Source of the DNA: Takakia lepidozioides | Lineage: Eukaryota; Plantae; Bryophyta | Assembly: GCA_030704615.1 (NCBI GenBank) | Contig: CM060733.1 | Location: 32,426,001-32,490,000 of the forward strand | DNA length: 64,000 nucleotides | Reading direction: 5' to 3' | Shown here: positions 1 through 64,000 of the stretch, in pieces | How positions within the stretch are numbered: the stretch's first letter is position 1 | Layout: each line of letters begins with the position of its first letter | Notes under the pieces: generated by a model | Databases searched by the model: none | Seen by the model: the letters and a program-made list of their open reading frames with translations, nothing else | What the model was told of the DNA's origin: nothing | Program-made: the position numbers and the translations under genes

Positions 1-553
1 AAATGGAGGGACAAGGGAATACTAGCTAGCTATTAAATACTTGGGGAAAATATGCTTTTCAGAAGATACTAGGATCTGAACAAATCCGAATCAAACGATT
101 GACTTGCATATTTGTGGAATTGAGTTGATTTAGTTCTCAACTGTTATGTGACACTAACAAGTCCAGTCACAGTTTCTGGGCAGAAGAGAATGACATCTTG
201 CATCATGAGCTGATTTCTGATGATTGGAAACAGTCTTCAGAGAATTCCTGCACAGTGTGTCAGAGGATTAGATATCAATCTCCCATGACAATATAGACTC
301 CCCTGAGAGAGTTAGAAATACAAGGCAAAGGGGTAGAATTTCAAAGTTCAGCCTATTACTCCGTAGCCTATGACATTGAGAACTTAGCAAGTGCAATCTG
401 CAAAGGGAAGCTTGTGCTCATGGCCTGAGAAAGGGGAGACATAGCAGGTGACAAAATGGAGGCACATCACACACAACAACGGGTCATGGATCATCCTGCT
501 GCAGCACAGACATAAGGGTCATGGAAATTTAGCTACCTGATCAAAGTTGATGC

Positions 554-975
554 TTGCATACTGTTTTCTCTTCCACTGCAACAGTATGTGGGTCTGAAGT
601 CGTGCTTGGAATCCGGCCCTCTGGGATGAATCTGGACCCACACTATATCCCTGCTCTTTTCAGCTATAACCGCCTCTGCACCAATCATATCCTCGCCTTG
701 CTGCTAGCAGCTGACAATAACATCCTAGATTTGTTCTAGCAAACATCCCAACCCCACTATCCACCCATATTGCACTTCCAAGGAGGTCCACCATGCAGCC
801 AAAATGCTTAACTGTCAGAGTGACACCATGATCTTCACTCATGGAATCAAGTGTCTTCCTTCATCCACCAGGCCAATGTGGCTGCATCCAGAGAGAACAC
901 ATTCAGTGTTCAGAATGACATCTAGTACAATTCCAGCTTTGACAACACCACCATGAACCTCTTTGCCCATTTCCA
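554..975 (-). pseudogene. Chimeric fragment: PPR C-terminal motif piece joined to the intron and second exon of an OSB/PDF motif
   Basis: ORF 660..842 reads DHGVTLTVKHFGCMVDLLG (cf. DHGLTPMLGHFGCMVDLMG in the 708-aa PPR). It is followed by sequence matching the PDF intron/exon 2 (GTGGGTCCAGATTCATCCCAGAGGGCCGGATT) seen at 5130, 28980-29010 and 53278. Confidence 0.65.
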
Positions 976-1090
976 AAAATTATGAAACCGCCTCGATGCA
1001 CCCCTACTTACTCATTGAGGGCTTTCCAGCACGGAGGCCTTGCGGTTTGGGAGATCAACAAACAAACCAAAACAAAACAAACATATTGAT
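975..1090 (-). mobile_element. Partial copy (5' end) of the non-autonomous Helitron-like repeat at 25117-25420
   Basis: The reverse complement ATCAATATG-TTTGTTTTG...GATCTCCCAAACCGCAAGGCC resembles 25116-25210. Confidence 0.5.
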
Positions 1091-1409
1091 AAGGTGGAGG
1101 AAAAAAATTAAACTAGTTTGTCAACACAGTGGGAAAACTTGTATAAGCAAATGCTTGCTACCAGCTTGAGGGAAGATGAGCAGGGGGTGTGGAAGGAACG
1201 AAGGGGGATTAGCCGGATGGATGAGAGAGTTTAGCCACCCACTGTTGTGCAATTTTGTGAGCGAATTTCGTGGCGAAAAATGGCAAAACTACAAAGGGGG
1301 AGAGAGAAAGAGAGCTATGGCGATGGCCTTGCTGCCCTCCGTCTCCCTCCGCTCTCCCTCTCATTCCCTACCTCTGATCTCACCGTCTCTGCCTCTCCAC
1401 TTCCACTTC

Positions 1410-1552
1410 CACTTCCACTTCCACTATGGTGACCATCCACCTTCTAGCCATTCACCTTCCAAAGGTGAGTTAAACAAGATAGTCTCTTAGACTTCTAAGC
1501 CTTTGGCCTTCAAGACTTTTAGTCTTCTAGATATGTTTAATTACTTCTAACA
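1410..1552 (-). repeat. Truncated 3' LTR of the copia element
   Basis: The reverse complement matches the first ~143 bp of the LTR at 27346-27652 and stops inside a (CCACTT)n tract. Confidence 0.85.
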
Positions 1553-4500
1553 CTCCCACTCAATTAAACCATATCATTGAGCTACTTCGTTTGTCTTTGG
1601 AGAAGAGACATCAAGTAAGGCTGAACACTTCATGTGTTTTGTTTATGGTAGACTCTTCGTCAAAACATCCGCAACCATATCTCCTGTAGCACAATAGATC
1701 ATCTTGATCTCTCCCTTACATACAACTTCCCGTATGTAGTGATGTTGCACTTCAATGTGCTTCGTCCTTGAATGATACTTCGGATTCTGACTTAGTGCAA
1801 TCGCACTTTGATTGTCACAATAGAGAGTCGTAGGTAGTGATTGAAGATTATCCAAATCTCCAAGCAACTTCCGTAACCAAATAGCCTCATTTGCTGCTTG
1901 TGTAATGGACATGTACTCAGCTTCTGTTGATGACAACGATGTTGCAACTTGTCGTTTGCTAAACCAAGATACAGCTCCACCTGCTAGGAGAAAACAATGG
2001 CCTGAAGTTGATTTTCTACTATCAACGTCTCATGCCCAGTCAGCATCAGCAAACCCCAACAAACGTGGATCTTCCACTCTCTTGTAGAGTAGACCAGAGG
2101 TTGATGTTCCTCTTAGATATCGAAATATCCTCTTCACTGCTTTCCAATGGGTTTGTCCGGGATTTGAAAGAAATTGTGAGACCACTCCCACTGAATGTGC
2201 AATGTCTGGCCTAGTACAAACCATGCAATACATCAAACTGCCGACTGCACTTTGATAAGGAGTTTTCCTCATATCTTCTTGCTCTTCTTGAGTCTTAGGT
2301 ACCATATCCTTCGTAAGTTTCAAACCAACTTCGAGAGTATGTTGGCTTATTCATCTCCAACTTAAACCTTTGTAGAATTGTCTCAATGTATTGTCGTTGA
2401 TGTATGAATACTGTATGGTTCACTCGATCTTTGCTGATTTGAATACCAAGACAGAACCGAATCTCACCCATGTCAGTCATGGCAAACTCAGCACTCAATA
2501 GTGTTTTGGTTTCTGGTAACAACCTTTGATGATCGTTGGTAACAATGATTGTGTCATCCACATATAGAGCTATGATCACAAATTGTTCTCCCATCTTTTT
2601 TACATAGATGTTTGTGTCAGCAATGCTTCGCTCAAATCTTGTCTTTAAGAGGTAAGCATCGATCCTGGCATACCAAGCTTGAGGACTTTGTTTGAGTCCA
2701 TACAAACTCTTTTGCAGCTTACACACAATCTCACTTCCTCCTTGTACAAACCCTTCAGGTTGTCTCATATAGATCTCTTCTTGTAGTTCTCCATTCAGAA
2801 AATGTCGTCTTAACATCCATTTGATGAACTTCGTGATCATGTTGAGCTGCAAGAGCTAACAACGCTCTGATAGAAGAAATCTTCACCACTGGTGAGAAGG
2901 TTTCATTGTAATCCACTCCTTGAACTTGTGCATAGCCTTTAGCTACAAGACGAGCTTTGTAACGGTAAATAGATCCATTAGCTTTGTACTTCAACTTGAA
3001 GATCCACTTGCAACCAATGGCTCTTCGTCCTACAGGCAACCTAGTGAGTGTCCATGTTTTGTTTTGCATCAATGAATCCAACTCCGAGTTGATTGCTTCT
3101 TCCCATTGTAGTTTCTATGGAGAGCGCATCGCTTCCTCATATGTAGCAGGTTCAACCACTTGTGATGCTTCTTCCATAGCTTCAATGGCACTTATAGATG
3201 TAATCAGTCTACTAGGAGCTTTTCTTTCCCGTTGAGATCTCCTTGGAATTGGCACATCTTCAACTTCATCTCTAGAGTCCATATCAACAAGTGGTTCACC
3301 AACTTCGACTCCTTGATCAACTCCATCAAGTTAAACACCTCCATCATTTGTTTTAGCCATCTCTTGTATTGGCTCCTCATAAGACTCCTCTTGGAAATGG
3401 TGTAATGGCTCTAAGCTCATTCCCATGTTATCTTCTCCTACTACCAAAGAGGGTATGAAGCCTTCATCAAACACTACGTCCCTACTGTGTTTGACAGCCT
3501 TAGTTGTCTTATTGAACAACTTATATCTCTTCACACCTTCTGTGTAACCAATGAAGATGCATCCTTCTGATTTGGAGTCAAGTGTCATTCGCTTCTGAGT
3601 AGGGATATGGACATATACACGACATCCAAAAATCCTACAATGAGCCACACTAGGCTTCTGACCACTCCATACCTCTTCTGGTGTTTTTCCCAACACTGAT
3701 TTGGTAGGTATTATGTTGTGAAGATATGCTGCAGTGCCAACAGCTTCTGCCAAAAAATGATTTGAAATATTCACTTCTTTCAACATACTCCTTGCAAATT
3801 CTTGCAGTGATCTATTCATCCGCTCAGCTACACCATTCTTGCTCCTCCAAGTGATGTGGTTTGCATTGGCCCGCACACATCAGAATATACAATCTCCAAT
3901 ATACTTGTGGCTCTTCGTCCACCATCCTTAGGAATTTGACCTCGATGTTGCTTCCCTTCCAAGCAACCTTTGCATAGACGCATATCGCTCGTCTCTTTCA
4001 ATGGTAGTCATTCCATAAGATGACTTGAGAGTTGCATCTGTCTCAACTTCTTAATGCTCACATGACCTAACCTTCTATGCCACAACTTTGTTTCTGACAT
4101 GACAGGTGTAGATCCCAACTGTGGTGAAAATGTGGTAAGAGCACTAGAGACATGATGTTGTAATCTATACAAGCAATTATCAAGAATAGCTCTTGCTACC
4201 ACAGCTCTTGAGCTATCTGTGATAGTACAACTCTCATATTGGAATACCACTCTGTATCTCTTTGCAACAATTTGCCTTACAGACAACAGGTTCTTTGTTA
4301 AAGTAGGGACATGTAGGAGATTTTTCACCTCTATGGTTTCCCCTTCATTGAGCATAAGAGAGACTAAGCTTTCCCCACCAATGACATGTTTGCTATCATC
4401 TCCCAAAAAAACATATTGTGTAGGTGAAAGAGATCTATAGGATAAGAAATGTTCTCTCTCTGAACTCATATGTTGAGATGCTCCTGAATCAACATACCAC

Positions 4501-4940
4501 ACATGCTTCTGTCTAGTAGTGGCTGAGAGAGACACAACAAATAGAATAGTCTTCCTCTAATGAGTAGTTATGTTTCTTTGACTCTCTCTGTTGCGCTCAT
4601 CTGCAATGCGCTTTCTACAATCCTTGATCATGTGACCAAGTTTCTTGCAATAAAAGCACCTCACTTTGGCCTTTTTCATCTTTGAGCTAGATTGAGGTTT
4701 CTGAAACCTCTGGGACTTCTGAGACATATGTGAAGGGAGTCTTCTATTCAAGACTACTACAGTCTTGCCTGTGAACAAAGCTTTGTCTACCTCTGTAGAC
4801 ATACCTTGACTTTTTCTTCTTGTTTCCTCCTTGAGGAGAAGTCCTATGACAACATCAATAGTTAAGTTGGTTTGTCCTACTAGAGACACCACAAAACCAT
4901 TATAGGATTCAGATAAGGTTGTCAATAACACCACTACCAA
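1410..4940 (-). mobile_element. Ty1/copia LTR retrotransposon, 3' part (gag C-terminus, PR, INT, RT, RNase H, PPT, truncated 3' LTR), degenerate
   Basis: Zn knuckle CFYCKKLGHMIKDC (4557-4940); protease WYVDSGAS and LWHRRLGH (4008-4535); integrase NGVAERMNRSL (3331-3876, core partly deleted); RT YKARLVAKGY, LYGLKQ, YVDD (2030-3081); RNase H SSTEAEY, YCDNQSAI (1643-1936); PPT TTGAGTGGGAG then LTR start TGTTAG at 1552. Confidence 0.95.
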
Positions 4941-5230
4941 GGCAAAAAGGTGAATACCTGTAACATTTCATAGACAAGCAGACGCATTCAGCATAGGAAC
5001 TAGTGTGAGAAGCTGAGTTGGATGTTTCCTAGAATAAATCGAGGCTGCCATTGTCAGCTACTAGCAGCGAGGCAAGGATGAATGCATGATTTGTGCAGAG
5101 GCATGTGTAGCTGAAGGAACAAAGAGAGTGTGGGTCCAGATTCATCCAAGAGGGCCAGATTTCAAGCACAAGATTACCTATGATTCCCTGTGGATCAATA
5201 GCTACAAGAAACCTGCATGGGTAGATGGTC
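4941..5230 (+). pseudogene. OSB/PDF motif piece: end of exon 1 (GKK|gt), intron, exon 2
   Basis: GGCAAAAAG|GTGAAT donor at 4941-4955; exon 2 reads IHPRGPDFKHKITYDSLWINSYKKPAWVDG, matching the PDF motif (PDFKHK...LW...P.WV). Confidence 0.8.
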
Positions 5231-6132
5231 TATTCCATGGGACTCAATCTGACACTGAGCCTTGCATTATGAGGATCACAATTGCTTGGCAGCTTACCTG
5301 CATGAGGCCTTGACCCTTAGGCAATCCCCAGAGTAGTAGTAGCTTTGGGCTGCTTTTTTACTTTGATTTTTTCATTTTGTATTATAAGCTCTTTGAGCTT
5401 TCCGCAGATGTAAGAAAGTACCATTTGTTTCATTTCATATCATTTTCATTTTGTTTTGTTTCATGGCATATCTTTCATTGTTTTCGCATTTCTAATGACA
5501 TGATTAGTTCTCTTGTATGGCATTACATGCATATGTACTAGTCGGCTCATTACAAACACCAAAACTTCAAAGCATGAACCACTATGAGTGATTGTTCAAG
5601 TAATTTTGAGCATTTCATTTAAAGTAGTAAAACAGTGGTAGCGCCAACTTCGGCAGTCGCAATTGCCACTGGGCATGTAGCACTGCAAGTTATGTGGTCA
5701 ACTACCACGTGACGTCCCAGGCCCGTGGCCACGTGGCAGCAGTGCTGCTCGCCGTGGCGCCGCCACGTCGGCGTCCACATCGTCGTCCACATCCGCATCC
5801 ATGTGTCACCGCACTCCGGTGAGTCAGTCCACTCATCCGGAGGGAAAAGTCAAAGTCAGCCCAAAAGATCAGACACACCGGCGGCCCGCCTGGTTACGCC
5901 ACGTGGTTCTTCAGCATTAATCGCAATAATCACTGAGCATTTGTTCGCGCGTCTGCGTCCTTTACCACTACAATCATTGGATGTCCGACCCAACTTCCAC
6001 GTCTGTTGTAACTAGTCGTTTGTAACTTTTAGTCGATCCCAGTTTTTTGACTTTTACGACTCAAAATGAGTCGTTACCCCAGTAGTAATTGACACGAATG
6101 CTTCTAGTGATGGAACTTGCCACAGACACCAC

Positions 6133-9100
6133 TTGTGTCCGTCCACCATTTCAGTTTCCCTGATCTTTTGTGATGACGCATCCGATTCCTGTCCTCTGCC
6201 TTATCGACATACGGATGCTGACACATTGAAAGAGGCGATTGGGACTCTAGTTGTGTGGGACGTGTCATGTGTTCGCACGCATGAAACTGTGGATTCATCA
6301 TCCCCGAAAAACCCAGGATGTCATTCCATCACAGAAGGTAGTGATTATCAAGGACAAAGCACTGAAAGCAATGATATTCCGTCCAACGGTGAGACTGGGG
6401 GGGATCTGCCTGCAGGTCTGGGGAGAGAATGTTGGAAAAACTTGCAATGTCTTCTTCTTGGGGAGGACGGAAACGCCCTGTTCGAAGGCCGAATTCAAGC
6501 ATGCATTCCTAACGAGATCATTCTGAATGACAAACTTGGAGAGGACGATGTTGGGGTTCTGGTCACTAGAACAATCTCTAGAGAGTCCGGTTCACTGATG
6601 TCGATTGTGAAATGGCCGTTAACAAAAACAAGACTTCTTGAAAATGGCCGGATACTCTCCGTTGATCTCAAAAATTTCCTACAATCATGCAGTGACATGG
6701 AGAATGACGACCATGGTACAGGCGTATTGAAAGCAGCATACAGGCATTTTACTAGGAAGAAAAATCCATCCAATATGGAGGACTAAAAAAACTGCAAGAA
6801 AAATCTTACTTTGGATGAAGTGAGGTCGGTGAGCAGCAAACCTTGCTGCAAGCTTCAGTGCTGCCAGTATTTTGATTGGAAAAAAACCTTGGCAATTCGT
6901 ATTGCATTTTGGGGTTCGTCATTCGATGAGAGGAGATAACTTGGATTGAATGTTTCAAAACGACTTCACATTATGGATGGGTCATCGCGCATGTGGTATG
7001 TTACGATAGAAGGTGTTGATGTTTGTGAGAAAGCATGGTGGATAATACATGGAATTGGAAGGTCAACGTACATGGAGTACAAAAAGCTCAGTAAAGAGGG
7101 TTGTTTGTCATCTTTCCACGGAAATCGTGGCGTCAAGCGGCCGCGACCAGGGACACTATAGGCAGAGGGGAACATTATGTCCATTATCAATGCCAATACT
7201 GACCTTATGCCTCACAAAACACATTGCATTAGAGAGGGACGTCGGGATACTTTGAGAATTTTGCCATCCGAAATGAACTGGAAGAGAATTCGAGAGGAGT
7301 CCAACGAGGTGACTTTTATTCGTTGTCCCCTTTCGTTTTTCAAAATACTGTGGATGATTTTATTCTTTTTGATGTCATCATGCTTTCTTGTTCTTCCACT
7401 TTGTAGAACCTCCACTGCCCAGTGGACGTTGACATTGTTGGGGAGTTGGGGTGCAGACAAACAGACTGCTCGGTTTGAAAGGAGTCTCGCAGCCAGCTAT
7501 AAGCTGTATACGGAATCGAATATTTCCTAACGTGGAGGTTCGGAAAACAGGAAGCACCTTTGTTAAGTGCACATAATGCAAGACTTGATCAAGAAGTCGA
7601 TTAAAAGGAGTTCCGAACAGGTCACACATAAGCGGACGCTTGATTTGCACTTGAGGCATCAAGAGTCATGCAGAAGGTTGTACCATAGCTGGAGGAATGA
7701 GTCCATTATGGTTCCAGAGGAGTTCCTATGTATTATTCATGATAAAATGGATCATAGAAAAACAGCTATTCCGAGGTTACAGACGACGAACAAGATGGTC
7801 TCCGAATTGGGTCAGTTGTCTGTCTCATTGACAATAATGGTTACGCACGGACACGGAGATGGAGCTTACCTCAATTTTCCCTTGAGTTCTGGAACGGCAA
7901 TTCAAACTTCACAATTGGGTCGCTGGCTCGGTGCCTGCGTCAACTGGAAAAGCCGACATGCCGGGAATCCAGGAACATTTTCGACACTGAAGTTCAAAAT
8001 GATTTTTTTGAAACGCTCATGAGAGATAAATCGAGATGTTTGGAGGCTCTGAAACCCTGCAGGCCGCACGATAAACGTGGTGCTCGACCACTTCCTAGAC
8101 GACTTTATTTGCAGATGGACAACTCCTCCAAGGACAATAAGAATAGATGGATATTTGCTTTCATATCCCTCCTCACTGCCAAAGATGTTTTTGAAGAGAT
8201 CCAGCTTGGTTTTCTCATGGTCGGGCACACCCATGAGGATATTGACGGATTCTTTAGATATCTCTCGAAGAAGCTAAAGGAATGCAACACCTACATTCTT
8301 CCGGATTTGATGAGGTCATTCATGATCTCCAAGATATGCAATTCATTCCTCAAATCACACAGGAGGTTCCTGACTTCAAGAAGTTTGTTAAGGGTTGTAT
8401 TCATGATGGAAATGAGGCTTTGGTGGGGATCTCAGAGATGCACGTCTTTCGATTTTTTAAGGATGCGGATGGCTGGCCCGTTATGAAGTACAAGAAGTCA
8501 GCTACTGATTCGGAGTGACTTCCCACAAACTCCAACGTTAAGATGTGGAAGTCCAATCCTGATAGGACTCCATATCTCCCTGAAAGAGACCTAGATGTCG
8601 TTCCAAGAAGACCGATATGGGGAGTCGGGGACGACTCCTCTGAAAAACAGTCATTCATAAAAAATGGTATTAAGAAATATAGAGATTTTTGGACCAAAGG
8701 AATGTTGCTTGACGATCATTATCGGGGTGTGATGGAACAATATGACCAATACTGGGGAAATATTCTCGCCAAACTTGATAAGCCAATGCAGGACATTCCG
8801 GATCGTATTCAGCTTCTTGAGGGATTTTGGCCGAAAACAAATTGGTCCTCAAACCATCGGAGGGATGGCATCCAGCCACAGATACTGGAAGATTTGGAAG
8901 ATGAGGATGCAGATCCAGAACCTTACTATGGCCCTAGGTATGAGCGTCCAAGGATACCCTTGAATCCGTTCAAGGATATTGAGAAAGGGTTTTTAGTGCT
9001 CGTTCGCCCTCATGACCCAACGAGTGCCCAGTCTGGATGGGAATGGCAATTTCAGATGTCATCCGAGAAAGGGAAGATCCTAATTTTAAGAAAGTGAAGG

Positions 9101-9345
9101 TGGAGTGATGGAGACCGAAGAAAGGAGGTAACCCCTCAGACTTTGAGAGGTACAAGGACTGTTGGTCAAAAGTTTGGGAGTACAACCCGTCAGATCTTGC
9201 TCAATGGATCCACGTGAACAACGTCGTGTGGACAATGCCGCCACGAAAAAATACGACAAGAAATAGCACCAAGATAATTACATCGGTGGTAGCAGTGAAG
9301 GCGCGCGCGAATTTGGAGGTTGCTAACCTTCAGCCAGATACCTGA
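6133..9345 (+). mobile_element. Degenerate multi-exon Sola-like (DDD) DNA transposase locus
   Basis: Motifs IIHDKMD, LYLQMDNSSKDNKN and FLMVGHTHEDIDGFF, plus upstream Cys motifs (CCKLQCCQ, VCEKAW); interrupted by stops and frameshifts. The Sola assignment rests on recalled DN..NKN / GHT..D motifs. Confidence 0.65.
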
Positions 9346-9699
9346 AGGTTTCCTTCTTGCGAACCATTTTCCATCCATGGACTAAATGTTGAGATTATTC
9401 CTGGTCTTTCATTTTAAGATATAAAAATTTCTTTACGCTTCTTTCCCTTCGTGTTTGCGTTGGGTGATCCTTCCTGTCTTCTTTTTTTGTCGCATTGAAC
9501 CTCGAGTGGGCAGTGGACGTTCATCTATTTTCTTTCTGTTGTGTTGGACTCTGCACTGTTGTACATTCTGTTCATCTACATATATTCGTGACATGGGGAT
9601 TCTGGCTTACAAAACAGACAATGCACCCAAAAATAAAACTGGCACAACCCCTGGATTCTTTCTTTTCCATTCCGGTCTAAATGTTTTTTTGCAATGTCT

Positions 9700-10640
9700 C
9701 GTTCTAGTGAGTGCGAGTCTTCTATATTTGTTTGTCTATTTATACCTTTACCATCACCTCTAAATCTTTACCCTTCGTTTTACCCTTCCCTTAACCCTTC
9801 CATAGGCTTAAGCCGGACACTTAATACCCTAAACTATTACTCTTACCATATACCAAAAACCTTTGTGTACTCCCATAAATCCAAACCCTAAACCCTTACC
9901 CTAGCCTTAATCCTTACCCTAAGATTAAGCCTGACACTTACTACCTTAAACCATTACTCTTACCATATACCAAAAACCAGGTTAGTGTACTACCCTACTT
10001 ATACTCCAAACCAAATTATTGTACTACCATGTGTGAGTCTTCTATATTTGTTTGTCCCTTGAACTACCCTAAATCCAAACCCTAAATCCTTACCCATTTC
10101 TTTACCCTGGCCTTAATCCTTACCCTAAGCTTAAGCTTGACACTTACTACCCTAAACCATTAGTACTCTTACCATATACCAAAAACCAGGTTAGTGTACT
10201 ACCCTACTTACACTCCAAACCAAATTATTGTACTACCATGTGTGAGTCTTCTATATTTGTTTGTCCCTTTGAACTACCCTAAATCCTTACCCATTCCTTT
10301 ACCCCGGCCTTAATTCTTACCCTAAGCTTAAGCCTGACACTTACTACCCTAAACCATTAGTACTCTTACCATATACCATAAACCAGGTTAGTGTACTACC
10401 CTACTTACACTCCAAACCAAGTTATTGTACTACCATGTGTGATTCTTCTATATTTGTTTGTCCCTTTCTACCCTAAATCCAAACCCTAAACCCTTACCCT
10501 TCCCTTTACCCTTCCCTTAATAATCCTTACCCCAAGCTTAAGCGTGACCCTTAGCACCCTAAACCATTACTTTTACCATATACCAAAAACCTTAGTGTAG
10601 TACCCTACTTATAATAAACTCCAAACCTTATTGTTCTACC
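9700..10640 (+). repeat. Tandem repeat, ~200 bp unit, 4-5 copies, rich in telomere-like AAACCCT/TTACCCT motifs
   Basis: GAGTCTTCTATATTTGTTTGTC-like anchor at ~9715, 10035, 10244 and 10440; recurring TTAGTGTACTACCCTACTT. Confidence 0.85.
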
Positions 10641-11495
10641 ATGTTACCTCTTGTAAAATTTGTATCATTCTCTTAATGTTTTCTTTAATTTTCAAGTTGG
10701 ATAACGTATGATAGAATGATTACATGGATATCAAATTCCCCTTACATTTTTACATTCTACAGAGGTTTAGAATCGTCCATATTTGTTTCTCTCTTTCTAT
10801 CATAAACCCTTTAAAACCCTAAACCCTTCGCCGAGTCATCACAAATTTGGACCTTATTGCACTTAATATATCTAGTTACACCCCAAACCTTATTTTACTG
10901 CCCTAGCAGATTATCTTCCTAATGTTCAAGCTATCTTAATATTTTACTGCCCTTCTCACACCCAAAACATCATTCCAATGGCATTGTCTATGAATATTGT
11001 GCTTGTCAACATGAAGATTCAATCAAAATTACTATCAACTTATATCAAGTATGGTAGAGTACTATGAGTCTATCCCACGTTCGATTCGACACATTTGTTT
11101 ATCGTGATTGTAATATAATGTAATATTACATCATTCGACTTCCCGGTCGACGTTCAATGAATTGTTGAGTTACATTGCAACTTCACAATCGCTTCAATGT
11201 CAAATGGACATCTTATATGTTACATTTTGAAGCAAGTATGACATCACTTGTAATTTCACAATGTTCAATCACACATTACTATCCAAGATATTATTAACAA
11301 ATTTTGAATTAATTTTAATTCAAATACATATTAAGTTTGGTCCGGATTTAAGCCAAAAGTCCAGAATTAGTTAAAATAGGGTTTGATTCACTTGTTGTTA
11401 CAATAGGCTGTTGGTTTCTCCGCTGCTGCTTATCTTTCTGTTCTGCAGATTTTCTAGCTGTTGGTTTTTGTTAGTTTGGCTGCTGTTAGCACCTT

Positions 11496-12030
11496 CACTA
11501 CTGCAATTAGGGGGGTTAACGACGCCCACGGCCCGGCGCATGTGGAACCGTGTGACGCCGGCGTCGCCATCGAATTCGCAACGCCCAGAGGGGTCGCTAT
11601 CTCGACCACCTCGACAACAAAAAATCCAAAAATGACCAAGTCATATACTGAGGCGTCGCATATGATAAAAACTGAAAAACCCGTCGCAGACTAGCTGGGA
11701 GTCGGCCCCTGGTGCGATCTTCCGGACGTCAGTTGGGAGGTAGCGACCCTTGGAGGAAAAAAAAAAAAAAAAAAAAAAAAAACCATTGTTTTTTAAATGT
11801 GACGACCTGGGGGCCGCTGTATCAGAGCGATGCCATGGGGGTCGCTTCTTGAGTTTTTTTTTGAATTTTTGCTACATCATTTTTAGTGACGTTTTTTTTA
11901 GCAACGCCTCAAATGACTTGGTCATTTTTTGGTTTCTGCAGTAAAAGGTACAGGAAAAGTGACGTCAGAAACGTCGTTTACATTTGAGCAACGCGAGAAG
12001 TGTCGCTTTGAGGTCCCGACGAGCAACCAA
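11496..12030. mobile_element. CACTA-like/foldback non-autonomous remnant
   Basis: Starts CACTACTGC; perfect 17-bp inverted pair AAAAATGACCAAGTCAT (~11628) / ATGACTTGGTCATTTTT (~11913); repeated GTCGC/GCGAC motifs. No matching right TIR found. Confidence 0.35.
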
Positions 12031-12453
12031 TGTCTGCATGAACTACCTTATGTACAATTAAATCCTACATTTATGTGTAAGTTTTATAACTGCCATATCA
12101 CTGGATCAAGATGGAGTTCTATGAGTTCTAGTTTGGAAATTCAAAAACGTATGAGACCACTTTATCTTTTAATCGGAAACCAATAGGATGCAACATATGA
12201 GTTTGAACTCTAAACCACATTACTAATTACTACCATTGACTACACCCATCCACCAAGCTCTCATCTGCTTTCTTGCCAATCTCTTTTTTCTCTAATGTTT
12301 AATCTATATGCGGGGGCCATCGATGACACGGAGGAGCGCAACATTACGACATCAGGTGGGATTTGAGAGTGGGTACTTCCAAAGGCGACTATTTTTTGGA
12401 CATCCTCAAAATCTGTACTGGTAGTCTCCCATGCGCATCTTAAACTCGCATAA

Positions 12454-15120
12454 GAGCATCTCCACCGAGGCCCGCTATTGGCCACAGAAACGGCAAAATA
12501 CCGTGTCAGTGAGATAAACCACAAAAATGGAGTCCCACCGGGGCATACTAAAATGCAGGCCACGACAAATTTCCACCGGGCCCTGTAGCTTGGCGTGTCT
12601 TCCCGGGCCGGCATCTCTCACGCTACACAAAATCAGACATATCAAGCGCAGGCCAACATGGTGGGAAAGCATTCCACCCAGGATTCCCCCGCTCTTGATC
12701 AGCTCAAGAGCTCGGCAAAGCGTTGGAAGTGGAAATTTTTTTAGAACGACGAAGAGTGGCAATTGTGCCGTTTTTTTTTTAGTATCTTGCAGGACCCAAT
12801 CACTGGGAATGGGCAACAAACAGTTTCATTTTGGGCGACGACCATAGATCACTACAACACCCATAGACCAGCAACAGTGGAGGAACGACAATCTAAATCT
12901 TTGGAAAGCAAGTGGAACAACATCAAATCATGATGTTGCAAAATTTGTAGGTATTTATGATCAACTTGTCCCATGGAAGGAGAGCGACATTGGCCTGGAG
13001 GATCTCCAACAACGAGCGTGCGATTTGTTCAAACAAAAGACCCACAAACAATTTCTGTACTTCCATTGCTAGAAGACACTCAAGGAAGTACCAAAGTATT
13101 AGTCATGGAGAGGAAGACCGTGATGGCAGCCCCAACAGGGGAGGACGACGGGGACGAAGATAGTGGCACTGACGTAGAAGTGCTGCCTGCCGAGGGTGTG
13201 GTGGCGGATGGTGAGTCCAATGACGATCAGGTTGTACCGAAAAATGCCGCCCTAAGACCACTCACCAAGCCCTGGCCACAAGGATCCAAGGTAGCGAAGG
13301 AGGAGCAACGCTATGGCAAGATCAATGAGGCTATAGCACAAGCAAGAGCAGCCATTGATATGGTTGTTGCCACGTTGAGAAAGGCCCAAATCCTCAATGA
13401 GGCCTCCTCCCTCACACTTTTTACAATGAATATGGAGGCTCTTGATCCAACCAAATACGAGAGTATTTGAGCCTTCGACGTGAGGCGAGAGCGATGTGGA
13501 AGCCGAAAAAAAGTCCTTACTGATGAGGCCCGGGTGGAGGCAGCCAAACAAAGAGAAAAATTGAGGGCTTCGGAGACATCAAGAGGGGTCGACAAGGGTC
13601 CCCATGTCTCCCGAGGGGGCAATCCTCATGTGCGTCGTCAAGGTCGGCCAACGAGCCCACCCCCTCAACAAGATCTGGATGGTAAGCCCATCGACCCAAA
13701 TGAACATGCTTGGGGTGTCAAGGAGCATTTCATAGCTCCCCAACACCCACCTTACATGCACGAGTCAATGAGAGACTTCCAGGAGTCCAATTGAACGTCT
13801 TAGGGCTCAATTTGAACGAAGGCATTTTTGGTGGAGGATCTGACAACTTTTGGAGTGCATCCATGTATTGTTTTCTCGAAATTAGGACTCTTAGGGTCTT
13901 GAATTTTGCTTGGATTTGGAGATACCAAGCCTTATCATAGAAAAGTGGAGTGTATGGCGGATAGTGACAGTGTCTCAGTGTCTACATGGGTTCACATCAC
14001 TCAATATCTATTCCGGCTTCCTACATCTTTGCAAAGCGGGATCTCTTCTTGTCTTAAGCTTCGTGAATTATCTGTATAAAACACCACCACTTGGGATAAA
14101 TCTCGTCTGCCAACAAGTAGAAGCGATGGTACACATTGTCATTCACAGTGAAAGACATGTCATTGCCCTCGTCGCCCAATAGTTCTGCCATCAAAGGAGA
14201 CTTGTCAAGAACGTTAATGTCATTGTTGAGCTACAGGACAATTTTTCCACTTCCGATGCATACAATCAAGCAAAGCAAACATGCCAGGAAATCCATGGGC
14301 CTCATTGAATGTCAGCCCTACATGGCTGCCTCAAGTAGGTTGACTGGTAGCACTCTTTCATGGCATAGACATATCGTTTCATCGATTTCATTGTCGTGCT
14401 CTCACCCAACTTGCAGTACTCATCAGTGGCATCATCAATGATGCTATAAGCCAAAATGCACAACGCTGTCGTGCACTTCTGGATAGGAGATAATCCACCC
14501 TACAGCATCAAACTTCTGAATAAAGTAAGGGTCATGCTCGAAATTAAAATTAAGTGGTAGTTTCGGGAGCGAGAGTTTCGTTTCGATAAATTATCCATGG
14601 CTCAGCGCCCTTTTCTCAAGTCTATCATGGAAAGGGCCTATTATCGGGTGAGCATATAGCGTGAGGAAATCCCACACCTATAGGGTAACATGTTTATCAC
14701 GTATAGGGGTTACTTGTTTCTTAAGTGTTGACGTGAGGGCCTATATGAGCAGTTAAGAATAGTTTCGCAAATTTTTTAGTTTCTCAATTTTCGATTCGCT
14801 GAAGAATATTTGAAAGACATCTTAGGAATATGCGGTATATTTGCTTGTGCTCACGTGAGCATGCTCACTCGCTACCCTACCTCGTTACCTGGGATCGTCT
14901 GCCGAAGAGCGGCGAGTGCTCTACGGCAGATTATCCCAGGTGACATGGCGACCAATGGCCGTTGCCGTACGTAATTGTTGGCGAGTAATTCTCTCATAAT
15001 GGAATGATCCAGGGTTCAACATGTCGTTGGATGGATACGGATTTTTTATTTGATCTATATAGAAATGGCACGATAGCGAAGATTGAAGACAACTTCTGCC
15101 TGTAGAAGGGGCTAGCATCA
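12454..15120. mobile_element. PIF/Harbinger transposon remnant (Myb/NAM-associated ORF on +, transposase on -)
   Basis: TAA followed by the TIR-like GAGCATCTCCA at 12451-12464. Plus strand ~12890-13470 gives SLESKWNNIK..DVAKFVGIYDQL. Minus strand ~14020-14530 gives frameshifted HGFPGM..LDCMHRKWKNCP, NNDINVLDKSPL, YLLADEIYPKW and YFIQKFDA. The right boundary is uncertain. Confidence 0.75.
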
Positions 15121-16011
15121 GATCACAAGCAATGATGAGGGCAACATGTATTCATAGAAGACCTGGCAGATTATGACAGCAAATTATGGGATATAATCTG
15201 ATCCCCGAAAATGCCAGAATTTCGAGCCAAAGCAAATTATGAACAAATTATTTGTTACGTGGGAGGGGGGCCTGAGAGCTGCAGCAGCAAGTAACTTGTC
15301 CTCAGCCAAAGATCCTCAGCCAAGAGTAGACACATAGTCATTTTTAAACCCAATTTCTTAAAAAAACATTAAAAACGTATTTAATTCATAGGTCGATGCC
15401 GACTTCTTTTGTAGACACAATATCGTTTTTTAAAACATAAAACAAAACATTGAAGAAACAAAACAAATTACAGATGTTCATGTTTTATCCCATGGAGATA
15501 GAAGCATTTCATTTCTGTGGAGCCCTTAGGCATATATATATATATATATATATATTGGGGCACTTTTTGGTTGTTGTTTTTCTTGTAAGTCGTTGTCAAT
15601 TTCAGATACGGGTTATTTTTTCCCGTCTTTTTTTTTATAAAATTTATTTAAAGGAATCCTGGGAGCGTTTCAGGCCCTTGAGGAGGGGGAAAAATTAACC
15701 CCCTTTCAGATAAGCCATTAGGCACACAGGTGGAAACGTCACCACCAGAACAACCGGTCACGAACAATCCACACACCAGGCAGTAGTTTTCACTTTGAAA
15801 ATTATCTTTTTTGCATTTGAGGTGAACTAACAAAGTAAAGATAATCAAGTCTAGTTTCTATTCCACTTTACGATTTGTCAAAATTCCAATTATTGAATCT
15901 TTTATAGCAATTACCAATTCAATGGGTCAAGAGCCCATTTGTTCTTCAGCATAATTTCTCTATCGAATTTTTCAAATTAGAAACTGTTTTTTGTTTTTTT
16001 TTTTTTTTAAG

Positions 16012-16680
16012 AGGGGATGAAGCCCCGATAATTTATTTCTGGGGAAAAAATAAACCCCTGTGGGGCCATAAGGCATACACACCTTTGGGTGAGGGCGAAC
16101 CAGAGATACTTTTAACAACGAGAAAACCATCCGAGTGGATGAAAGTATTAGTTTAGACTCAAGAGGTACCCCTAGAGCCTGGCACTGTTTTTTACTTTTA
16201 AATATACTACCTGCTATAGCTATTGTTGTTTCGTCCATGATTCTGGTGGTCTCCTTTCTGGTTCCCTTGCTATGTCTTTTTTCCCTCCCTCCTATGTTAT
16301 CCTCCAAATCTCTTTTCTCGCTGCTTTTTGAGGCTCCCTGCCTATCCTGGCAGCCCTGCTACGCTTTTCGCTAGGTTCCTGATTGATCCTCTCTTGATTG
16401 CCATGGTAGGTCTTAGTCTGAGCTTGCTGGCTTCGATTCTAATCCTAGCCCTCACTCAGGAGTTCGCATCTCGTGACTTTTCCTTGTATAGCTCTCAATT
16501 GTAAGATTTATCATTCATCCTCTCGGATGGTTCTCTCTCCCTTAAAAGAACTCTGGGTTCGTCCCTCATCGTCAGGTGTGCATGCCTTATGGCCCCACAG
16601 GGTTTTTTTTTTTTTTTCCCTTTATTAATAAAAGACTGGGGCTTCATCCCCTTTCCAAAAAATAAAATAAAATAAAAATA
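16012..16680. repeat. ~70-80 bp inverted repeat pair flanked by poly(T) on the left and an A-rich tail on the right
   Basis: AGGGGATGAAGCCCC...CCTGTGGGGCCATAAGGCAT (16012-16084) versus ATGCCTTATGGCCCCACAGG...GGGGCTTCATCCCCT (16574-16652). Confidence 0.75.
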
Positions 16681-17208
16681 CTAAAGTGTTTTTCATTGTG
16701 ATTTACACCCAAGGTAAAATTTTCATAAATTTTGGATACTTATTGTAATTGATATGATTTTTTGAAGACATTAAGCTTAAGAAAATCATAATATTTCACT
16801 TTTTATGAGACAATTCTGAAAAAATCAAGATTTATAGTAAACATATAGGTTCATCTATGAAAAATATTAAAAAAATAATTTTCTCAAATCGAAGACGGGA
16901 AATTGAGCTACAGATCGTAGTATCACTACATTGAGAAGGGGATTGGCGTTTAGGGGTTAAGCCAAGCTAATGTCCTCAGAACTTACTCTTAAATGTACTG
17001 GATTTTACCCAAAGAATACCAATTCTGTCTTTGCTCATGAATATTTTTGCTCATGCTCATGCTTATTTGGAGCAAAGACAGAGAGATTGCAGCTGTGGTA
17101 TGAATGAATGTAGAAGCGGGTTTTCTTGGATGGAATGAAAGCCTTTTTAGTGGGAAGACTTATATATACTGGATATAGGAAAAAGTCTACCAGTCTTGGT
17201 GAGAGACG

Positions 17209-18498
17209 ATGGAGGGGAGCATGGCAGGAGCTAGTGCTGTCTCTGCTGATCTTCCTGCGCATGATGCAAACTCAGATATGCCCACAGTCGGGCGTTGCAT
17301 GCTTTATCTCAACGCAGTCAGGATGCAATTCAATGACTCGGAGAAGTTCAACGAGTTTGTGCAGCTACTGGGGGAGTACAGAGCAGAGAAATGGGATGTG
17401 CAAGAGGTGATGGCGAGGGTGTTGGAGCTTCTCAGGGGGCACCCAGAGCTCATACAGAAATTCGATGCCTTCCTTCCCCATGGTTTTAGGATGCCTTTGC
17501 CGTTGGAGGACCAGAAGGCGATTGCACATCAAGCTTTGTCGTCCGAGGACAGGGATCTGATTTCAGATCAGGCTTTGGCAGTGGAAGACAAGGAGCTGAT
17601 TTCGGATCAGGCTTCGGCAGTGGAGGACACGGCGCTGATTTCAGATCAGGCATTGACAACAGAGAACAAGGGTCTGGCAGCACATGGAGCGTTGGCGATG
17701 AACACTAGAGCGTTGGAGTACTTTCGCAAGGTCCGCTTGACATTAGGGGATGCGCACACTTTCAAGGCCTTTCTGAAGATACTGAAGGAGTTTCGGGAGG
17801 GGAATATCTCTCGTGGTACAGTGTACGACATGGTGGGCACTCTTTTCCGCGGCCATCCTGATCTGCTGACAGGATTCAATCTCGTAGCTGGACATGGGCC
17901 CGCTAAGCGAAGAAAGAATTTGTACCGGCCAGTTTCTGGGCGGGGCCATGAAGTGAAGCAAGGGAAGATTAAATGGGTGGCGCACGGCCAGCCGGATGGT
18001 GGCAAGAAGGGGGAGGAAGAAAGAGCTCGAGAGAAATCAGTTTTAAGAGTAGAACGCACACCGGAGTGGATGGCAGACGTCGAGATGCAAGAATTAGAAT
18101 TGAGAAGTACGTCAAATTCACTTGCCCTTGAGAGGTTTCTCGAGTGGAATGAGCTTGAGAAGAGGAAACAAGACAGTGATCAAGAGCTGGCGCAGCGGAT
18201 GCCCCATGCAAGAATATCTGCAAGGTTACGCATGCGCGAGCTACGAAAGCAACGAGATGGCGATGCGGTCAAGGGGATCTGCAAACGTAATCTGTCGACC
18301 TTCAAAGGAATCTCACAACTTGATCTGTCAAATTGTGAGAGCTGTACACCTAGCTACCGACTGCTTCCAGAGGAGTACCGAACTTCGCTGTCCATGAATT
18401 CCATTGATGTCCGCTCAGATTTGGCCAAATCCGTCCTGAACGACCTCTGGGTGTGCGTTGACCCCTCCAAGCTCAAGCCTGTGATTGCCCGGTGCTGA
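17209..18498 (+). CDS. Truncated SIN3-like protein: two PAH domains and the start of the HDAC-interaction domain (429 aa, intronless)
   Basis: PAH1 YLNAVRMQF...FNEFVQLL...LLRGHPELIQKFDAFLP; PAH2 ALEYFRKVR...LFRGHPDLLTGFN; LDLSNCESCTPSYRLLP...VLNDLWV is the start of the plant SNL HID. The ORF is uninterrupted. Confidence 0.85.
   Translation: MEGSMAGASAVSADLPAHDANSDMPTVGRCMLYLNAVRMQFNDSEKFNEFVQLLGEYRAEKWDVQEVMARVLELLRGHPELIQKFDAFLPHGFRMPLPLEDQKAIAHQALSSEDRDLISDQALAVEDKELISDQASAVEDTALISDQALTTENKGLAAHGALAMNTRALEYFRKVRLTLGDAHTFKAFLKILKEFREGNISRGTVYDMVGTLFRGHPDLLTGFNLVAGHGPAKRRKNLYRPVSGRGHEVKQGKIKWVAHGQPDGGKKGEEERAREKSVLRVERTPEWMADVEMQELELRSTSNSLALERFLEWNELEKRKQDSDQELAQRMPHARISARLRMRELRKQRDGDAVKGICKRNLSTFKGISQLDLSNCESCTPSYRLLPEEYRTSLSMNSIDVRSDLAKSVLNDLWVCVDPSKLKPVIARC
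17520..17680 (+). repeat. In-frame 39-bp tandem repeat (~4 copies, DQALAVEDKELIS-like)
   Basis: CTGATTTC(A/G)GATCAGGC recurs at 39-bp spacing. Confidence 0.85.
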
Positions 18499-19839
18499 TC
18501 ACATCCATGCAGCCTCAGTTCAATGTGCCCTCAGTCTTTTTCTTCTAGAAATTAGATTCTTATGTCTAGCTAGATCTATGTGAGATTGTTTCTCTTGAAC
18601 AGAATTCTTAATTTAAGGTGTTTGTTGTGTTACTCCAAGCGACTGCTGCCTATGTACATATTGTTGTCTGGAGCAAGTGGGTATGTAGACTCTCATCACT
18701 GGTCAAGGGAAATGAAATACCCACACAGACAGAGTGATCTCCACACGAACTTGCCAAAGTAGTGCTCGCTCAGACTAGGTTGTGGGAAATGAAGTATCAG
18801 TTGTGGTACACTGCTGGATGGAATTGTCTTAAAACATTGAGAGGTTGATTTAATCATAGACTTGTGGCTGTGCAATTCATGTGCAACTTAATGCTTACAC
18901 ATGCAGTCTCATTCTCAAGGGCAATGACCATTGAAAACAAACTCCCGGGCAAAAACCCTTGAAGATGGCCTTGGTGTGGTTGGAAGTCACTAGTCACTAC
19001 CCACTTGACCTTTGGGATGCCCTGAGCAGATGAGTCCAAAAACAATGGTACCTCCTCACAGGAGTGGCGAACTGCCTTTGGGTTTGCAAAACAACTCTTC
19101 CTCTGACACAAACTCTGCACCCTTCCTCGTGTGCCAGGACAATCTCTTCTGCTCAGCAGTAAATTTCATTAAGTCAAGTTTGCAACTTAAGTTTTGGGAC
19201 TGATTAGTAGGATCTGTTAGGTCTTTACGGCAAAGCTTCTTTGAGGTTTTTACTCAGATAGTAGCTTGCTCGGACATCTTCAAAAGGCAAACAATACAGC
19301 ACAAAGTGTTTCACAGGTCAAACTACCACACACAGAAAACCAGCTGTATTTTACCAAGGATATAAAACATGTTTACCAGATTGACTGCAGGGTTCAATGC
19401 ACTATTCTTCGGCGTCAAGCTTTGTGCAAATTTTCACCGACAAAATGTCACAATAAACTCCAACATATGCAAACTCTGTATGGGGTACAGCAAGCAAACT
19501 AGAGAAAACACTGTTTTGTGATAACTTTCTCTTTCACAAGCATCCAATCCACTAGTATGTGGAGTTTGTAAATGTACAGAGATCAAGTCCAGTCTGTCAT
19601 CTTAAAGTGGAAGTTTTCCATGTCCACGAGGTGCCAGTATTCATAATGAATGGGTAAACGATCATAAGGTTGCACACCATCGCGTGGGACACAACAGACA
19701 TACTTGTAATAACAGCTAGATCAACCAATGGCAATACTTCATGAACACTTGAGCAGGAATTGCTCAATAAGAATTTGTTGTTAAAAAAAGGCCTGATTTC
19801 ACCTTAATTAAGCAGCCACAAAATTGCTGAGCCCAAATC

Positions 19840-20124
19840 AGTGTTTTTGTTTTCAAATTTGGAAAAGAACAGGAGTGGCTACTGAGTTTTGCAAAAAACA
19901 GCCATATTTTCTGCTCATCCACTGAAATTTGGACAGAATCATCCTCCGCTGTATTTTCATCCATGTATATCAGCCATATTAGGCGAATTCATCCAAGATT
20001 TATATTTGTTTTTGAGAATTTTGGCGATTTCATCCATGAGAAATAGGGAATTTACAACAGAATATTCGATTTTGATTTTTGAGGTCGAAAAAGTGCGAAA
20101 TTTCGCCAGAAATAAAAACACTAG
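19840..20124. mobile_element. Putative MITE
   Basis: Imperfect terminal pair CAGTGTTTTTG / TAAAAACACTAG around an AT-rich core. Confidence 0.35.
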
Positions 20125-21289
20125 CCCAAATCTACTTACCATACACTCAATGCCAGATAAAATATCAACCCACAAAGAAGGGAAGGTTGCTTACAGAGAA
20201 GTGATACTTCCTATCAGTTTTTGAGGACAATGCTGAACATGCTCATGTTGTTCGGTGTCAGTCTGCAAAAGAATGTGGGTCAAGTCTACTGTATAGGGAA
20301 ATGTACTTTTGAAGACCAAGTTGTCCATGAACTACAAACCTGTGGATTTGGCTTATAGCTGCTTCCAAAGGAGGTCCGCCAGACAATCAAAGCTCTATGA
20401 AGAAAGAGAGATTCCAGCCCCTGAAAAAAACCAACACCATCAGATCAGGACCAACACAACTATTAAAAAATAGTGACTTACAGTCAAACCTCCAGGAGAT
20501 CAGTTCTATCAAATGATGTGCAGTGAACAGTAGAAGATGAGAGGAGTGATGGAAGCCCCAGCAGGTTCTACAAGGATTTTAGCAGAGTTTTACACATCAG
20601 AAGTCTACACAGCATGGACAGCTCAGTAAAGTTTGTAGTAGATGCCAGCCAAAAAGCCTTGGAAATCAGTATCTGACTGAACCCCTGGAGGTATGACTAA
20701 ACTTGGCTGGAGCCATTGCTAGAGCCTGCTAACAATAAACAACCAGAGGATTCATCACATAGACACCGGTATGCAGCAACCAACGATACAAGTTGTTTTA
20801 CAGGATTGGAAGAATGAACAAGTAATGGAGGCACATAATTGATGTTGTGAGGAAGCTGTCAAATTTCAAGAGCATACTCAACTCACCTGAAAATCAGGAA
20901 AGGTTATCAAGGAAGGGAGGTTGAACAGCTTTAACATCCATAAGAATCTTCACCACGTGCTGCATGGTTGGCCTGAAAGGATCTTCCACTGTAATATGGA
21001 GGACTTTTAGCATCTTCAGCTTCCACGGACCTTTGAAATATTGAATTGATCAAGTGCCTCTGGAGCCTCGCCCTTGGTTGGGTAATCACAATCGAAGGGG
21101 ATAAACAACAATTATTCTAATGAAGGGCTAAAAGATTTCCAAAGGGTCATAAAGCCAGTTACAGTATTCTGGAAAATTCTGGCAAAAGAGTTCGTAATCT
21201 TAAACAGAAACAGCAACATATCTGGAGGTTTTGGCCTGATAAAGCCACCACTATGACTGGCTTTGCTGGACAGTATCACCCATTTATGC

Positions 21290-21655
21290 GAATCAGATGT
21301 GCCCAGCCAGCACTCTCATGAAGCATTACAACGAGGCTTCCCTCTCTATGTATGAGGTTATTGCCCATGCTAAGATTTTGTGTCGACACGAGTATGAATC
21401 TTAAGAACATCAAGGGTGAGAGCCTTCTCTGCACCATGTGATGCTGAAGAAACTCATTTGTGAGAGGACTTCCACATTATTACCCTTACAGTGACAAGCA
21501 TGCAAGTACCCATAGCACACATATTCAAACATCACATTACAACAAATGTATGTACCTCAATGTTCACTCAATGCAGCTGCACCCTTGCTCCTTTAAGGTA
21601 CATTTTCTTGAGCGTGTCCCCAGCGAGCTCCAGCATGGGTGTTCAGTAGCAGCAC
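21290..21655 (-). pseudogene. Decayed E2/E+/DYW-like extension of the PPR gene
   Basis: After the stop: VLLLNTHAG, KEQGCSCIE, EVHTFV, then HGAEKAL and QNLSM, resembling the HxEKLA and KNLR motifs; frameshifted. Confidence 0.5.
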
Positions 21656-23782
21656 CTAAGTTGTAGTATGCTGTGGATCCAACTGCAGAAGGCGATTTGC
21701 CACGTGTTGTGCTAGCTCTACATTACCATGAATTCTGCAGGCACCAAGCAAGGCTCCCCACACCCCAGAATCTGCTTGGATCGGCATTTCCTTAATGAAA
21801 GCATGTGCCTCATCCAACAACCCTGCACGGCCCATAAGATCCACCATGCAGCCAAAATGCCCCAACATAGGTGTGAGGCCATGATCTTGACTCATGGATT
21901 CAAAGTAGCGACGGCCTTCATCCAGTAGGCCTACATGGCTACATGCAGAGAGAAGAAATATGAAGGTGATACAGTCTGGATTCAAACCCTCCTGTTGCAT
22001 CTGTTCAAACAGTTGAAAGGCCTCCCTGCAATTTCCATGCTGAGCATAGCCAGCAGTCATCACATTATATGATACCACACTTCGTTCAGCCATCTTATTA
22101 AACACATTGCGTGCATCCTTTACACTCCCACATTTTGCATACATGTCGACAAGGGCAGTCTCCAGAATGAGATCTGGGGCAATTCCAGCTTTGCAGATGT
22201 CAGCATGGACCTCTTTGCCCTTTCCGAAGGATGCCAGACTGGCGCATGCATTGAGAACGGAAACGAATGTGATCTTGTCAGGTGTCACACCTTCCCGTAT
22301 CATGAGCTCATAGATGTCCAAAGCCTCCCTACCATTCCCGTGCTGAGCATATCCTGCAATCATTGCACTCCATGACACCACATTCCGGTGAGCCATATTG
22401 TCAAACACTCGACGTGCATCCTCAATGCTCCCACATTTGGCATACATGTCAGCAAGTGCAGTCTCCAGAATGATATCTGCCGCAACTCCAGCTTTGTGGA
22501 TGTCAGCATGAACCTCTTTGCCCTTTCCCAGGTCTCCTATGGTGGCACAAGCATTGACAATGCAAATGAACGTTACCCTATCAGGCGTCATCCCTTCCCA
22601 TATCATCCGCTCATAGATCTCAAAAGCATCCCTCCAACATCCATGCTGAGCATATCCTGCAATCAATGCGCTCCATGAGACCACATCTCGTTTAGCCATA
22701 GTGTCAAACACTTGACGGGCATCCTTCATGCTCCCACACTTTGCATACATGTCAGCAACGGCAGTCTCCAAAATGATATCTGCCCCAATTCTAGCTTTGC
22801 TAATGTCAGCATGAATGTCTCTGCCCCTTTTCAGGGCTTGAAGGCTGGCGCACGCATTGAGAACGCAGAGGAATGTGACCTTGTCAGGTGTCACCCCTTC
22901 CCATATCATTTGCTCATACATCTCCAAAGCCTCCATACCACACCCATGCTGAGCATATCCTGCAATCATTGCGCTCCATGACACCACATTCCGTTGTGCC
23001 ATATTCTCAAACACTTGACGCGCATCCTCTATGCTTCCACATTTGGCATACATGTCAACAAGAGCAGTCTCTAGGATGATATCTGCCCCGATTCCAGCTT
23101 TGATAATATCAGCATGGATTTCTTTGCCCTTTTCCAGGGCCTGAAGACTAGCACACACACTGAGAATGCAAGTGAAGGTGACCCCAGTGGGAGTGACCCC
23201 TTCCTGCATCATTTGTCTATAGATCTCAAATGCCTCCCTACCATACCCATGCTTCGCATATCCTGCCAACATTGTGGTCCACGTATATACATCTCGTTGA
23301 GGTATTTTGTCAAACAATTGCTGTGCATCCACCATGCTCCCACTCTTTGCGTACATGTTGACAAGGGTGTTAAGTAGAAAGATGTTTGGCTTGAATTGAC
23401 AGTGGATAACCTGGGCATGCACCTGCTTTCCCATTTCTAGGTCTTTAATTCTGATGCACTCCTGCAAGAGGCGCACATAACTGTTGGAGTCTGCTGAGAT
23501 GCCTTGTTGATTCAAAATATGCAGCGCCTCTTTCAGTTGTCCTGCCTTACATTGTGTGCTTACGTCCCCACAAGTGCCAGAAGAGTTCTTGTTGACTCCC
23601 TCTACTGGTCCTCTTTCAAAAGTAGCAGTCATGGAGTAGATGCCTGACTCTGACACCTGTGCCTGATGCAGCCCTGCCATCCTGCATGACTCAAAACTGT
23701 CGGTTACACAGACAAAGTCACCTAAGGTATGCCAAAGTTCATTGATACTTGAAAGAACGTGAGGAGAACAGCCTGTTGCCAT
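21656..23782 (-). CDS. PLS-class PPR protein ORF (708 aa) ending in the E region at a premature TAG
   Basis: Repeated P-L-S triplets (VVSWSAMIAGYAQHG / PDKVTFLCVLNACA / LETALVDMYAKCGS) followed by WGALLGACRIHGNVELA. The TAG replaces the Tyr of YVLL. The true start is probably in upstream exons. Confidence 0.92.
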   Translation of the reverse strand: MATGCSPHVLSSINELWHTLGDFVCVTDSFESCRMAGLHQAQVSESGIYSMTATFERGPVEGVNKNSSGTCGDVSTQCKAGQLKEALHILNQQGISADSNSYVRLLQECIRIKDLEMGKQVHAQVIHCQFKPNIFLLNTLVNMYAKSGSMVDAQQLFDKIPQRDVYTWTTMLAGYAKHGYGREAFEIYRQMMQEGVTPTGVTFTCILSVCASLQALEKGKEIHADIIKAGIGADIILETALVDMYAKCGSIEDARQVFENMAQRNVVSWSAMIAGYAQHGCGMEALEMYEQMIWEGVTPDKVTFLCVLNACASLQALKRGRDIHADISKARIGADIILETAVADMYAKCGSMKDARQVFDTMAKRDVVSWSALIAGYAQHGCWRDAFEIYERMIWEGMTPDRVTFICIVNACATIGDLGKGKEVHADIHKAGVAADIILETALADMYAKCGSIEDARRVFDNMAHRNVVSWSAMIAGYAQHGNGREALDIYELMIREGVTPDKITFVSVLNACASLASFGKGKEVHADICKAGIAPDLILETALVDMYAKCGSVKDARNVFNKMAERSVVSYNVMTAGYAQHGNCREAFQLFEQMQQEGLNPDCITFIFLLSACSHVGLLDEGRRYFESMSQDHGLTPMLGHFGCMVDLMGRAGLLDEAHAFIKEMPIQADSGVWGALLGACRIHGNVELAQHVANRLLQLDPQHTTT

Positions 23783-23852
23783 ATATCAACAGAGTTACAA
23801 AACGATGGGCTGTCATCTACTTGGAGGAAGAAACTGTTTGAATGGAACCACT

Positions 23853-24055
23853 TAATTATTATCACGACAATACCTGTTGTGTTCTTGGCCTGCGGCTCCA
23901 TGATGTACATCAACATTAGAACCATCATTGGATTGTGCTTGACCTTGTGTCATGGCATGTAGCTCTGATTTCACCCAAGGAGGGTTTGTTGAATTCTCAA
24001 TCCAAAGGACCTCGTTTGTGTCCTTATGCCTGAAGTCTGGTGATCGGGCACTTTT
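23853..24055 (-). CDS. Exon encoding the C-terminal half of an OSB/PDF motif
   Basis: tacag|AAA acceptor; reads KSARSPDFRHKDTNEVLWIENSTNPPWVKSEL; same frame as the downstream PPR ORF; possible donor CAG|GTATTG near 23853. Confidence 0.8.
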
Positions 24056-24291
24056 CTGTAAAACTAACAGTGGGTAGCTGAGCAGCCATAGCTTGGACTA
24101 CAGCTTCATATGGACCAGGCTACAACCATCCACAGCTCCACACATCGTTCAAATAATAGGGAACAACCGTGAAGAGTATGAAGAGCATTATAAGGAACTG
24201 GAGACAATCCTGTGAACAAAGGATCATCATGCCAGCTTCAGTCACAAGCCTCCTTGACAAACTCTGACTAATTAAATTAAGATATGCTCAC

Positions 24292-24370
24292 CTTATCAAA
24301 CCTGTTGTCCCACCACTTTGATGGATCTGCGAAGAACACCTGCCAGAGTCGTTTTCGCTCATTGCTTGAC
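24292..24370 (-). CDS. Exon encoding the N-terminal half of an OSB/PDF motif
   Basis: tgcag|G acceptor, reads SSNERKRLWQVFFADPSKWWDNRFDK, AAG|GTGAGC donor. It splices in phase 0 to the 24055 exon, giving a full canonical PDF motif. Confidence 0.85.
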
Positions 24371-25116
24371 CTGCATACAAGGACTACACGAAGATGAGGA
24401 CTCTGTCGGCTTCCAATTGCCTCATCTCCATTGAGGGGTGCTAGTGCTTGAATGATCTTTAGCAGCTCAAATTGACCAGGTCTTCCCCAACAATCTCATG
24501 GTTTTCTGTGCATCTTCTGTGTCTTTGATTATTTGCAAGGACTCTCTCACCCCAGCCCTTTCCTTAACAATGAAGTGTCAAATTTAAGACCAAATTGGAT
24601 TTTTGACATACTCAACAGAAAGTACAACAATGTTTTTACTCCTATGGAAGTTTGGAGTGACATTGGACCAGTTCAGAAAATTATCAAGCAAGGGGCGCAA
24701 TAACATTGTCAATCAGCTTCTGAAATAGAAGTGCTCCGATGAACAAGTCCCTGGATCTTTTGCTCAGGTTGTTTGGAAGATTGAAGTGAATTCTTCCGCT
24801 GGAGGAAGGGCATCATTGGAAATCAGTTCGAAAATTCTGCTGCAAGGGGGTTGATAGGGTAGTGAGATCTTTGTACTCCCACCCTCAAGGACGGTGTGAC
24901 TGACACTGCCATCACAGACAAGTGCGCAATATGGTGTTGGATTGGGAACCTAGTCCTCGTGCAATGTATGAGGTTTAATATGCTCCCTGATATTATGTTG
25001 TTTGACTGTGGCCCATGGGCCATATTGCTTCCCGTGGCAGTTATAATTCTCCTCTTTTGCTTCATGCAATTGTCTTAAGTAACATAAACAGTTTCAAAAT
25101 TTTGAATTTCAAGACA

Positions 25117-25420
25117 TCAATATATGAAGCGAGACGTTTGTTTTGTTTTGTTTAGTTTGTTTGTTTTGTTTTGTCACGTTGAGATGTCCCAAACCGTGAG
25201 GCCCCAGCCCTGGTGCTTGGTACCATTGGATAGCAAAGTGGGCATTCCTGGACAATGGTTGGAGCCTCGACAGGAGAGATATCAAGGGAAAGGTCTCCGG
25301 TTCAAATCTGGTCGTAGGCTCTGGAGAAAAAAAATGATTAGATATGGCTTGCTTCATATATTGATAAACTTGGACTTAGATGACATTGGACACTTGGGCC
25401 AACGGCACAGGCTACCCTAG
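25117..25420 (+). mobile_element. Non-autonomous Helitron-like element
   Basis: A|TC 5' end and CTAG|T 3' end preceded by GC-rich GGGCCAACGGCACAGGC; internal (GTTTT)n; 15-bp inverted repeat ATCAATATATGAAGC (25116-25130) / GCTTCATATATTGAT (25351-25365). Confidence 0.6.
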
Positions 25421-25595
25421 TACTGATGGAAGGAGCACAAGCTTGGCGCTTGCATTCAAATATTACTAGTGGACTACTTCACCCGAGACGGTAGATCTGG
25501 GATGGGTCAATGACCACATAGAGCTCTGGATTACTCCGATGCACACTGTCGAAATGAGTTAAAAAAAGTAGAGAAAAGAGTAACACGTCTATACC

Positions 25596-25772
25596 TTTTT
25601 TCGGTTTTCCTAGAGGCTGGTGAGGCCCCCTATCCGTCTCTGCCATGGCCAAGCTGAACGCCGTCCGCTCCACAGCCTGGCCCCTCAATCTGCTGCATGA
25701 TGTGAGACCCTCGCAAGGAAGAGATAGGGTTACCACATTGCGCAGGAGAGTGGAAGCGCGCCTTGCAATCAT
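25596..25772 (-). CDS. Probable first exon with an organellar transit-peptide-like N-terminus, candidate 5' end of the PDF-PPR gene
   Basis: IARRASTLLRNVVTLSLP...SRLRGQAV is Arg/Ser-rich and acid-poor and ends at an AAG|GTATAG donor. The link to the downstream exons is inferred from strand and position only. Confidence 0.4.
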
Positions 25773-27345
25773 CTCTACCCACCCCCCCACCCCCCAATAC
25801 ACAAAAACTTCAGTAAAGGACAATTTCATAATGCAATGTTATCTCGAAAGAATTGCATTATGGAGAAGATCATGCAGCAATTGGGTAGCAGATTGAGTCA
25901 AGCCTCTTTCATCACTTTGACAACATTCAAGATATCACAGGAATTATTTCAAATATTTCAGGCAACCTTGTTGGGAACCTGACCCTGTCAGATTCAATCA
26001 GCAGATATTTTGCAAGGGTTGGAGCACACACCATCCACCAACCCATCTCTTCCCACTGAACACTGCCAGACCCTGACGTTGCATCTCCACGAAATATTTA
26101 TTCATTAAAGCTATCTATGTACCTATCCTTGGATGGACTGCCCACCAAACTCCACTTTCTATCTCAGAGCTCCCGTCTGATTTGAGAAGAAAAACCACAT
26201 TATTTCAGGTCCGACTCTACAATGAGATAATATGTTGGAGCCCGAGTCAGCTGAAACAATGAGTCCTGGATACTGAGCTCAATCTGTCTGCTTTCAGGTT
26301 TCTAAAGTAGGAAACTCGTTAATGCATGTACATATTCAGGCAGCAGCCCTCAGCATGCACGAAACAAACTGCACCTTCATTTGTCTCAGTAAAAACACCC
26401 AGACCCTGGCATGAAACGAAGACGGAGAATACTTCCATGCCCAAACTCAAACCTTACATGCGGAAATCCTTAGTGACCAGAAATGCTAGTGAAGTACTTT
26501 AAATGCCACTTGCTCGGTCTACAACCGTCTCTTCTCTGCTCGAGATGAGAGTACTGTAATGAAAATAGCAAATTGTTCTTGAGCCAATTGAAGAACATGA
26601 TTCAAAGTATCCGGGTCTACAGCTTTCCCTATGACAACAACCCAGGATCTTGCTTGGGTAGCGAGTGAAGTCGGCATTACGTGTACAGGTGTTGTACCCA
26701 TACCCATCTACTGCATCCTCTGTTTTTATGGCATTCCAATACTTGCACACAATCGGCAGCGGAGGGTATCATTGACTCATTATTGCTGGAGGGTGTTTCA
26801 GAAGGACATCGTCTCTAGCACAAACCTGATATGCAAGTCCCAATTTCGTGGGTGCAGGAGTGGTGCTATTCATTGCATACTGAGCATTTTCGAGACAAAC
26901 TGCACGCCATATCTTTTGTGTGCTTGCTGTGAAATTGCAGCATGTTTGGCGTCTCGGCCACCGTCACGAATAGATTAGCCAACCCTAGGCTCCGAAGCTC
27001 AGAAGCTGTCCTTCAGCATTCCTTCTCGCTCCGCTTTGTGATCGACACGTTATGACCATGGTTCTATTTGGGATGCATAGAATTCATGGTGAGGTACGGT
27101 AAGATTTGCAAATAAAAAAAACAGACAAGTGGAATTTGGACCATGATGTGCTTTCAAAGCTTGTCTACTATACAGCTGTCCTCTAGGGAATGTTAATACG
27201 TGCCTCTATACTATGTACGAACACCTTTGGTCAATGTGAATGTTCAAAGTAACAGTGAAGACACTTGGTGATTTTTACAGGTAGCAGAGTCTCTTGATAA
27301 AGGATCATGTCTTGAGACACTGTATGTCACTGCTGTAAGAAAGAC

Positions 27346-28181
27346 TGTTGGAAGTAATTAAACATATCTAGAAGACTAAGAGTCTTGAAGGCCAAAGGTT
27401 TAGAAGTCTAAGAGACTATCTTGTTTAACTCACCTTTGGAAGGTGAATGGCTAGAAGGTGGATGGTCACCATAGTGGAAGTGGAAGTGATCAAGTAGGAC
27501 TTTCTAAAGACCTTCTTGTACAAGCTCGGGGGTGAAGCCACTAGTCTAAGTGTAAGAGTATGATGGTGGTTTCTATGGTTGGGAGGAGAGCTTTAGTTTT
27601 AGCTTTAGTCTAAGACTTTAGTTCTTGTTCATGTTCTTGCTCAATTCTAACATGGTATCAGAGCCATTCTTCTCTAGGTGAGAGTTGGTAGTTGAGATTG
27701 AGAGAACTTGATAATGGCTGGAGCGTCGTCTTCTAGCAATCCTCCTTCTATGTCTATGACGAGTGCATTAGATGTGAGAGTGGAAGATTGATTCAATAGA
27801 GCTAACTATCAAACCTGGAAGTTTAGGATGGAGATGGTTCTTCTAGACAAAGATCTATGGGGAGTGGTTGATGGATCAGTCCCAAGACCTGACATTATTG
27901 TTGGCCAAGCCATATGGGATAGGAAAGATCAGAAAGCAAGAGCTAGCATCATCACAAGCTTGAGAGACAATCAGTTGCATCTCATTATAAGTGCTAAGAA
28001 TGCTAAGGATGTTTGGCACAAACTAGCAAGCATATATGAGACGAAGGATGTGACATCGCAAGTGTATGCGACGCAAAAGTTCTATGGTCTGAAGATGACC
28101 GAGTCAGACTCAGTTGAACAACACTTGAATTTGTTTTGTGTGTTACGAGATCAACTAGTCTCTGTGGGAACTAATGTGACT
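27346..28181 (+). mobile_element. Ty1/copia 5' part: full LTR (27346-27652), tRNA-iMet PBS, gag N-terminus
   Basis: LTR TGTTGG...CTAACA; PBS TGGTATCAGAGC at 27653; gag NYQTWKFRMEMVL...LWGVVDG...WDRKDQKA...LVSVGTNVT, truncated at 28181. Confidence 0.92.
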
Positions 28182-29270
28182 TGACTGGGGCATAATAGTA
28201 TTCATTCCACAACTTCTCCTCATCTTTGTTACTTGTTTTTTGATACTTTCCTGTTGTCACATTGGCAGTATCATGTCAAAGTCACTCCAAACTAGATTCA
28301 CTCAACCAGCTAACTTGCAGAATTCAACATGGAAATTTAGGGCCGATTCTGGATAGAGGGAAAAACAAGGTGAAATGTGTTGAATAAGATGTCTTCATTA
28401 GCAGTGTCTGATTTTATAAATTGTGTCGCTGCTGCCAGTTGACCATCTACCCATGCAGGTTTGTTGTAGCTATAGAGTCAATCTGGAGCTTGATTAGCAG
28501 CTGACAGTGACGGTGTGAAGTTCTTCCATAAAACACCCCAACCTAGGACTTAACAGTAGTTCCAATTTTGAATTGCAACTGCTTCTCTCTGTAGTCGAAC
28601 AAGCACTCACATTTTTGTCTCCATTGTCCCCCCCACTGACTGGGGTCGGGAAGTGTTCATCCCAAAGCTTCTCTTTGTCTTGTTATCTGTTTTTGGGTAC
28701 TTTCCTACTGCCACATCAGCAGTAACTTGTCAAAGTCACTCCAAACCACCCCACATCCACCCAACGAGCTAACTTACAGCGTTCAATATGCAAATTCAGG
28801 GCTGGGTCTGATGAGAGGGAAAAATAGGCTGAAATAGGTTGAAGAAGAAGGTGCCCTCACCACATTGTCCTCAACCTTGTGTCATGACCCATGGAGGATT
28901 TGACTGACCATGCACCCAAGATGACCTCTTGTGTGTGCGAGGTGTGTGCTGCTTCCACAGGGAATTGCGATCTGGAGCTTGAAATCCGGCCCTCTTGGAT
29001 GAATCTGGACCCACACTGCTCACTGCTCCTTCAGCTAACCATGCCTCTACACAAATCATGCATACATCCTTGCCTTGATGCCAGCAGCTGACAATAACAC
29101 TCTAGAATTGTTCCAGCAAACACCCCAACCCTACTTATCACACTAGTTACTATGCTGACTTGCGTCTGCTTCCAACAGGCATTCACCTTTTTGCCTGGAT
29201 TGTTCCACCATTGACTGGGGTCGGAACCGTATTCATTCCACAGCTTCTCCACATCTCTATTATTTGTTTT
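28182..29270 (-). pseudogene. Tandem degenerate OSB/PDF units (about three)
   Basis: EKLWNEYGSDPSQWWNNPGKK|gt (~29186-29252), IHPRGPDFKLQ (~28970-29003), EKLWDEHF (~28650-28680), SYNKPAWVDGQL (~28437-28472), DEEKLWNEYY..PSQ (28182-28225). Confidence 0.75.
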
Positions 29271-29289
29271 TCGATACTTTCCTGTCGAT

Positions 29290-30223
29290 ACTTTCTTGAC
29301 TGGGGTCGTCTACAGTGAAAGGTCGTAGAGACGTTTAAGATATATTGGCGCTTTCGGATATTTGGGCCATTCAGCACTGAACATATGTCTATGCTTCACG
29401 TAGTTCTCATTGCTGAATTCCATGACCTTGTAAAACCTTCTTCCAAACAAAGCCAGCCCTATATCCGGACATTTTCTAACGGTCCAGTGTTCCAAAAGTA
29501 GACCTCAAAATGCTTAAGGACCCATTTCAGGAAGTCGTCCAACCCATTTCGGACTGTAAGCTTGAATTTTCCAGCGCACACACAAGGATGGGTCGCGGGA
29601 GGGGATGTCGGGCCATCTCGGAGGTAAACCTCACCAAGGTAACCGACATCAAGAACCAGGACGTAGTATCCTGGTCGAGATCCTTTCGGTCCCTCAGAGA
29701 GGCGATACCAATCCAGTGGGTTCACAGATTTGTGATAGTCGATCGGAGGGTGAATCATATCATCATGTGGAATAACAGAACAATTAATTTATTTTGAAAA
29801 CTAGAAGAAGGAGAAAGAAGAACATAGCTAAGATGGTTATGAGGTATATACCCGTTTCGGGGAGGGGTTCCGAATTTGCTGCTGTTGCTGCTCGCTCTCT
29901 TTTCCTTCACGGTGAGCAACGACCATCTCCGGCTCATCTCCTCCATCTCGCAACGTCGACTGGGCAGTGGAGGTTGTTTGTTTGACCGGATCAGTTGGGC
30001 TGGCCCTTATTGTTAAGTCCACCTGCCTCCTCACTGTTTGAGTCGCAATGGATTATGTCCGGGTTTGTGTGATTTCCTCCAATTTCGGTTCATGGATCTA
30101 TACGAGTTTTCTTACCGTCAGTCACATGTAAAGTTCAAGAAGATGAGAAATATTAAGATACAGATCAGGTATTGCCAAAAACACAACCAGAACACAACCA
30201 GATGCAATACACACAATTTGTTC
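29290..30223 (-). pseudogene. Distal exons of the unknown multi-exon gene interrupted by the Ty3 insertion
   Basis: Minus-strand ORF pieces at 29310-29758 and 29837-30034; contains the 24-bp palindrome (29952-29975) that is also found right of the Ty3 element. Confidence 0.45.
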
Positions 30224-30227
30224 CATT

Positions 30228-30583
30228 TGTCAAGTTAAATAAACACAGTGTGAAACTAACTAGAATAAAGTTAGTTATTTGTATTTAACACTTGGATTTA
30301 GTTCAAGTGTTAAGTCAGGTGTCAAGTTTAGCTTGATACCTGAACCATCTTATCTTCACGAGAGCGTCAGTCGTGCGGCTCATCTCTCTCGAGTTGAGCC
30401 TGCACGACCGAGCTCCCTCGCTGCTTAGCATCTGAGTGTACTTATGGAGGGAGAGTAGGATGTTGTGGGGTGGAGTCCCCATAGCTTGGGGTGCCCCTGG
30501 CTCGACTCTTATTTTAACGAGTGATTGTATTGTATTTCTTGTTTTGTGTCAACAGAGACAGTGTGAGTTTAGTTTTCATATCA
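30228..30583 (+). repeat. Terminal repeat X1 (356 bp)
   Basis: Matches 40354-40709 with about 6 substitutions by eye. Confidence 0.95.
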
Positions 30584-30597
30584 CTCGAGAGAGATGA
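30583..30597 (+). promoter_or_regulatory. Self-priming PBS-like site
   Basis: ACTCGAGAGAGATGA is the exact reverse complement of TCATCTCTCTCGAGT (30380-30394) inside the LTR; no TGG tRNA PBS is present. Confidence 0.75.
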
Positions 30598-30958
30598 ATT
30601 TGCATCTGTGAGTGCTAGAGGTGAGTTTAGTTTTAGAACTTGTGGTTTTTGTTTTGAAAGTGAGAGAAGAAAATTATGGTGGTCTGTAGATTATGTTTGT
30701 GACAAGCTGGTTGGAGACAGAGAAGTGATTATCTGTGTTCAGGTAATCTTTAGTTAGAAAGATGTCAAGTTTGGCCACTGGAGCGATGGTTAGAAAGCGC
30801 GGTGAAGCCTTCTATTGTCTATCAGCTTTATCATCGTTGTTGCCATCATAAGGCTGACTTAAGTTGCCAACGGTGTGTCTGGCCAAAGTTGGCACGACTG
30901 GTTTATGAAGGGAAACCACGGACAGCCTGCCTGACCGTGGAGCTGCAAATAAGATAAT

Positions 30959-31306
30959 CTATATTGAGTGAGGTTTCTGGATCGAAGGCCGAAAGATGTG
31001 TAGTGTGCCAGCAACAGGAGTAGTCGAATTGGACAAATAGCAACCAGATATCTTGAGAGGTTGTTCATTCGGTGCCAAGCCTAATGTTTGTCTGTACACT
31101 CCTTCGAAACCTCCTTCCGTCAGTAGTCTGGTTACGTAAGTAATCCTTCCCCAGGCAGAGTCTGTCATAGAGGGCCCAGCTCGTAAGTGGCCCAGACATC
31201 TTCCAGCCGTATGCATACAGATGGTCAAGCTCTCAACTATGTGATCTTTGGGACGAGTCCTTTCCAACTGCGAGCTGCTATATGGACTACTTGGCTGCCC
31301 CCCCAA
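30959..31306 (-). pseudogene. GEM: Captured GEM-like/GRAM-domain gene fragment
   Basis: HLRAGPSMTDSAWGRI...LLTEGGFEGVYRQT...LKISGCYLSNSTTPVAGTL matches the recalled GEM/FIP1 family consensus (HLKTGPS..DAA.GRI...EGG.EKIFRQTF...CYLST..GPV.G.L). Confidence 0.8.
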
Positions 31307-31943
31307 ACAGGAGGGAGGGGCAACAAAGCCAGTCGGCTGTTCATCGACATGTAAGATGCTCTCATACTCCGGAGCTCCATGAGCGGGCTAAGATGCGGCC
31401 AATTAATATTGCAGGGAGTCGAATTGCGATTAGCAGACTCTTCCATAACTGGAGCTCCAAAACCTGGTGCAAAGGGGTCGAACTCTGCTGTTGATTGCTA
31501 ATATTTGGGTATGACACAAAATCACTTGAAAGTGGACTAGGCATGTGGCGTGCGGCTGATCAATTCTGTAGTTCATGGTCTCCTCAAATCATTTTCGAAC
31601 TCGTGACTATGTGTGAATGAGAATGGGGCGTGGTTTGTTCAAAGTTGAATATTGGTGGAAGAGATCGTGCTAGCATCCATCTAAGCTGCTATGGGGCTGT
31701 TACAGGATCTTTAACAAGAGCAGCAGCCATGAGAGAGCTAAATGGAGCAAGCCGTCGTTTCATTTTCATTAATCAAGCTCGATATGGTATCGGCACCAAT
31801 GGAGGACGAATAGCTAGCTCCATCGACGAACCGGCCTGCAATGGTGGAGCTGCAAACAGAATTAGCTTTGATAAGAATTGATGTTGATGGTCTGATGTAC
31901 CTGGCCCACTCGCCGTGGCTGGGATACTTAGTCATGGTCTTGT

Positions 31944-32414
31944 TCAAAATGGCTGAGGGAGAAAGACGATTGTGCGTTGAGGACCGGCAATCCCTACACA
32001 ACAACCCCAAAAATTAAGACCTCCAATCTCACGATGCTGCCATCCAAACAAGAAGCCGGACAAGTTGAGTGCAACGAAAGGCACCAGTAGAGCTTTCAGC
32101 AGGTTGATATGCCAGTTTGTTTTGTCCAGGATCAGCAAATACACAACAACAATGGACGCAAACCTCTGGAGAGTCTCTGTCAATTTGAAGGCAGCCCCAA
32201 TATCGGCAGCGATATGCACGCCCAAGCTACGGAGAGCCTGACCCGAGACGTGCATATCGAAAGCCATACTTTTTGCACCGACGCTCCGCATGAGGTCACA
32301 TTCAGTGCGAATCCTCGTAGACCTGCCTGCATTGCTACACGATTCATGTGAAACTGAAGACCTCGGGTATCTGTTGCTGCGTACTCTCCAAATTAGAACG
32401 AGCAAGATGACCAT
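31944..32414 (-). pseudogene. COR413: Captured COR413 (WCOR413) cold-acclimation gene fragment
   Basis: LQRFASIVVVYLLILDKTNWHINLLKALLVPFVALNL matches the recalled COR413-PM motif YLLILDRTNW.TN.LT.LLVPY. Confidence 0.82.
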
Positions 32415-32914
32415 GCTTGCGGGAAGCAGCTAGCACGATCGTGGTCACATGTTCCAAAGATGACCAGTAGGGAACTCAGGGAACTGGGAACCAGTGACCA
32501 GGTACTTTGGGTGTAGTTTAATTTTTTTATTAAAAAAATCCCTCTATGATCAAATTTAAATTTTATAGAGCCTGGTTGGTCATATCTTTGTCAAATGAGC
32601 TCCGTTTGACTCAGTTTTTGGGGGGATAGCTGCAGAAAGGGGAAATCTATGTATCTAGACCTGGTTTTAGTTTTTTGGACTCTGCTAAAAATCTATGGAA
32701 TTTTTTGAGTGTGAATGTGCTATGAAAGATCCACAATTCTGTTTCTAGAACCTGTTGTGGTCTACATGAGAGACAAATCTGGGGATGTCCCCCTTGTATG
32801 GCTGGGGGAAATGAGGACGTAATTGAAGGGCAGGTCTCTTCTCTTAGCCTGTGCACACAAGGGGACAAGATTTATGTTTCTCAAGGAACTCAGACTGATT
32901 AGAGTGGAGAGCAG

Positions 32915-34300
32915 TTGGACGAGTTGATTGCATACTGGGAGTCAGGCATTAGCAATAGACAACAAACTGCTGTAGTTGGCGTTGAGGGCCTCAATATTGC
33001 TTTGGACAATGAGAACTCTGTTGGAGCAAGCAGTTCTGCTGCAGTAGGTGAAATACCAAAGTGGGTGGAAGCTAGGCTTGGAACACAGCCAAAGACAGCC
33101 CCGGGGACCAAGGTGTTTAGCCACAAGGCCGTGGTGTACTGGAGCAGAGGAGCAGGAGCTACACAAGTTTTTGCAGCCGGACACCCTGCCCTCCACACGA
33201 GGCAACCACGAGCATTAGCAATGAAAAGTTTGTTCTGCTTGAAGGAGATGCAATCATTCGCAATGAGGACACTCGCAACCGTCTCAAAGCTTTCAAGTTG
33301 AGAGACTGTTAGACCCTACCTTTATTTTCTTTAGTGTTCAGTGAGCGGGAGATAGGGGAGTATTGCTTTGTCTCTACCTGGCAGAGAGAGGAGGAGGGTT
33401 GGTTAGAGCGAGCTACTGTAGCTTGGGATAAGGTTAGTAACAGGTTTCTGGACATAGATATACCTCCTACACCTTACTATCATGCAGAGCGAGGCACTTT
33501 GAGAGAAGTCTGGCAGTTGATAGCATAGATCAAGATTAGATCTTGCTTGGTCGGGCCTCTATTCTTCCCCTCCATCTTTTTACTATTTTCATTACTTTGT
33601 ACTTGTAGTTGTCAAAGCCTCTCTTGGTGGAGGCCAGTCAGTCCGGGGTTTTGGGCTGGGATATTCTGCAGGATCAGCACTGCAGATGGATTTTGGTGTG
33701 GGGGTGTTGTTGTTTTGATTTCTTGTGTTTGGATCCCCCCCAACGCCTGCATGCTTGACTATGCGCCATGTTGGTTTTGTGTGGGCGCTTGCTTTCATAG
33801 GGATTAGGCCGGATTTGATCACCGGTCAATCCTAGAGTATGTTGTCGGTGGTGAGGCTGGAGTGATGACCAGCAAGACCACCAATGTTTCTTCTATGGTG
33901 AGACTGGGTTGATGACTAGCCAACCATAGGAGTTCTTGCGGTGGATGCAGGTGCAGGTGCCCTGAGCCACTGGGATATGACCCAAATTCCATGGAGCTTA
34001 CAGAGGACCTCAGGTGCAGAGGCCAGTAGCATCTTTTGCAACCCAGCAGCAACCAGGGGTGATATGTTGGACATGTAGAGGACCTCATGTCAAGAAAGAT
34101 TGCCTAGAGAGTGGCAAAAGGCCGGCACAAGCACAGCCTGCACAGTTGCAGTGTGGGCATTGTGGCAAGTATGGGCATGGAGATGCCCAGTGTTATGACT
34201 TGCACCTTGAGTTGCGGCAAGGCCAGTTCCAAGGGAACTATGGTGCCCGAGGACGAGGTGGAGCACCTCAGAGAGGACGAGGTGGTCAGGCATGAGGTGT
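32915..34300 (+). pseudogene. Ty3 gag, degenerate
   Basis: Zn knuckles CWTCRGPHVKKDC and CGHCGKYGHGDAQC followed by an RG-rich stretch; the upstream ORF pieces are broken. Confidence 0.7.
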
Positions 34301-34534
34301 GAGACGAGGGCAAGCACAGTATGGCCAAGGACATGGAGGTCAGGGCGTTGACCAAGGCATGGCAACCGGCTTCAGCAACTAGAGCAGAGGCTTGCTGCCA
34401 TGGCCACAGCTCAGGTGGTATCAGCTCCAAGACCTGAGGGTCCACCTCCTGTTCCTCCTCAGCAGCGTCATCCTGACGGAGGAGACAAAGGAGGCATGGG
34501 ATTTATGTGTGGGGCAGCACTACCACTAGTGTAG

Positions 34535-35545
34535 GTGGAGTCTGCTGCAGCCGTCACTCGAGGAGCAGCACGAGTTCCTGAGCCACGAGGTGCAGAGGTG
34601 AAGTTAGATCCACAGCGTGGGAAGGCAAGCCGTCAGGCTAGGTTGCCTCAATCATTCATCTTGGGAGAGACAGTGTCGACGACATCCATGGCACCTAGTT
34701 CTCGCCCGACAGATAAAGAGGCCGTTATTGTGCCATTGGGGAGAGCTACACGTACAGCACTAGCACCGGCTGCCAAGGCTAGTGCAACCAGTGTGTTGTT
34801 GGGGGCAGCCACCTCTGTGTGTCAAGCCCCACTGTTCTTGGCAACCATGATCGCGACGCCGGGGATAAGACCAGCTGTAGTGTTCAGACTAGCAGCAACA
34901 CTCTGCGAGAGTGGGGAGGTCACTTCATCTTTTGCGGAGTTAGTGGAAGGTATAGTGGCAGAGGGATCCTTGGATTTGAGGGTCAAGACTACCACGGCTG
35001 CGCCATGGCAAGCTGCAGCTGCCAGGTTGACAGAGCTGCCAGCTAGGCCAGCCTTTGAATGCGCAATGGTGACACCTGGCGTTGTCTTGTTAGACAACCA
35101 GGATGGCATTTTCTCTTTGAGTGGACCGGCAAGCAAGAGATACCGGCCACTGCGGGTCTTGTTAGACTCGGGAGCTCAGTCACTGATGTTGGGCAGAGCT
35201 GCTATTGCAGGTTTGGGCCTCATGGAAGCGGATATGGAGCCTTGTCCTTTCCAGATACATACATCTCTGGGAGGATCAGAGCAGGCTCGGGGCATGACAC
35301 GGCGTGAGTTGGTCATTAGACTACAGCTGGATCATCCTATAGATGGCTCAGTGATGCGAGCCAAGGCCATTGTGACAGATGCGGTCTCTTACGATGTCCT
35401 CGTTGGTGGGGCAATGGTATATCCCATGGGCTTCACCCTGGATTTTTGGGATGAGTCAATATCCTACATGCCTGGATGGCAGTCAGGGGATGGTCGTCGT
35501 GTACAACTCCCTGTGACCTTCATTGGGGGTGTTGCTGCTGCCTAG
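34535..35545 (+). pseudogene. Ty3 aspartic protease region
   Basis: VLLDSGAQSLM and YDVLVG motifs. Confidence 0.85.
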
Positions 35546-35859
35546 CGGGGCAAGATGCCAACACTAGCAGCCTTCACAGCTGCAGTTAGTTGGCCTGGAG
35601 AGTTGCTGGAGGGCAATGCCCATGCAGAGGATGTGCCACTTCCAGCAGAGCAGGATGACATGCATGGTACGACGGAGTTGCCTGCCATGGTTGCTCACAC
35701 TTCATTGTGGGGTACGAGCAAGGATTTGTAACAGGCTACTGACAGGTGCAACAAGCCTGGTTAGAGGCCTTCGTACCGTCAGGAGAGGAGGAGAGTGCGG
35801 TGATTGCACCAGGACCACCTCAGTTGTCCCGCTAGGCAAGATGTGGCAGTGCCCGGATG

Positions 35860-36850
35860 AAGGCATATGCCTTCTGGACTTGTTTGGCGGGATCAGCACT
35901 GGATTGGCTGCAGTGCTGCAGGCAGGTGTACGAGTTCGACGTTACCTATATGTGGAGAGGGATGAAACTGCACGACGCGTCTCACTGTGCCATGTTGCTC
36001 AATTGGTGCAGCAGTACCCTGATTTGTTGCCAGTGTCTGCAGTTTGTGGATACCAACAAGCATTGCCAGCAGACATCTCTTTGCTGGGGGCGCATGGTTT
36101 GGAGCGGGTTGACCCTATTCACTTGGTAGTGGCAAGCTGGCCCTGTCAAGAGCATTCATCAGCCGGGCATGACATGGGTTACACGACTCAAGGTCACGCC
36201 TGTTTTGGGAAATGTTGAGGGTCTTACGCTATTTACAACTTCAGCAGACAGACTCTCCAACATATATCTTGGAGAATGTGCCATTGATGGATGATTCTCG
36301 GGCCAAGGTAATGGCCAGTGTGCATCAAGTGCGGTCTTGGTTTGGGTCAGCAGTGTTGCTGGATGCAGCTACAGTGGGGTCACAGGCTCATCGCCCACGA
36401 CTATGGTGGACCAACTTGATGTCACCTGCACTGCTCAAACGTGCATTTGAGGGGTGCAGTGGCCACCACACCTGACGGTGGATAGCATTTTGGACATAGG
36501 GAGACAGTCTTAGCGTGTGAGACACGATGACCGATCACCTTTGGCAGTGGTCAATAAGGTGGGTCACCCACGAGCCGCATTGCCTACACTGCTCAGTTTT
36601 CTAGGATCCCATGTTTTTCGGGATGGTGGACCTGGCCTCTTGTGGGATAGCCAGTTGCACCAATTAGTGGAGCCCAATGCTGACGAGCGCGAGCGGACGA
36701 TGGGTTTTACCACTGGTACCATAGCGGTGCCATCTCTTTCTGAGGCATCACGTCGTCAGGTGTTGGGGCAAGCAATGGATCTCAATTGCTTGACCTGGAT
36801 TATCAGCTTGGCTATGGCTGAGCAGCGTCGAGTACGGAGTACACATCCCG
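35860..36850 (+). pseudogene. C5 cytosine DNA methyltransferase (DNMT3-like) domain within pol, frameshifted
   Basis: Ordered motifs: I LDLFGGIS, II YVERD, IV SWPCQ, VI ILENV, VIII QAHRPRLWWTNL, IX ERERTMGF, X RRQVLGQAMD. Confidence 0.9.
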
Positions 36851-37239
36851 TGATGGTCTCCTTGCCTACCGAGACGGTATAGGCAGCGAGTGGGGGCGAA
36901 CAGGTGAGGACCACGAGATGCAGCCCGCATCCACGGCACACGTGGGAGGTGCTCGAGGTTCAAAAAGAGTTGGCAGCCAAGGCGGCCGTGATGGATGAGG
37001 TTGGGGATTTTTCTCAGGTTGAGGAGGTCCTCAAGGATGGGATGATGGGGCATGATGAGACATTGTCATTGACAGAGGAGGCAGTGGTCACTGCTCAAGA
37101 GGTTGTAGCATAGCAACCACGGGACGCGTCTTCTACGTCTAAGCCTGCTCGACTCAAGGTTGCAGTCACGGAGGACAACTGGGAGCCTGATGTTGGACCT
37201 ATAGTCACCGGAGGAGAAAGACGACATATACGGCGGTTC

Positions 37240-38600
37240 TTGAGGGCTTACAGGAACTTCTTTGCCTTCAGTTTGAAGGACTTAGGAGCACTGAAGGGTC
37301 AAGAGATTCGCATTGAATTGGCTACTGACACGCCAATCTTTTGGAGACCCTATAGATACAGTGACATGGAGAGGTCCTTGATTCAGATGAGAACTCAGGA
37401 CCTTTGGGAGGCTGGTTTGGTGGAGCTATCTGGGGGAGAGTATGCTTCAGCCACAGTGATGCCAGCCAAGAAGGATGTCTATGGCAATTGGACGGAGAGA
37501 CGTATGTGCGGTGATTACCGGCCTGTAAATCGTCAGACCAAGTCCGATAGGTATGCCATGCCGACACTAGAGGAGATCTTTGATGCCATTGGGCATGCCA
37601 AGGTCTTTAACACTTTGGATTTACGATCCGGATATCACCAATTGCCGATCAAGGAGGCGGATAAGCAAAAGACGACATTCTGGGGGATCAATGAGCACGG
37701 GAAGGATTGCCTATACCAGTGGCGGTTCTTACCATTTGGGCTTAAGAATGCTCCGGCAGAGTTTCAGAGAGTCATGGACAGGATTCTAGCAGGGTGGAGT
37801 TTGCTCGGTGCTACATAGATGACATCATCATCTTTAGTGCTACGGTGGAGAAGCATGAGAGACACCTTCAGGTGATATTTGAGCGCTTGAGGGCGCACGG
37901 ATTGAAGTTACATCCGGGGATGTGCAAGTTTTTCCACAACCAAATTGAGTATCTGGGTCACATGATATATCCTGGAGGATTGGGGATATAGCAGACTAAG
38001 GTAGAGTCCATTGCACAGATTCCACGCCCCACGGATGTGAGCCGAGTTCAAGCTTTTATGGGGTTAGCAAACTATTATAGACGGTTTGTTAAGGGATTTA
38101 GTGCCATTGCAAAGGCTCTAACCAAACTGACCAAGGTCAACCAGGAGTGGCAGTGGGAAGATGAGCAAGAACAAGCTTTTTAAGAACTCAAGGCGAGGTT
38201 GACCTCGGCGCCCATCTTGAGACGACCTATCAGGGGGCGTCCTTTTCAGCTGCATACAGATTGGAGCATGCTGGGGCTTGGAGCGGTGCTCACACAGGTG
38301 GATGATGAGGGAAGAGAGTTCGTAGTGGCTTATGCTAGCCGCTCAAACAACGCTGCAGAGTCTAAGTATAGCTCATATGAGGGAGAATGCTTAGCTGCAG
38401 TGTGGGCCGTGGCACACTTCAGGTGCTATCTATACGACAATCTCTTCACCCTTGTCATGGATCACCAACCACTCAAGTGGTTGATGGAGTCAGACAAGCT
38501 TTCGGGGAAGCTTGCACGGTGGGCACTCATCCTTCAAGAGTATGACTTTCAGGTTGTGCATCGACCGGGTTTGGTCATCGGGATGCAAATGGGTTGAGTC
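37240..38600 (+). pseudogene. Ty3 reverse transcriptase and RNase H
   Basis: RMCGDYR, LDLRSGYHQ, LPFGLKNAP, YIDD, YLGH; LHTDWS, VAYASR, EGECLA, DHQPL. Confidence 0.95.
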
Positions 38601-38899
38601 GCAATCCATGCACGAGCCAGCAGGATGACACTGGAGCTTGGTGGCATGGTGAGACGGACGAGGAGATGGTGCCCGGATGGCATGCATCTGCATTTCTGTG
38701 TAACTTGGTAGCGGAAGGCCAGGTTCGACCTGCAACAGGGATGACTATAGATCAAGTGTCTGAGGACCCTGAGGCCAGCAATGAGCAAGGTGGCGCCAAA
38801 GATATACATGAGGATTCAGTTGTGTTGGACTACCTCCGCACTGGAGACACGGCAGCCACTGTGACTGCCAAAGAGAGGGATCGGATCCTACAACGAGCC

Positions 38900-40007
38900 A
38901 AGAGGTTCAAGTGGGAGGAGACACACCTGCTCCGAGTGTGGGAGGATGGTCGAGTGATGATTGGCCTCACCCAACACAACGGGCACGTTTAGTGCGGCAT
39001 GACCATGAGGAGTTGGGGCATTTTGGGGTGCGACGCACTCATAGTCTACTGCAGGGGCAGTATTGGTGGCGTGCTATGCACACAGAGGTGCAACAATTTG
39101 TGGCTAGGTGCATGGTGTGTGACAGGGTGCATGCTTCATTCAACGCCCCTACTCCACAATTGCACCCTCTTCCCATCATGGGATTGGGCTACAGGTAGAG
39201 TCTTGACTTCGCAGGGCCATTGCCATTGACCATGCGCCACAACAAGTATGTGTTGGTGATGGTGGAGCACTTCTCCAAGTGGATCGAGTTGGTTCTATTG
39301 CCTGATAAGGCTAGTGAGGGAGCTGCGTATGTATTCTTGGATTGTGTACTTAGCCGATTCGGTGCTCCAGCTGAGGTACTCACGGACCAAGGGAGAGAGT
39401 TCTTAGGGGAGTTTCAGGCTTTGTGTGACAAGGCCTTGGTAGACCACCGCACCACTTCTCGGGATCATCCTGAGGCCGATGGCTTGGCAGAGAGGGTTGT
39501 TCAGACAGTAAAGAGGGGTTTGCGCAAGTATGGCTTGTAGAAGGGACACCTAGGAGATTGGGACCTTCAGTTACCCTGGTTAGCCATGGGTTACAGGTTC
39601 AGCAAGCAAGCATCACTTGCCTCCTTCTCACCATACTTTCTTCTCTTTGGCTGAGAGCCGGATTTGCTATATCCATTCGTAGAGAAGCTGCTACAGTTCT
39701 TAACCTTGATGATCCGGACGTGTGGGCACGTGCATGTGATCAGCGTGCAGAGTTGTTCAAGAAAGTCATGCCCATGGCTTTCGAGAATCTTGCCATTGCA
39801 CAACATCGTGATACGTTGAGGTATGCTACCATACGTGGTGGGGGCTATCGTCCTGGGATCTGGAGATTTAACCCTGGTGACTATGTTTATCTGCAGCAGA
39901 CTGCTCCTACGACCTTGGATGTGACTGCAAGACGTATGGGATGTTTGACTCCACCTCTTGAGTTGGTTCCTGATGGGGATTGGTTATGTCCGCATTGCAT
40001 TGGATAG
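38900..40007 (+). pseudogene. Ty3 integrase with a C-terminal PHD-finger remnant
   Basis: HEELGHFG...CMVC, VLTDQG, DGLAERVV; ends MGCLTPPLELVPDGDWLCPHC, the second half of a PHD finger. Confidence 0.88.
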
Positions 40008-40266
40008 TGGGAGTGGATACAACCATGGAAGGCTAACAAGAAATGCAAGGCCAAGCTACTAGGAGACCTTGAACACACGAGATCCTGGCTCAAGTTCACA
40101 GATTGCAAGACGGCGACTAACGATGGGGCTACCTTGTACCCGGCCTCTTGGTCTATACAGTTTGAGTACAATAGGGACAGTGATAGAGGACTTAGTACGG
40201 CTGTGGCTATTACATCTTGTAGCTATCTGGAGTTAAAGGGACCTATCCACCAGCTAGGGGGGCGAT

Positions 40267-40795
40267 TGTGGCAGACTACTTTATTGTCCATATATGTGTG
40301 GTGTAGTTTGGACAGCGATGTAGTTGTGTAGCGATACATATGCACACGACAGCTGTCAAGTTAAGTAAACACAGTGTGAAACTAACTAGAATAAAGCTAG
40401 TTATTTGTATTTAACACTTGGATTTAGTTCAAGTGTTAAGTCAGGTGTCAAGTTTAGCTTGATACCTGAACCATCTTATCTTCACGAGAGCGTCAGTCGT
40501 GCGGCTCATCTCTCTCGAGTTGAGCCTGCACGACCAAGCTCCCTCGCTGCTTAGCATCTGAGTGTACTTATGGAGGGAGAGTAGGATGTTGTGGGGTGGA
40601 GTCCCCATAGCTTGGGGTGCACCTGGCTCGACTCTTATTTTAACGAGTGATTGTATTGTATTTCGTGTTTTGTGTCAACAGAGACAATGTGAGTTTAGTT
40701 TTCATATCATTGTGGCAGACTACTTTATTGTCCATATATGTGTGGTGTAGTTTGGACAGCGATGTAGTTGTGTAGCGATACGTATGCGCACGACA
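40267..40795 (+). repeat. 3' terminal block Y1 (40267-40351)-GC-X2 (40354-40709)-T-Y2 (40711-40795)
   Basis: Y1 and Y2 are 85-bp direct repeats differing at 2 positions; X2 matches X1. Confidence 0.95.
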
Positions 40796-40833
40796 CATTT
40801 ATAATGCTTAAAGACACCATAAATCTCCAGGTG

Positions 40834-43800
40834 TCATTCGTTACCTACATCCAAATTGACATGTTGGGAGACACTTTGAGAGCGAGTTGGGCTCTGAGTT
40901 CGGCCTCTGCCTCCGCTGTTTTTTCTGGGAGACGGGCTTTTAGTCCTGGCTTTGTCACCACTGTCCATTTTTGCGGGGGACGGGCTCTTAGTCCTCCCTT
41001 TGTGTCCGCTGTCTTTTGTGGGACACGGGCTCTTTGTCCTCGCTCTCTCTACCATCTCTTTGGCGGGAGACGGGGACATTGGCGCCGGCTCGTCCCCTTC
41101 TACAGGTTTGAACCAGTCGTCTGCACTCCCAATAAAATTGCCGCGCACCTCGATTGAGCTCACCTCCGCACCCCTTGATGGTGAAGCAAGATTACTCTTA
41201 GTTCTCTCGCTTGAACTCGACGAATCCCCATCCAGAATCACGACATTGTGGACCGCAACGTCTTGGGTGATGTTCTCGATACCATCATGTGACTGAGTTC
41301 TGAAGTCTTGAATCACATCTAGGTGTCCAGCCTCCCAACTGTTGGCATTGTCACCATCGTGGCCCTCTTTGTCCCCGTTACCATCGATGCCCTCGTCCTC
41401 CTCTCCGTGTTCAGAATGTCCGCCTCCTTCTTCCAAGTCTTCATCTTCCTCCTCCTCATCCTCATCATCGTCTCCGCCGTCAACCTCTTCAGCAACATTG
41501 TCATTCTCAATTTGAAGCTTTTTAAAATTTGCTTCAACTTTTTCTTTGCAAAACTTTTTTTTGGTTGAGTGGTTGATGTCAAGCACTCGAATATTTCTTG
41601 CCTACAGATAAACCCAGTCAGTAAAACGGAGGACGTGTTTGATCAAAAATGTAAAATTCGTATTTAAAATGCGAAAAGGTTTTACACTTACATGAAGGGC
41701 GTACGTCAACATCACGCCTCCGATAGCGGACATCCCGTCTCGACAAAACAGGGAGGCCAAATAGTCGTATGTGTTAGCTTGTAGCTCATGATTATAAGTC
41801 ATGCACTCTTCTTCAAAAGCTGATGGCTTCTCAGAGGGCCCTTCCAGAATCGGCTGTATTGGCTCGATTAACAATACGGTGGAGATGTGCTCGTCCGGAT
41901 TTTGCATCTCCTCAGTTGTCGCTGGAAAAACATAGTCCAGGCACAGTACAGTCCAAGAGAAAGTCTTCGTGCTGTTTTTGTAAATATTTTCATACTCTCC
42001 CGGAACATAAAATCCCTGACGGACAAGATACGATGTTCTTCCGGGACCATTTTGGATGTAGAAGACCAGATTGGCCGAGGACGGTTGCATTGAGAAGAAA
42101 AAACAAAAGCACTTGTGTTCATTTTCTGAGCCACAAAGGCCTCCAATATGTTCACATAATCCTTGGACTCAAATACGACATAGTCGTCTTCAGAAACTGT
42201 ATTGACGAACACCATCGCTATGTTGTCAAACCGTTTCTTCGGTGCGAGTCACAGACGGGACTTGGCATCGGTGAATTTTGTTTCTCCACCCATGATAGCG
42301 TAATGAGTCTTGAAACTCGCTGAAATAATCGCCATGGCATCCTCTCTATCCTCATAAGCTTTCTTGATGGAGGACACGTACTTAACAAAAGCGGCCGTGA
42401 GTGGTTTTGTCTCCATGTTCATCTTGATCTTGCTTTGGATGTAATCCGTCCCCAGTTTGTCTTTAAATGTTGAGAACTCTGCCTTATTGAAGTGGTACTT
42501 TCTCTTCACTTCATGCCACTCGTCCTTAGTGTACGGTTCCGTGCACTGTTTGCTCCTCCACCCCAACACTTCCATCACATCGTCGACAATAAACCGGCGC
42601 ATTTTCATGTCGTCTATGTACTTGGTCATGCCTTGAATTGATTTGTCTTGACCTTTGTAATCTCGAATGGTCAATTTCAGGTCTAGGATTTTCTGCACAA
42701 CTTTTATCAGCTGCCATCTGTTCAACCCTTGCAGCTTTGCGATAGCAGATTTCATGAGCTGTTGCTGTTCACCCTTGTACTGTATCCCAAGCGGGTCGAG
42801 TAGCTTTCTCTGCTCCCAGTTTTTGAAAACATCTTCCCAGATCTTCCGAACGTCGTTGTCGCAAAGTACCAGGACCATTGCCTCCTTAATGCTACCCATT
42901 TCAAGTATCAAATGACAGGCAAACATGAACTCCTGCACATTCATTCAGGGATAAATTAGTTGTCACTCCGACAACCGAAGTATTCTTTAGCATAAAATGA
43001 ATGTGAATAGTAGATTTTGATTCCATAAATGCATACCTTCCATTGTTTCGTCTCGGACTTGGTGGTTTGATCGTTGTATTTCTTTGGCTTCCCCCTCAGG
43101 TTGAATAACATTCGCGCATGCGCAACTTTCTCCGGCATTGTTGTATCAAACTTTTGCGCCTTATTGGGATCGTTGAGGAGCTTTGACAACTTCAGGAGCC
43201 TTTGTTCATCGGTAGACCATACAATCTTCGTAGGCCACTCCCGGTAGTACTCCTTCACTTCGCTGTCGGCAAGATCCTCGAGAAGTTCCTGCTACAGTTA
43301 ATGTAAAATGGGTGAGAGAGTTGAAAGTGTGGGGATATATCCAATTTTGTAGTTCAACACCAACCTCCACTGCCCAGTGGAGGTTCGTTAAAAGAGAGGT
43401 CTGGGAGGAAATGAAGTCCATTACCTTTGCTACCACGATGGTGTGTTGTCCACCAATTACGAAAAACCTTGATATGTCCATCTCCTTCCATTGCTTCGGT
43501 CGCGATGAAGCAATCTTCTCTGGATTGGAAGGGTTGATTGGCGCAAGATACACCGGATGTTTGGAGTCGAACACATGAAGTTGGAAGAGTCGCCCTTTCA
43601 CTTCGTCCTTATGCTTGATATTTAACGGCCTGTAAACCATGCTCCTTGGAGCTAGTTCCATCATGGAAACCTTCACAAGGAAGGTACTCTCGAATCCGAA
43701 TGGAAATACATCATTGTATTTCTTCGTGAGCCTCTCCTCCATCTTCTCGCATTTTTCATTATCAAAAATCTCCCCAGCTTTAGGTCTCTTGTTATCTAAC

Positions 43801-44432
43801 ATCAATGCTGGATCCTGATCCTCATTTTGTTTCTTCTTTCCTGCGGAAGTCCCGGCCTCATTGTCATCATTGCCGGCTGTCGACGACTTGCGTTTTCCCT
43901 TCTTTGGCTTTGATGCTTCCTGTAGTGCTCGCTTCTTGCGAATGTCGTTCCCCATTGCGTGCAGAAGATCCAGAAAAATACTCCAGGCCCTCGACAAACC
44001 TACGTCTGTAAATACTGAGCCCTCGTCTGGAAATCTAAAACCCAGTGCAACGCATTCACTCATCAACAACTTGTTCAGACGACCCTCCTCCACTTTGAAA
44101 CCAAACGTCCTGGGGGTTCTCGCATCCTCATGCAGGAACAAAACCAACATCGGGTTTTCCTCTTCAGATTCAAGCTCTATATTGAGAGCTTCTGCGTATT
44201 TTAAGTGTGTTATTACTCCAAGACTTCTGTAATGAAAAGACAGTTTGTGATCAGGAGGTGTACCGACAGGCACGATGCCCCAATCTGTCACCTCTGGGTT
44301 AAGCTCAAAAATAGCGGTATGCTCAGTTTTGAAATGTGAGGACTTCCGGCATACGAATGCGCCACAAATATCTCCAATCAATCCCGGGATGCAATCTGGT
44401 GGTGTAGGATGTCTTCTGTTACAACCAAACAC
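40834..44432 (-). pseudogene. Large unknown multi-exon gene: ParB/Srx-like segment, helical region, possible degenerate MTase-like fold, acidic tract, RTKSPSP repeats
   Basis: Consecutive minus ORFs (408, 100, 231, 115/162, 250 aa) linked by GT-AG sites, stops and a frameshift; FFVIGGQHT resembles the ParB-like IDGQHR motif. Confidence 0.5.
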
Positions 44433-44609
44433 AAATTCATTAGATAATCAAATAACATGATCTCTCTTACTAGCATCCATCATTCCAAAAATGAGAACCT
44501 CCACTGGACAGTGGAGGTTTGTATGTACGAGTCTTTCTACATGAAATGGGAAATCCTCCATATTTTACAGATGTTGAAGAAAAAAACTTTAATGAAAAGG
44601 AGGCTCAAG

Positions 44610-45389
44610 AGCCATTGAGTACATCATCCTGAAACAGGACTAATCTACAATAGAAATCTTCGAACCTAATTCGTCCAAAATATACTAAGGAACTTCTCGC
44701 ACTATATTCAGATGATTCTAGATTATATACCCAAGAACTACATAATGTCCTTCTTATCTCTCTGAGTGTATTAGGCGAATAGTCTGGAGGGGTATAATTT
44801 GGGGATCCGGTGATACTATCAGGAGACGCAGGGGAGTATACTGGAGATCCGGAGACGTCCAGTAGTTCCAGGACTCCCCCGCTTGTTTCAGTGTCCAGGA
44901 GGAAGTTTGGAGGATAATATCCTTCAGATCATGATGTGGATTCAGGAGATGCTGGCGAGTAACCCGGAGATGTTGGATATCCAAAAACGGTCACTTGTAT
45001 CGCCGCCAATGTGTCTGGGGAATAGTCTGAAGGGGTGTATGTTGGATAATCTTGGGAGTAGGCAGGAGATCCGTTGATATCATTGTTTACATTAATGCTT
45101 TCTCTTATTTCCACCAGGGTATCCTTACAGATGACTTCAGGTGTATTGTTCGGAGATTCGGATGCGTTCCGTGGGGATTCTACAGTCACATTTTCGTCAT
45201 TGACTGACACTTTGTTCGGCTCGGTAGACCCCCAACTGGATTTTTCATCTGGTTCCGAAACACCATGTTTTTGATCTGGACGGTCGCTTCCATCACGTCT
45301 ACCGAACACCGTCTCCTGCTCCAATTTAATCTGGCTGTCTTGTACTCATCGTCAGACACCGGTTCCCCACCCTCGTTCCTCTTTCTCAT
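44610..45389 (-). pseudogene. ORF with RNA polymerase II CTD-like heptads (one in-frame stop at 44929)
   Basis: Read-through translation gives SPAYSQDYPTYTPSDYSP, YPTSPGYSPASPES, SPVYSPASPDS and SPNYTPPDYSPNT. Confidence 0.55.
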
Positions 45390-48300
45390 TCTGACATAAA
45401 AACTAATCAGAGTGTGTAACTCGCTGACCCAAAGAAATATCGAACCTCCACTGGGTAGTGGAGGTTCCCAATTATCGTATCCCAGTCTCGTTGGAAAGTA
45501 TGTGTCACACTTACAATGTTACACATATGATTCCATCACTCGTTCCCACATCATCTCAAACTGATTTCAATTTTCCCGTAATTATCCGATTTCGTCCTTA
45601 CTTTAAAAAAATGCCTTTCAGCTTCCGCATACAAAATTCACGCGAACCTCCACTGGGCAGTGGAGGTTCCAGTTTCTGGTTGCTCATGTGCATGACATGG
45701 GTCTATGAATACTCTACTCTGGCCTGCACGAAGCCTACTGTTAGCATATGTCTATTGTAGAATACAAGTAGTCTAGGCTGTCGTGGTTTTTCAGAATTGC
45801 CGAATTCGACATAATTGGATAAGAAATGAAAATTTCCATTCAGAATCGAATTTGAATGGGAAGAAATGCATCAACTAACGCTGGATTTGGGGATCAAGAA
45901 AACGGTTGAGAAATAAACATCCGGGCATTTCCAAAACTACTGTCCTCAATAAACCACCACAATGAACAAAACAAGCAATACAACCAGCACGGTAATCTCC
46001 CGCCACCCTAAACCATTACCCTAATCGACTAGAATAAGCACACACAAACCCAATTGCACACAAAACCACCCTACAAACCATCGGTGAATTGAAAAACAAC
46101 AGTGAAGCAATGCGGCAGGAATGCACTGAAGCACAGAATGGAGCAGGAGTGAAATGAATTGACAGAGAATGAAACAACATTGAAGCAAACAATGAAACAG
46201 AAACCTAATGTGCACTAAGGCACGGACTGAAACACTGAAGACAGTGCAGTGCAGCAGAGAATGAAGCAGGATCCAAACGAATTGAATCTTGAACAGGCCA
46301 CATGAATCGAGAGTGGGCCAACACAAAACATGAAACAGAAGACGAAAAGAGGGAGTTTTTAATGTTATACCTGCTTGTGCCGGCCATTTTGGTGCCCCTG
46401 CAACCACAGTCCTTCGTTTGATACTCTCTTCCGCAGCTCCGCCTGCCGGTAATTGCACTGCGCTCTCGCCTCTACACTCGTCAATCTCCACTCGCCACTG
46501 TCTGGTCTCTCCTCCCCGCTCTTCAAATTTTGCCTATTTCACTCTCACCTTTCACCCTCTCCTCTCTCTGGACTCGGCCAAGTCTTCTCTCCACGCTCCA
46601 GTGTCCAGTCACTGCAAAACAAGCTCCAAAACTCTTCTCTTTCACGCTCTCCTCTCTCAACTGTTAAGCTTTCACTCGTGCAGCGCTTACGTGTAGAAAA
46701 TGGGAAGTCCAAAGGCCGGGCTCAAAGAGCGCACCCCTTATAAGCGACCTTCAAGGATGATCTGAACCATCGCCTCCGTCCGAAATCGAACGGTCGCGCC
46801 TCCCAAATGGATGTTCTGCCCCATCCACGCAAACTAACATTAATACTGTCCATCCACACAGATGAAATTAGTTCAACTTTTGTTCCACGAATGCACACAC
46901 GTTTGGACAGACGACTGGATAGACGAATGAAAAAAGGACGAAATGATTGTAATGACGCCATTGGTCAGACTCTGCAACCCTCACGCTTACAAAAATCTTA
47001 AAATAGATTCGAAGCCAACAAACCTTAACCCATGCCCCAAACGCACATGTGACCACCCACGTGACACGCCTAGGCAGTCGTTTCGAACTCAATCTGCCAG
47101 AGGACACAACGTTGTACCTACGGATTTGTCACACTATATAATCATTGTCTCATATTGAGCCGTCCACAATTACTTTCGGCTGTTAGCCGCCAGACGTCAA
47201 TATTCCCTGACAGACATACGGCTTTAAGGATAGTAGATGGCCCCTCGTGTCGGGCATTCCTCGATTTAAGGTCCAGAGCCACCATAGGGACTGCCCATTT
47301 ATCGAGGGATACCCGACACGAGGGGTCCATCCCTACATTAAACATGTGCAAGCAAGCAAGGCACGACAGAGCATTCCGCACACCTGTAATGCACCCGCCC
47401 TCGCTGCCCCGCCCTGCCCAAGTGTTTAATTCACTGTAACAACACGATAAATATAAACAGAACAATCTCAAAGTGCTTTATGGTTCACCTCCGGATTCCT
47501 CCCAGCTAATTATAATGATCGATTGTTAATGTGCAGTCCCGAATTAGTTGTGGCGATTAGCCGCCTGACTTCATTTCTCCACGCCACTTGTCAGAATCGA
47601 CATCCTTCACGCTTATTCCAGAGTCTGTTGTTAGAGCCGCACGATAATGATGCCAGACTTGTAGTCCTACTAACGTACAAGTACGATAGAATTCAGTCTG
47701 ATCGCGGCCGTTATCGTTTGTTCCATAATTAATGTGACAATGGCTGCTATCAATAAATGGAAAATTGTGCACACTTTCAATGAAGCCGAGATTTCGCGAG
47801 TTGAAATAAGCCGTTCGATTCCGCCTTAATCCACGGTGGCCACAATCGATCCGGGAGAGAAAGCATACCACACTGCCATTGGAGCGATTCAAAGACGAAA
47901 GTTACATGTCACCTCTATATAACGTCCGAATCCACACAACACCAACTTCCCACTTTGAACCTCTCACTTGCTTCTTTTCTCTCACGCACCTCTCTGGACA
48001 TCCTGCACCTCTCTGGACAACGTGTACCTCTTTGCCTGTCCTGCACCGCTCTGCCCATAGGGTACTTCTGAAGCAGTCTCTAAGTCTCTCCCTGCTTCCT
48101 TAGTCTCAGGTGTCGACTGCACATTTCTCACGTAGGATAGTATGATACTCAATTTTTTGTGCACTCTCCATGTGCACCAGCTAAACTTGCTTTTGTTTGT
48201 CTAAAGTTACTCCTAAACCTCCACTGGGCAGTCACCACATCATTATTCATCCATCCATAGAATCATTTTTTCATCTACAGAAGGCTTCTTCATTATCCAT

Positions 48301-49589
48301 TGTTCATCCATGTGGTTGATTTCATCAACAGATATTATGGCAATTGTGACTTCATCTGACAGTTCCGATAGATGTAGTCTATACTCCACCCTCATACTCC
48401 AATTTAATTCCAATTGTTTTTTTATCAGTCCCAGTGTAGATCCAAACATTGACTTTACTTTTTCAATCCATATTGTTTTCTCTGGAGAGTCGAAACGGAC
48501 AAGGTGGGCCCACGGGGGCATTTCAGACGGCATGCAGAAGTGGGGTCAACGACTCCGGAGTCATAGCAAAAATCCGGGCTATTTAATTAATTGCATAAAT
48601 ACATAAAATTTGAAAAAGTGAAAATTACAAGTGGTTCTAATTACTGCACATGCGACTAGAAAATTTTCATTCATAATTTGATTTATGGAATAAAGATATT
48701 TATTCATTAAAGTGAATATGTAGTCGACTCAACGATTCCATGAACCACTGCGCATTGATTGCACCCGTGATTGGGGGCCACATTTGTTGACGTGTGTTTC
48801 ACAAAAACAGGTAAAGAAAATGTGGCCTTGGGGAATATATATTTTAATATGTACTGCCTCCACCTGGAAGTGACATGGAAAGTCCATGGTGACATCGTGA
48901 AAACTGGAATTGTAGGGTTTGTCGTTCTGAACACCGCCCTGGTGGACATGTATGCCGAATGGGGTCGAAGATGCGAAGGTAGTGTTCAACTGTGGCTCAA
49001 CGAGATGTGGTGTCGTGGAGTGCGATGATCGCATTGGCAGCAAGGCAAGGATGTATGCATGATTGTGCAGAGGCAGTGATAGCTGAAGGATCAAGATAGA
49101 GTGTAGGTCCATATTCATCCAAGAGGGTCGGATTTCAAGCTCCAGATTACCTATGGATCCCTCTGAAGGATAGCTACAAGAAACCTCCAGGGGTAGATGG
49201 TTAGCTGGAAGCGGCAGCTGTAGCGGCACAGTTGATAAAATCAGGCACCTCAACCATGACCACAACTTCTGGAAGAGGATCAAGCGAGGGAGTCCACAAT
49301 GCCTCTTCTGGCACTTATGGGCATGTGAAGATGCTTTATGAGGCAGACAGACTGAAAGAGGCTCTACAAACTTTAAACCAAAGAGGCATTTCAGCAGATG
49401 TAGATACGTATGTGTGTCTCTTGCATAAGTGCATCAAGATGAAAGGCCTATAAGTTGGAAAGCAGGTGCACACTCACATTGTCCAAAGTGGATTCACGCC
49501 GAGCGTTTTTCTACTCAACAACCTTGTCAACATGTATGTTAAGGGGAGCATCATGGATGATCACCAAGTGTTCAACACAAAATGCCTCA

Positions 49590-49760
49590 ATGACAGGTTG
49601 AAGGTTGTTCTCACCACTGCTCCAGTCCTTATGTTTCTCAATTTTCACATGTCTTTCAAGATGCAAACAAATGTTTATGATGTTGCCATCTCTGCTATTT
49701 TGTGTCAAATAGTTGATGGGAAGGAGCATGTCATTGCTCGTGCCTCTAAGAAGGACCAAA
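49590..49760 (+). mobile_element. Ty3 RT-RNase H connection fragment inserted in the PPR pseudogene
   Basis: LKVVLTTAPVL...QTNVYDVAISAILCQ...EHVIARASK. Confidence 0.75.
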
Positions 49761-50449
49761 ATAGACGTTACCAGCACAGTTTTAGATAACTGCAATTGAT
49801 GGTGTCATCAATTAAAATTGAATTAACTCATTAAAACCAGCAAATATATATGTCATTAGATTCCCAGCTTCAAGACGCACCCATAGCAACTCTCCAATCA
49901 TGAATCTGATAAGAAATGACTCCGCTATGGACTTTTGAACACCGTCATTGTGGACTATTACCGCAATGAATGGAATTACAATGGACTCAAGTTCTCCTAT
50001 GTGCCATTGGAGTTTAGAGATAAGGTGGCCATTTTGGTCCACATCATAAGTATGGATTTGAAGTGGCAAAATCATTTGTCATTTGACTCATATAATAGGT
50101 GTTTTTTGAAAAGTCCATAGCTCATTTGTTTTTTGGATTTTGGGTGTCATTTGTTTTCTAGAAGTATAAAATTCTATAATCTTCAATGGCTAGGTCTTTG
50201 ATCACGTGGAATATAATGTTGGCAGGATTACCAAGCATGGGCGTGGTACAAATGCTTTGGAGACATGTGCGCAAATGATGCGCGAAGGGGTGGAGCCCAA
50301 CCACATCGCGTTTGTATGTGTTTGCAATGCGTGTGCAAGCCTGGAAAAGGGGAACAAGGTCCATGGTGACATCGGTCAAAGTTGGAATTGCACCGGATGT
50401 CATTTTGAACACTGCCCTGACCTGGACATGTATGCCAAATGTGGATGCA

Positions 50450-52350
50450 TTGAGGATGCAAAGGGAGTTTTTGACACTATGGCTGAACGAGATGTGGTGT
50501 TGTGGAGTGCGATGCTTGCAGGGTATGCACAACAGGGACGTGGGATGGAGGCTTTGGAGACCTATGATCCAATGATGGGGGAGGGGGTGAAGCCCGACCA
50601 CTTTGTGTGCATTTGCAATGCTTGTGCAAGCCTGGCAGCCCTGGACAAGGGTAAAGAGGTGCATGGGGATATCATCAAAGCTGGAATTGTACCAAATGTC
50701 ATTCTAAACACTGCCTTGGCAGCTCTGGAAAAGGGGAAAGAGGTCCATGGCGACATCTTCAGAGCTGGAATTGTACCAAATGTCAGTCTGAACCATACCC
50801 TGGTGGACAAGTATGCGAAATGTGGGTGCATCGAGCCTGGACGAGGGCAAAGAGGTGCATGGGGTATCATCAAAGCTGGAATTGTACCAAATGCCATTAT
50901 GAACACTGCCCTGGCACCTCTGGAAAAGGGGAAAGAGGTCCATGGCCACATCTTCAGAGCTGGAATTGTACCAAATGTCATTTTGAACCATACCCTAGTG
51001 GACATGTTTGCAAAATGTGGGTGCAAAGGGATCTAGGATCTAGGATGCAAAGGGAGTGTTCGACACTATGGCTGAACGAGATGTGGTGTCATGGAGTGCG
51101 ATGCTTGCAAGGTATGCACGGCAGGGACGTGGGATGGACGCACCTATGAGCAAAGGATGGGGGAAGCACATCATGTTTGTGTGCATTTGCAATGCTTGTG
51201 CAAGCCTGGCAGCCCTGGAGAAGGGCAAGAGGTGCATGGGGATATCATCAAAGCTGGAATTGTGCCAAATGTCAATTTGAACACTGCCCTAGCAGCTTTG
51301 GAAAAGGGGAAAGAGGTCCATGGTGACATCTTCAGAGCTGGAATTGTACCAGATGTCATTCTGAACAATAGCCTAGTGAACATGTTTGCAAAATGTGGGT
51401 GATGTAGGATGCAAAGGGAGTGTTCGACACTATGGCTGAACGAGATGTGGTGTCGTGGAGTGCGATGCTTGCAGGGTATGCACGGTAGGGACGTGGGATG
51501 GAGGCTTTGGAGAGCTATGAGCAAATGATGGGGGAAGCACATCATGTTTGTGTGCATTTGCAATGCTTGTGCAAGCCTGGCAGCCGGCCTGGAGAAGGGC
51601 AAGAGGTGCATGGGGATATCATCAAAGCTGGAATTGTGCCAAATGTCAATCTGAACACTGCCCTGGCAGCTTTGGAAAAGGGGAAAGAGGTCCATGGTGA
51701 CATCTTCAGAGTTGGAATTGTATCAGATGTCATTCTGAACAAAACCCTGGTGAACATGTTTGCAAAATGTGGGTGCATCTAGGATGCAAAGGGAGTGTTC
51801 GACACTATGGCTGAACGAGATGTGGTGTCGTGGAGTGCGATGTTTGCATGGTATGCACGGCAGGGACGTGGGATGGAGGCTCTGGAGAGCTATGAGCAAA
51901 TGATGGGGGAAGCTCATCATGTTTGTGTGCATTTGCAATGTGCGTGCAAGCCTGGCAGCCCTGGAGAAGGGCAAGAGGTGCATAGGGATATCATCAAAGC
52001 TGGAATTGTGCCAAATGTCAATCTGAACACTACCCTGGTAGCCTTGGAAATGGGGAAAGATGTGCATGGCGACATCTTCAGAGCTGGAATTGTACCACAT
52101 GACATTCTGAACAATATGATGTGCTTGCAGGGTATGCACAGCAAGGATGTGGAATGGAGGCTTTGGAGACCTATGAGCAATGGAAGCACATCATGTTTGT
52201 GTGCATTTGCAATGCTTGTGCAAGCCTAGCAGCCGGCCTGGAGAAGGGCAAAGAGGTGCATGGGGATATCATCAAAGCTGGAATTGTACCAAATGTCAAT
52301 CTGAACACTGCCCTGGCAACTTTGGAAAAGGGGAAAGAGGTCCACATGGC
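50450..52350 (+). repeat. Tandem duplications of a ~365-375 bp PPR-coding unit
   Basis: GATGCAAAGGGAGT(G/T)TT(C/T)GACACTATGGCTGAACGAGATGTGG at ~50455, 51043, 51408 and 51783. Confidence 0.85.
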
Positions 52351-53539
52351 GACATCTTCAGAGCTGGTGAATGCCTGTCAGATTACCAGATGCAAAGAGG
52401 TGCATTGTTGCATCGCCAAAGGCAGTAGCTGCAGCGGCACAGTTGATAAAGTCAAGCACCTCAACCATGACCACAACTTCTGGAAGAGGATCAAGAGAGG
52501 GAGTCCACAATGCCTCTTCTGGCACTTATGGGCATGTGAAGATGTAGACTGAAAGAGGCTCTACTGACTTTAAACCAAGGAGGCATTTCAGCAAATTCAG
52601 ATACGCATGTCTGTCTTTTGCATAAGTGCATCAAGATGAAAGGCCAAGTGAAGCTAGAAAGCAGGTGCACACTCACATTATCCAAAGTGCACGCCAAATA
52701 TTTTTCTACTCAACACCCGTGTCAATATGTATGTTATGTGCGGGAGCATCATGGATGCTCACCAAGTGTTCAACATAATGCCTCAACGATGTTTCATCAC
52801 GTGGAACACGATGCTTGCAGGGTGTGCACAGCAGGGGCGTGGTATGGAGGCCTTGGAGAATGTGGTGAGGGCACCTTCTTCTTCGACCTATTTCAGCCTG
52901 TTTTTCCCTCTCATCAGACTCGGCCCTGAATTTACATATTGAATCGTCGAGGACAATGTGGTGAGGGCTCTATGGTGGTTTGGAATGACTATGACAAGTA
53001 ACTGTCGATGTGGCAGCAGAAAAGTATCCAAAATAGATAACAGAGATGAGGAGAAGGTGTGGAATGAATACTTTGTTGACCCCAGTGAATGGTGGAACAA
53101 TCGAGGCAAAAAATTGAATGCCTATTAGATGACAGAGAGTAGCAGACGTAATTCAGCATAGGAACTAGTGTGATTGGGTGTTTCCTAGGTTGTCATTGTC
53201 AGCTGCTAGCAGCAAGGGCAAGGATGAATGCATGATTTGTGCAGAGGCATGGATAGCTGAAGGAGAAGGGATAGAGTGTGGGTCCAGATTCATCCAAGAG
53301 GGCCGGACTTCAAGCTCCAGATTACCTGTGATTCCATGTGGATCAATAGCTACAAGAAACCTAAATGGGTAGATGGTCAACTAAAGGTAATAGTTGCAAC
53401 GGCACAGTTGATAAAATCAGGCACGTCCTTAACCATGACCGCAACTTCTGAAAGAGGATCAAGAGAGGGAGTCCACAATGCCTTTTCTGCGGGGCATGTG
53501 AAGATGCTTTGTGAGGCAGACAGACTGACAAAGGCTCTA

Positions 53540-54264
53540 TGTCGCGGACCTTTGCCTTGAGGGCAGGGGGTCGGGACACATGAGGAGCTGCCCCTGTGGT
53601 GGGGGCAGCGGTAGCGATAGGTATGGGGGGCTGAAGCACCCTTGAGTGCCCAAGGCACTCAAGGAGGCGGAGGCGCTCACTAGGTGGAGCCCCGCACACC
53701 GGGTTGCGGTGGGGGTGGCTCCACAAGGGGTGGTGGTAGCTTAGCGGGACTTAGTGGGGGTGGCATAGGACTCACCATGGGGGCGGAGACCTCGTGGTGG
53801 GAGTCGTGGGGAGTCTTGGGACTCATCACGGTCCATAAGGGCCGTGGTGAGTGGGCCAAGACTCACCGCGACTCATCACCGGGAGTCGAGGGTTTTCGTG
53901 GTGGTTCGCCATAAAATGGCATGGCTGGTTGTGAAACCCCCGCGGACAGCTACAAAAGTATATATAGGGAGTAGTAACCCCGAGAACGGTGCAAGCCCGT
54001 TGGTGACCAAAAACTAGTGAGTAAGCGAGCGAGCCGGAAAGTGACCAAAGAGTGGGGAGCTGTTCCGGACTGCCATCTACCAAAGGGAATTCCACTAGTC
54101 CCAAATAGGTGGAGGGTTTAGTGGGAAGCGAAGGGGGACCGTTATGTCCCGGTGAGCAGCCGAAGCTCCAAGTTGGCCCGGCGGCCAGGTTGGGAGTCAG
54201 GCGCGCGTATCAAAGCGAGTAACTATGACGTGAAGGGGAGCTTACCGAAGGGAGGTGCGCGACA
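53540..54264. mobile_element. GC-rich solo-LTR-like insertion
   Basis: Ends TGTCGCG...CGCGACA, internal TATATATA at ~53958; interrupts the PPR N-terminal coding sequence; no TSD (adjacent deletion). Confidence 0.6.
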
Positions 54265-55395
54265 CTGCTCTAGGTCTGGAAGCTGGAATCAGGTGCACAC
54301 TCACATTATCCAAAGTGGATTCATGCCAAATGTTTTTTCTACTCAACACCCTTGTCAACATATATGTTAAGTGCGGGAGCATCATGGATGCTTGCCAAGA
54401 TTTCTACAGAATGCCTCAGCGATCTTTGATCATGTGGAATATAATGTTGGCAGGATTTACCAAACATGGGTGTGGTAGGAATGCTTTGGCAACCTATGAG
54501 CAAATGTTGCACAAAAGGGGTGCCCAACCACATCACGCTTCCGCATGTTTGCAATGCGTGTGCAAGCCTAGGACCTCTAGAAAAGGGGAAAGAGGTCCAT
54601 GGTGACATCATCAAAGCTGGAATTGTACCAGATGTCATCCTGAACACTCCCCTGGTGGACATCTATGCCAAATGTGGGTGCATTAAGGATGCGAAGTGAG
54701 TTTTCAACACTATGGCTGAACCAAATGTGGTGTCATGGAATGCGATGCTTGCAGGGTATGCATAGCAGGGACATGGTATGCAGGCTTTGGAGACCTATGA
54801 TCAAATGATGGGGGAAGGGGGCGCACCTTCTTCAATAGCACAACGGCTACAAGTGGGTAGATGGTCAACTGGAAACAGCAATGGTAGCAACACAATTGAT
54901 AGATTAAGGCCCACTGCTAATGAAGGTACCTTCTTCAACATATTTCACCCTGTTTTCCCCTGCTATCAGAGTCGTCCCTAAATTTTCATGTTGAATTCTA
55001 CAAGTTAGTTCGTTGGTGGATCTAAGGTGGTGTTGGAGTGATTTTGACATGTTACTGCCAATGTATAAGTCGTACTTGAACCCAAAGTCGCTCGGTATCT
55101 TCCTTCCAAAATATAAAGCGCTCGTCGACCCATACAAGGACAGGTTTCTTCTGGATGAACTCAAACCGCACCTGGAAGAGTTGCGGTTATTCGGAAAAGA
55201 CGCTGATATATTCAACGTGGAAAAACCCATAAGATGTCCACCGTATAATGACCTAAAGGTCAAATGCCTCTTGCTATGGGATTTGCAGTGGCAGGTTTAT
55301 CTTGTAAAACAAAAATTTCCTGACGCTTCATTGGAACAGTTTGAAACGTAGATGGCTGCTCTAGATTTTCATGAACCTCGACTGTCCAGTGGACG

Positions 55396-56094
55396 TTGCT
55401 CCCAATGTCAATCCTGTCCTTGGTTTATCTTGATTACCACCTGAGTGGATGTATGAATTTCTCACATATTGCAGCACCAGTTTCTCCAGTTGCGAAAGGA
55501 TTGCGCTTGATAATTTTTGACCTGAATGGAGTTTTGTGCAAAGTCTGGAAGCACCAGAAGAGCTACAGTGTCTCCCGAATGTCCGAGACAGACTATAGGA
55601 TAACAACTCTTGTTGGATTTCGACTTCTCTATAGGTGGGAAAAATATCGTGAGATGTGGACAGAGTTGAACAAACATTTCCGTCTAGGTATATGGAGCTG
55701 CATGATGTACAAGAACTTGCAGCCTATCCTGGACTTTATGCTTCGGGGTCTTCCTCAGCCGACATTCGTTATGTCTCAGGAAGATTGTATCTCTTGTCCT
55801 ACTTCTGTCCACCCTCAATTTATATCAGGATATGACCCGCCGAGTCTGTTCTTGAAGCCATTGATGACGGTCTGGCAAAGATTTGGTGGTCAGTACAACC
55901 CGAGTAACACTCTACTTATTGACGATTCAGCTATTAAGTATGTGTTGAACCCGCCTGAATCCTGCCTGATTCTAAAATCGTTTGAATCCGTTGAGATGGA
56001 CTCTTGCTATCTCCAGAAGGTTCTTCAGAAATATTTGCTTGAAATGAAGAAATCTCATACCGTTTCCAGTTATCTCAGGGAAAAGAGGATATGA
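55396..56094 (+). CDS. FCP1/NIF-like HAD phosphatase domain protein
   Basis: LIIFDLNGVLC, GIWSCM, FLKPL, YNPSNTLLIDDS..K..LNP; the start codon is uncertain. Confidence 0.75.
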   Translation: MLPMSILSLVYLDYHLSGCMNFSHIAAPVSPVAKGLRLIIFDLNGVLCKVWKHQKSYSVSRMSETDYRITTLVGFRLLYRWEKYREMWTELNKHFRLGIWSCMMYKNLQPILDFMLRGLPQPTFVMSQEDCISCPTSVHPQFISGYDPPSLFLKPLMTVWQRFGGQYNPSNTLLIDDSAIKYVLNPPESCLILKSFESVEMDSCYLQKVLQKYLLEMKKSHTVSSYLREKRI

Positions 56095-57823
56095 CTTAAG
56101 CCTTGTCAGAATGTTTCCACCGATCCCAAGTTTAAGCCTCTCCTGGATTATGTTGATGATTCTAATTACGGGAATCTCCGATATGATGCTTCAAAATAAA
56201 GATTTTATTGATCAACCACGTCTGTGATTCAATGTTTATTTTTTATTGGTTTTTTTATAGGTTGTATTGTTTTTCTAGAAAAATTGTCGTGTACTGTGAT
56301 TTCCTTTTCAATCTGAATTGACATGGAATTGTTTGCTATTTCCTAGTCTCATCCATGCGTTTCTCCACCCCATACCATCCCGATTCTCTGAGATACAGGC
56401 CTTCTCCGAAACTCGTCTCGGGGGCTTTTTCAAATCCGACAACCTCTACTGTGCAGTGGAGGTTAACCCGTGTCTGTACATTGACCTTGTAAGTTCGTTT
56501 CTGCAGGTTCATGGCGATGCTGCTGATGCCAACTTCTTGTCGGGACCTCCATTGGATTCCTCCATATCAGAAATTTGTCTACAGAGGGACAACATTCACA
56601 CTACTGTAGAGATTTATGTCATCGACGGTGAAGCATCATCCAGGCACTTGGCTTCCATTCAATTGCATGACCCTCTTCTTCAGTCCATTCCTGAAAAGGA
56701 TGTTCTGTCGCAGGATTGTTTAGGATTGAATATCGAAGATGGAAGCCAACTTGACAAATGTGCAGGGGATTTCGTGGACCTCACTCTACAATCCTCACCC
56801 TCCGTGTTAAGTGTCAATGGTGTGAAATCTACCTCGAGAATGTCATCCGTTGATGACGCGGCTGAGGCTGCGGCTCCGCAGCACAATGTTGCATCTCTTC
56901 CCTCCTTCTCTCCCCACCACGAAGGTTGGACAGCCCAAATCAGAAGGAGTCAGGTAAAATTACTTATATCTGAATTCTAACTCGTCCTTTTGTTTTCCTT
57001 AGTACTAGGTCTGATGTTCTTGTTTTACTGTAGGCCATAAAATCTGCGGATTGTGACATTCTTGTCAAACGACGTCTTCATTGGAAATCTATTCCGAGAT
57101 AATCCCTTCGTTACGTTTGAATTCCATTCAGGATGTGGAGTGCTCAAGGGACAATTTCCATTCCATTCCCCTTCTCCGAAACCTTTTTGACGAGGACAAA
57201 GACGAAACTTCAATTGCAACTTCTGGGCTTCCCGACCCTGCAGTGTTGGCGCAATGTTCTGCACCGAGGAAGCGGAATAGGTCCCCCAAACCATTTCCAT
57301 CTCTTCTACAAATCGGTTCCACCGGAGAGAAATCCTTCGTCAGAGACAAAGCAGACTCGAGGAAGAAAAGGCATACCTCGGACATACCGGGGTCTCGTCA
57401 AAACACATCCATTGGGATGCCAAGCCCGCTAGCGAGACTTTCCAATAAGGCGACATCAGTATTATTCGATATCATTTCTCCATTTTTTTCTTTTTTCTGT
57501 TCGTTTGGTTATGCACTAATTAACTCCATCTTTTCTCAACAGGCGGGGATGCAGCACGATACCTTCATCAATTTCCCTCCGTATATAACCTGAACCTCCA
57601 CTTGGCAGTCGATGTTCCTCTTCTTAGCAATATTCACCCTCCTCTTGAAACATTCCAAGCCCATAACATTGTGCAGTATTTTGCCATTTTCTGCACAATC
57701 GTGTTGATATTCCATACACTCAATCATTCTGGGTCGTGGGTATTTTTCATGGCAAAAACACTAATGTCAGTGTGTGATTAACCTGCTCATCCTTTACATG
57801 CAACAGCGGGGAAGAGGAAACGG

Positions 57824-58520
57824 ATGTTGTTAATTTTGAGTGTCAACGGACTCCTCTGCTACTGGCCACCCCCAACCGGCGGTGAACTGTTTAAGGAGAA
57901 ATTTCGTTTCAGGAATGTGACACTTCAAGTTCCTGACAGACCGTTTGTGGTGCCTCGGCCTGGAGTCTTGGAGTTTCTGGACCTTGCATTGAAGCATTTT
58001 CACGTGGCCATTTGGTCATGTGCTGATAGAGGTGTTATTTGTAGGATGTTGGAGAGTTTCGTCCCCACGAAAATAGCGAAGAAGTTTTGCTTCATATGGT
58101 CTGCTGAGGATTGTAAAGATACCACCGGTTATATTAGGCCCGAGATGAAATATCTCGTGAAGGATATTCGAAGTGTTATTGTCAGGTACCCTGGTAGACC
58201 GTTTGCTACGCAGGGGCAAATACTTCTTGTAGATGATGAGCCATCAAAAGGCCTGCGAAACCCACAAAATACTGGATTCTTCCCTTTCTCATTCAAGCCT
58301 TCACCAAACGGATTGCATGACTAGGATGATATGACAAAAGCAGTGTTGCCATATATATCGGAGATGGTTGGAGCTTCAACAGTCGTTGATTACATTAGCG
58401 AGAACTGGGCAAAGTGTTCTCATAAGCCTATTGGTCGAGACCATGCCTACTGGGCTTGGTATGGAAGATATCTTGATCCTCGTATTTGGATCCCACAACA
58501 AAAGGAACCTGATTACCTTG
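57824..58520 (+). pseudogene. Second FCP1/NIF-like domain (motif I altered, in-frame stop at 58322)
   Basis: LLILSVNGLLC, PRPGVLEFL, VAIWSCA, LVKDI, ILLVDDEPSKGLRNP. Confidence 0.72.
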
Positions 58521-60006
58521 GTAGGCACGTGGATCCCATTCTTCTTTTGTTTGTTCATAATTTGATTTTCCAATTCTTTTGCAGCTGCATTTGCACTCTT
58601 ACCTCAACATATCCATATGCAAAACTTCCACTTTGAGCCTAACATTTGTCATTTCCATCGCTTGTCCCCAGTTACATTCAAGGAACGAATTCTAAAAGAG
58701 GAACAAGAGCTGCGTGATTGGGAAGAATGGCGGGCGTGCCGGGAGGCTTCAAGGGCATCAAGTAGAGTTGGCAGTAACATTTCAGATGACAATGTCAGCT
58801 GGTTTCACCTTCCTGAAAGTATCTCCGTGTCCTCTGGAGCGGAGACCGTTGCAAGTGGTTGTGGTAACCAGAGGCGTCTTCGGACACATGCCTTGACTGC
58901 GAGCCGTTTGGGAGGAGGCTCAGTATTATTAATGAGTTAGTATAAGCCGTAACGGTTCTATGGCTTCAGAATCTATGGCTTGTATGGCATTGAGTCCATG
59001 AACGGATGGACAGTTGATGTTCATTTTTCTGTTGCTCCATCGCCTTGAATGATATAATCTCAAATAAAATATGAATGTTTCATATCATCAATCAGGTCCC
59101 GACAGACTCGTTTTTCCATGTTGTCCTCTTCATCACATGCCATCATTGTTTCATATTTGGTTCTGCCATTATTCCATGTTTGTTTTTGTATGTCATTTTG
59201 GATATCGGAGCTCTCATCATTGTTTGATTCATTGCATCCTCCCATTCCTTTTAATGAACGTCAACTTGGCAGTGGATGTTCATCTAAGACCACAATACGT
59301 ACTTGTATTTTTGCGTAGAATGTGTGGAGGATTACATAATTTGTTGTTATATAGTGCACAAATAGTCAAATAATTATAGATATATCTCTTTATTTCTATT
59401 ATAGATTATAATTATTCATATATCTTGTATTATTTCTGGACCAAACAAAAGTCCAGAATTAGTTAAAATAGAGTTATCAACGCAGCCCCTTGAGAGAATC
59501 AAAATCTAAATGAGCCTGAAATTTTGAACTTCGAAGCTTGCGATGCCATTAGTTGATGTCTTCATGTCGCTCAGTGGGAGAGGGCCAATGATTAGAGCAT
59601 AAGCGGCAACGTTGAAACAGGAGGGGGGGATTCCGCGCGTCGAGGCAAGGAGTCGGAGACATCATCTCTGGGGGCTTCCCTCTTTCCATTTTTTTCATAC
59701 TACTATAACATGAAATCGGCACCGATTTGTATTGTTGGATGCGGTTGTCCATCAAATTATACCCACATTCCGTACAAATCTGCATGGATGGTGCTTGAAA
59801 AGTAATATCTAAAATTTGAAATCGACACAAACTTGTGCAATGTATACATGATATGGTGGATTTAAAGGTTTCTTTCGTTTTCTGTAAGTCCAATATTTTC
59901 TCTTAAAACATCATTTTTTAATTTATAACCGTCGATATAATGCCAATATGATAGTAATTTGCCACTTTATACAATGTAGTGTGACAGTTTATTTTTTCGA
60001 AATTTT

Positions 60007-60767
60007 CCGGTGTTTGGCGGTTATTTGTGTAAACAAAGAACAGTCAGTTTTGGTTCTAATTGAATGAGGCATTTGAAAGATCCTTAGGAGGCGGTTCTTT
60101 ATCATTATGGATTATTTGGAGAACCTGCGGTTACGGGTCTTTGGCAGTATGGCACATGAGGTTATGAGGCGGAGGTGGTTATCTCAACATCTTATTGGTT
60201 ATAAAGTCCGGTTTTCTCAAAGATACCTTACCCCTTTTGGTTATGTCTCTTTGATTCCATACTCTACACTTACGTTCAACATTTACCAAAATTTATATTC
60301 ATGACACAACACAATCAGTTTTATGAGACTAACAAAAATTGCACAAGTAACATTCATTTGTTGCTAACATGGTAAGCATATACTTAGAGCAACCACCTTC
60401 ATGTTCTTCCTATCAACTGCTGAAAACCACCACAAAATTAAGTCGATATTGACATCAAATACACCACATACCACCTAACTGCTGTACAAATGAAATAACA
60501 AATCCTTTGGTTATATAAACAGGTTTGAGCCGGTGTTCATGCAAATAACTTGAAGGAGATTCAAAGCTTTTGTTGGATCCGGGTCTGATCTTTCAGAGTT
60601 CTTCAAATTAGGTTATGGGGCGGGGGCGGGTACTCGGCCACTTCAGAACAGTCGGTTCCTTCCAGAACAGGCCGGTCTTTCAAAAAGTTGCCCCCGGCGG
60701 TGAAGTGCATATATAACCGGTTGATACCCGCCGGGCTCTGTCCTCATTTATAACCGCCCAACACTGG
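60007..60767. mobile_element. Putative non-autonomous TIR element
   Basis: CCGGTGTTTGGCGGTTAT versus ATAACCGCCCAACACTGG form a 16/18 inverted match; internal CGGTT repeats; no TSD seen. Confidence 0.5.
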
Positions 60768-61719
60768 TTTTTTCCTCTATTTCCATAATAACTTTCTCGC
60801 TTTGGAATGTGACCAAAAAGTGTAGGTTATATGTACATTGAATAATATTATTTTGGACAACAAATCGAAAATCGGTGCCGACTTTACTACATCCACTTAT
60901 ATGCATATTATGTTAAAATATTCAATTTGTCTCTATATACTTCATTTGTCATTCATATGTGCACTTTGTGTTCCTATGGTCTTAGGAGTTGTACCTTGTA
61001 ATTATGTGTGTTTGACTTATTTTCTGGGACATTTGGAGTGGGATTGTTTCCAAACCTTACCCAAACCAAAACTGAACCTTGTCTCATGACTCGTTTTCTA
61101 GTCCGAGTGAGTGTGGAAGGTAGGCTGCTCATGCTCATGTTCTCTCTACTCATCGCTCATGAGAAAACATTCCCTGTGCATTGAGCCATAGTTTTTGTCT
61201 CGCCTATTCTGTCTGGGAACCACCTTTCATATTAGCATGGTTGTTGATTGTTCGATTTGTTCCTTGTTTCGATTAACAAGTTGGGGGACTGTTGTCAGGT
61301 GCCTCTTACGAAAGAGTGGGTGTTCCGAGCATGCATGATACTTTTGCTCATGTGTGGTAGCTTTTCACCAACGATGGTGGTGTTTGTGTGCCCATTATTT
61401 TTCAGCTTAGGTGAACTCAGGTGACCCCTGTAGCATGTGGCACAATTAAATTTGCTCTCTTGTGTCTCTCCCTTTGGAATGAAATATTTTCCTTCTTTTT
61501 CTGATATATAGAAGAATCCGGCCCAAGCCAGCTTAAATGAGAGCCATCTCCGCTAGCAAGCCAAGATAGTGCCCCTGGTCGGGGGTGGGCTATATTTCTT
61601 TCTTTGGTATTAGCTAATGCTCTTTAACTTATACATTCAGAAGTTAGCCATGAGTCCTTTGGCCCTGCGCTTTCTTTCTTCTCTCTCTTTACTCTAACCA
61701 AGGAATTGCTTTTTATGGC

Positions 61720-62140
61720 TCCACCATTGAAGAAAAGGCGCTAGTAGAGCAATGGCTAGAAGTTGAAGGCCAAAACTATGAGAACTATGATCTCCTCAAA
61801 TCTCAGCTATTGTGTACCAGTTGCTTTTCAAATCTGTCTTCATTGGCCAACTGGCCGATGATGCCATTGTTGCAAAAAAAAAGGGAAAAACTGAGTAAGG
61901 TGTTGGATATGTATGAGGCACATCTCGCCAAACACAAGTATTTCGTCGAAGAATTTTTTAGTCTAGCAGATCTCAGCCACTTTGCCCTTTGCTAACTATC
62001 TATTCTATGTTGCCAAAAAACAAGATTTAATCACCTCCAGGAAGCAATAAATGTTGCTACATGATGGGAGGATATCTCCTTGCGTCCTACCTGGAAGAAG
62101 GTAGCTGACCTTGGGGCAACAACAATAGAATCTCTCATTT
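61720..62140 (+). pseudogene. GSTF: Phi-class glutathione S-transferase pseudogene (C-terminal domain)
   Basis: EEKALVEQWLEVEGQNY, EKLSKVLDMYEAHLAKHKY...FSLADLSH, WEDISLRPTWKKV; frameshifts and stops. Confidence 0.85.
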
Positions 62141-62229
62141 AGTGCCCAATTTTAGGCCAATTTTTGTGAGATTGATGCCAATGTATTCTCCATAGAGTGC
62201 TTTGTGCACTTTTGTTTTGGTTGGAAATA

Positions 62230-63344
62230 TCGCTACTAGTGAAATTTATATCTGGAACTTGCCACTACATAGTAAAATCTATTCAACTACATGACAACAT
62301 GGCTTGATAGTACATCTTACTCACGAAATGCACTAGTAGTTGTACTACACGTCGGCATGGGTTGGTAATCATCTTACTCAATACTAAAATGGATAACAAG
62401 ATACTTCCCCTACATAGTGATACTTTCAACTACACGTCGGCATGTGGTGAATCACTTCTCACTAAAGAGTGAAAATTCATGGTCATCAAATATTCACTAT
62501 ATAATAAATCATTCCACTACACATGCATTGGTGCAATGAAATGTATTACCGCCATGTGTGCTGGTGTAGTGAAATGTATTACTGCCATGTGTAGTGGTGT
62601 AGTGAAACTCATTCATTGCCACGCGTGCTACTGAAGTGAAACCACGAACCCCTACTCCCAAAAATTTGGTGGGCCCCAACATAGTGAAATATTTTCACTA
62701 CCTGAAAAGACTACCCATTTTAGGGCTGTACCACACTAGCGGCAAGAGGGACAGCGGCACTCAACTTCGGACCCTCGTATTGGTTGAAGGGAGGCCAGTG
62801 TGCCGCTCTCCCTACCACACTAGCGCTGCTGCCGGCGGAGAGGCGTTGACATGGCTCCGACCTGGCGCCTACATGTCACATTCCCGTGAAATACGGCTTT
62901 CCAGGCAGTGTCCCCTGGAAATCCACAATTTTAGGAAGACATTTTGTCCTGGCGCGATTCTCCCGCCATCGCGAAGCTGGTCTCTCGTCTCTCCGATCCC
63001 GTCGTGCGAGGGTATCTCCTACCTGGTTATTTTTTGAATGAAAAGATAAGGTAGTTGGGATTTTTTTGCCGCCCGGCTTATGCTATAGTGTGGTAGCCTA
63101 TTCATTGCCGCTTGATGACATGGACCTATATCATCCAACAATCCCTAGCCTAGCAACGTCCACGTGCTGTTGGTGTGCCGCTAGTGTTACGGCCCTTACT
63201 TCAGATCGAGCCAGAAATGACACTTCAGATCGAGCCAGAAATGACGCGCCTAAAACGACTAGGGTGTCAGTAGTCAAACATGCCTGAAATGACTCAAAAG
63301 GTAGTGAAATGTAGTCCTAAAAACCAGATCCTGTTGTTGTAGTG
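62230..63344. mobile_element. CACTA-like non-autonomous remnant
   Basis: Ends TTGTAGTG; many CACTAC/GTAGTGAAA subterminal-type repeats; 33-bp tandem at ~62537-62610 and 23-bp direct repeat at ~63199-63245. The left TIR is unclear. Confidence 0.45.
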
Positions 63345-64000
63345 ACCTTTTCATTGCCACTCTGCAGCTGTCCAAACACCCACCCCAAATCCACCCCAAA
63401 TGCATCCATTGCCACTACAACTTGCATAGCACCCTCACCACTTGCTTACTGTTTGAAAAGACCTCACGCTCTAATCATGTTGCCGAGGGAATCTTACTGG
63501 GTATGGGGACACAGGTAAGGATCTACAAATACGCACATAATTAGAAGCGATGGCGTCTACTGGGTAAACTGAATACTAGGACCTGCAGTGGCAGTAGCAG
63601 GGAGGTAGGTAGATTGGTGGAGTCCTTAAAAGCCACTGACTGAGATGGCCAGCCTTCTGGCCACACAGACAACAGTCACACTGGTCCATTATTAGTATGA
63701 AAAACTACTATCTATTATTTCTTACCGCACCCCCTTCACAATCATGAACCCTCCACTAATCAGTGACTAACCTCCCCGGGCAGGTCGGTGGCAGGATTCA
63801 AACAATCTGGTCACCATCTCTAGAGCATCACAAGAATGTGATATTTAGGACAGGCCAGGGCGACAATAATACCCACTTGAGCTTTGACATTTGTGTAATA
63901 CTGTGTAGAGAAATGTGAGGAACGAGGACTCTGTGCATTGATGGTTGTGTTGAGTATATTGTAGACGTGCGAAGGAATATTTGTAGTACTAAAGTCTTGT

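What the first reader, a model, noticed from the sequence alone, without database searches (positions are those of the whole stretch)
21656..24370. OSB/PDF ssDNA-binding motif fused to a PLS-class PPR array
Seen: exons 24370-24292 and 24055-~23853 splice to RLWQVFFADPSKWWDNRFDK|KSARSPDFRHKDTNEVLWIENSTNPPWVKSEL, directly upstream of and on the same strand as the 708-aa PPR ORF. Known: PDF motifs are the ssDNA-binding repeats of organellar OSB/PTAC9 proteins, and PLS-PPRs are sequence-specific organellar RNA binders and editing factors. I do not recall this fusion being characterised. Inference: a nucleoid or R-loop-tethered PPR, or a PPR-guided ssDNA binder. The exact splice into the PPR ORF is unresolved (unspliced stops lie between).
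Basis: partly seen in the sequence, partly recalled or inferred. Interest (0 to 1): 0.8.

Follow-up and report, generated by a model that had tools for sequence, protein, structure and literature searches.

The report
Truncated PPR gene carrying OSB PDF module
This plant gene joins the small "PDF" single-strand-binding module of organellar OSB proteins to an RNA-reading PPR repeat protein; I found this combination in a lycophyte, in Sphagnum mosses and, in part, in a fern, and in no paper I could search, but this copy has lost its editing (DYW) end.

Summary
Exon A (24370-24292, minus strand) and exon B (24055-23874) each match a profile built only from OSB PDF units (E 1.8e-8 and 2e-13). They meet exactly at profile position 22, so one complete PDF unit is split by a GT..AG intron. 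A second GT..AG intron (23873-23682) would join exon B in frame to the PPR reading frame. RNA-like contigs show the first splice, but only in close paralogs; the second is supported indirectly.

The window has no OB fold, so this is not an OSB gene. The same PDF-in-front-of-PPR layout is annotated in Diphasiastrum and Sphagnum, and partial units are present in Adiantum. Some Diphasiastrum members end in DYW. I found no paper describing the combination. The scan has reported this architecture before, on other DNA of this genome.

New here:
- The intron inside the PDF unit sits at the same place and phase as in two liverwort OSB genes.
- Exons A+B form an 87-codon cassette with matching intron phases on both sides.

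This copy is truncated. A stop replaces the conserved Tyr at the start of E2, frameshifted E2 remnants follow, no DYW is present, and no start-codon exon was found. It cannot deaminate by itself. Whether it is a young pseudogene or a retained RNA binder remains open.

The parts
24292..24370 (-). Exon A (79 nt): first half of the PDF unit, (x)SSNERKRLWQVFFADPSKWWDNRFDK. Its first base completes a codon begun in an unidentified upstream exon (phase 2).
   Evidence: OSB-only PDF HMM positions 2-22, E 1.8e-8. Acceptor tgtatgcag|G and donor AAG|GTGAGC. Contigs of X1 and X2 cover it, all with C>A at 24330, so they come from paralogs.
24056..24291 (-). Intron 1 (236 nt, GT..AG, phase 0), splitting the PDF unit between ...DNRFDK and KSARSPDF...
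   Evidence: Joint 24055->24292 (CT..AC on the + strand, which is GT..AG on the - strand) in contigs of X1 and X2. Depth is zero in bin 24114-24247. Two liverwort OSB genes have an intron at the same place and phase.
23874..24055 (-). Exon B (182 nt): second half of the PDF unit plus a tail, KSARSPDFRHKDTNEVLWIENSTNPPWVKSELHAMTQGQAQSNDGSNVDVHHGAAGQEHN + AG.
   Evidence: HMM positions 22-53, E 2e-13. Collinear tblastn with P0026 residues 94-161, E 2e-15. An X1 contig spans exactly 23873-24057, which is the extent expected if it branches at both splice junctions.
23682..23873 (-). Proposed intron 2 (192 nt, GTATTG...CATGCAG, phase 2, 60% A+T). It would join ...GQEHN-R to MAGLHQ... in the PPR frame.
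   Evidence: Sequence and frame arithmetic. X2 has depth on both sides and none in bin 23712-23845. No joint for it was among the rows shown, and one low-depth X1 paralog contig reads through the donor, so it is not proven.
21656..23681 (-). Exon C: a linker (..QCKAGQLKEALHIL..), then L1-S1, four P1-L1-S1 triplets, P2-L2-S2 and E1, then the TAG stop at 21658-21656.
   Evidence: ORF listed. Pfam PPR families. Motif register. 303-nt repeat family D3. Exact-match contigs at 21739-21946, 22450-22900 and 23222-23466.
21532..21655 (-). Decayed E2 remnant after the stop: VLLLNTHAGARWG (same frame), LKEQGCSCIE (other frame), VNIEVHTFVVM* (third frame). No DYW follows.
   Evidence: An E2-DYW profile aligns the stop to the Tyr of aatYVLLSNIY, and aligns LKEQGCSCIE to kkepgrswie in another frame. 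Both matches are collinear but individually weak. The third piece rests on my reading. No DYW match anywhere in the window.

Best explanation
The locus is one member of a real but unnamed gene family of seed-free plants. In that family, one to three OSB-type PDF modules sit in front of a PLS-class PPR array, and in complete members the array ends in E1-E2-DYW (the RNA-editing deaminase).

**Gene model here (minus strand):** an unidentified 5' exon, then exon A (24370-24292), exon B (24055-23874) and exon C (23681-21656).

**Likely mechanism for the family (inferred):** the PPR tract reads the RNA bases upstream of the target C. The PDF module lies at the protein's N-terminus and so on the 5' side of the bound RNA. 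There it would add a sequence-independent grip on single-stranded nucleic acid, either the RNA itself or exposed organellar ssDNA.

**This copy:** it has lost that family's catalytic end. A TAG replaces the conserved Tyr at the start of E2, the rest of E2 is frameshifted, and DYW is gone. It therefore cannot edit on its own. I read it as a transcribed, recently truncated copy on its way to decay, lying in a cluster of already dead PDF and PPR fragments.
For: **Shown**
- Both halves of the PDF unit match an OSB-only profile and abut at profile position 22.
- OSB proteins match the window only through their PDF parts. No OB fold is present.
- The PDF region of the Diphasiastrum PPR protein P0026 retrieves OSB1/SSB-domain proteins at E 1e-26 to 1e-8.
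- Diphasiastrum and Sphagnum PPR proteins carry 1-3 PDF units N-terminal to the repeats, and seven of them end in DYW. Adiantum PPRs carry partial units.
- The intron inside the PDF unit is spliced out in RNA-like contigs of close paralogs. The depth profile shows three exons separated by empty bins.
- Exons A+B total 261 nt (87 codons), with phase-2 introns on both sides and the same phase at the exon C acceptor. Spacing between PDF units in Diphasiastrum proteins is 75-95 aa.
- The stop falls at the E2 Tyr, the remnants are frameshifted, and there is no DYW.
- Other PDF and PPR pieces in the window are broken.

**From the literature**
- The PDF motif of AtOSB1 is sufficient for ssDNA binding (review PMC6963530).
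Against: - The 2.29 kb of exons A-C has no stop or frameshift, both splice-site pairs are intact, and by my reading all conserved PDF residues are kept. The region just after the stop carries at least two lesions in about 130 nt. That contrast argues the truncated gene was kept by selection for some time.
- About 940 nt of the PPR frame has exact-match contigs in two runs, so it looks transcribed.
- The join of exon B to exon C and the 5' start exon are not demonstrated for this locus.
- X1 and X2 are only guessed to be RNA.
- The role of PDF in a PPR protein has never been tested.
Confidence: 0.5

Rival explanations
1. The truncated product (PDF, PLS array, E1) is the functional form. It would be a non-catalytic, sequence-specific RNA binder that stabilises or marks an organellar RNA, or recruits a deaminase in trans. 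On this reading the TAG is its natural stop.
For: - Exons A, B and C have intact reading frames and intact splice sites across 2.29 kb, while the sequence just past the stop is frameshifted.
- By my reading against alignment A1, all 18 conserved PDF positions are retained.
- Exact-match contigs cover the PPR frame.
- Many annotated Diphasiastrum PDF-PPR proteins also end in or near E1/E2 without DYW.
Against: - No start-codon exon was found. Exon A has no in-frame ATG, and it has an out-of-frame ATG.
- This locus's own PDF exons were not seen in the contigs.
- Differences from paralog contigs are 7 synonymous to 18 non-synonymous, which gives no sign of constraint, though the test has low power and is not lineage-specific.
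- The copy lies among dead copies.
- The truncated Diphasiastrum models may be annotation artefacts.
Confidence: 0.33
2. The PDF exons and the PPR ORF are not one gene. The PPR ORF would be expressed from its own ATG at 23782, and the PDF exons would be a leftover of another, dead gene lying next to it by chance.
For: - The ORF has its own ATG at 23782.
- No joint 23874->23681 was among the rows shown, and one X1 contig reads through the donor into 23750.
- The window holds other orphan PDF pieces.
Against: - The order and spacing PDF, tail, 'LC..G.LKEAL', PPR is collinear with many annotated PDF-PPR proteins.
- The GT..AG pair joins the two frames exactly.
- X2 has no depth over 23712-23845, which includes that ATG, but does have depth on both sides.
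- The exon B contig ends exactly where a splice at 23874 predicts.
Confidence: 0.1
3. The PDF-like exons are a chance resemblance or part of a repeat element, not a homologue of the OSB motif.
For: Related 'HPRGPDFK' pieces recur at three other places in the window. That is how a dispersed repeat would look.
Against: - E-values of 1e-8 and 1e-13 against an OSB-only profile, with exact abutment of the two halves.
- 40-70% identity to liverwort and angiosperm OSB PDF units.
- The intron position is shared with liverwort OSB genes.
- The recurring pieces are themselves PDF units next to PPR fragments.
Confidence: 0.02

Closest known systems
[quoted passage not shown]
   Same: - The roughly 50-aa PDF unit is the same module: LWQ.FF..P..WWDNR..K....PDFKHK.T.E.LW.....PPWV.
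- It matches an OSB-only profile at E 1e-8 and 1e-13.
- It has the same internal intron position and phase as the Marchantia and Calypogeia OSB genes.
   Different: - No OB-fold (SSB-like) domain is present anywhere in the window.
- The PDF unit is N-terminal to a PPR array. In OSBs it lies C-terminal to the OB fold.
PLS-class PPR-DYW organellar RNA-editing factors (for example Physcomitrium PPR56)
   Same: Regular P1-L1-S1 triplets, then P2-L2-S2 and E1. The closest database relatives are PPR proteins with E and DYW domains.
   Different: - It has an N-terminal PDF module that no searchable description of these factors mentions.
- This copy stops at the start of E2 and has no DYW deaminase.
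Unnamed PDF-PPR proteins annotated as hypothetical: Diphasiastrum complanatum O6H91_* (for example P0026, P0167, P0172) and Sphagnum (P0002, P0102, P0013, P0028)
   Same: - Same order: PDF unit(s), a tail such as 'M..GQ.QS', then 'LC.EG.LKEAL', then the PLS array.
- Exon A is 78% and exon B 46% identical to P0026 over the aligned stretches.
   Different: - They have 1-3 PDF units, and several have a complete E2-DYW.
- The Sphagnum gene is a single exon with no intron in the PDF unit.
- The PPR part is only about 50% identical.
PPR proteins with an extra nucleic-acid-binding domain, for example maize PPR4 (N-terminal RRM + PPR)
   Same: The principle is the same: a general single-strand-binding module placed in front of a sequence-reading PPR tract (PPR4 as described in PMC9459714).
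   Different: - The added module is different (RRM versus PDF).
- PPR4 is a P-type splicing factor, whereas this is a PLS-type protein.

Membership tests
OSB family | One or more PDF motifs | tested here: met
   Exons A and B match an OSB-derived PDF HMM at positions 2-22 (E 1.8e-8) and 22-53 (E 2e-13).
OSB family | OB-fold-like (SSB, PF00436) domain N-terminal to the PDF motifs | tested here: not met
   Eight full-length OSB proteins match the window only with their PDF residues. No hit below E 0.1 falls in their OB-fold parts across the 64 kb. Pfam finds no SSB domain in the exons or the ORF.
OSB family | Organellar transit peptide | not testable with these tools
   The 5' exon carrying the start codon was not identified.
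PLS-class PPR editing factors (E/DYW type) | Tandem P1-L1-S1 triplets ending in P2-L2-S2 | tested here: met
   Four 101-aa triplets plus L1-S1 and P2-L2-S2, all in register. A 303-nt repeat family. Pfam PPR E 8e-87.
PLS-class PPR editing factors (E/DYW type) | E1 and E2 motifs | tested here: not met
   E1 is present (GVWGALLGACRIHGNVELAQHVANRLLQLDPQ). The Pfam E_motif match covers only profile positions 1-21 of 63, at 20.4 bits, below the 27.3 cut-off. E2 is cut by a TAG at its Tyr and is frameshifted afterwards.
PLS-class PPR editing factors (E/DYW type) | DYW cytidine-deaminase domain (HxE, CxxC, terminal DYW) | tested here: not met
   tblastn with the C-termini of P0066 and P0010, and an HMM of 55 E2-DYW ends, find no DYW segment anywhere in the window.
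PDF-PPR family (unnamed; Diphasiastrum, Sphagnum, Adiantum) | PDF unit(s) encoded upstream of, in frame with, and collinear with a PLS array | tested here: met
   Collinear tblastn with the N-termini of twelve family members. The GT..AG intron 23873-23682 restores the frame. The join itself is inferred and was not seen in RNA of this locus.
PDF-PPR family (unnamed; Diphasiastrum, Sphagnum, Adiantum) | Complete open reading frame from a start codon | tested here: inconclusive
   There is no in-frame ATG from the stop at about 24498 to the end of exon A. A paralog contig departs from the window at the exon A acceptor, which suggests an upstream exon that I could not locate.

The most novel reading that the evidence does not exclude
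The PDF unit is a mobile, phase-symmetric exon cassette. It would have been copied from an OSB-type gene, with its ancestral intron kept, onto PPR editing factors early in land-plant evolution. There it would act as a general single-strand clamp that binds RNA, or tethers editing factors to transcribed organellar DNA. Truncated PDF-PLS-E1 copies such as this one would then persist as non-catalytic RNA binders.
Probability: 0.3. Interest if true: 0.7.

Novelty: new variant of a known kind. Interest (0 to 1): 0.5.

Why it matters
- **PPR-DYW factors:** they are the model for programmable RNA editing, and published domain schemes list no N-terminal PDF module. If the module contributes affinity or localisation, it is a missing part of how editing factors find their sites in the seed-free plants checked here (a lycophyte, Sphagnum mosses, a fern).
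- **The PDF motif:** it has been known only from OSB proteins, has no solved structure, and is described only as an ssDNA binder. Finding it on RNA-binding proteins makes its nucleic-acid preference directly testable.
- **Origin:** the intron position shared with liverwort OSB genes, together with the phase-symmetric cassette, gives a concrete exon-shuffling hypothesis.
- **This copy:** it is of limited value, because it is truncated and may be dying.

Tried and rejected
- **Pfam on the two exons:** no family. Pfam has no PDF model.
- **Search for a 5' exon:** three-frame reading of 24290-26300, tblastn with twelve N-termini and blastn of 23600-28800 against the window found none. A weak 'RPGQ...NGD' resemblance to P0083 just upstream of exon A is not reliable.
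- **DYW remnants:** none found by tblastn or by HMM. The E2 remnants are collinear, but each is statistically weak.
- **Word search for long proteins with the P0026 PDF region:** only 20 candidates, all Diphasiastrum. It says little about distribution.
- **Diphasiastrum gene structure:** the four Diphasiastrum proteins I looked up are not in the contig index. The Adiantum and pea files are too large.
- **Fold of the PDF unit:** the model is confident (pLDDT 89.3, helix-strand-strand-helix). No solved analogue turned up: Foldseek E > 5, VIA-align best Z 3.6.
- **Synonymous versus non-synonymous differences to paralog contigs:** 7 to 18, uninformative.
- **A decayed second PDF half in 23782-23681:** considered, but the profile gives no support, so I dropped it.
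- **An OSB gene lying upstream:** rejected, because there is no OB fold.
- the joined exon A+B(+C) protein was not searched or folded; each exon was searched by reference.
Full report
**1. What is in the sequence.**

On the minus strand there is a 708-aa ORF at 21656-23782. It is a strong PPR protein: Pfam PPR_2 E 3.8e-87, PPR E 8e-87, and a partial E_motif match below its cut-off.

Upstream on the same strand, 24292-24405 translates to ...SSNERKRLWQVFFADPSKWWDNRFDK. 23853-24055 translates to KSARSPDFRHKDTNEVLWIENSTNPPWVKSEL.... Pfam has no model for these pieces.

**2. Is it a real PDF motif?**

I took the PDF region of a database PPR protein (P0026, Diphasiastrum complanatum) and searched for shorter proteins. 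The 40 hits are mostly proteins named OSB1 or carrying the SSB domain PF00436, from angiosperms and liverworts, at E 1e-26 to 1e-8.

From the PDF units of those hits alone I built an HMM and scored every six-frame piece of the window (3057 pieces).
- 24351-24289 matches profile positions 2-22 (E 1.8e-8).
- 24055-23957 matches profile positions 22-53 (E 2e-13).

The two pieces abut exactly at position 22. Together they are one complete PDF unit split by an intron. In an alignment of 85 PDF units, 5 positions are invariant and 13 nearly so. By my reading, this copy keeps all 18.

Full-length OSB proteins match the window only through their PDF parts. There is no OB fold anywhere in the 64 kb, so this is not an OSB gene.

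**3. Gene model.**

| Part | Coordinates (minus strand) | Notes |
|---|---|---|
| Exon A | 24370-24292 | 79 nt, follows acceptor tgtatgcag\|G |
| Intron 1 | 24291-24056 | GTGAGC...TTACAG, phase 0, between K and K |
| Exon B | 24055-23874 | 182 nt |
| Intron 2 (proposed) | 23873-23682 | GTATTG...CATGCAG, 60% A+T |
| Exon C | 23681-21656 | 2026 nt, PPR frame and stop |

Read unspliced, exon B's frame ends at TAA 23854-23852. The proposed intron 2 joins AG+G (Arg) to ATG GCA..., which is exactly the PPR frame.

Exons A+B total 261 nt, or 87 codons. The acceptor of exon A, the donor of exon B and the acceptor of exon C all have the same phase. The PDF cassette can therefore be repeated or dropped without breaking the frame. 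This fits the 1-3 PDF units, spaced 75-95 aa apart, in Diphasiastrum proteins.

I did not search or fold the joined protein.

**4. Sequencing-run evidence.**

Two small runs of one organism (X1, X2) hold parts of the stretch. They are Logan contigs whose kind is only guessed to be RNA.

I take them to be RNA for two reasons. First, exact-match contigs of depth 7-21 cover parts of the PPR frame (21739-21946, 22450-22731, 22725-22900, 23222-23387, 23358-23466). Second, intron 1 and 24382-25051 have no depth at all.

Contigs in both runs carry the joint 24055->24292. It reads CT..AC on the plus strand, which is GT..AG on the gene's strand. In X2, the depth bins show three covered blocks separated by empty bins at both introns.

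An X1 contig spans exactly 23873-24057. That is the extent expected if it branches at a splice at 24055 and another at 23874.

There are limits to this evidence.
- Every contig over exons A and B differs from the window (for example C>A at 24330 in all of them), so these contigs come from close paralogs.
- The joint 23874->23681 was not among the rows shown.
- One low-depth paralog contig reads through that donor.

In short, the family's splicing is supported, and the PPR part of this locus looks transcribed. A single PDF-PPR mRNA from this locus is not shown.

**5. Relatives.**

The PPR part is at most about 52% identical to database proteins. The best matches are from Diphasiastrum complanatum. 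The organism's own proteins are evidently not in the collection.

- Many Diphasiastrum proteins, and Sphagnum proteins (P0002, P0102), have the PDF motif in front of the repeats. The tail and the 'LC.EG.LKEAL' start of the array match those seen here.
- With the OSB-derived profile, Diphasiastrum proteins have one, two or three units, and seven of the proteins end in DYW.
- Partial units stand at the annotated N-termini of two Adiantum proteins (fern) and of two protein clusters that list Sphagnum members.

By my own tests, then, the architecture occurs in a lycophyte and in Sphagnum mosses, with partial units at the annotated N-termini of two fern (Adiantum) PPR proteins.

Earlier notes of this scan report the same architecture many times on other DNA of this genome, and also in a liverwort. 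I did not test the liverwort case.

**6. Gene-structure comparison (new here).**

- In the Marchantia polymorpha OSB gene, the PDF unit is split as ...WWDNRFNK | KNPKAPDFKHK (AAG|GTGAGA...CTCAG|AAA), phase 0.
- In Calypogeia fissa OSB, the split is the same...WWDNRDTK | RNPKAPDF.
- The window has ...WWDNRFDK | KSARSPDF, at the same place and phase.
- A Ricinus OSB gene has both PDF units in one exon.
- The Sphagnum PDF-PPR gene is a single exon.

The shared intron argues that the module reached the PPR gene as genomic DNA (exon duplication or shuffling), not as a processed copy. The intron would then have been lost in some lineages. Parallel intron gain at an AAG|G site cannot be excluded.

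**7. State of this copy.**

The array reads L1-S1, four P1-L1-S1 triplets, P2-L2-S2 and E1.

The frame ends ...LLQLDPQHTTT-TAG. A profile of 55 E2-DYW ends aligns that stop to the Tyr of 'aatYVLLSNIY'. It aligns LKEQGCSCIE, in another frame, to 'kkepgrswie'. By eye, VNIEVHTFVVM* follows in the third frame. No DYW segment exists anywhere in the window. The product therefore lacks E2 and the deaminase.

At the 5' end, exon A has no in-frame ATG back to a stop at about 24498. It does have an out-of-frame ATG. I could not find the upstream exon.

Against simple decay, exons A-C (2.29 kb) have no lesion, while about 130 nt after the stop carry at least two. That contrast suggests either a recent complex event or continued selection on the truncated gene. 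Differences from paralog contigs (7 synonymous, 18 non-synonymous) do not settle this.

**8. Mechanism.**

Known facts:
- The PDF motif of AtOSB1 suffices for ssDNA binding, and OSBs restrain recombination in organelles (PMC6963530; PMC13393729).
- PPR proteins with an added RNA-binding domain exist, for example maize PPR4 with an RRM (PMC9459714).

Inferred: in PDF-PPR proteins, the module at the N-terminus adds sequence-independent binding to single-stranded nucleic acid next to the PPR footprint, or tethers the factor to exposed organellar DNA.

An AlphaFold model of one unit is confident (pLDDT 89.3), with a helix, two short strands and a helix. It has no detectable solved analogue, so structure gives no further hint.

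**9. Literature.**

No paper in the searchable library holds 'PDF motif' together with DYW. The only paper that pairs 'PDF motif' with 'pentatricopeptide' is a review of mitochondrial DNA replication components (PMC6963530), and its PDF passages concern OSB proteins only. The 2026 study of OSB evolution does not mention PPR. Other searches gave nothing relevant. Subscription papers are not covered.

**10. Verdict.**

The fusion is real as a family and, as far as I could search, undescribed. This copy is a truncated member without a deaminase and with an unresolved 5' end.

Noticed in passing
window 53054-53119 and 53291-53386 (+), with PPR fragments at 48986-49582, 50233-52222, 52724-52855 and 54357-54837 (+): A second PDF unit of a diverged subtype (EKVWNEYFVDPSEWWNNRGKK / HPRGPDFKLQITCDSMWINSYKKPKWV), split by an intron at the same place. 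A linker follows it and breaks off in stops and G+C-rich sequence. Around it are several PPR repeat fragments, making a cluster of broken PDF-PPR copies.
   Followed up: partly
window 28181-29309 (-): A tandem array of at least two to three decayed PDF cassettes, with frameshifts and stops. It lies on the same strand, 3.8 kb upstream of exon A, and has no PPR array of its own after it. It could be the remains of upstream PDF units of the same gene, or a separate dead copy.
   Followed up: partly
window 5143-5226 (+): An orphan second half of a PDF unit (HPRGPDFKHKITYDSLWINSYKKPAWVD, E 5e-9 against the OSB profile). No first half and no PPR array were detected next to it.
   Followed up: no
window 25110-25300 (-): A short element ending in a (CAAAA/CAAAC)n tail. 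It is covered by contigs in both runs although the flanks are not. It looks like a SINE-type repeat.
   Followed up: no
window 27343-27488 and 1410-1555: A 146-nt stretch repeated at 97% identity on opposite strands, probably a dispersed repeat.
   Followed up: no
window 21941-23149 (-): The four P1-L1-S1 triplets are 71-74% identical to each other at the DNA level, in exact 303-nt register. Their specificity positions are nearly the same (P1: S/D; S1: T with D, N or S). The predicted RNA target would be oddly periodic.
   Followed up: partly
L002 (Sphagnum jensenii, gene 2001-4871): The Sphagnum PDF-PPR gene is a single exon, unlike the copy here. The PDF intron was either lost in Sphagnum or the fusion spread there as a processed copy.
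   Followed up: partly

What the first reader, a model, noticed from the sequence alone, without database searches (positions are those of the whole stretch)
35860..36850. Land-plant Ty3 retrotransposon encoding its own DNMT3-like cytosine methyltransferase
Seen: the core C5-MTase motifs in order, including catalytic PCQ and ENV, embedded in pol between protease and RT. AHRPRLWWTNL, ERERTMGF and RRQVLG resemble DNMT3 rather than the circularly permuted DRM. Known: DNMT-carrying retrotransposons were reported in the dinoflagellate Symbiodinium and the charophyte Klebsormidium; I am not aware of characterised embryophyte examples. Inference: the element methylates its own cDNA or circle before or after integration, as self-silencing or camouflage.
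Basis: partly seen in the sequence, partly recalled or inferred. Interest (0 to 1): 0.88.

Follow-up and report, generated by a model that had tools for sequence, protein, structure and literature searches.

The report
Land-plant split-LTR retrotransposon carrying DNMT3
This is a broken copy of a jumping gene, also found in liverworts and peat moss, that carries its own DNA-methylating enzyme gene and has rearranged end repeats; it likely makes that enzyme in bulk to methylate its new DNA copies, and likely inserts by cutting inside its own end repeat, often from a circle, which is not how textbook elements of this class insert.

Summary
Confirmed, and richer than reported. The DNMT3-type motifs are there, but this copy is broken (two frameshifts, one stop). 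It lies in a 10.6-kb Ty3-type element (30228-40795, 4-bp target duplication; empty site seen in other runs). The domain is a family trait: close relatives in Marchantia, Calypogeia and Sphagnum, more distant ones in Closterium, Mesostigma and chlorophytes, under purifying selection; sequence and fold match DNMT3A best. Three further features recur in relatives: (1) the DNMT ends the Gag-protease ORF, and RT-integrase-PHD follows in frame behind a conserved UAG-CAA-YCN stop, likely read through; (2) a covarying Tf1-type self-primer replaces a tRNA site; (3) the LTR is split at a palindrome, GACA-GC-TGTC, giving A-internal-B and A1-internal-B1-A2-B2 insertions, as expected if integrase opens the LTR internally, in part from 2-LTR circles. 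This would explain the 'DIRS-like' repeats of Klebsormidium KnitGypsy-Dnmt3 and argues against its origin being Klebsormidium-specific. Self-methylation of cDNA remains inference; no activity was tested. No land-plant report found in ten searches.

The parts
30224..30227 (+). Target-site duplication CATT, left copy
   Evidence: empty site joint 30223->40796 in runs X2 and X5
30228..30583 (+). Repeat A1 (356 nt, TGTC...TATCA): right part of the LTR, inferred to hold promoter, R and U5
   Evidence: 350/356 identical to A2
30380..30393 (+). Predicted self-primer at the RNA 5' end
   Evidence: 14-nt perfect complement of 30584-30597; 0 of 5000 shuffles
30584..30597 (+). Predicted primer-binding site (no tRNA-type TGG)
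   Evidence: covaries with the self-primer in three families
30650..32470 (-). Low-copy cargo inside the element: COR413 gene fragment (31947-32429) and a second host-like fragment (30962-31387)
   Evidence: Pfam WCOR413 E 8e-15; summed contig depth 440-610 against 2e5-1e6 in the rest of the element in X1
33808..33837 (+). 30-nt hairpin-forming 5' leader motif shared with distant element L081
   Evidence: 29/30 identical; not found in L001-L080
34026..34217 (+). Gag zinc knuckles; the capsid half of Gag was not found in this copy
35069..35497 (+). Aspartic protease (LLDSGAQ 35159-35179)
   Evidence: intact relatives hit Asp_protease_2 weakly
35859..36822 (+). DNMT3-type C5 cytosine methyltransferase domain, broken (3 frames, 1 stop)
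37111..37119 (+). Conserved stop TAG CAA CCA ending ORF1, in frame with RT; predicted readthrough site
   Evidence: CAR YYA consensus in PMC2754532
37165..38123 (+). Reverse transcriptase (YIDD 37812), frameshifted
   Evidence: Pfam RVT_1 4e-14
38274..38692 (+). RNase H
   Evidence: Pfam RT_RNaseH 4e-36
38965..39938 (+). DDE integrase (H2C2; D 39205, D 39385, E 39490), broken
   Evidence: Pfam Integrase_H2C2 1e-14, rve 4e-12
39942..40004 (+). PHD finger remnant
   Evidence: Pfam PHD E 0.004; whole in intact relatives
40251..40265 (+). Polypurine tract CAGCTAGGGGGGCGA directly before B1
   Evidence: conserved in Sphagnum-type loci and L081
40266..40351 (+). Repeat B1 (86 nt, ends GACA): left part of the LTR
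   Evidence: 84/86 identical to B2
40348..40357 (.). Palindrome GACA-GC-TGTC at the B1/A2 junction; inferred integrase cleavage site
   Evidence: same junction in Sphagnum-type loci and L081
40354..40709 (+). Repeat A2
40710..40795 (+). Repeat B2, abutting A2 (inferred joined cDNA ends) and ending the element in GACA
40796..40799 (+). Target-site duplication CATT, right copy

Best explanation
This is a decayed copy of an old green-plant Ty3 lineage whose Gag-protease ORF ends in a DNMT3-type methyltransferase, which is likely made at Gag levels, packaged, and used to methylate the new cDNA before it inserts, while RT-integrase-PHD is likely made by stop-codon readthrough and integrase likely opens the LTR at an internal palindrome. 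Steps: (1) shown: domain order, conserved in-frame stop, split repeats, 4-bp duplications. (2) Inferred, strong: RNA starts in A, its 5' end primes itself on the site after A1; plus strand starts at the polypurine tract before B; the cDNA therefore has conventional LTRs B-GC-A. (3) Inferred, strong: integrase cuts GACA^GC^TGTC, drops the GC and inserts TG...CA ends. A 1-LTR circle, or a linear cDNA cut at both sites, gives A-internal-B (predicted dead end, no 3' R). A 2-LTR circle cut at one site gives A1-internal-B1-A2-B2, the form able to copy again. (4) Inferred, moderate: readthrough makes far more DNMT than RT or integrase. (5) Inferred, weakest: the DNMT methylates the cDNA or circle so that new copies arrive pre-methylated.
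For: DNMT: best PDB matches DNMT3A 3e-24 > DRM 5e-16 > HhaI 2e-8; model of an intact relative pLDDT 88.9, Foldseek top hits DNMT3A/B, E 1e-19; catalytic Cys in 209 of 210 and motif VI Glu in 209 of 210 full domains; between-family pN 0.20-0.25 against pS about 0.7. Family trait: 20 Marchantia, 3 Calypogeia, 1 Sphagnum among 50 hits; a second species' 5-kb contig runs from DNMT to integrase (X9); DNMT and RT distances correlate, rho 0.64 on 87 rows. Stop: in frame with RT in 49 of 53 loci that have an RT start and in intact L081, 51% identical in DNMT, as TAG CAA TCA; window and L081 have no ATG near it. Self-primer: 14 nt window, 12 nt L081, up to 16 nt Sphagnum-type, different sequences, TATAAA about 30 nt upstream in the last. 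Ends: 4-bp duplication exact in 8 of 11, within one mismatch in 11 of 11, control 0 of 110; 0 of 28 upstream A copies are preceded by B; 9 loci end polypurine tract-B-flank; 2 of 7 distinct A2|B2 joints carry filler plus leftover primer-site or polypurine-tract bases. No tyrosine recombinase in intact ORFs. Precedent: foamy virus integrase cuts the palindromic 2-LTR junction (PMC1180852 abstract).
Against: No activity, RNA, ribosome or circle data. KnitGypsy-Dnmt3 gave no methylation in yeast (inconclusive). The Sphagnum-type family has CAA CCC, not strict CAR YYA, and an ATG right after, so re-initiation is possible there. L001-L080 are nearly all one family, with duplicates, so independent support is four families. 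Only 7 of 26 Sphagnum-type 5' ends keep 10 or more complementary bases at the expected place, and the primer sits in a local hairpin in all three families. The circle model predicts also A-B-A-internal-B copies; 0 of 28 were seen, which is unexplained. No host DNMT3 and no KnitGypsy DNMT sequence was in the trees, which are quick trees without bootstrap. Related lineages fuse DNMT to RT in one ORF, or place it between RNase H and integrase, so bulk expression is not needed by all. CpG depletion of the element (0.49) is no stronger than in a neighbouring PPR gene (0.36).
Confidence: 0.6

Rival explanations
1. Same replication scheme, but the DNMT's job is to protect: it methylates the CAG/CTG in the palindromic site (in one LTR of the circle, or in copies already in the chromosome) so that integrase does not cut it. 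This would yield the copyable two-repeat form and spare the host chromosome, as dam methylation controls bacterial IS10/IS50 ends (recalled).
For: Every two-repeat copy keeps an intact cleavage site; only one of two identical sites appears cut (0 of 28 permuted); junction variants are mostly transitions at these cytosines (GT, AT, AC, TATC); DNMT made in excess of integrase fits.
Against: Host CMT methylates CHG anyway (PMC6453930), which explains the transitions; plant DNMT3 prefers CG/CHH and avoids CWG; no biochemical data.
Confidence: 0.15
2. DIRS/Ngaro-like scheme: the RNA spans A1 to B2, both ends are rebuilt from the internal B1-A2 junction, and the A2|B2 joint is inherited, not made anew by joining cDNA ends.
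For: Layout equals the split direct repeats of Ngaro/PAT/VIPER (PMC6681497 passages); de Mendoza 2018 call the Klebsormidium repeats DIRS-like; it explains the lack of permuted copies; 5 of 7 joints are precise.
Against: A primer site directly after A and a polypurine tract directly before B define a conventional LTR B+A; A-internal-B insertions with 4-bp duplications and joints with leftover primer or tract bases are not expected; no tyrosine recombinase.
Confidence: 0.15
3. The DNMT acts on something other than cDNA (element RNA, or host chromatin in trans) or only binds nucleic acid in the particle.
For: No activity of the Klebsormidium domain on yeast DNA; made with Gag, so present when RNA is packaged; RNA methylation was raised for LINE-borne DNMTs.
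Against: Closer to DNMT3 than to DNMT2 (2e-7 against 3e-24); full catalytic set conserved; SymbioDIRS-Dnmt3 methylates CG on DNA.
Confidence: 0.1
4. A one-off insertion of a host DNMT3 gene, or algal contamination.
For: The copy is broken and does carry captured host fragments.
Against: Same position in relatives from three bryophyte genera; no DUF3444 of host plant DNMT3; empty site joins both flanks; PLS-E PPR genes in the window.
Confidence: 0.01

Closest known systems
KnitGypsy-Dnmt3 of Klebsormidium nitens (de Mendoza et al. 2018, PMC5890265)
   Same: Non-permuted DNMT3-type domain in a Gypsy element; purifying selection; repeats described as DIRS-like with Gypsy domains (Fig. 4c legend; DIRS repeats described as A1, A2 with two B around A2 in the review file).
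   Different: There the DNMT is said to be in the same ORF as RT and the capture was called independent in the K. nitens lineage; here it ends ORF1 before a conserved stop, and relatives span bryophytes, Closterium, Mesostigma and chlorophytes. In the passages I read, priming, ends and integration mode were not worked out.
Ngaro/PAT/VIPER tyrosine-recombinase retrotransposons
   Same: A1...B1 A2 B2 layout.
   Different: DDE integrase, TG...CA ends, 4-bp duplications, polypurine tract, self-primer; no recombinase.
Tf1/Sushi and plant Tcn1 self-priming Ty3 elements (Neumann et al. 2019, PMC6317226)
   Same: Self-primer of 10 or more bases complementary to the site just after the 5' LTR (criterion met).
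   Different: PHD finger, not chromodomain; DNMT; split LTR. The words PHD, methyltransferase and Marchantia do not occur in that survey's main text.
Foamy virus integrase cleavage of 2-LTR circle palindromes (PMC1180852)
   Same: Integrase opens a palindromic CA..TG site in a circle.
   Different: There the palindrome is the joint of the cDNA ends and the provirus is colinear; here it lies inside the LTR and insertions are permuted.
TMV-type UAG CAR YYA readthrough (PMC2754532)
   Same: TAG CAA CCA (window, L066), TAG CAA TCA (L081).
   Different: Sphagnum-type family has CAA CCC; the site lies after protease and DNMT, not between gag and pol.
Host plant DNMT3 (PpDNMT3a/b, PMC6453930)
   Same: DNMT3-type catalytic domain.
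   Different: No DUF3444; fused to Gag-protease; many copies.

Membership tests
C5 DNA methyltransferase, DNMT3 type | Motifs I-X in non-permuted order with catalytic Cys and ENV | tested here: met
   (window, over three frames; Cys 209 of 210 in relatives)
C5 DNA methyltransferase, DNMT3 type | Closest by profile and fold to DNMT3, not DRM, DNMT1, DNMT2 or bacterial enzymes | tested here: met
   on intact relatives P0005, P0003 and alignment A2
C5 DNA methyltransferase, DNMT3 type | Groups with host DNMT3 in a tree | not tested
   no host DNMT3 sequence was obtained; tree has none
C5 DNA methyltransferase, DNMT3 type | De novo 5mC activity on DNA | not testable with these tools
   needs an assay
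Host plant DNMT3 gene | C-terminal DUF3444 | tested here: not met
   defined; absent from Pfam scans of P0008, P0428, L081 ORF1
Ty3/Gypsy LTR retrotransposon | Order PR-RT-RH-IN with DDE integrase | tested here: met
   34 residues between second D and E in three intact relatives
Ty3/Gypsy LTR retrotransposon | TG...CA ends and 4-6-bp target duplication | tested here: met
Ty3/Gypsy LTR retrotransposon | Two complete LTRs at the two ends | tested here: not met
   LTR split into A and B; 0 of 28 upstream A copies preceded by B
KnitGypsy-Dnmt3 group | DNMT3 in Gypsy polyprotein plus DIRS-like repeats | tested here: met
KnitGypsy-Dnmt3 group | DNMT in the same ORF as RT | tested here: not met
KnitGypsy-Dnmt3 group | One clade with the Klebsormidium element | tested here: inconclusive
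   two K. nitens RTs fall in the wider 90-row RT group (support 90), but their records show no DNMT, so they are not proven to be KnitGypsy-Dnmt3
DIRS/Ngaro/PAT | Split direct repeats A1...B1A2B2 | tested here: met
DIRS/Ngaro/PAT | Tyrosine recombinase, no DDE integrase | tested here: not met
Tcn1/Tf1 chromovirus | Self-priming | tested here: met
   by the sequence criterion
Tcn1/Tf1 chromovirus | Chromodomain after integrase | tested here: not met
   PHD, no chromodomain hit
Tcn1/Tf1 chromovirus | RT placement with Tcn1 references | not tested
   no reference sequences on hand
Troyka | CG...CG ends, 3-bp duplication, animals only | tested here: not met

The most novel reading that the evidence does not exclude
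An unrecognised, Viridiplantae-wide Ty3 lineage with its own replication mode: self-primed, integrase site moved inside the LTR so that only insertions from 2-LTR circles can copy again, and a DNMT3 loaded at Gag stoichiometry that methylates the circle. The DNMT3 capture would predate land plants, perhaps the chlorophyte-streptophyte split, and Marchantia polymorpha would offer a genetic system to test self-methylation.
Probability: 0.45. Interest if true: 0.92.

Novelty: new variant of a known kind. Interest (0 to 1): 0.82.

Why it matters
DNMT-carrying retrotransposons are known from algae, and what the enzyme does is an open question. Finding them in Marchantia and Sphagnum puts the question into a model plant with methylation mutants. 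It also means that some annotated bryophyte 'DNA methyltransferases' are transposon genes. The end structure points to integration from circles through a site inside the LTR, normally thought of as dead-end products; such elements lack paired terminal LTRs and would likely be missed by structure-based LTR finders. The readthrough-type stop suggests selection for large amounts of the methyltransferase.

Tried and rejected
No own genome was held, so copies in this species could not be listed. No RNA holder listed: no evidence either way. Four scans of viral contigs found no relatives. Rfam on 30000-41000: one chance-level hit. No earlier scan findings. Troyka considered and rejected. CpG/CHG depletion does not separate element from host methylation. 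No convincing conserved structure after the stop in three folds. The resemblance of 30962-31387 to GRAM/GEM proteins is recalled and was not confirmed by Pfam. A first self-priming test with an 18-nt query missed the 14-nt match; the prefix test found it. Summed contig depth is not a copy number and is used only as a contrast. The careful DNMT tree did not finish; the quick tree is reported. A1/A2 divergence (1.7%) against at least 8 frame changes and 8 stops suggests, but does not prove, that this copy moved when already defective.

Full report
Observation. They lie in three frames, with a stop at 36511, so this copy is dead. The pieces are 59-71% identical to Marchantia Mp_4g09160. The window is land-plant DNA: PLS-type PPR genes with a 303-nt period and an E motif, a Sin3-like gene and a COR413 fragment. 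The species was not identified.

Boundaries. The element runs from 30228 to 40795, starts TGTC, ends GACA and is flanked by CATT on both sides. Contigs of runs X2 and X5 join 30223 to 40796, the empty site (4 of 12 listed runs were laid). Summed contig depth over the DNMT is of the same order as over zinc knuckles and protease, and about a thousand times that over the cargo at 30736-32471. A 5009-nt contig of a second organism (X9) covers DNMT to integrase.

The DNMT is a family trait. The first piece found 50 proteins among 871 candidates: 20 Marchantia, 3 Calypogeia, 1 Sphagnum, 26 unnamed. The RT found Calypogeia, Marchantia, Sphagnum, Coleochaete, Closterium and Klebsormidium proteins, several with DNMT and PHD. 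A profile reached Mesostigma, Haematococcus, Chromochloris, Hariotina and Cymbomonas; 269 clusters at 50% identity score below 1e-30. Two layouts occur: DNMT before RT, and DNMT between RNase H and integrase, the latter including the named chlorophytes. In a quick tree of 89 selected DNMT domains the window falls in a 16-row group with Marchantia, Calypogeia and metagenome loci (SH-aLRT 100). In a FastTree of 183 RTs it falls in a 9-row group with the same taxa (98), with Coleochaete two nodes out. Kin share labels, so the Mantel value (0.64, 87 rows) is only consistent with co-inheritance. Between families dN/dS for the DNMT is 0.11-0.18, with synonymous sites near saturation; within the Sphagnum-type family it is 0.7-1.0, as for decayed copies. 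Profile and fold rank DNMT3A first, then DRM, bacterial enzymes and DNMT2. No host DNMT3 was in the trees.

A conserved stop. Named ORF1 proteins end about 80 residues after the DNMT. In the window that frame ends at TAG CAA CCA (37111) and RT follows in the same frame. Of 80 metagenome loci (the best 80 of 125), 27 lack an RT start; 49 of the other 53 carry TAR-CAA-C in frame with RT (29 TAG CAA CCC, 17 TAA CAA CCC, 3 other); two misses have an insertion and two a point change. Most are one family, 83-93% identical in the DNMT to a Sphagnum troendelagicum protein (4 loci tested). L066 has TAG CAA CCA. L081, an intact element on a contig filed in a cyanobacterial genome bin and most likely eukaryotic, has TAG CAA TCA. 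CAR YYA after UAG is the TMV readthrough signal, and UAA is read through in that context too (PMC2754532). Readthrough is inferred; re-initiation at the ATG in the Sphagnum-type family is a rival.

The repeats. The window reads A1-internal-B1-GC-A2-B2. The bases after A1 are complementary to a stretch inside A: 14 nt in the window (0 of 5000 shuffles), 12 nt in L081 (1 of 5000), up to 16 nt in the Sphagnum-type family with TATAAA about 30 nt upstream; the three sequences differ but each pair matches. Of 26 Sphagnum-type 5' ends with a located A end, 7 keep 10 or more bases at that place and 4 more keep 9. A conserved polypurine tract precedes B. Primer site after A and tract before B make B-GC-A a conventional LTR. 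Yet insertions start at A and end at B. Nine loci end tract-B-flank; four of them show both ends, A-internal-B with 4-bp duplications. Seven distinct loci with a located B end (L017, L034, L042/43, L055, L067, L069, L080) and the window show the doubled form. Of 11 insertions with both ends, 8 have an exact 4-bp duplication and all 11 are within one mismatch; 3-, 5- and 6-bp tests give 0 exact; cross-pair control 0 of 110. None of 28 upstream A copies (at least three pairs are duplicates) is preceded by B. The B/A junction is GACA-NN-TGTC in all, mostly GC, also in L081. The A2|B2 joint is precise in 5 of 7 distinct cases; L055 has filler and tract bases, L042/43 nine primer-site bases and filler. 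That is the pattern expected of joined cDNA ends (established for retroviral 2-LTR circles; recalled).

Mechanism. I infer self-primed reverse transcription to a cDNA with two B-GC-A LTRs, and integrase cutting the internal palindrome. One-LTR circles or doubly cut linear DNA give A-internal-B, which lacks a 3' copy of R and should not copy again. Two-LTR circles cut at one site give the doubled form. Why the other single cut is never seen is unexplained. The DNMT, released by the protease at Gag levels, most likely methylates this cDNA. Odds: internal-site integration about 0.8, circle route for the doubled form 0.7, self-priming 0.85, readthrough 0.75, cDNA as the DNMT's target 0.55-0.6.

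What is known. de Mendoza 2018 (PMC5890265: passages, sections 10 and 11, term searches in three supplements; figures and the supplementary figure file not seen) describe KnitGypsy-Dnmt3 with DIRS-like repeats as an independent capture in K. nitens, without activity in yeast; Marchantia is not named in text or held supplements. PMC12344493 (passages, one supplement) and bioRxiv 10.64898/2026.05.21.726589 (passages; supplements closed) cite it as 'streptophytes'; their trees might hold land-plant rows that I could not see. Also seen: PMC6317226, PMC6453930, PMC6681497, PMC2754532, PMC11982613, PMC10952607, PMC11244446 and bioRxiv 10.1101/363937 (passages); PMC12440569 (parts 1-3 of 5); PMC1180852 (abstract and outline). 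Ten searches found no land-plant DNMT-Ty3 report, nor this integration mode. Subscription journals and Repbase were not searched.

Verdict. Real, a family trait, and a new variant of a known kind: land-plant members of the Gypsy-DNMT3 elements with an inferred distinct way of priming, expressing and integrating. Interest 0.82.

Noticed in passing
window 30650-32470 (-): Host-gene cargo inside the element, antisense to it: a COR413 fragment (Pfam 8e-15) and a piece resembling GRAM/GEM proteins (recalled; no Pfam hit). Antisense orientation does not fit simple mRNA template switching.
   Followed up: partly
window 33808-33837; L081 8501-8530: 30-nt leader motif 29/30 identical between distant families, folding into a hairpin with TGATCA in the loop; candidate dimerisation or packaging signal; not found in L001-L080 at 5 mismatches.
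   Followed up: partly
window 40100-40150: Conserved non-coding motif (GGCGACTAACGATGGGGC) between ORF2 and the polypurine tract, shared with Sphagnum-type loci, L010 and L081.
   Followed up: no
P0079, P0080, P0087 cluster: A second sub-lineage with a Calypogeia member, in which DNMT and RT appear in one ORF.
   Followed up: no
P0175, P0335, P0276, P0363 and others: Chlorophyte-type elements place the same DNMT between RNase H and integrase; one has a G-patch, one a Tudor-like domain.
   Followed up: partly
L081 1-9285: Intact element on a contig whose ends overlap by 127 nt (circle or collapsed repeat), filed under an uncultured cyanobacterium and so entered into UniRef as bacterial; most likely contamination.
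   Followed up: yes
L049 16672-17324; L010 8097-9002: Other families with similar split repeats next to or nested with the main family (L049 junction GACA-GT-TGTC).
   Followed up: no
window 48800-55000 (+), 21656-23785 (-), about 900-1500, 5000-5200, 28300-29270: Several PLS-type PPR genes and decayed tandem PPR arrays.
   Followed up: partly
window 17203-18498 (+): Sin3-like ORF with two PAH domains and a 39-nt tandem repeat.
   Followed up: no
window 7758-8486, 27792-28184, 55375-56094: DUF7869 ORF, Copia gag fragment, NIF phosphatase-like ORF.
   Followed up: no
window 40800-44450 (-): Run of long ORFs without Pfam match into which the element inserted; moderately repeated in reads; probably another transposon.
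   Followed up: no
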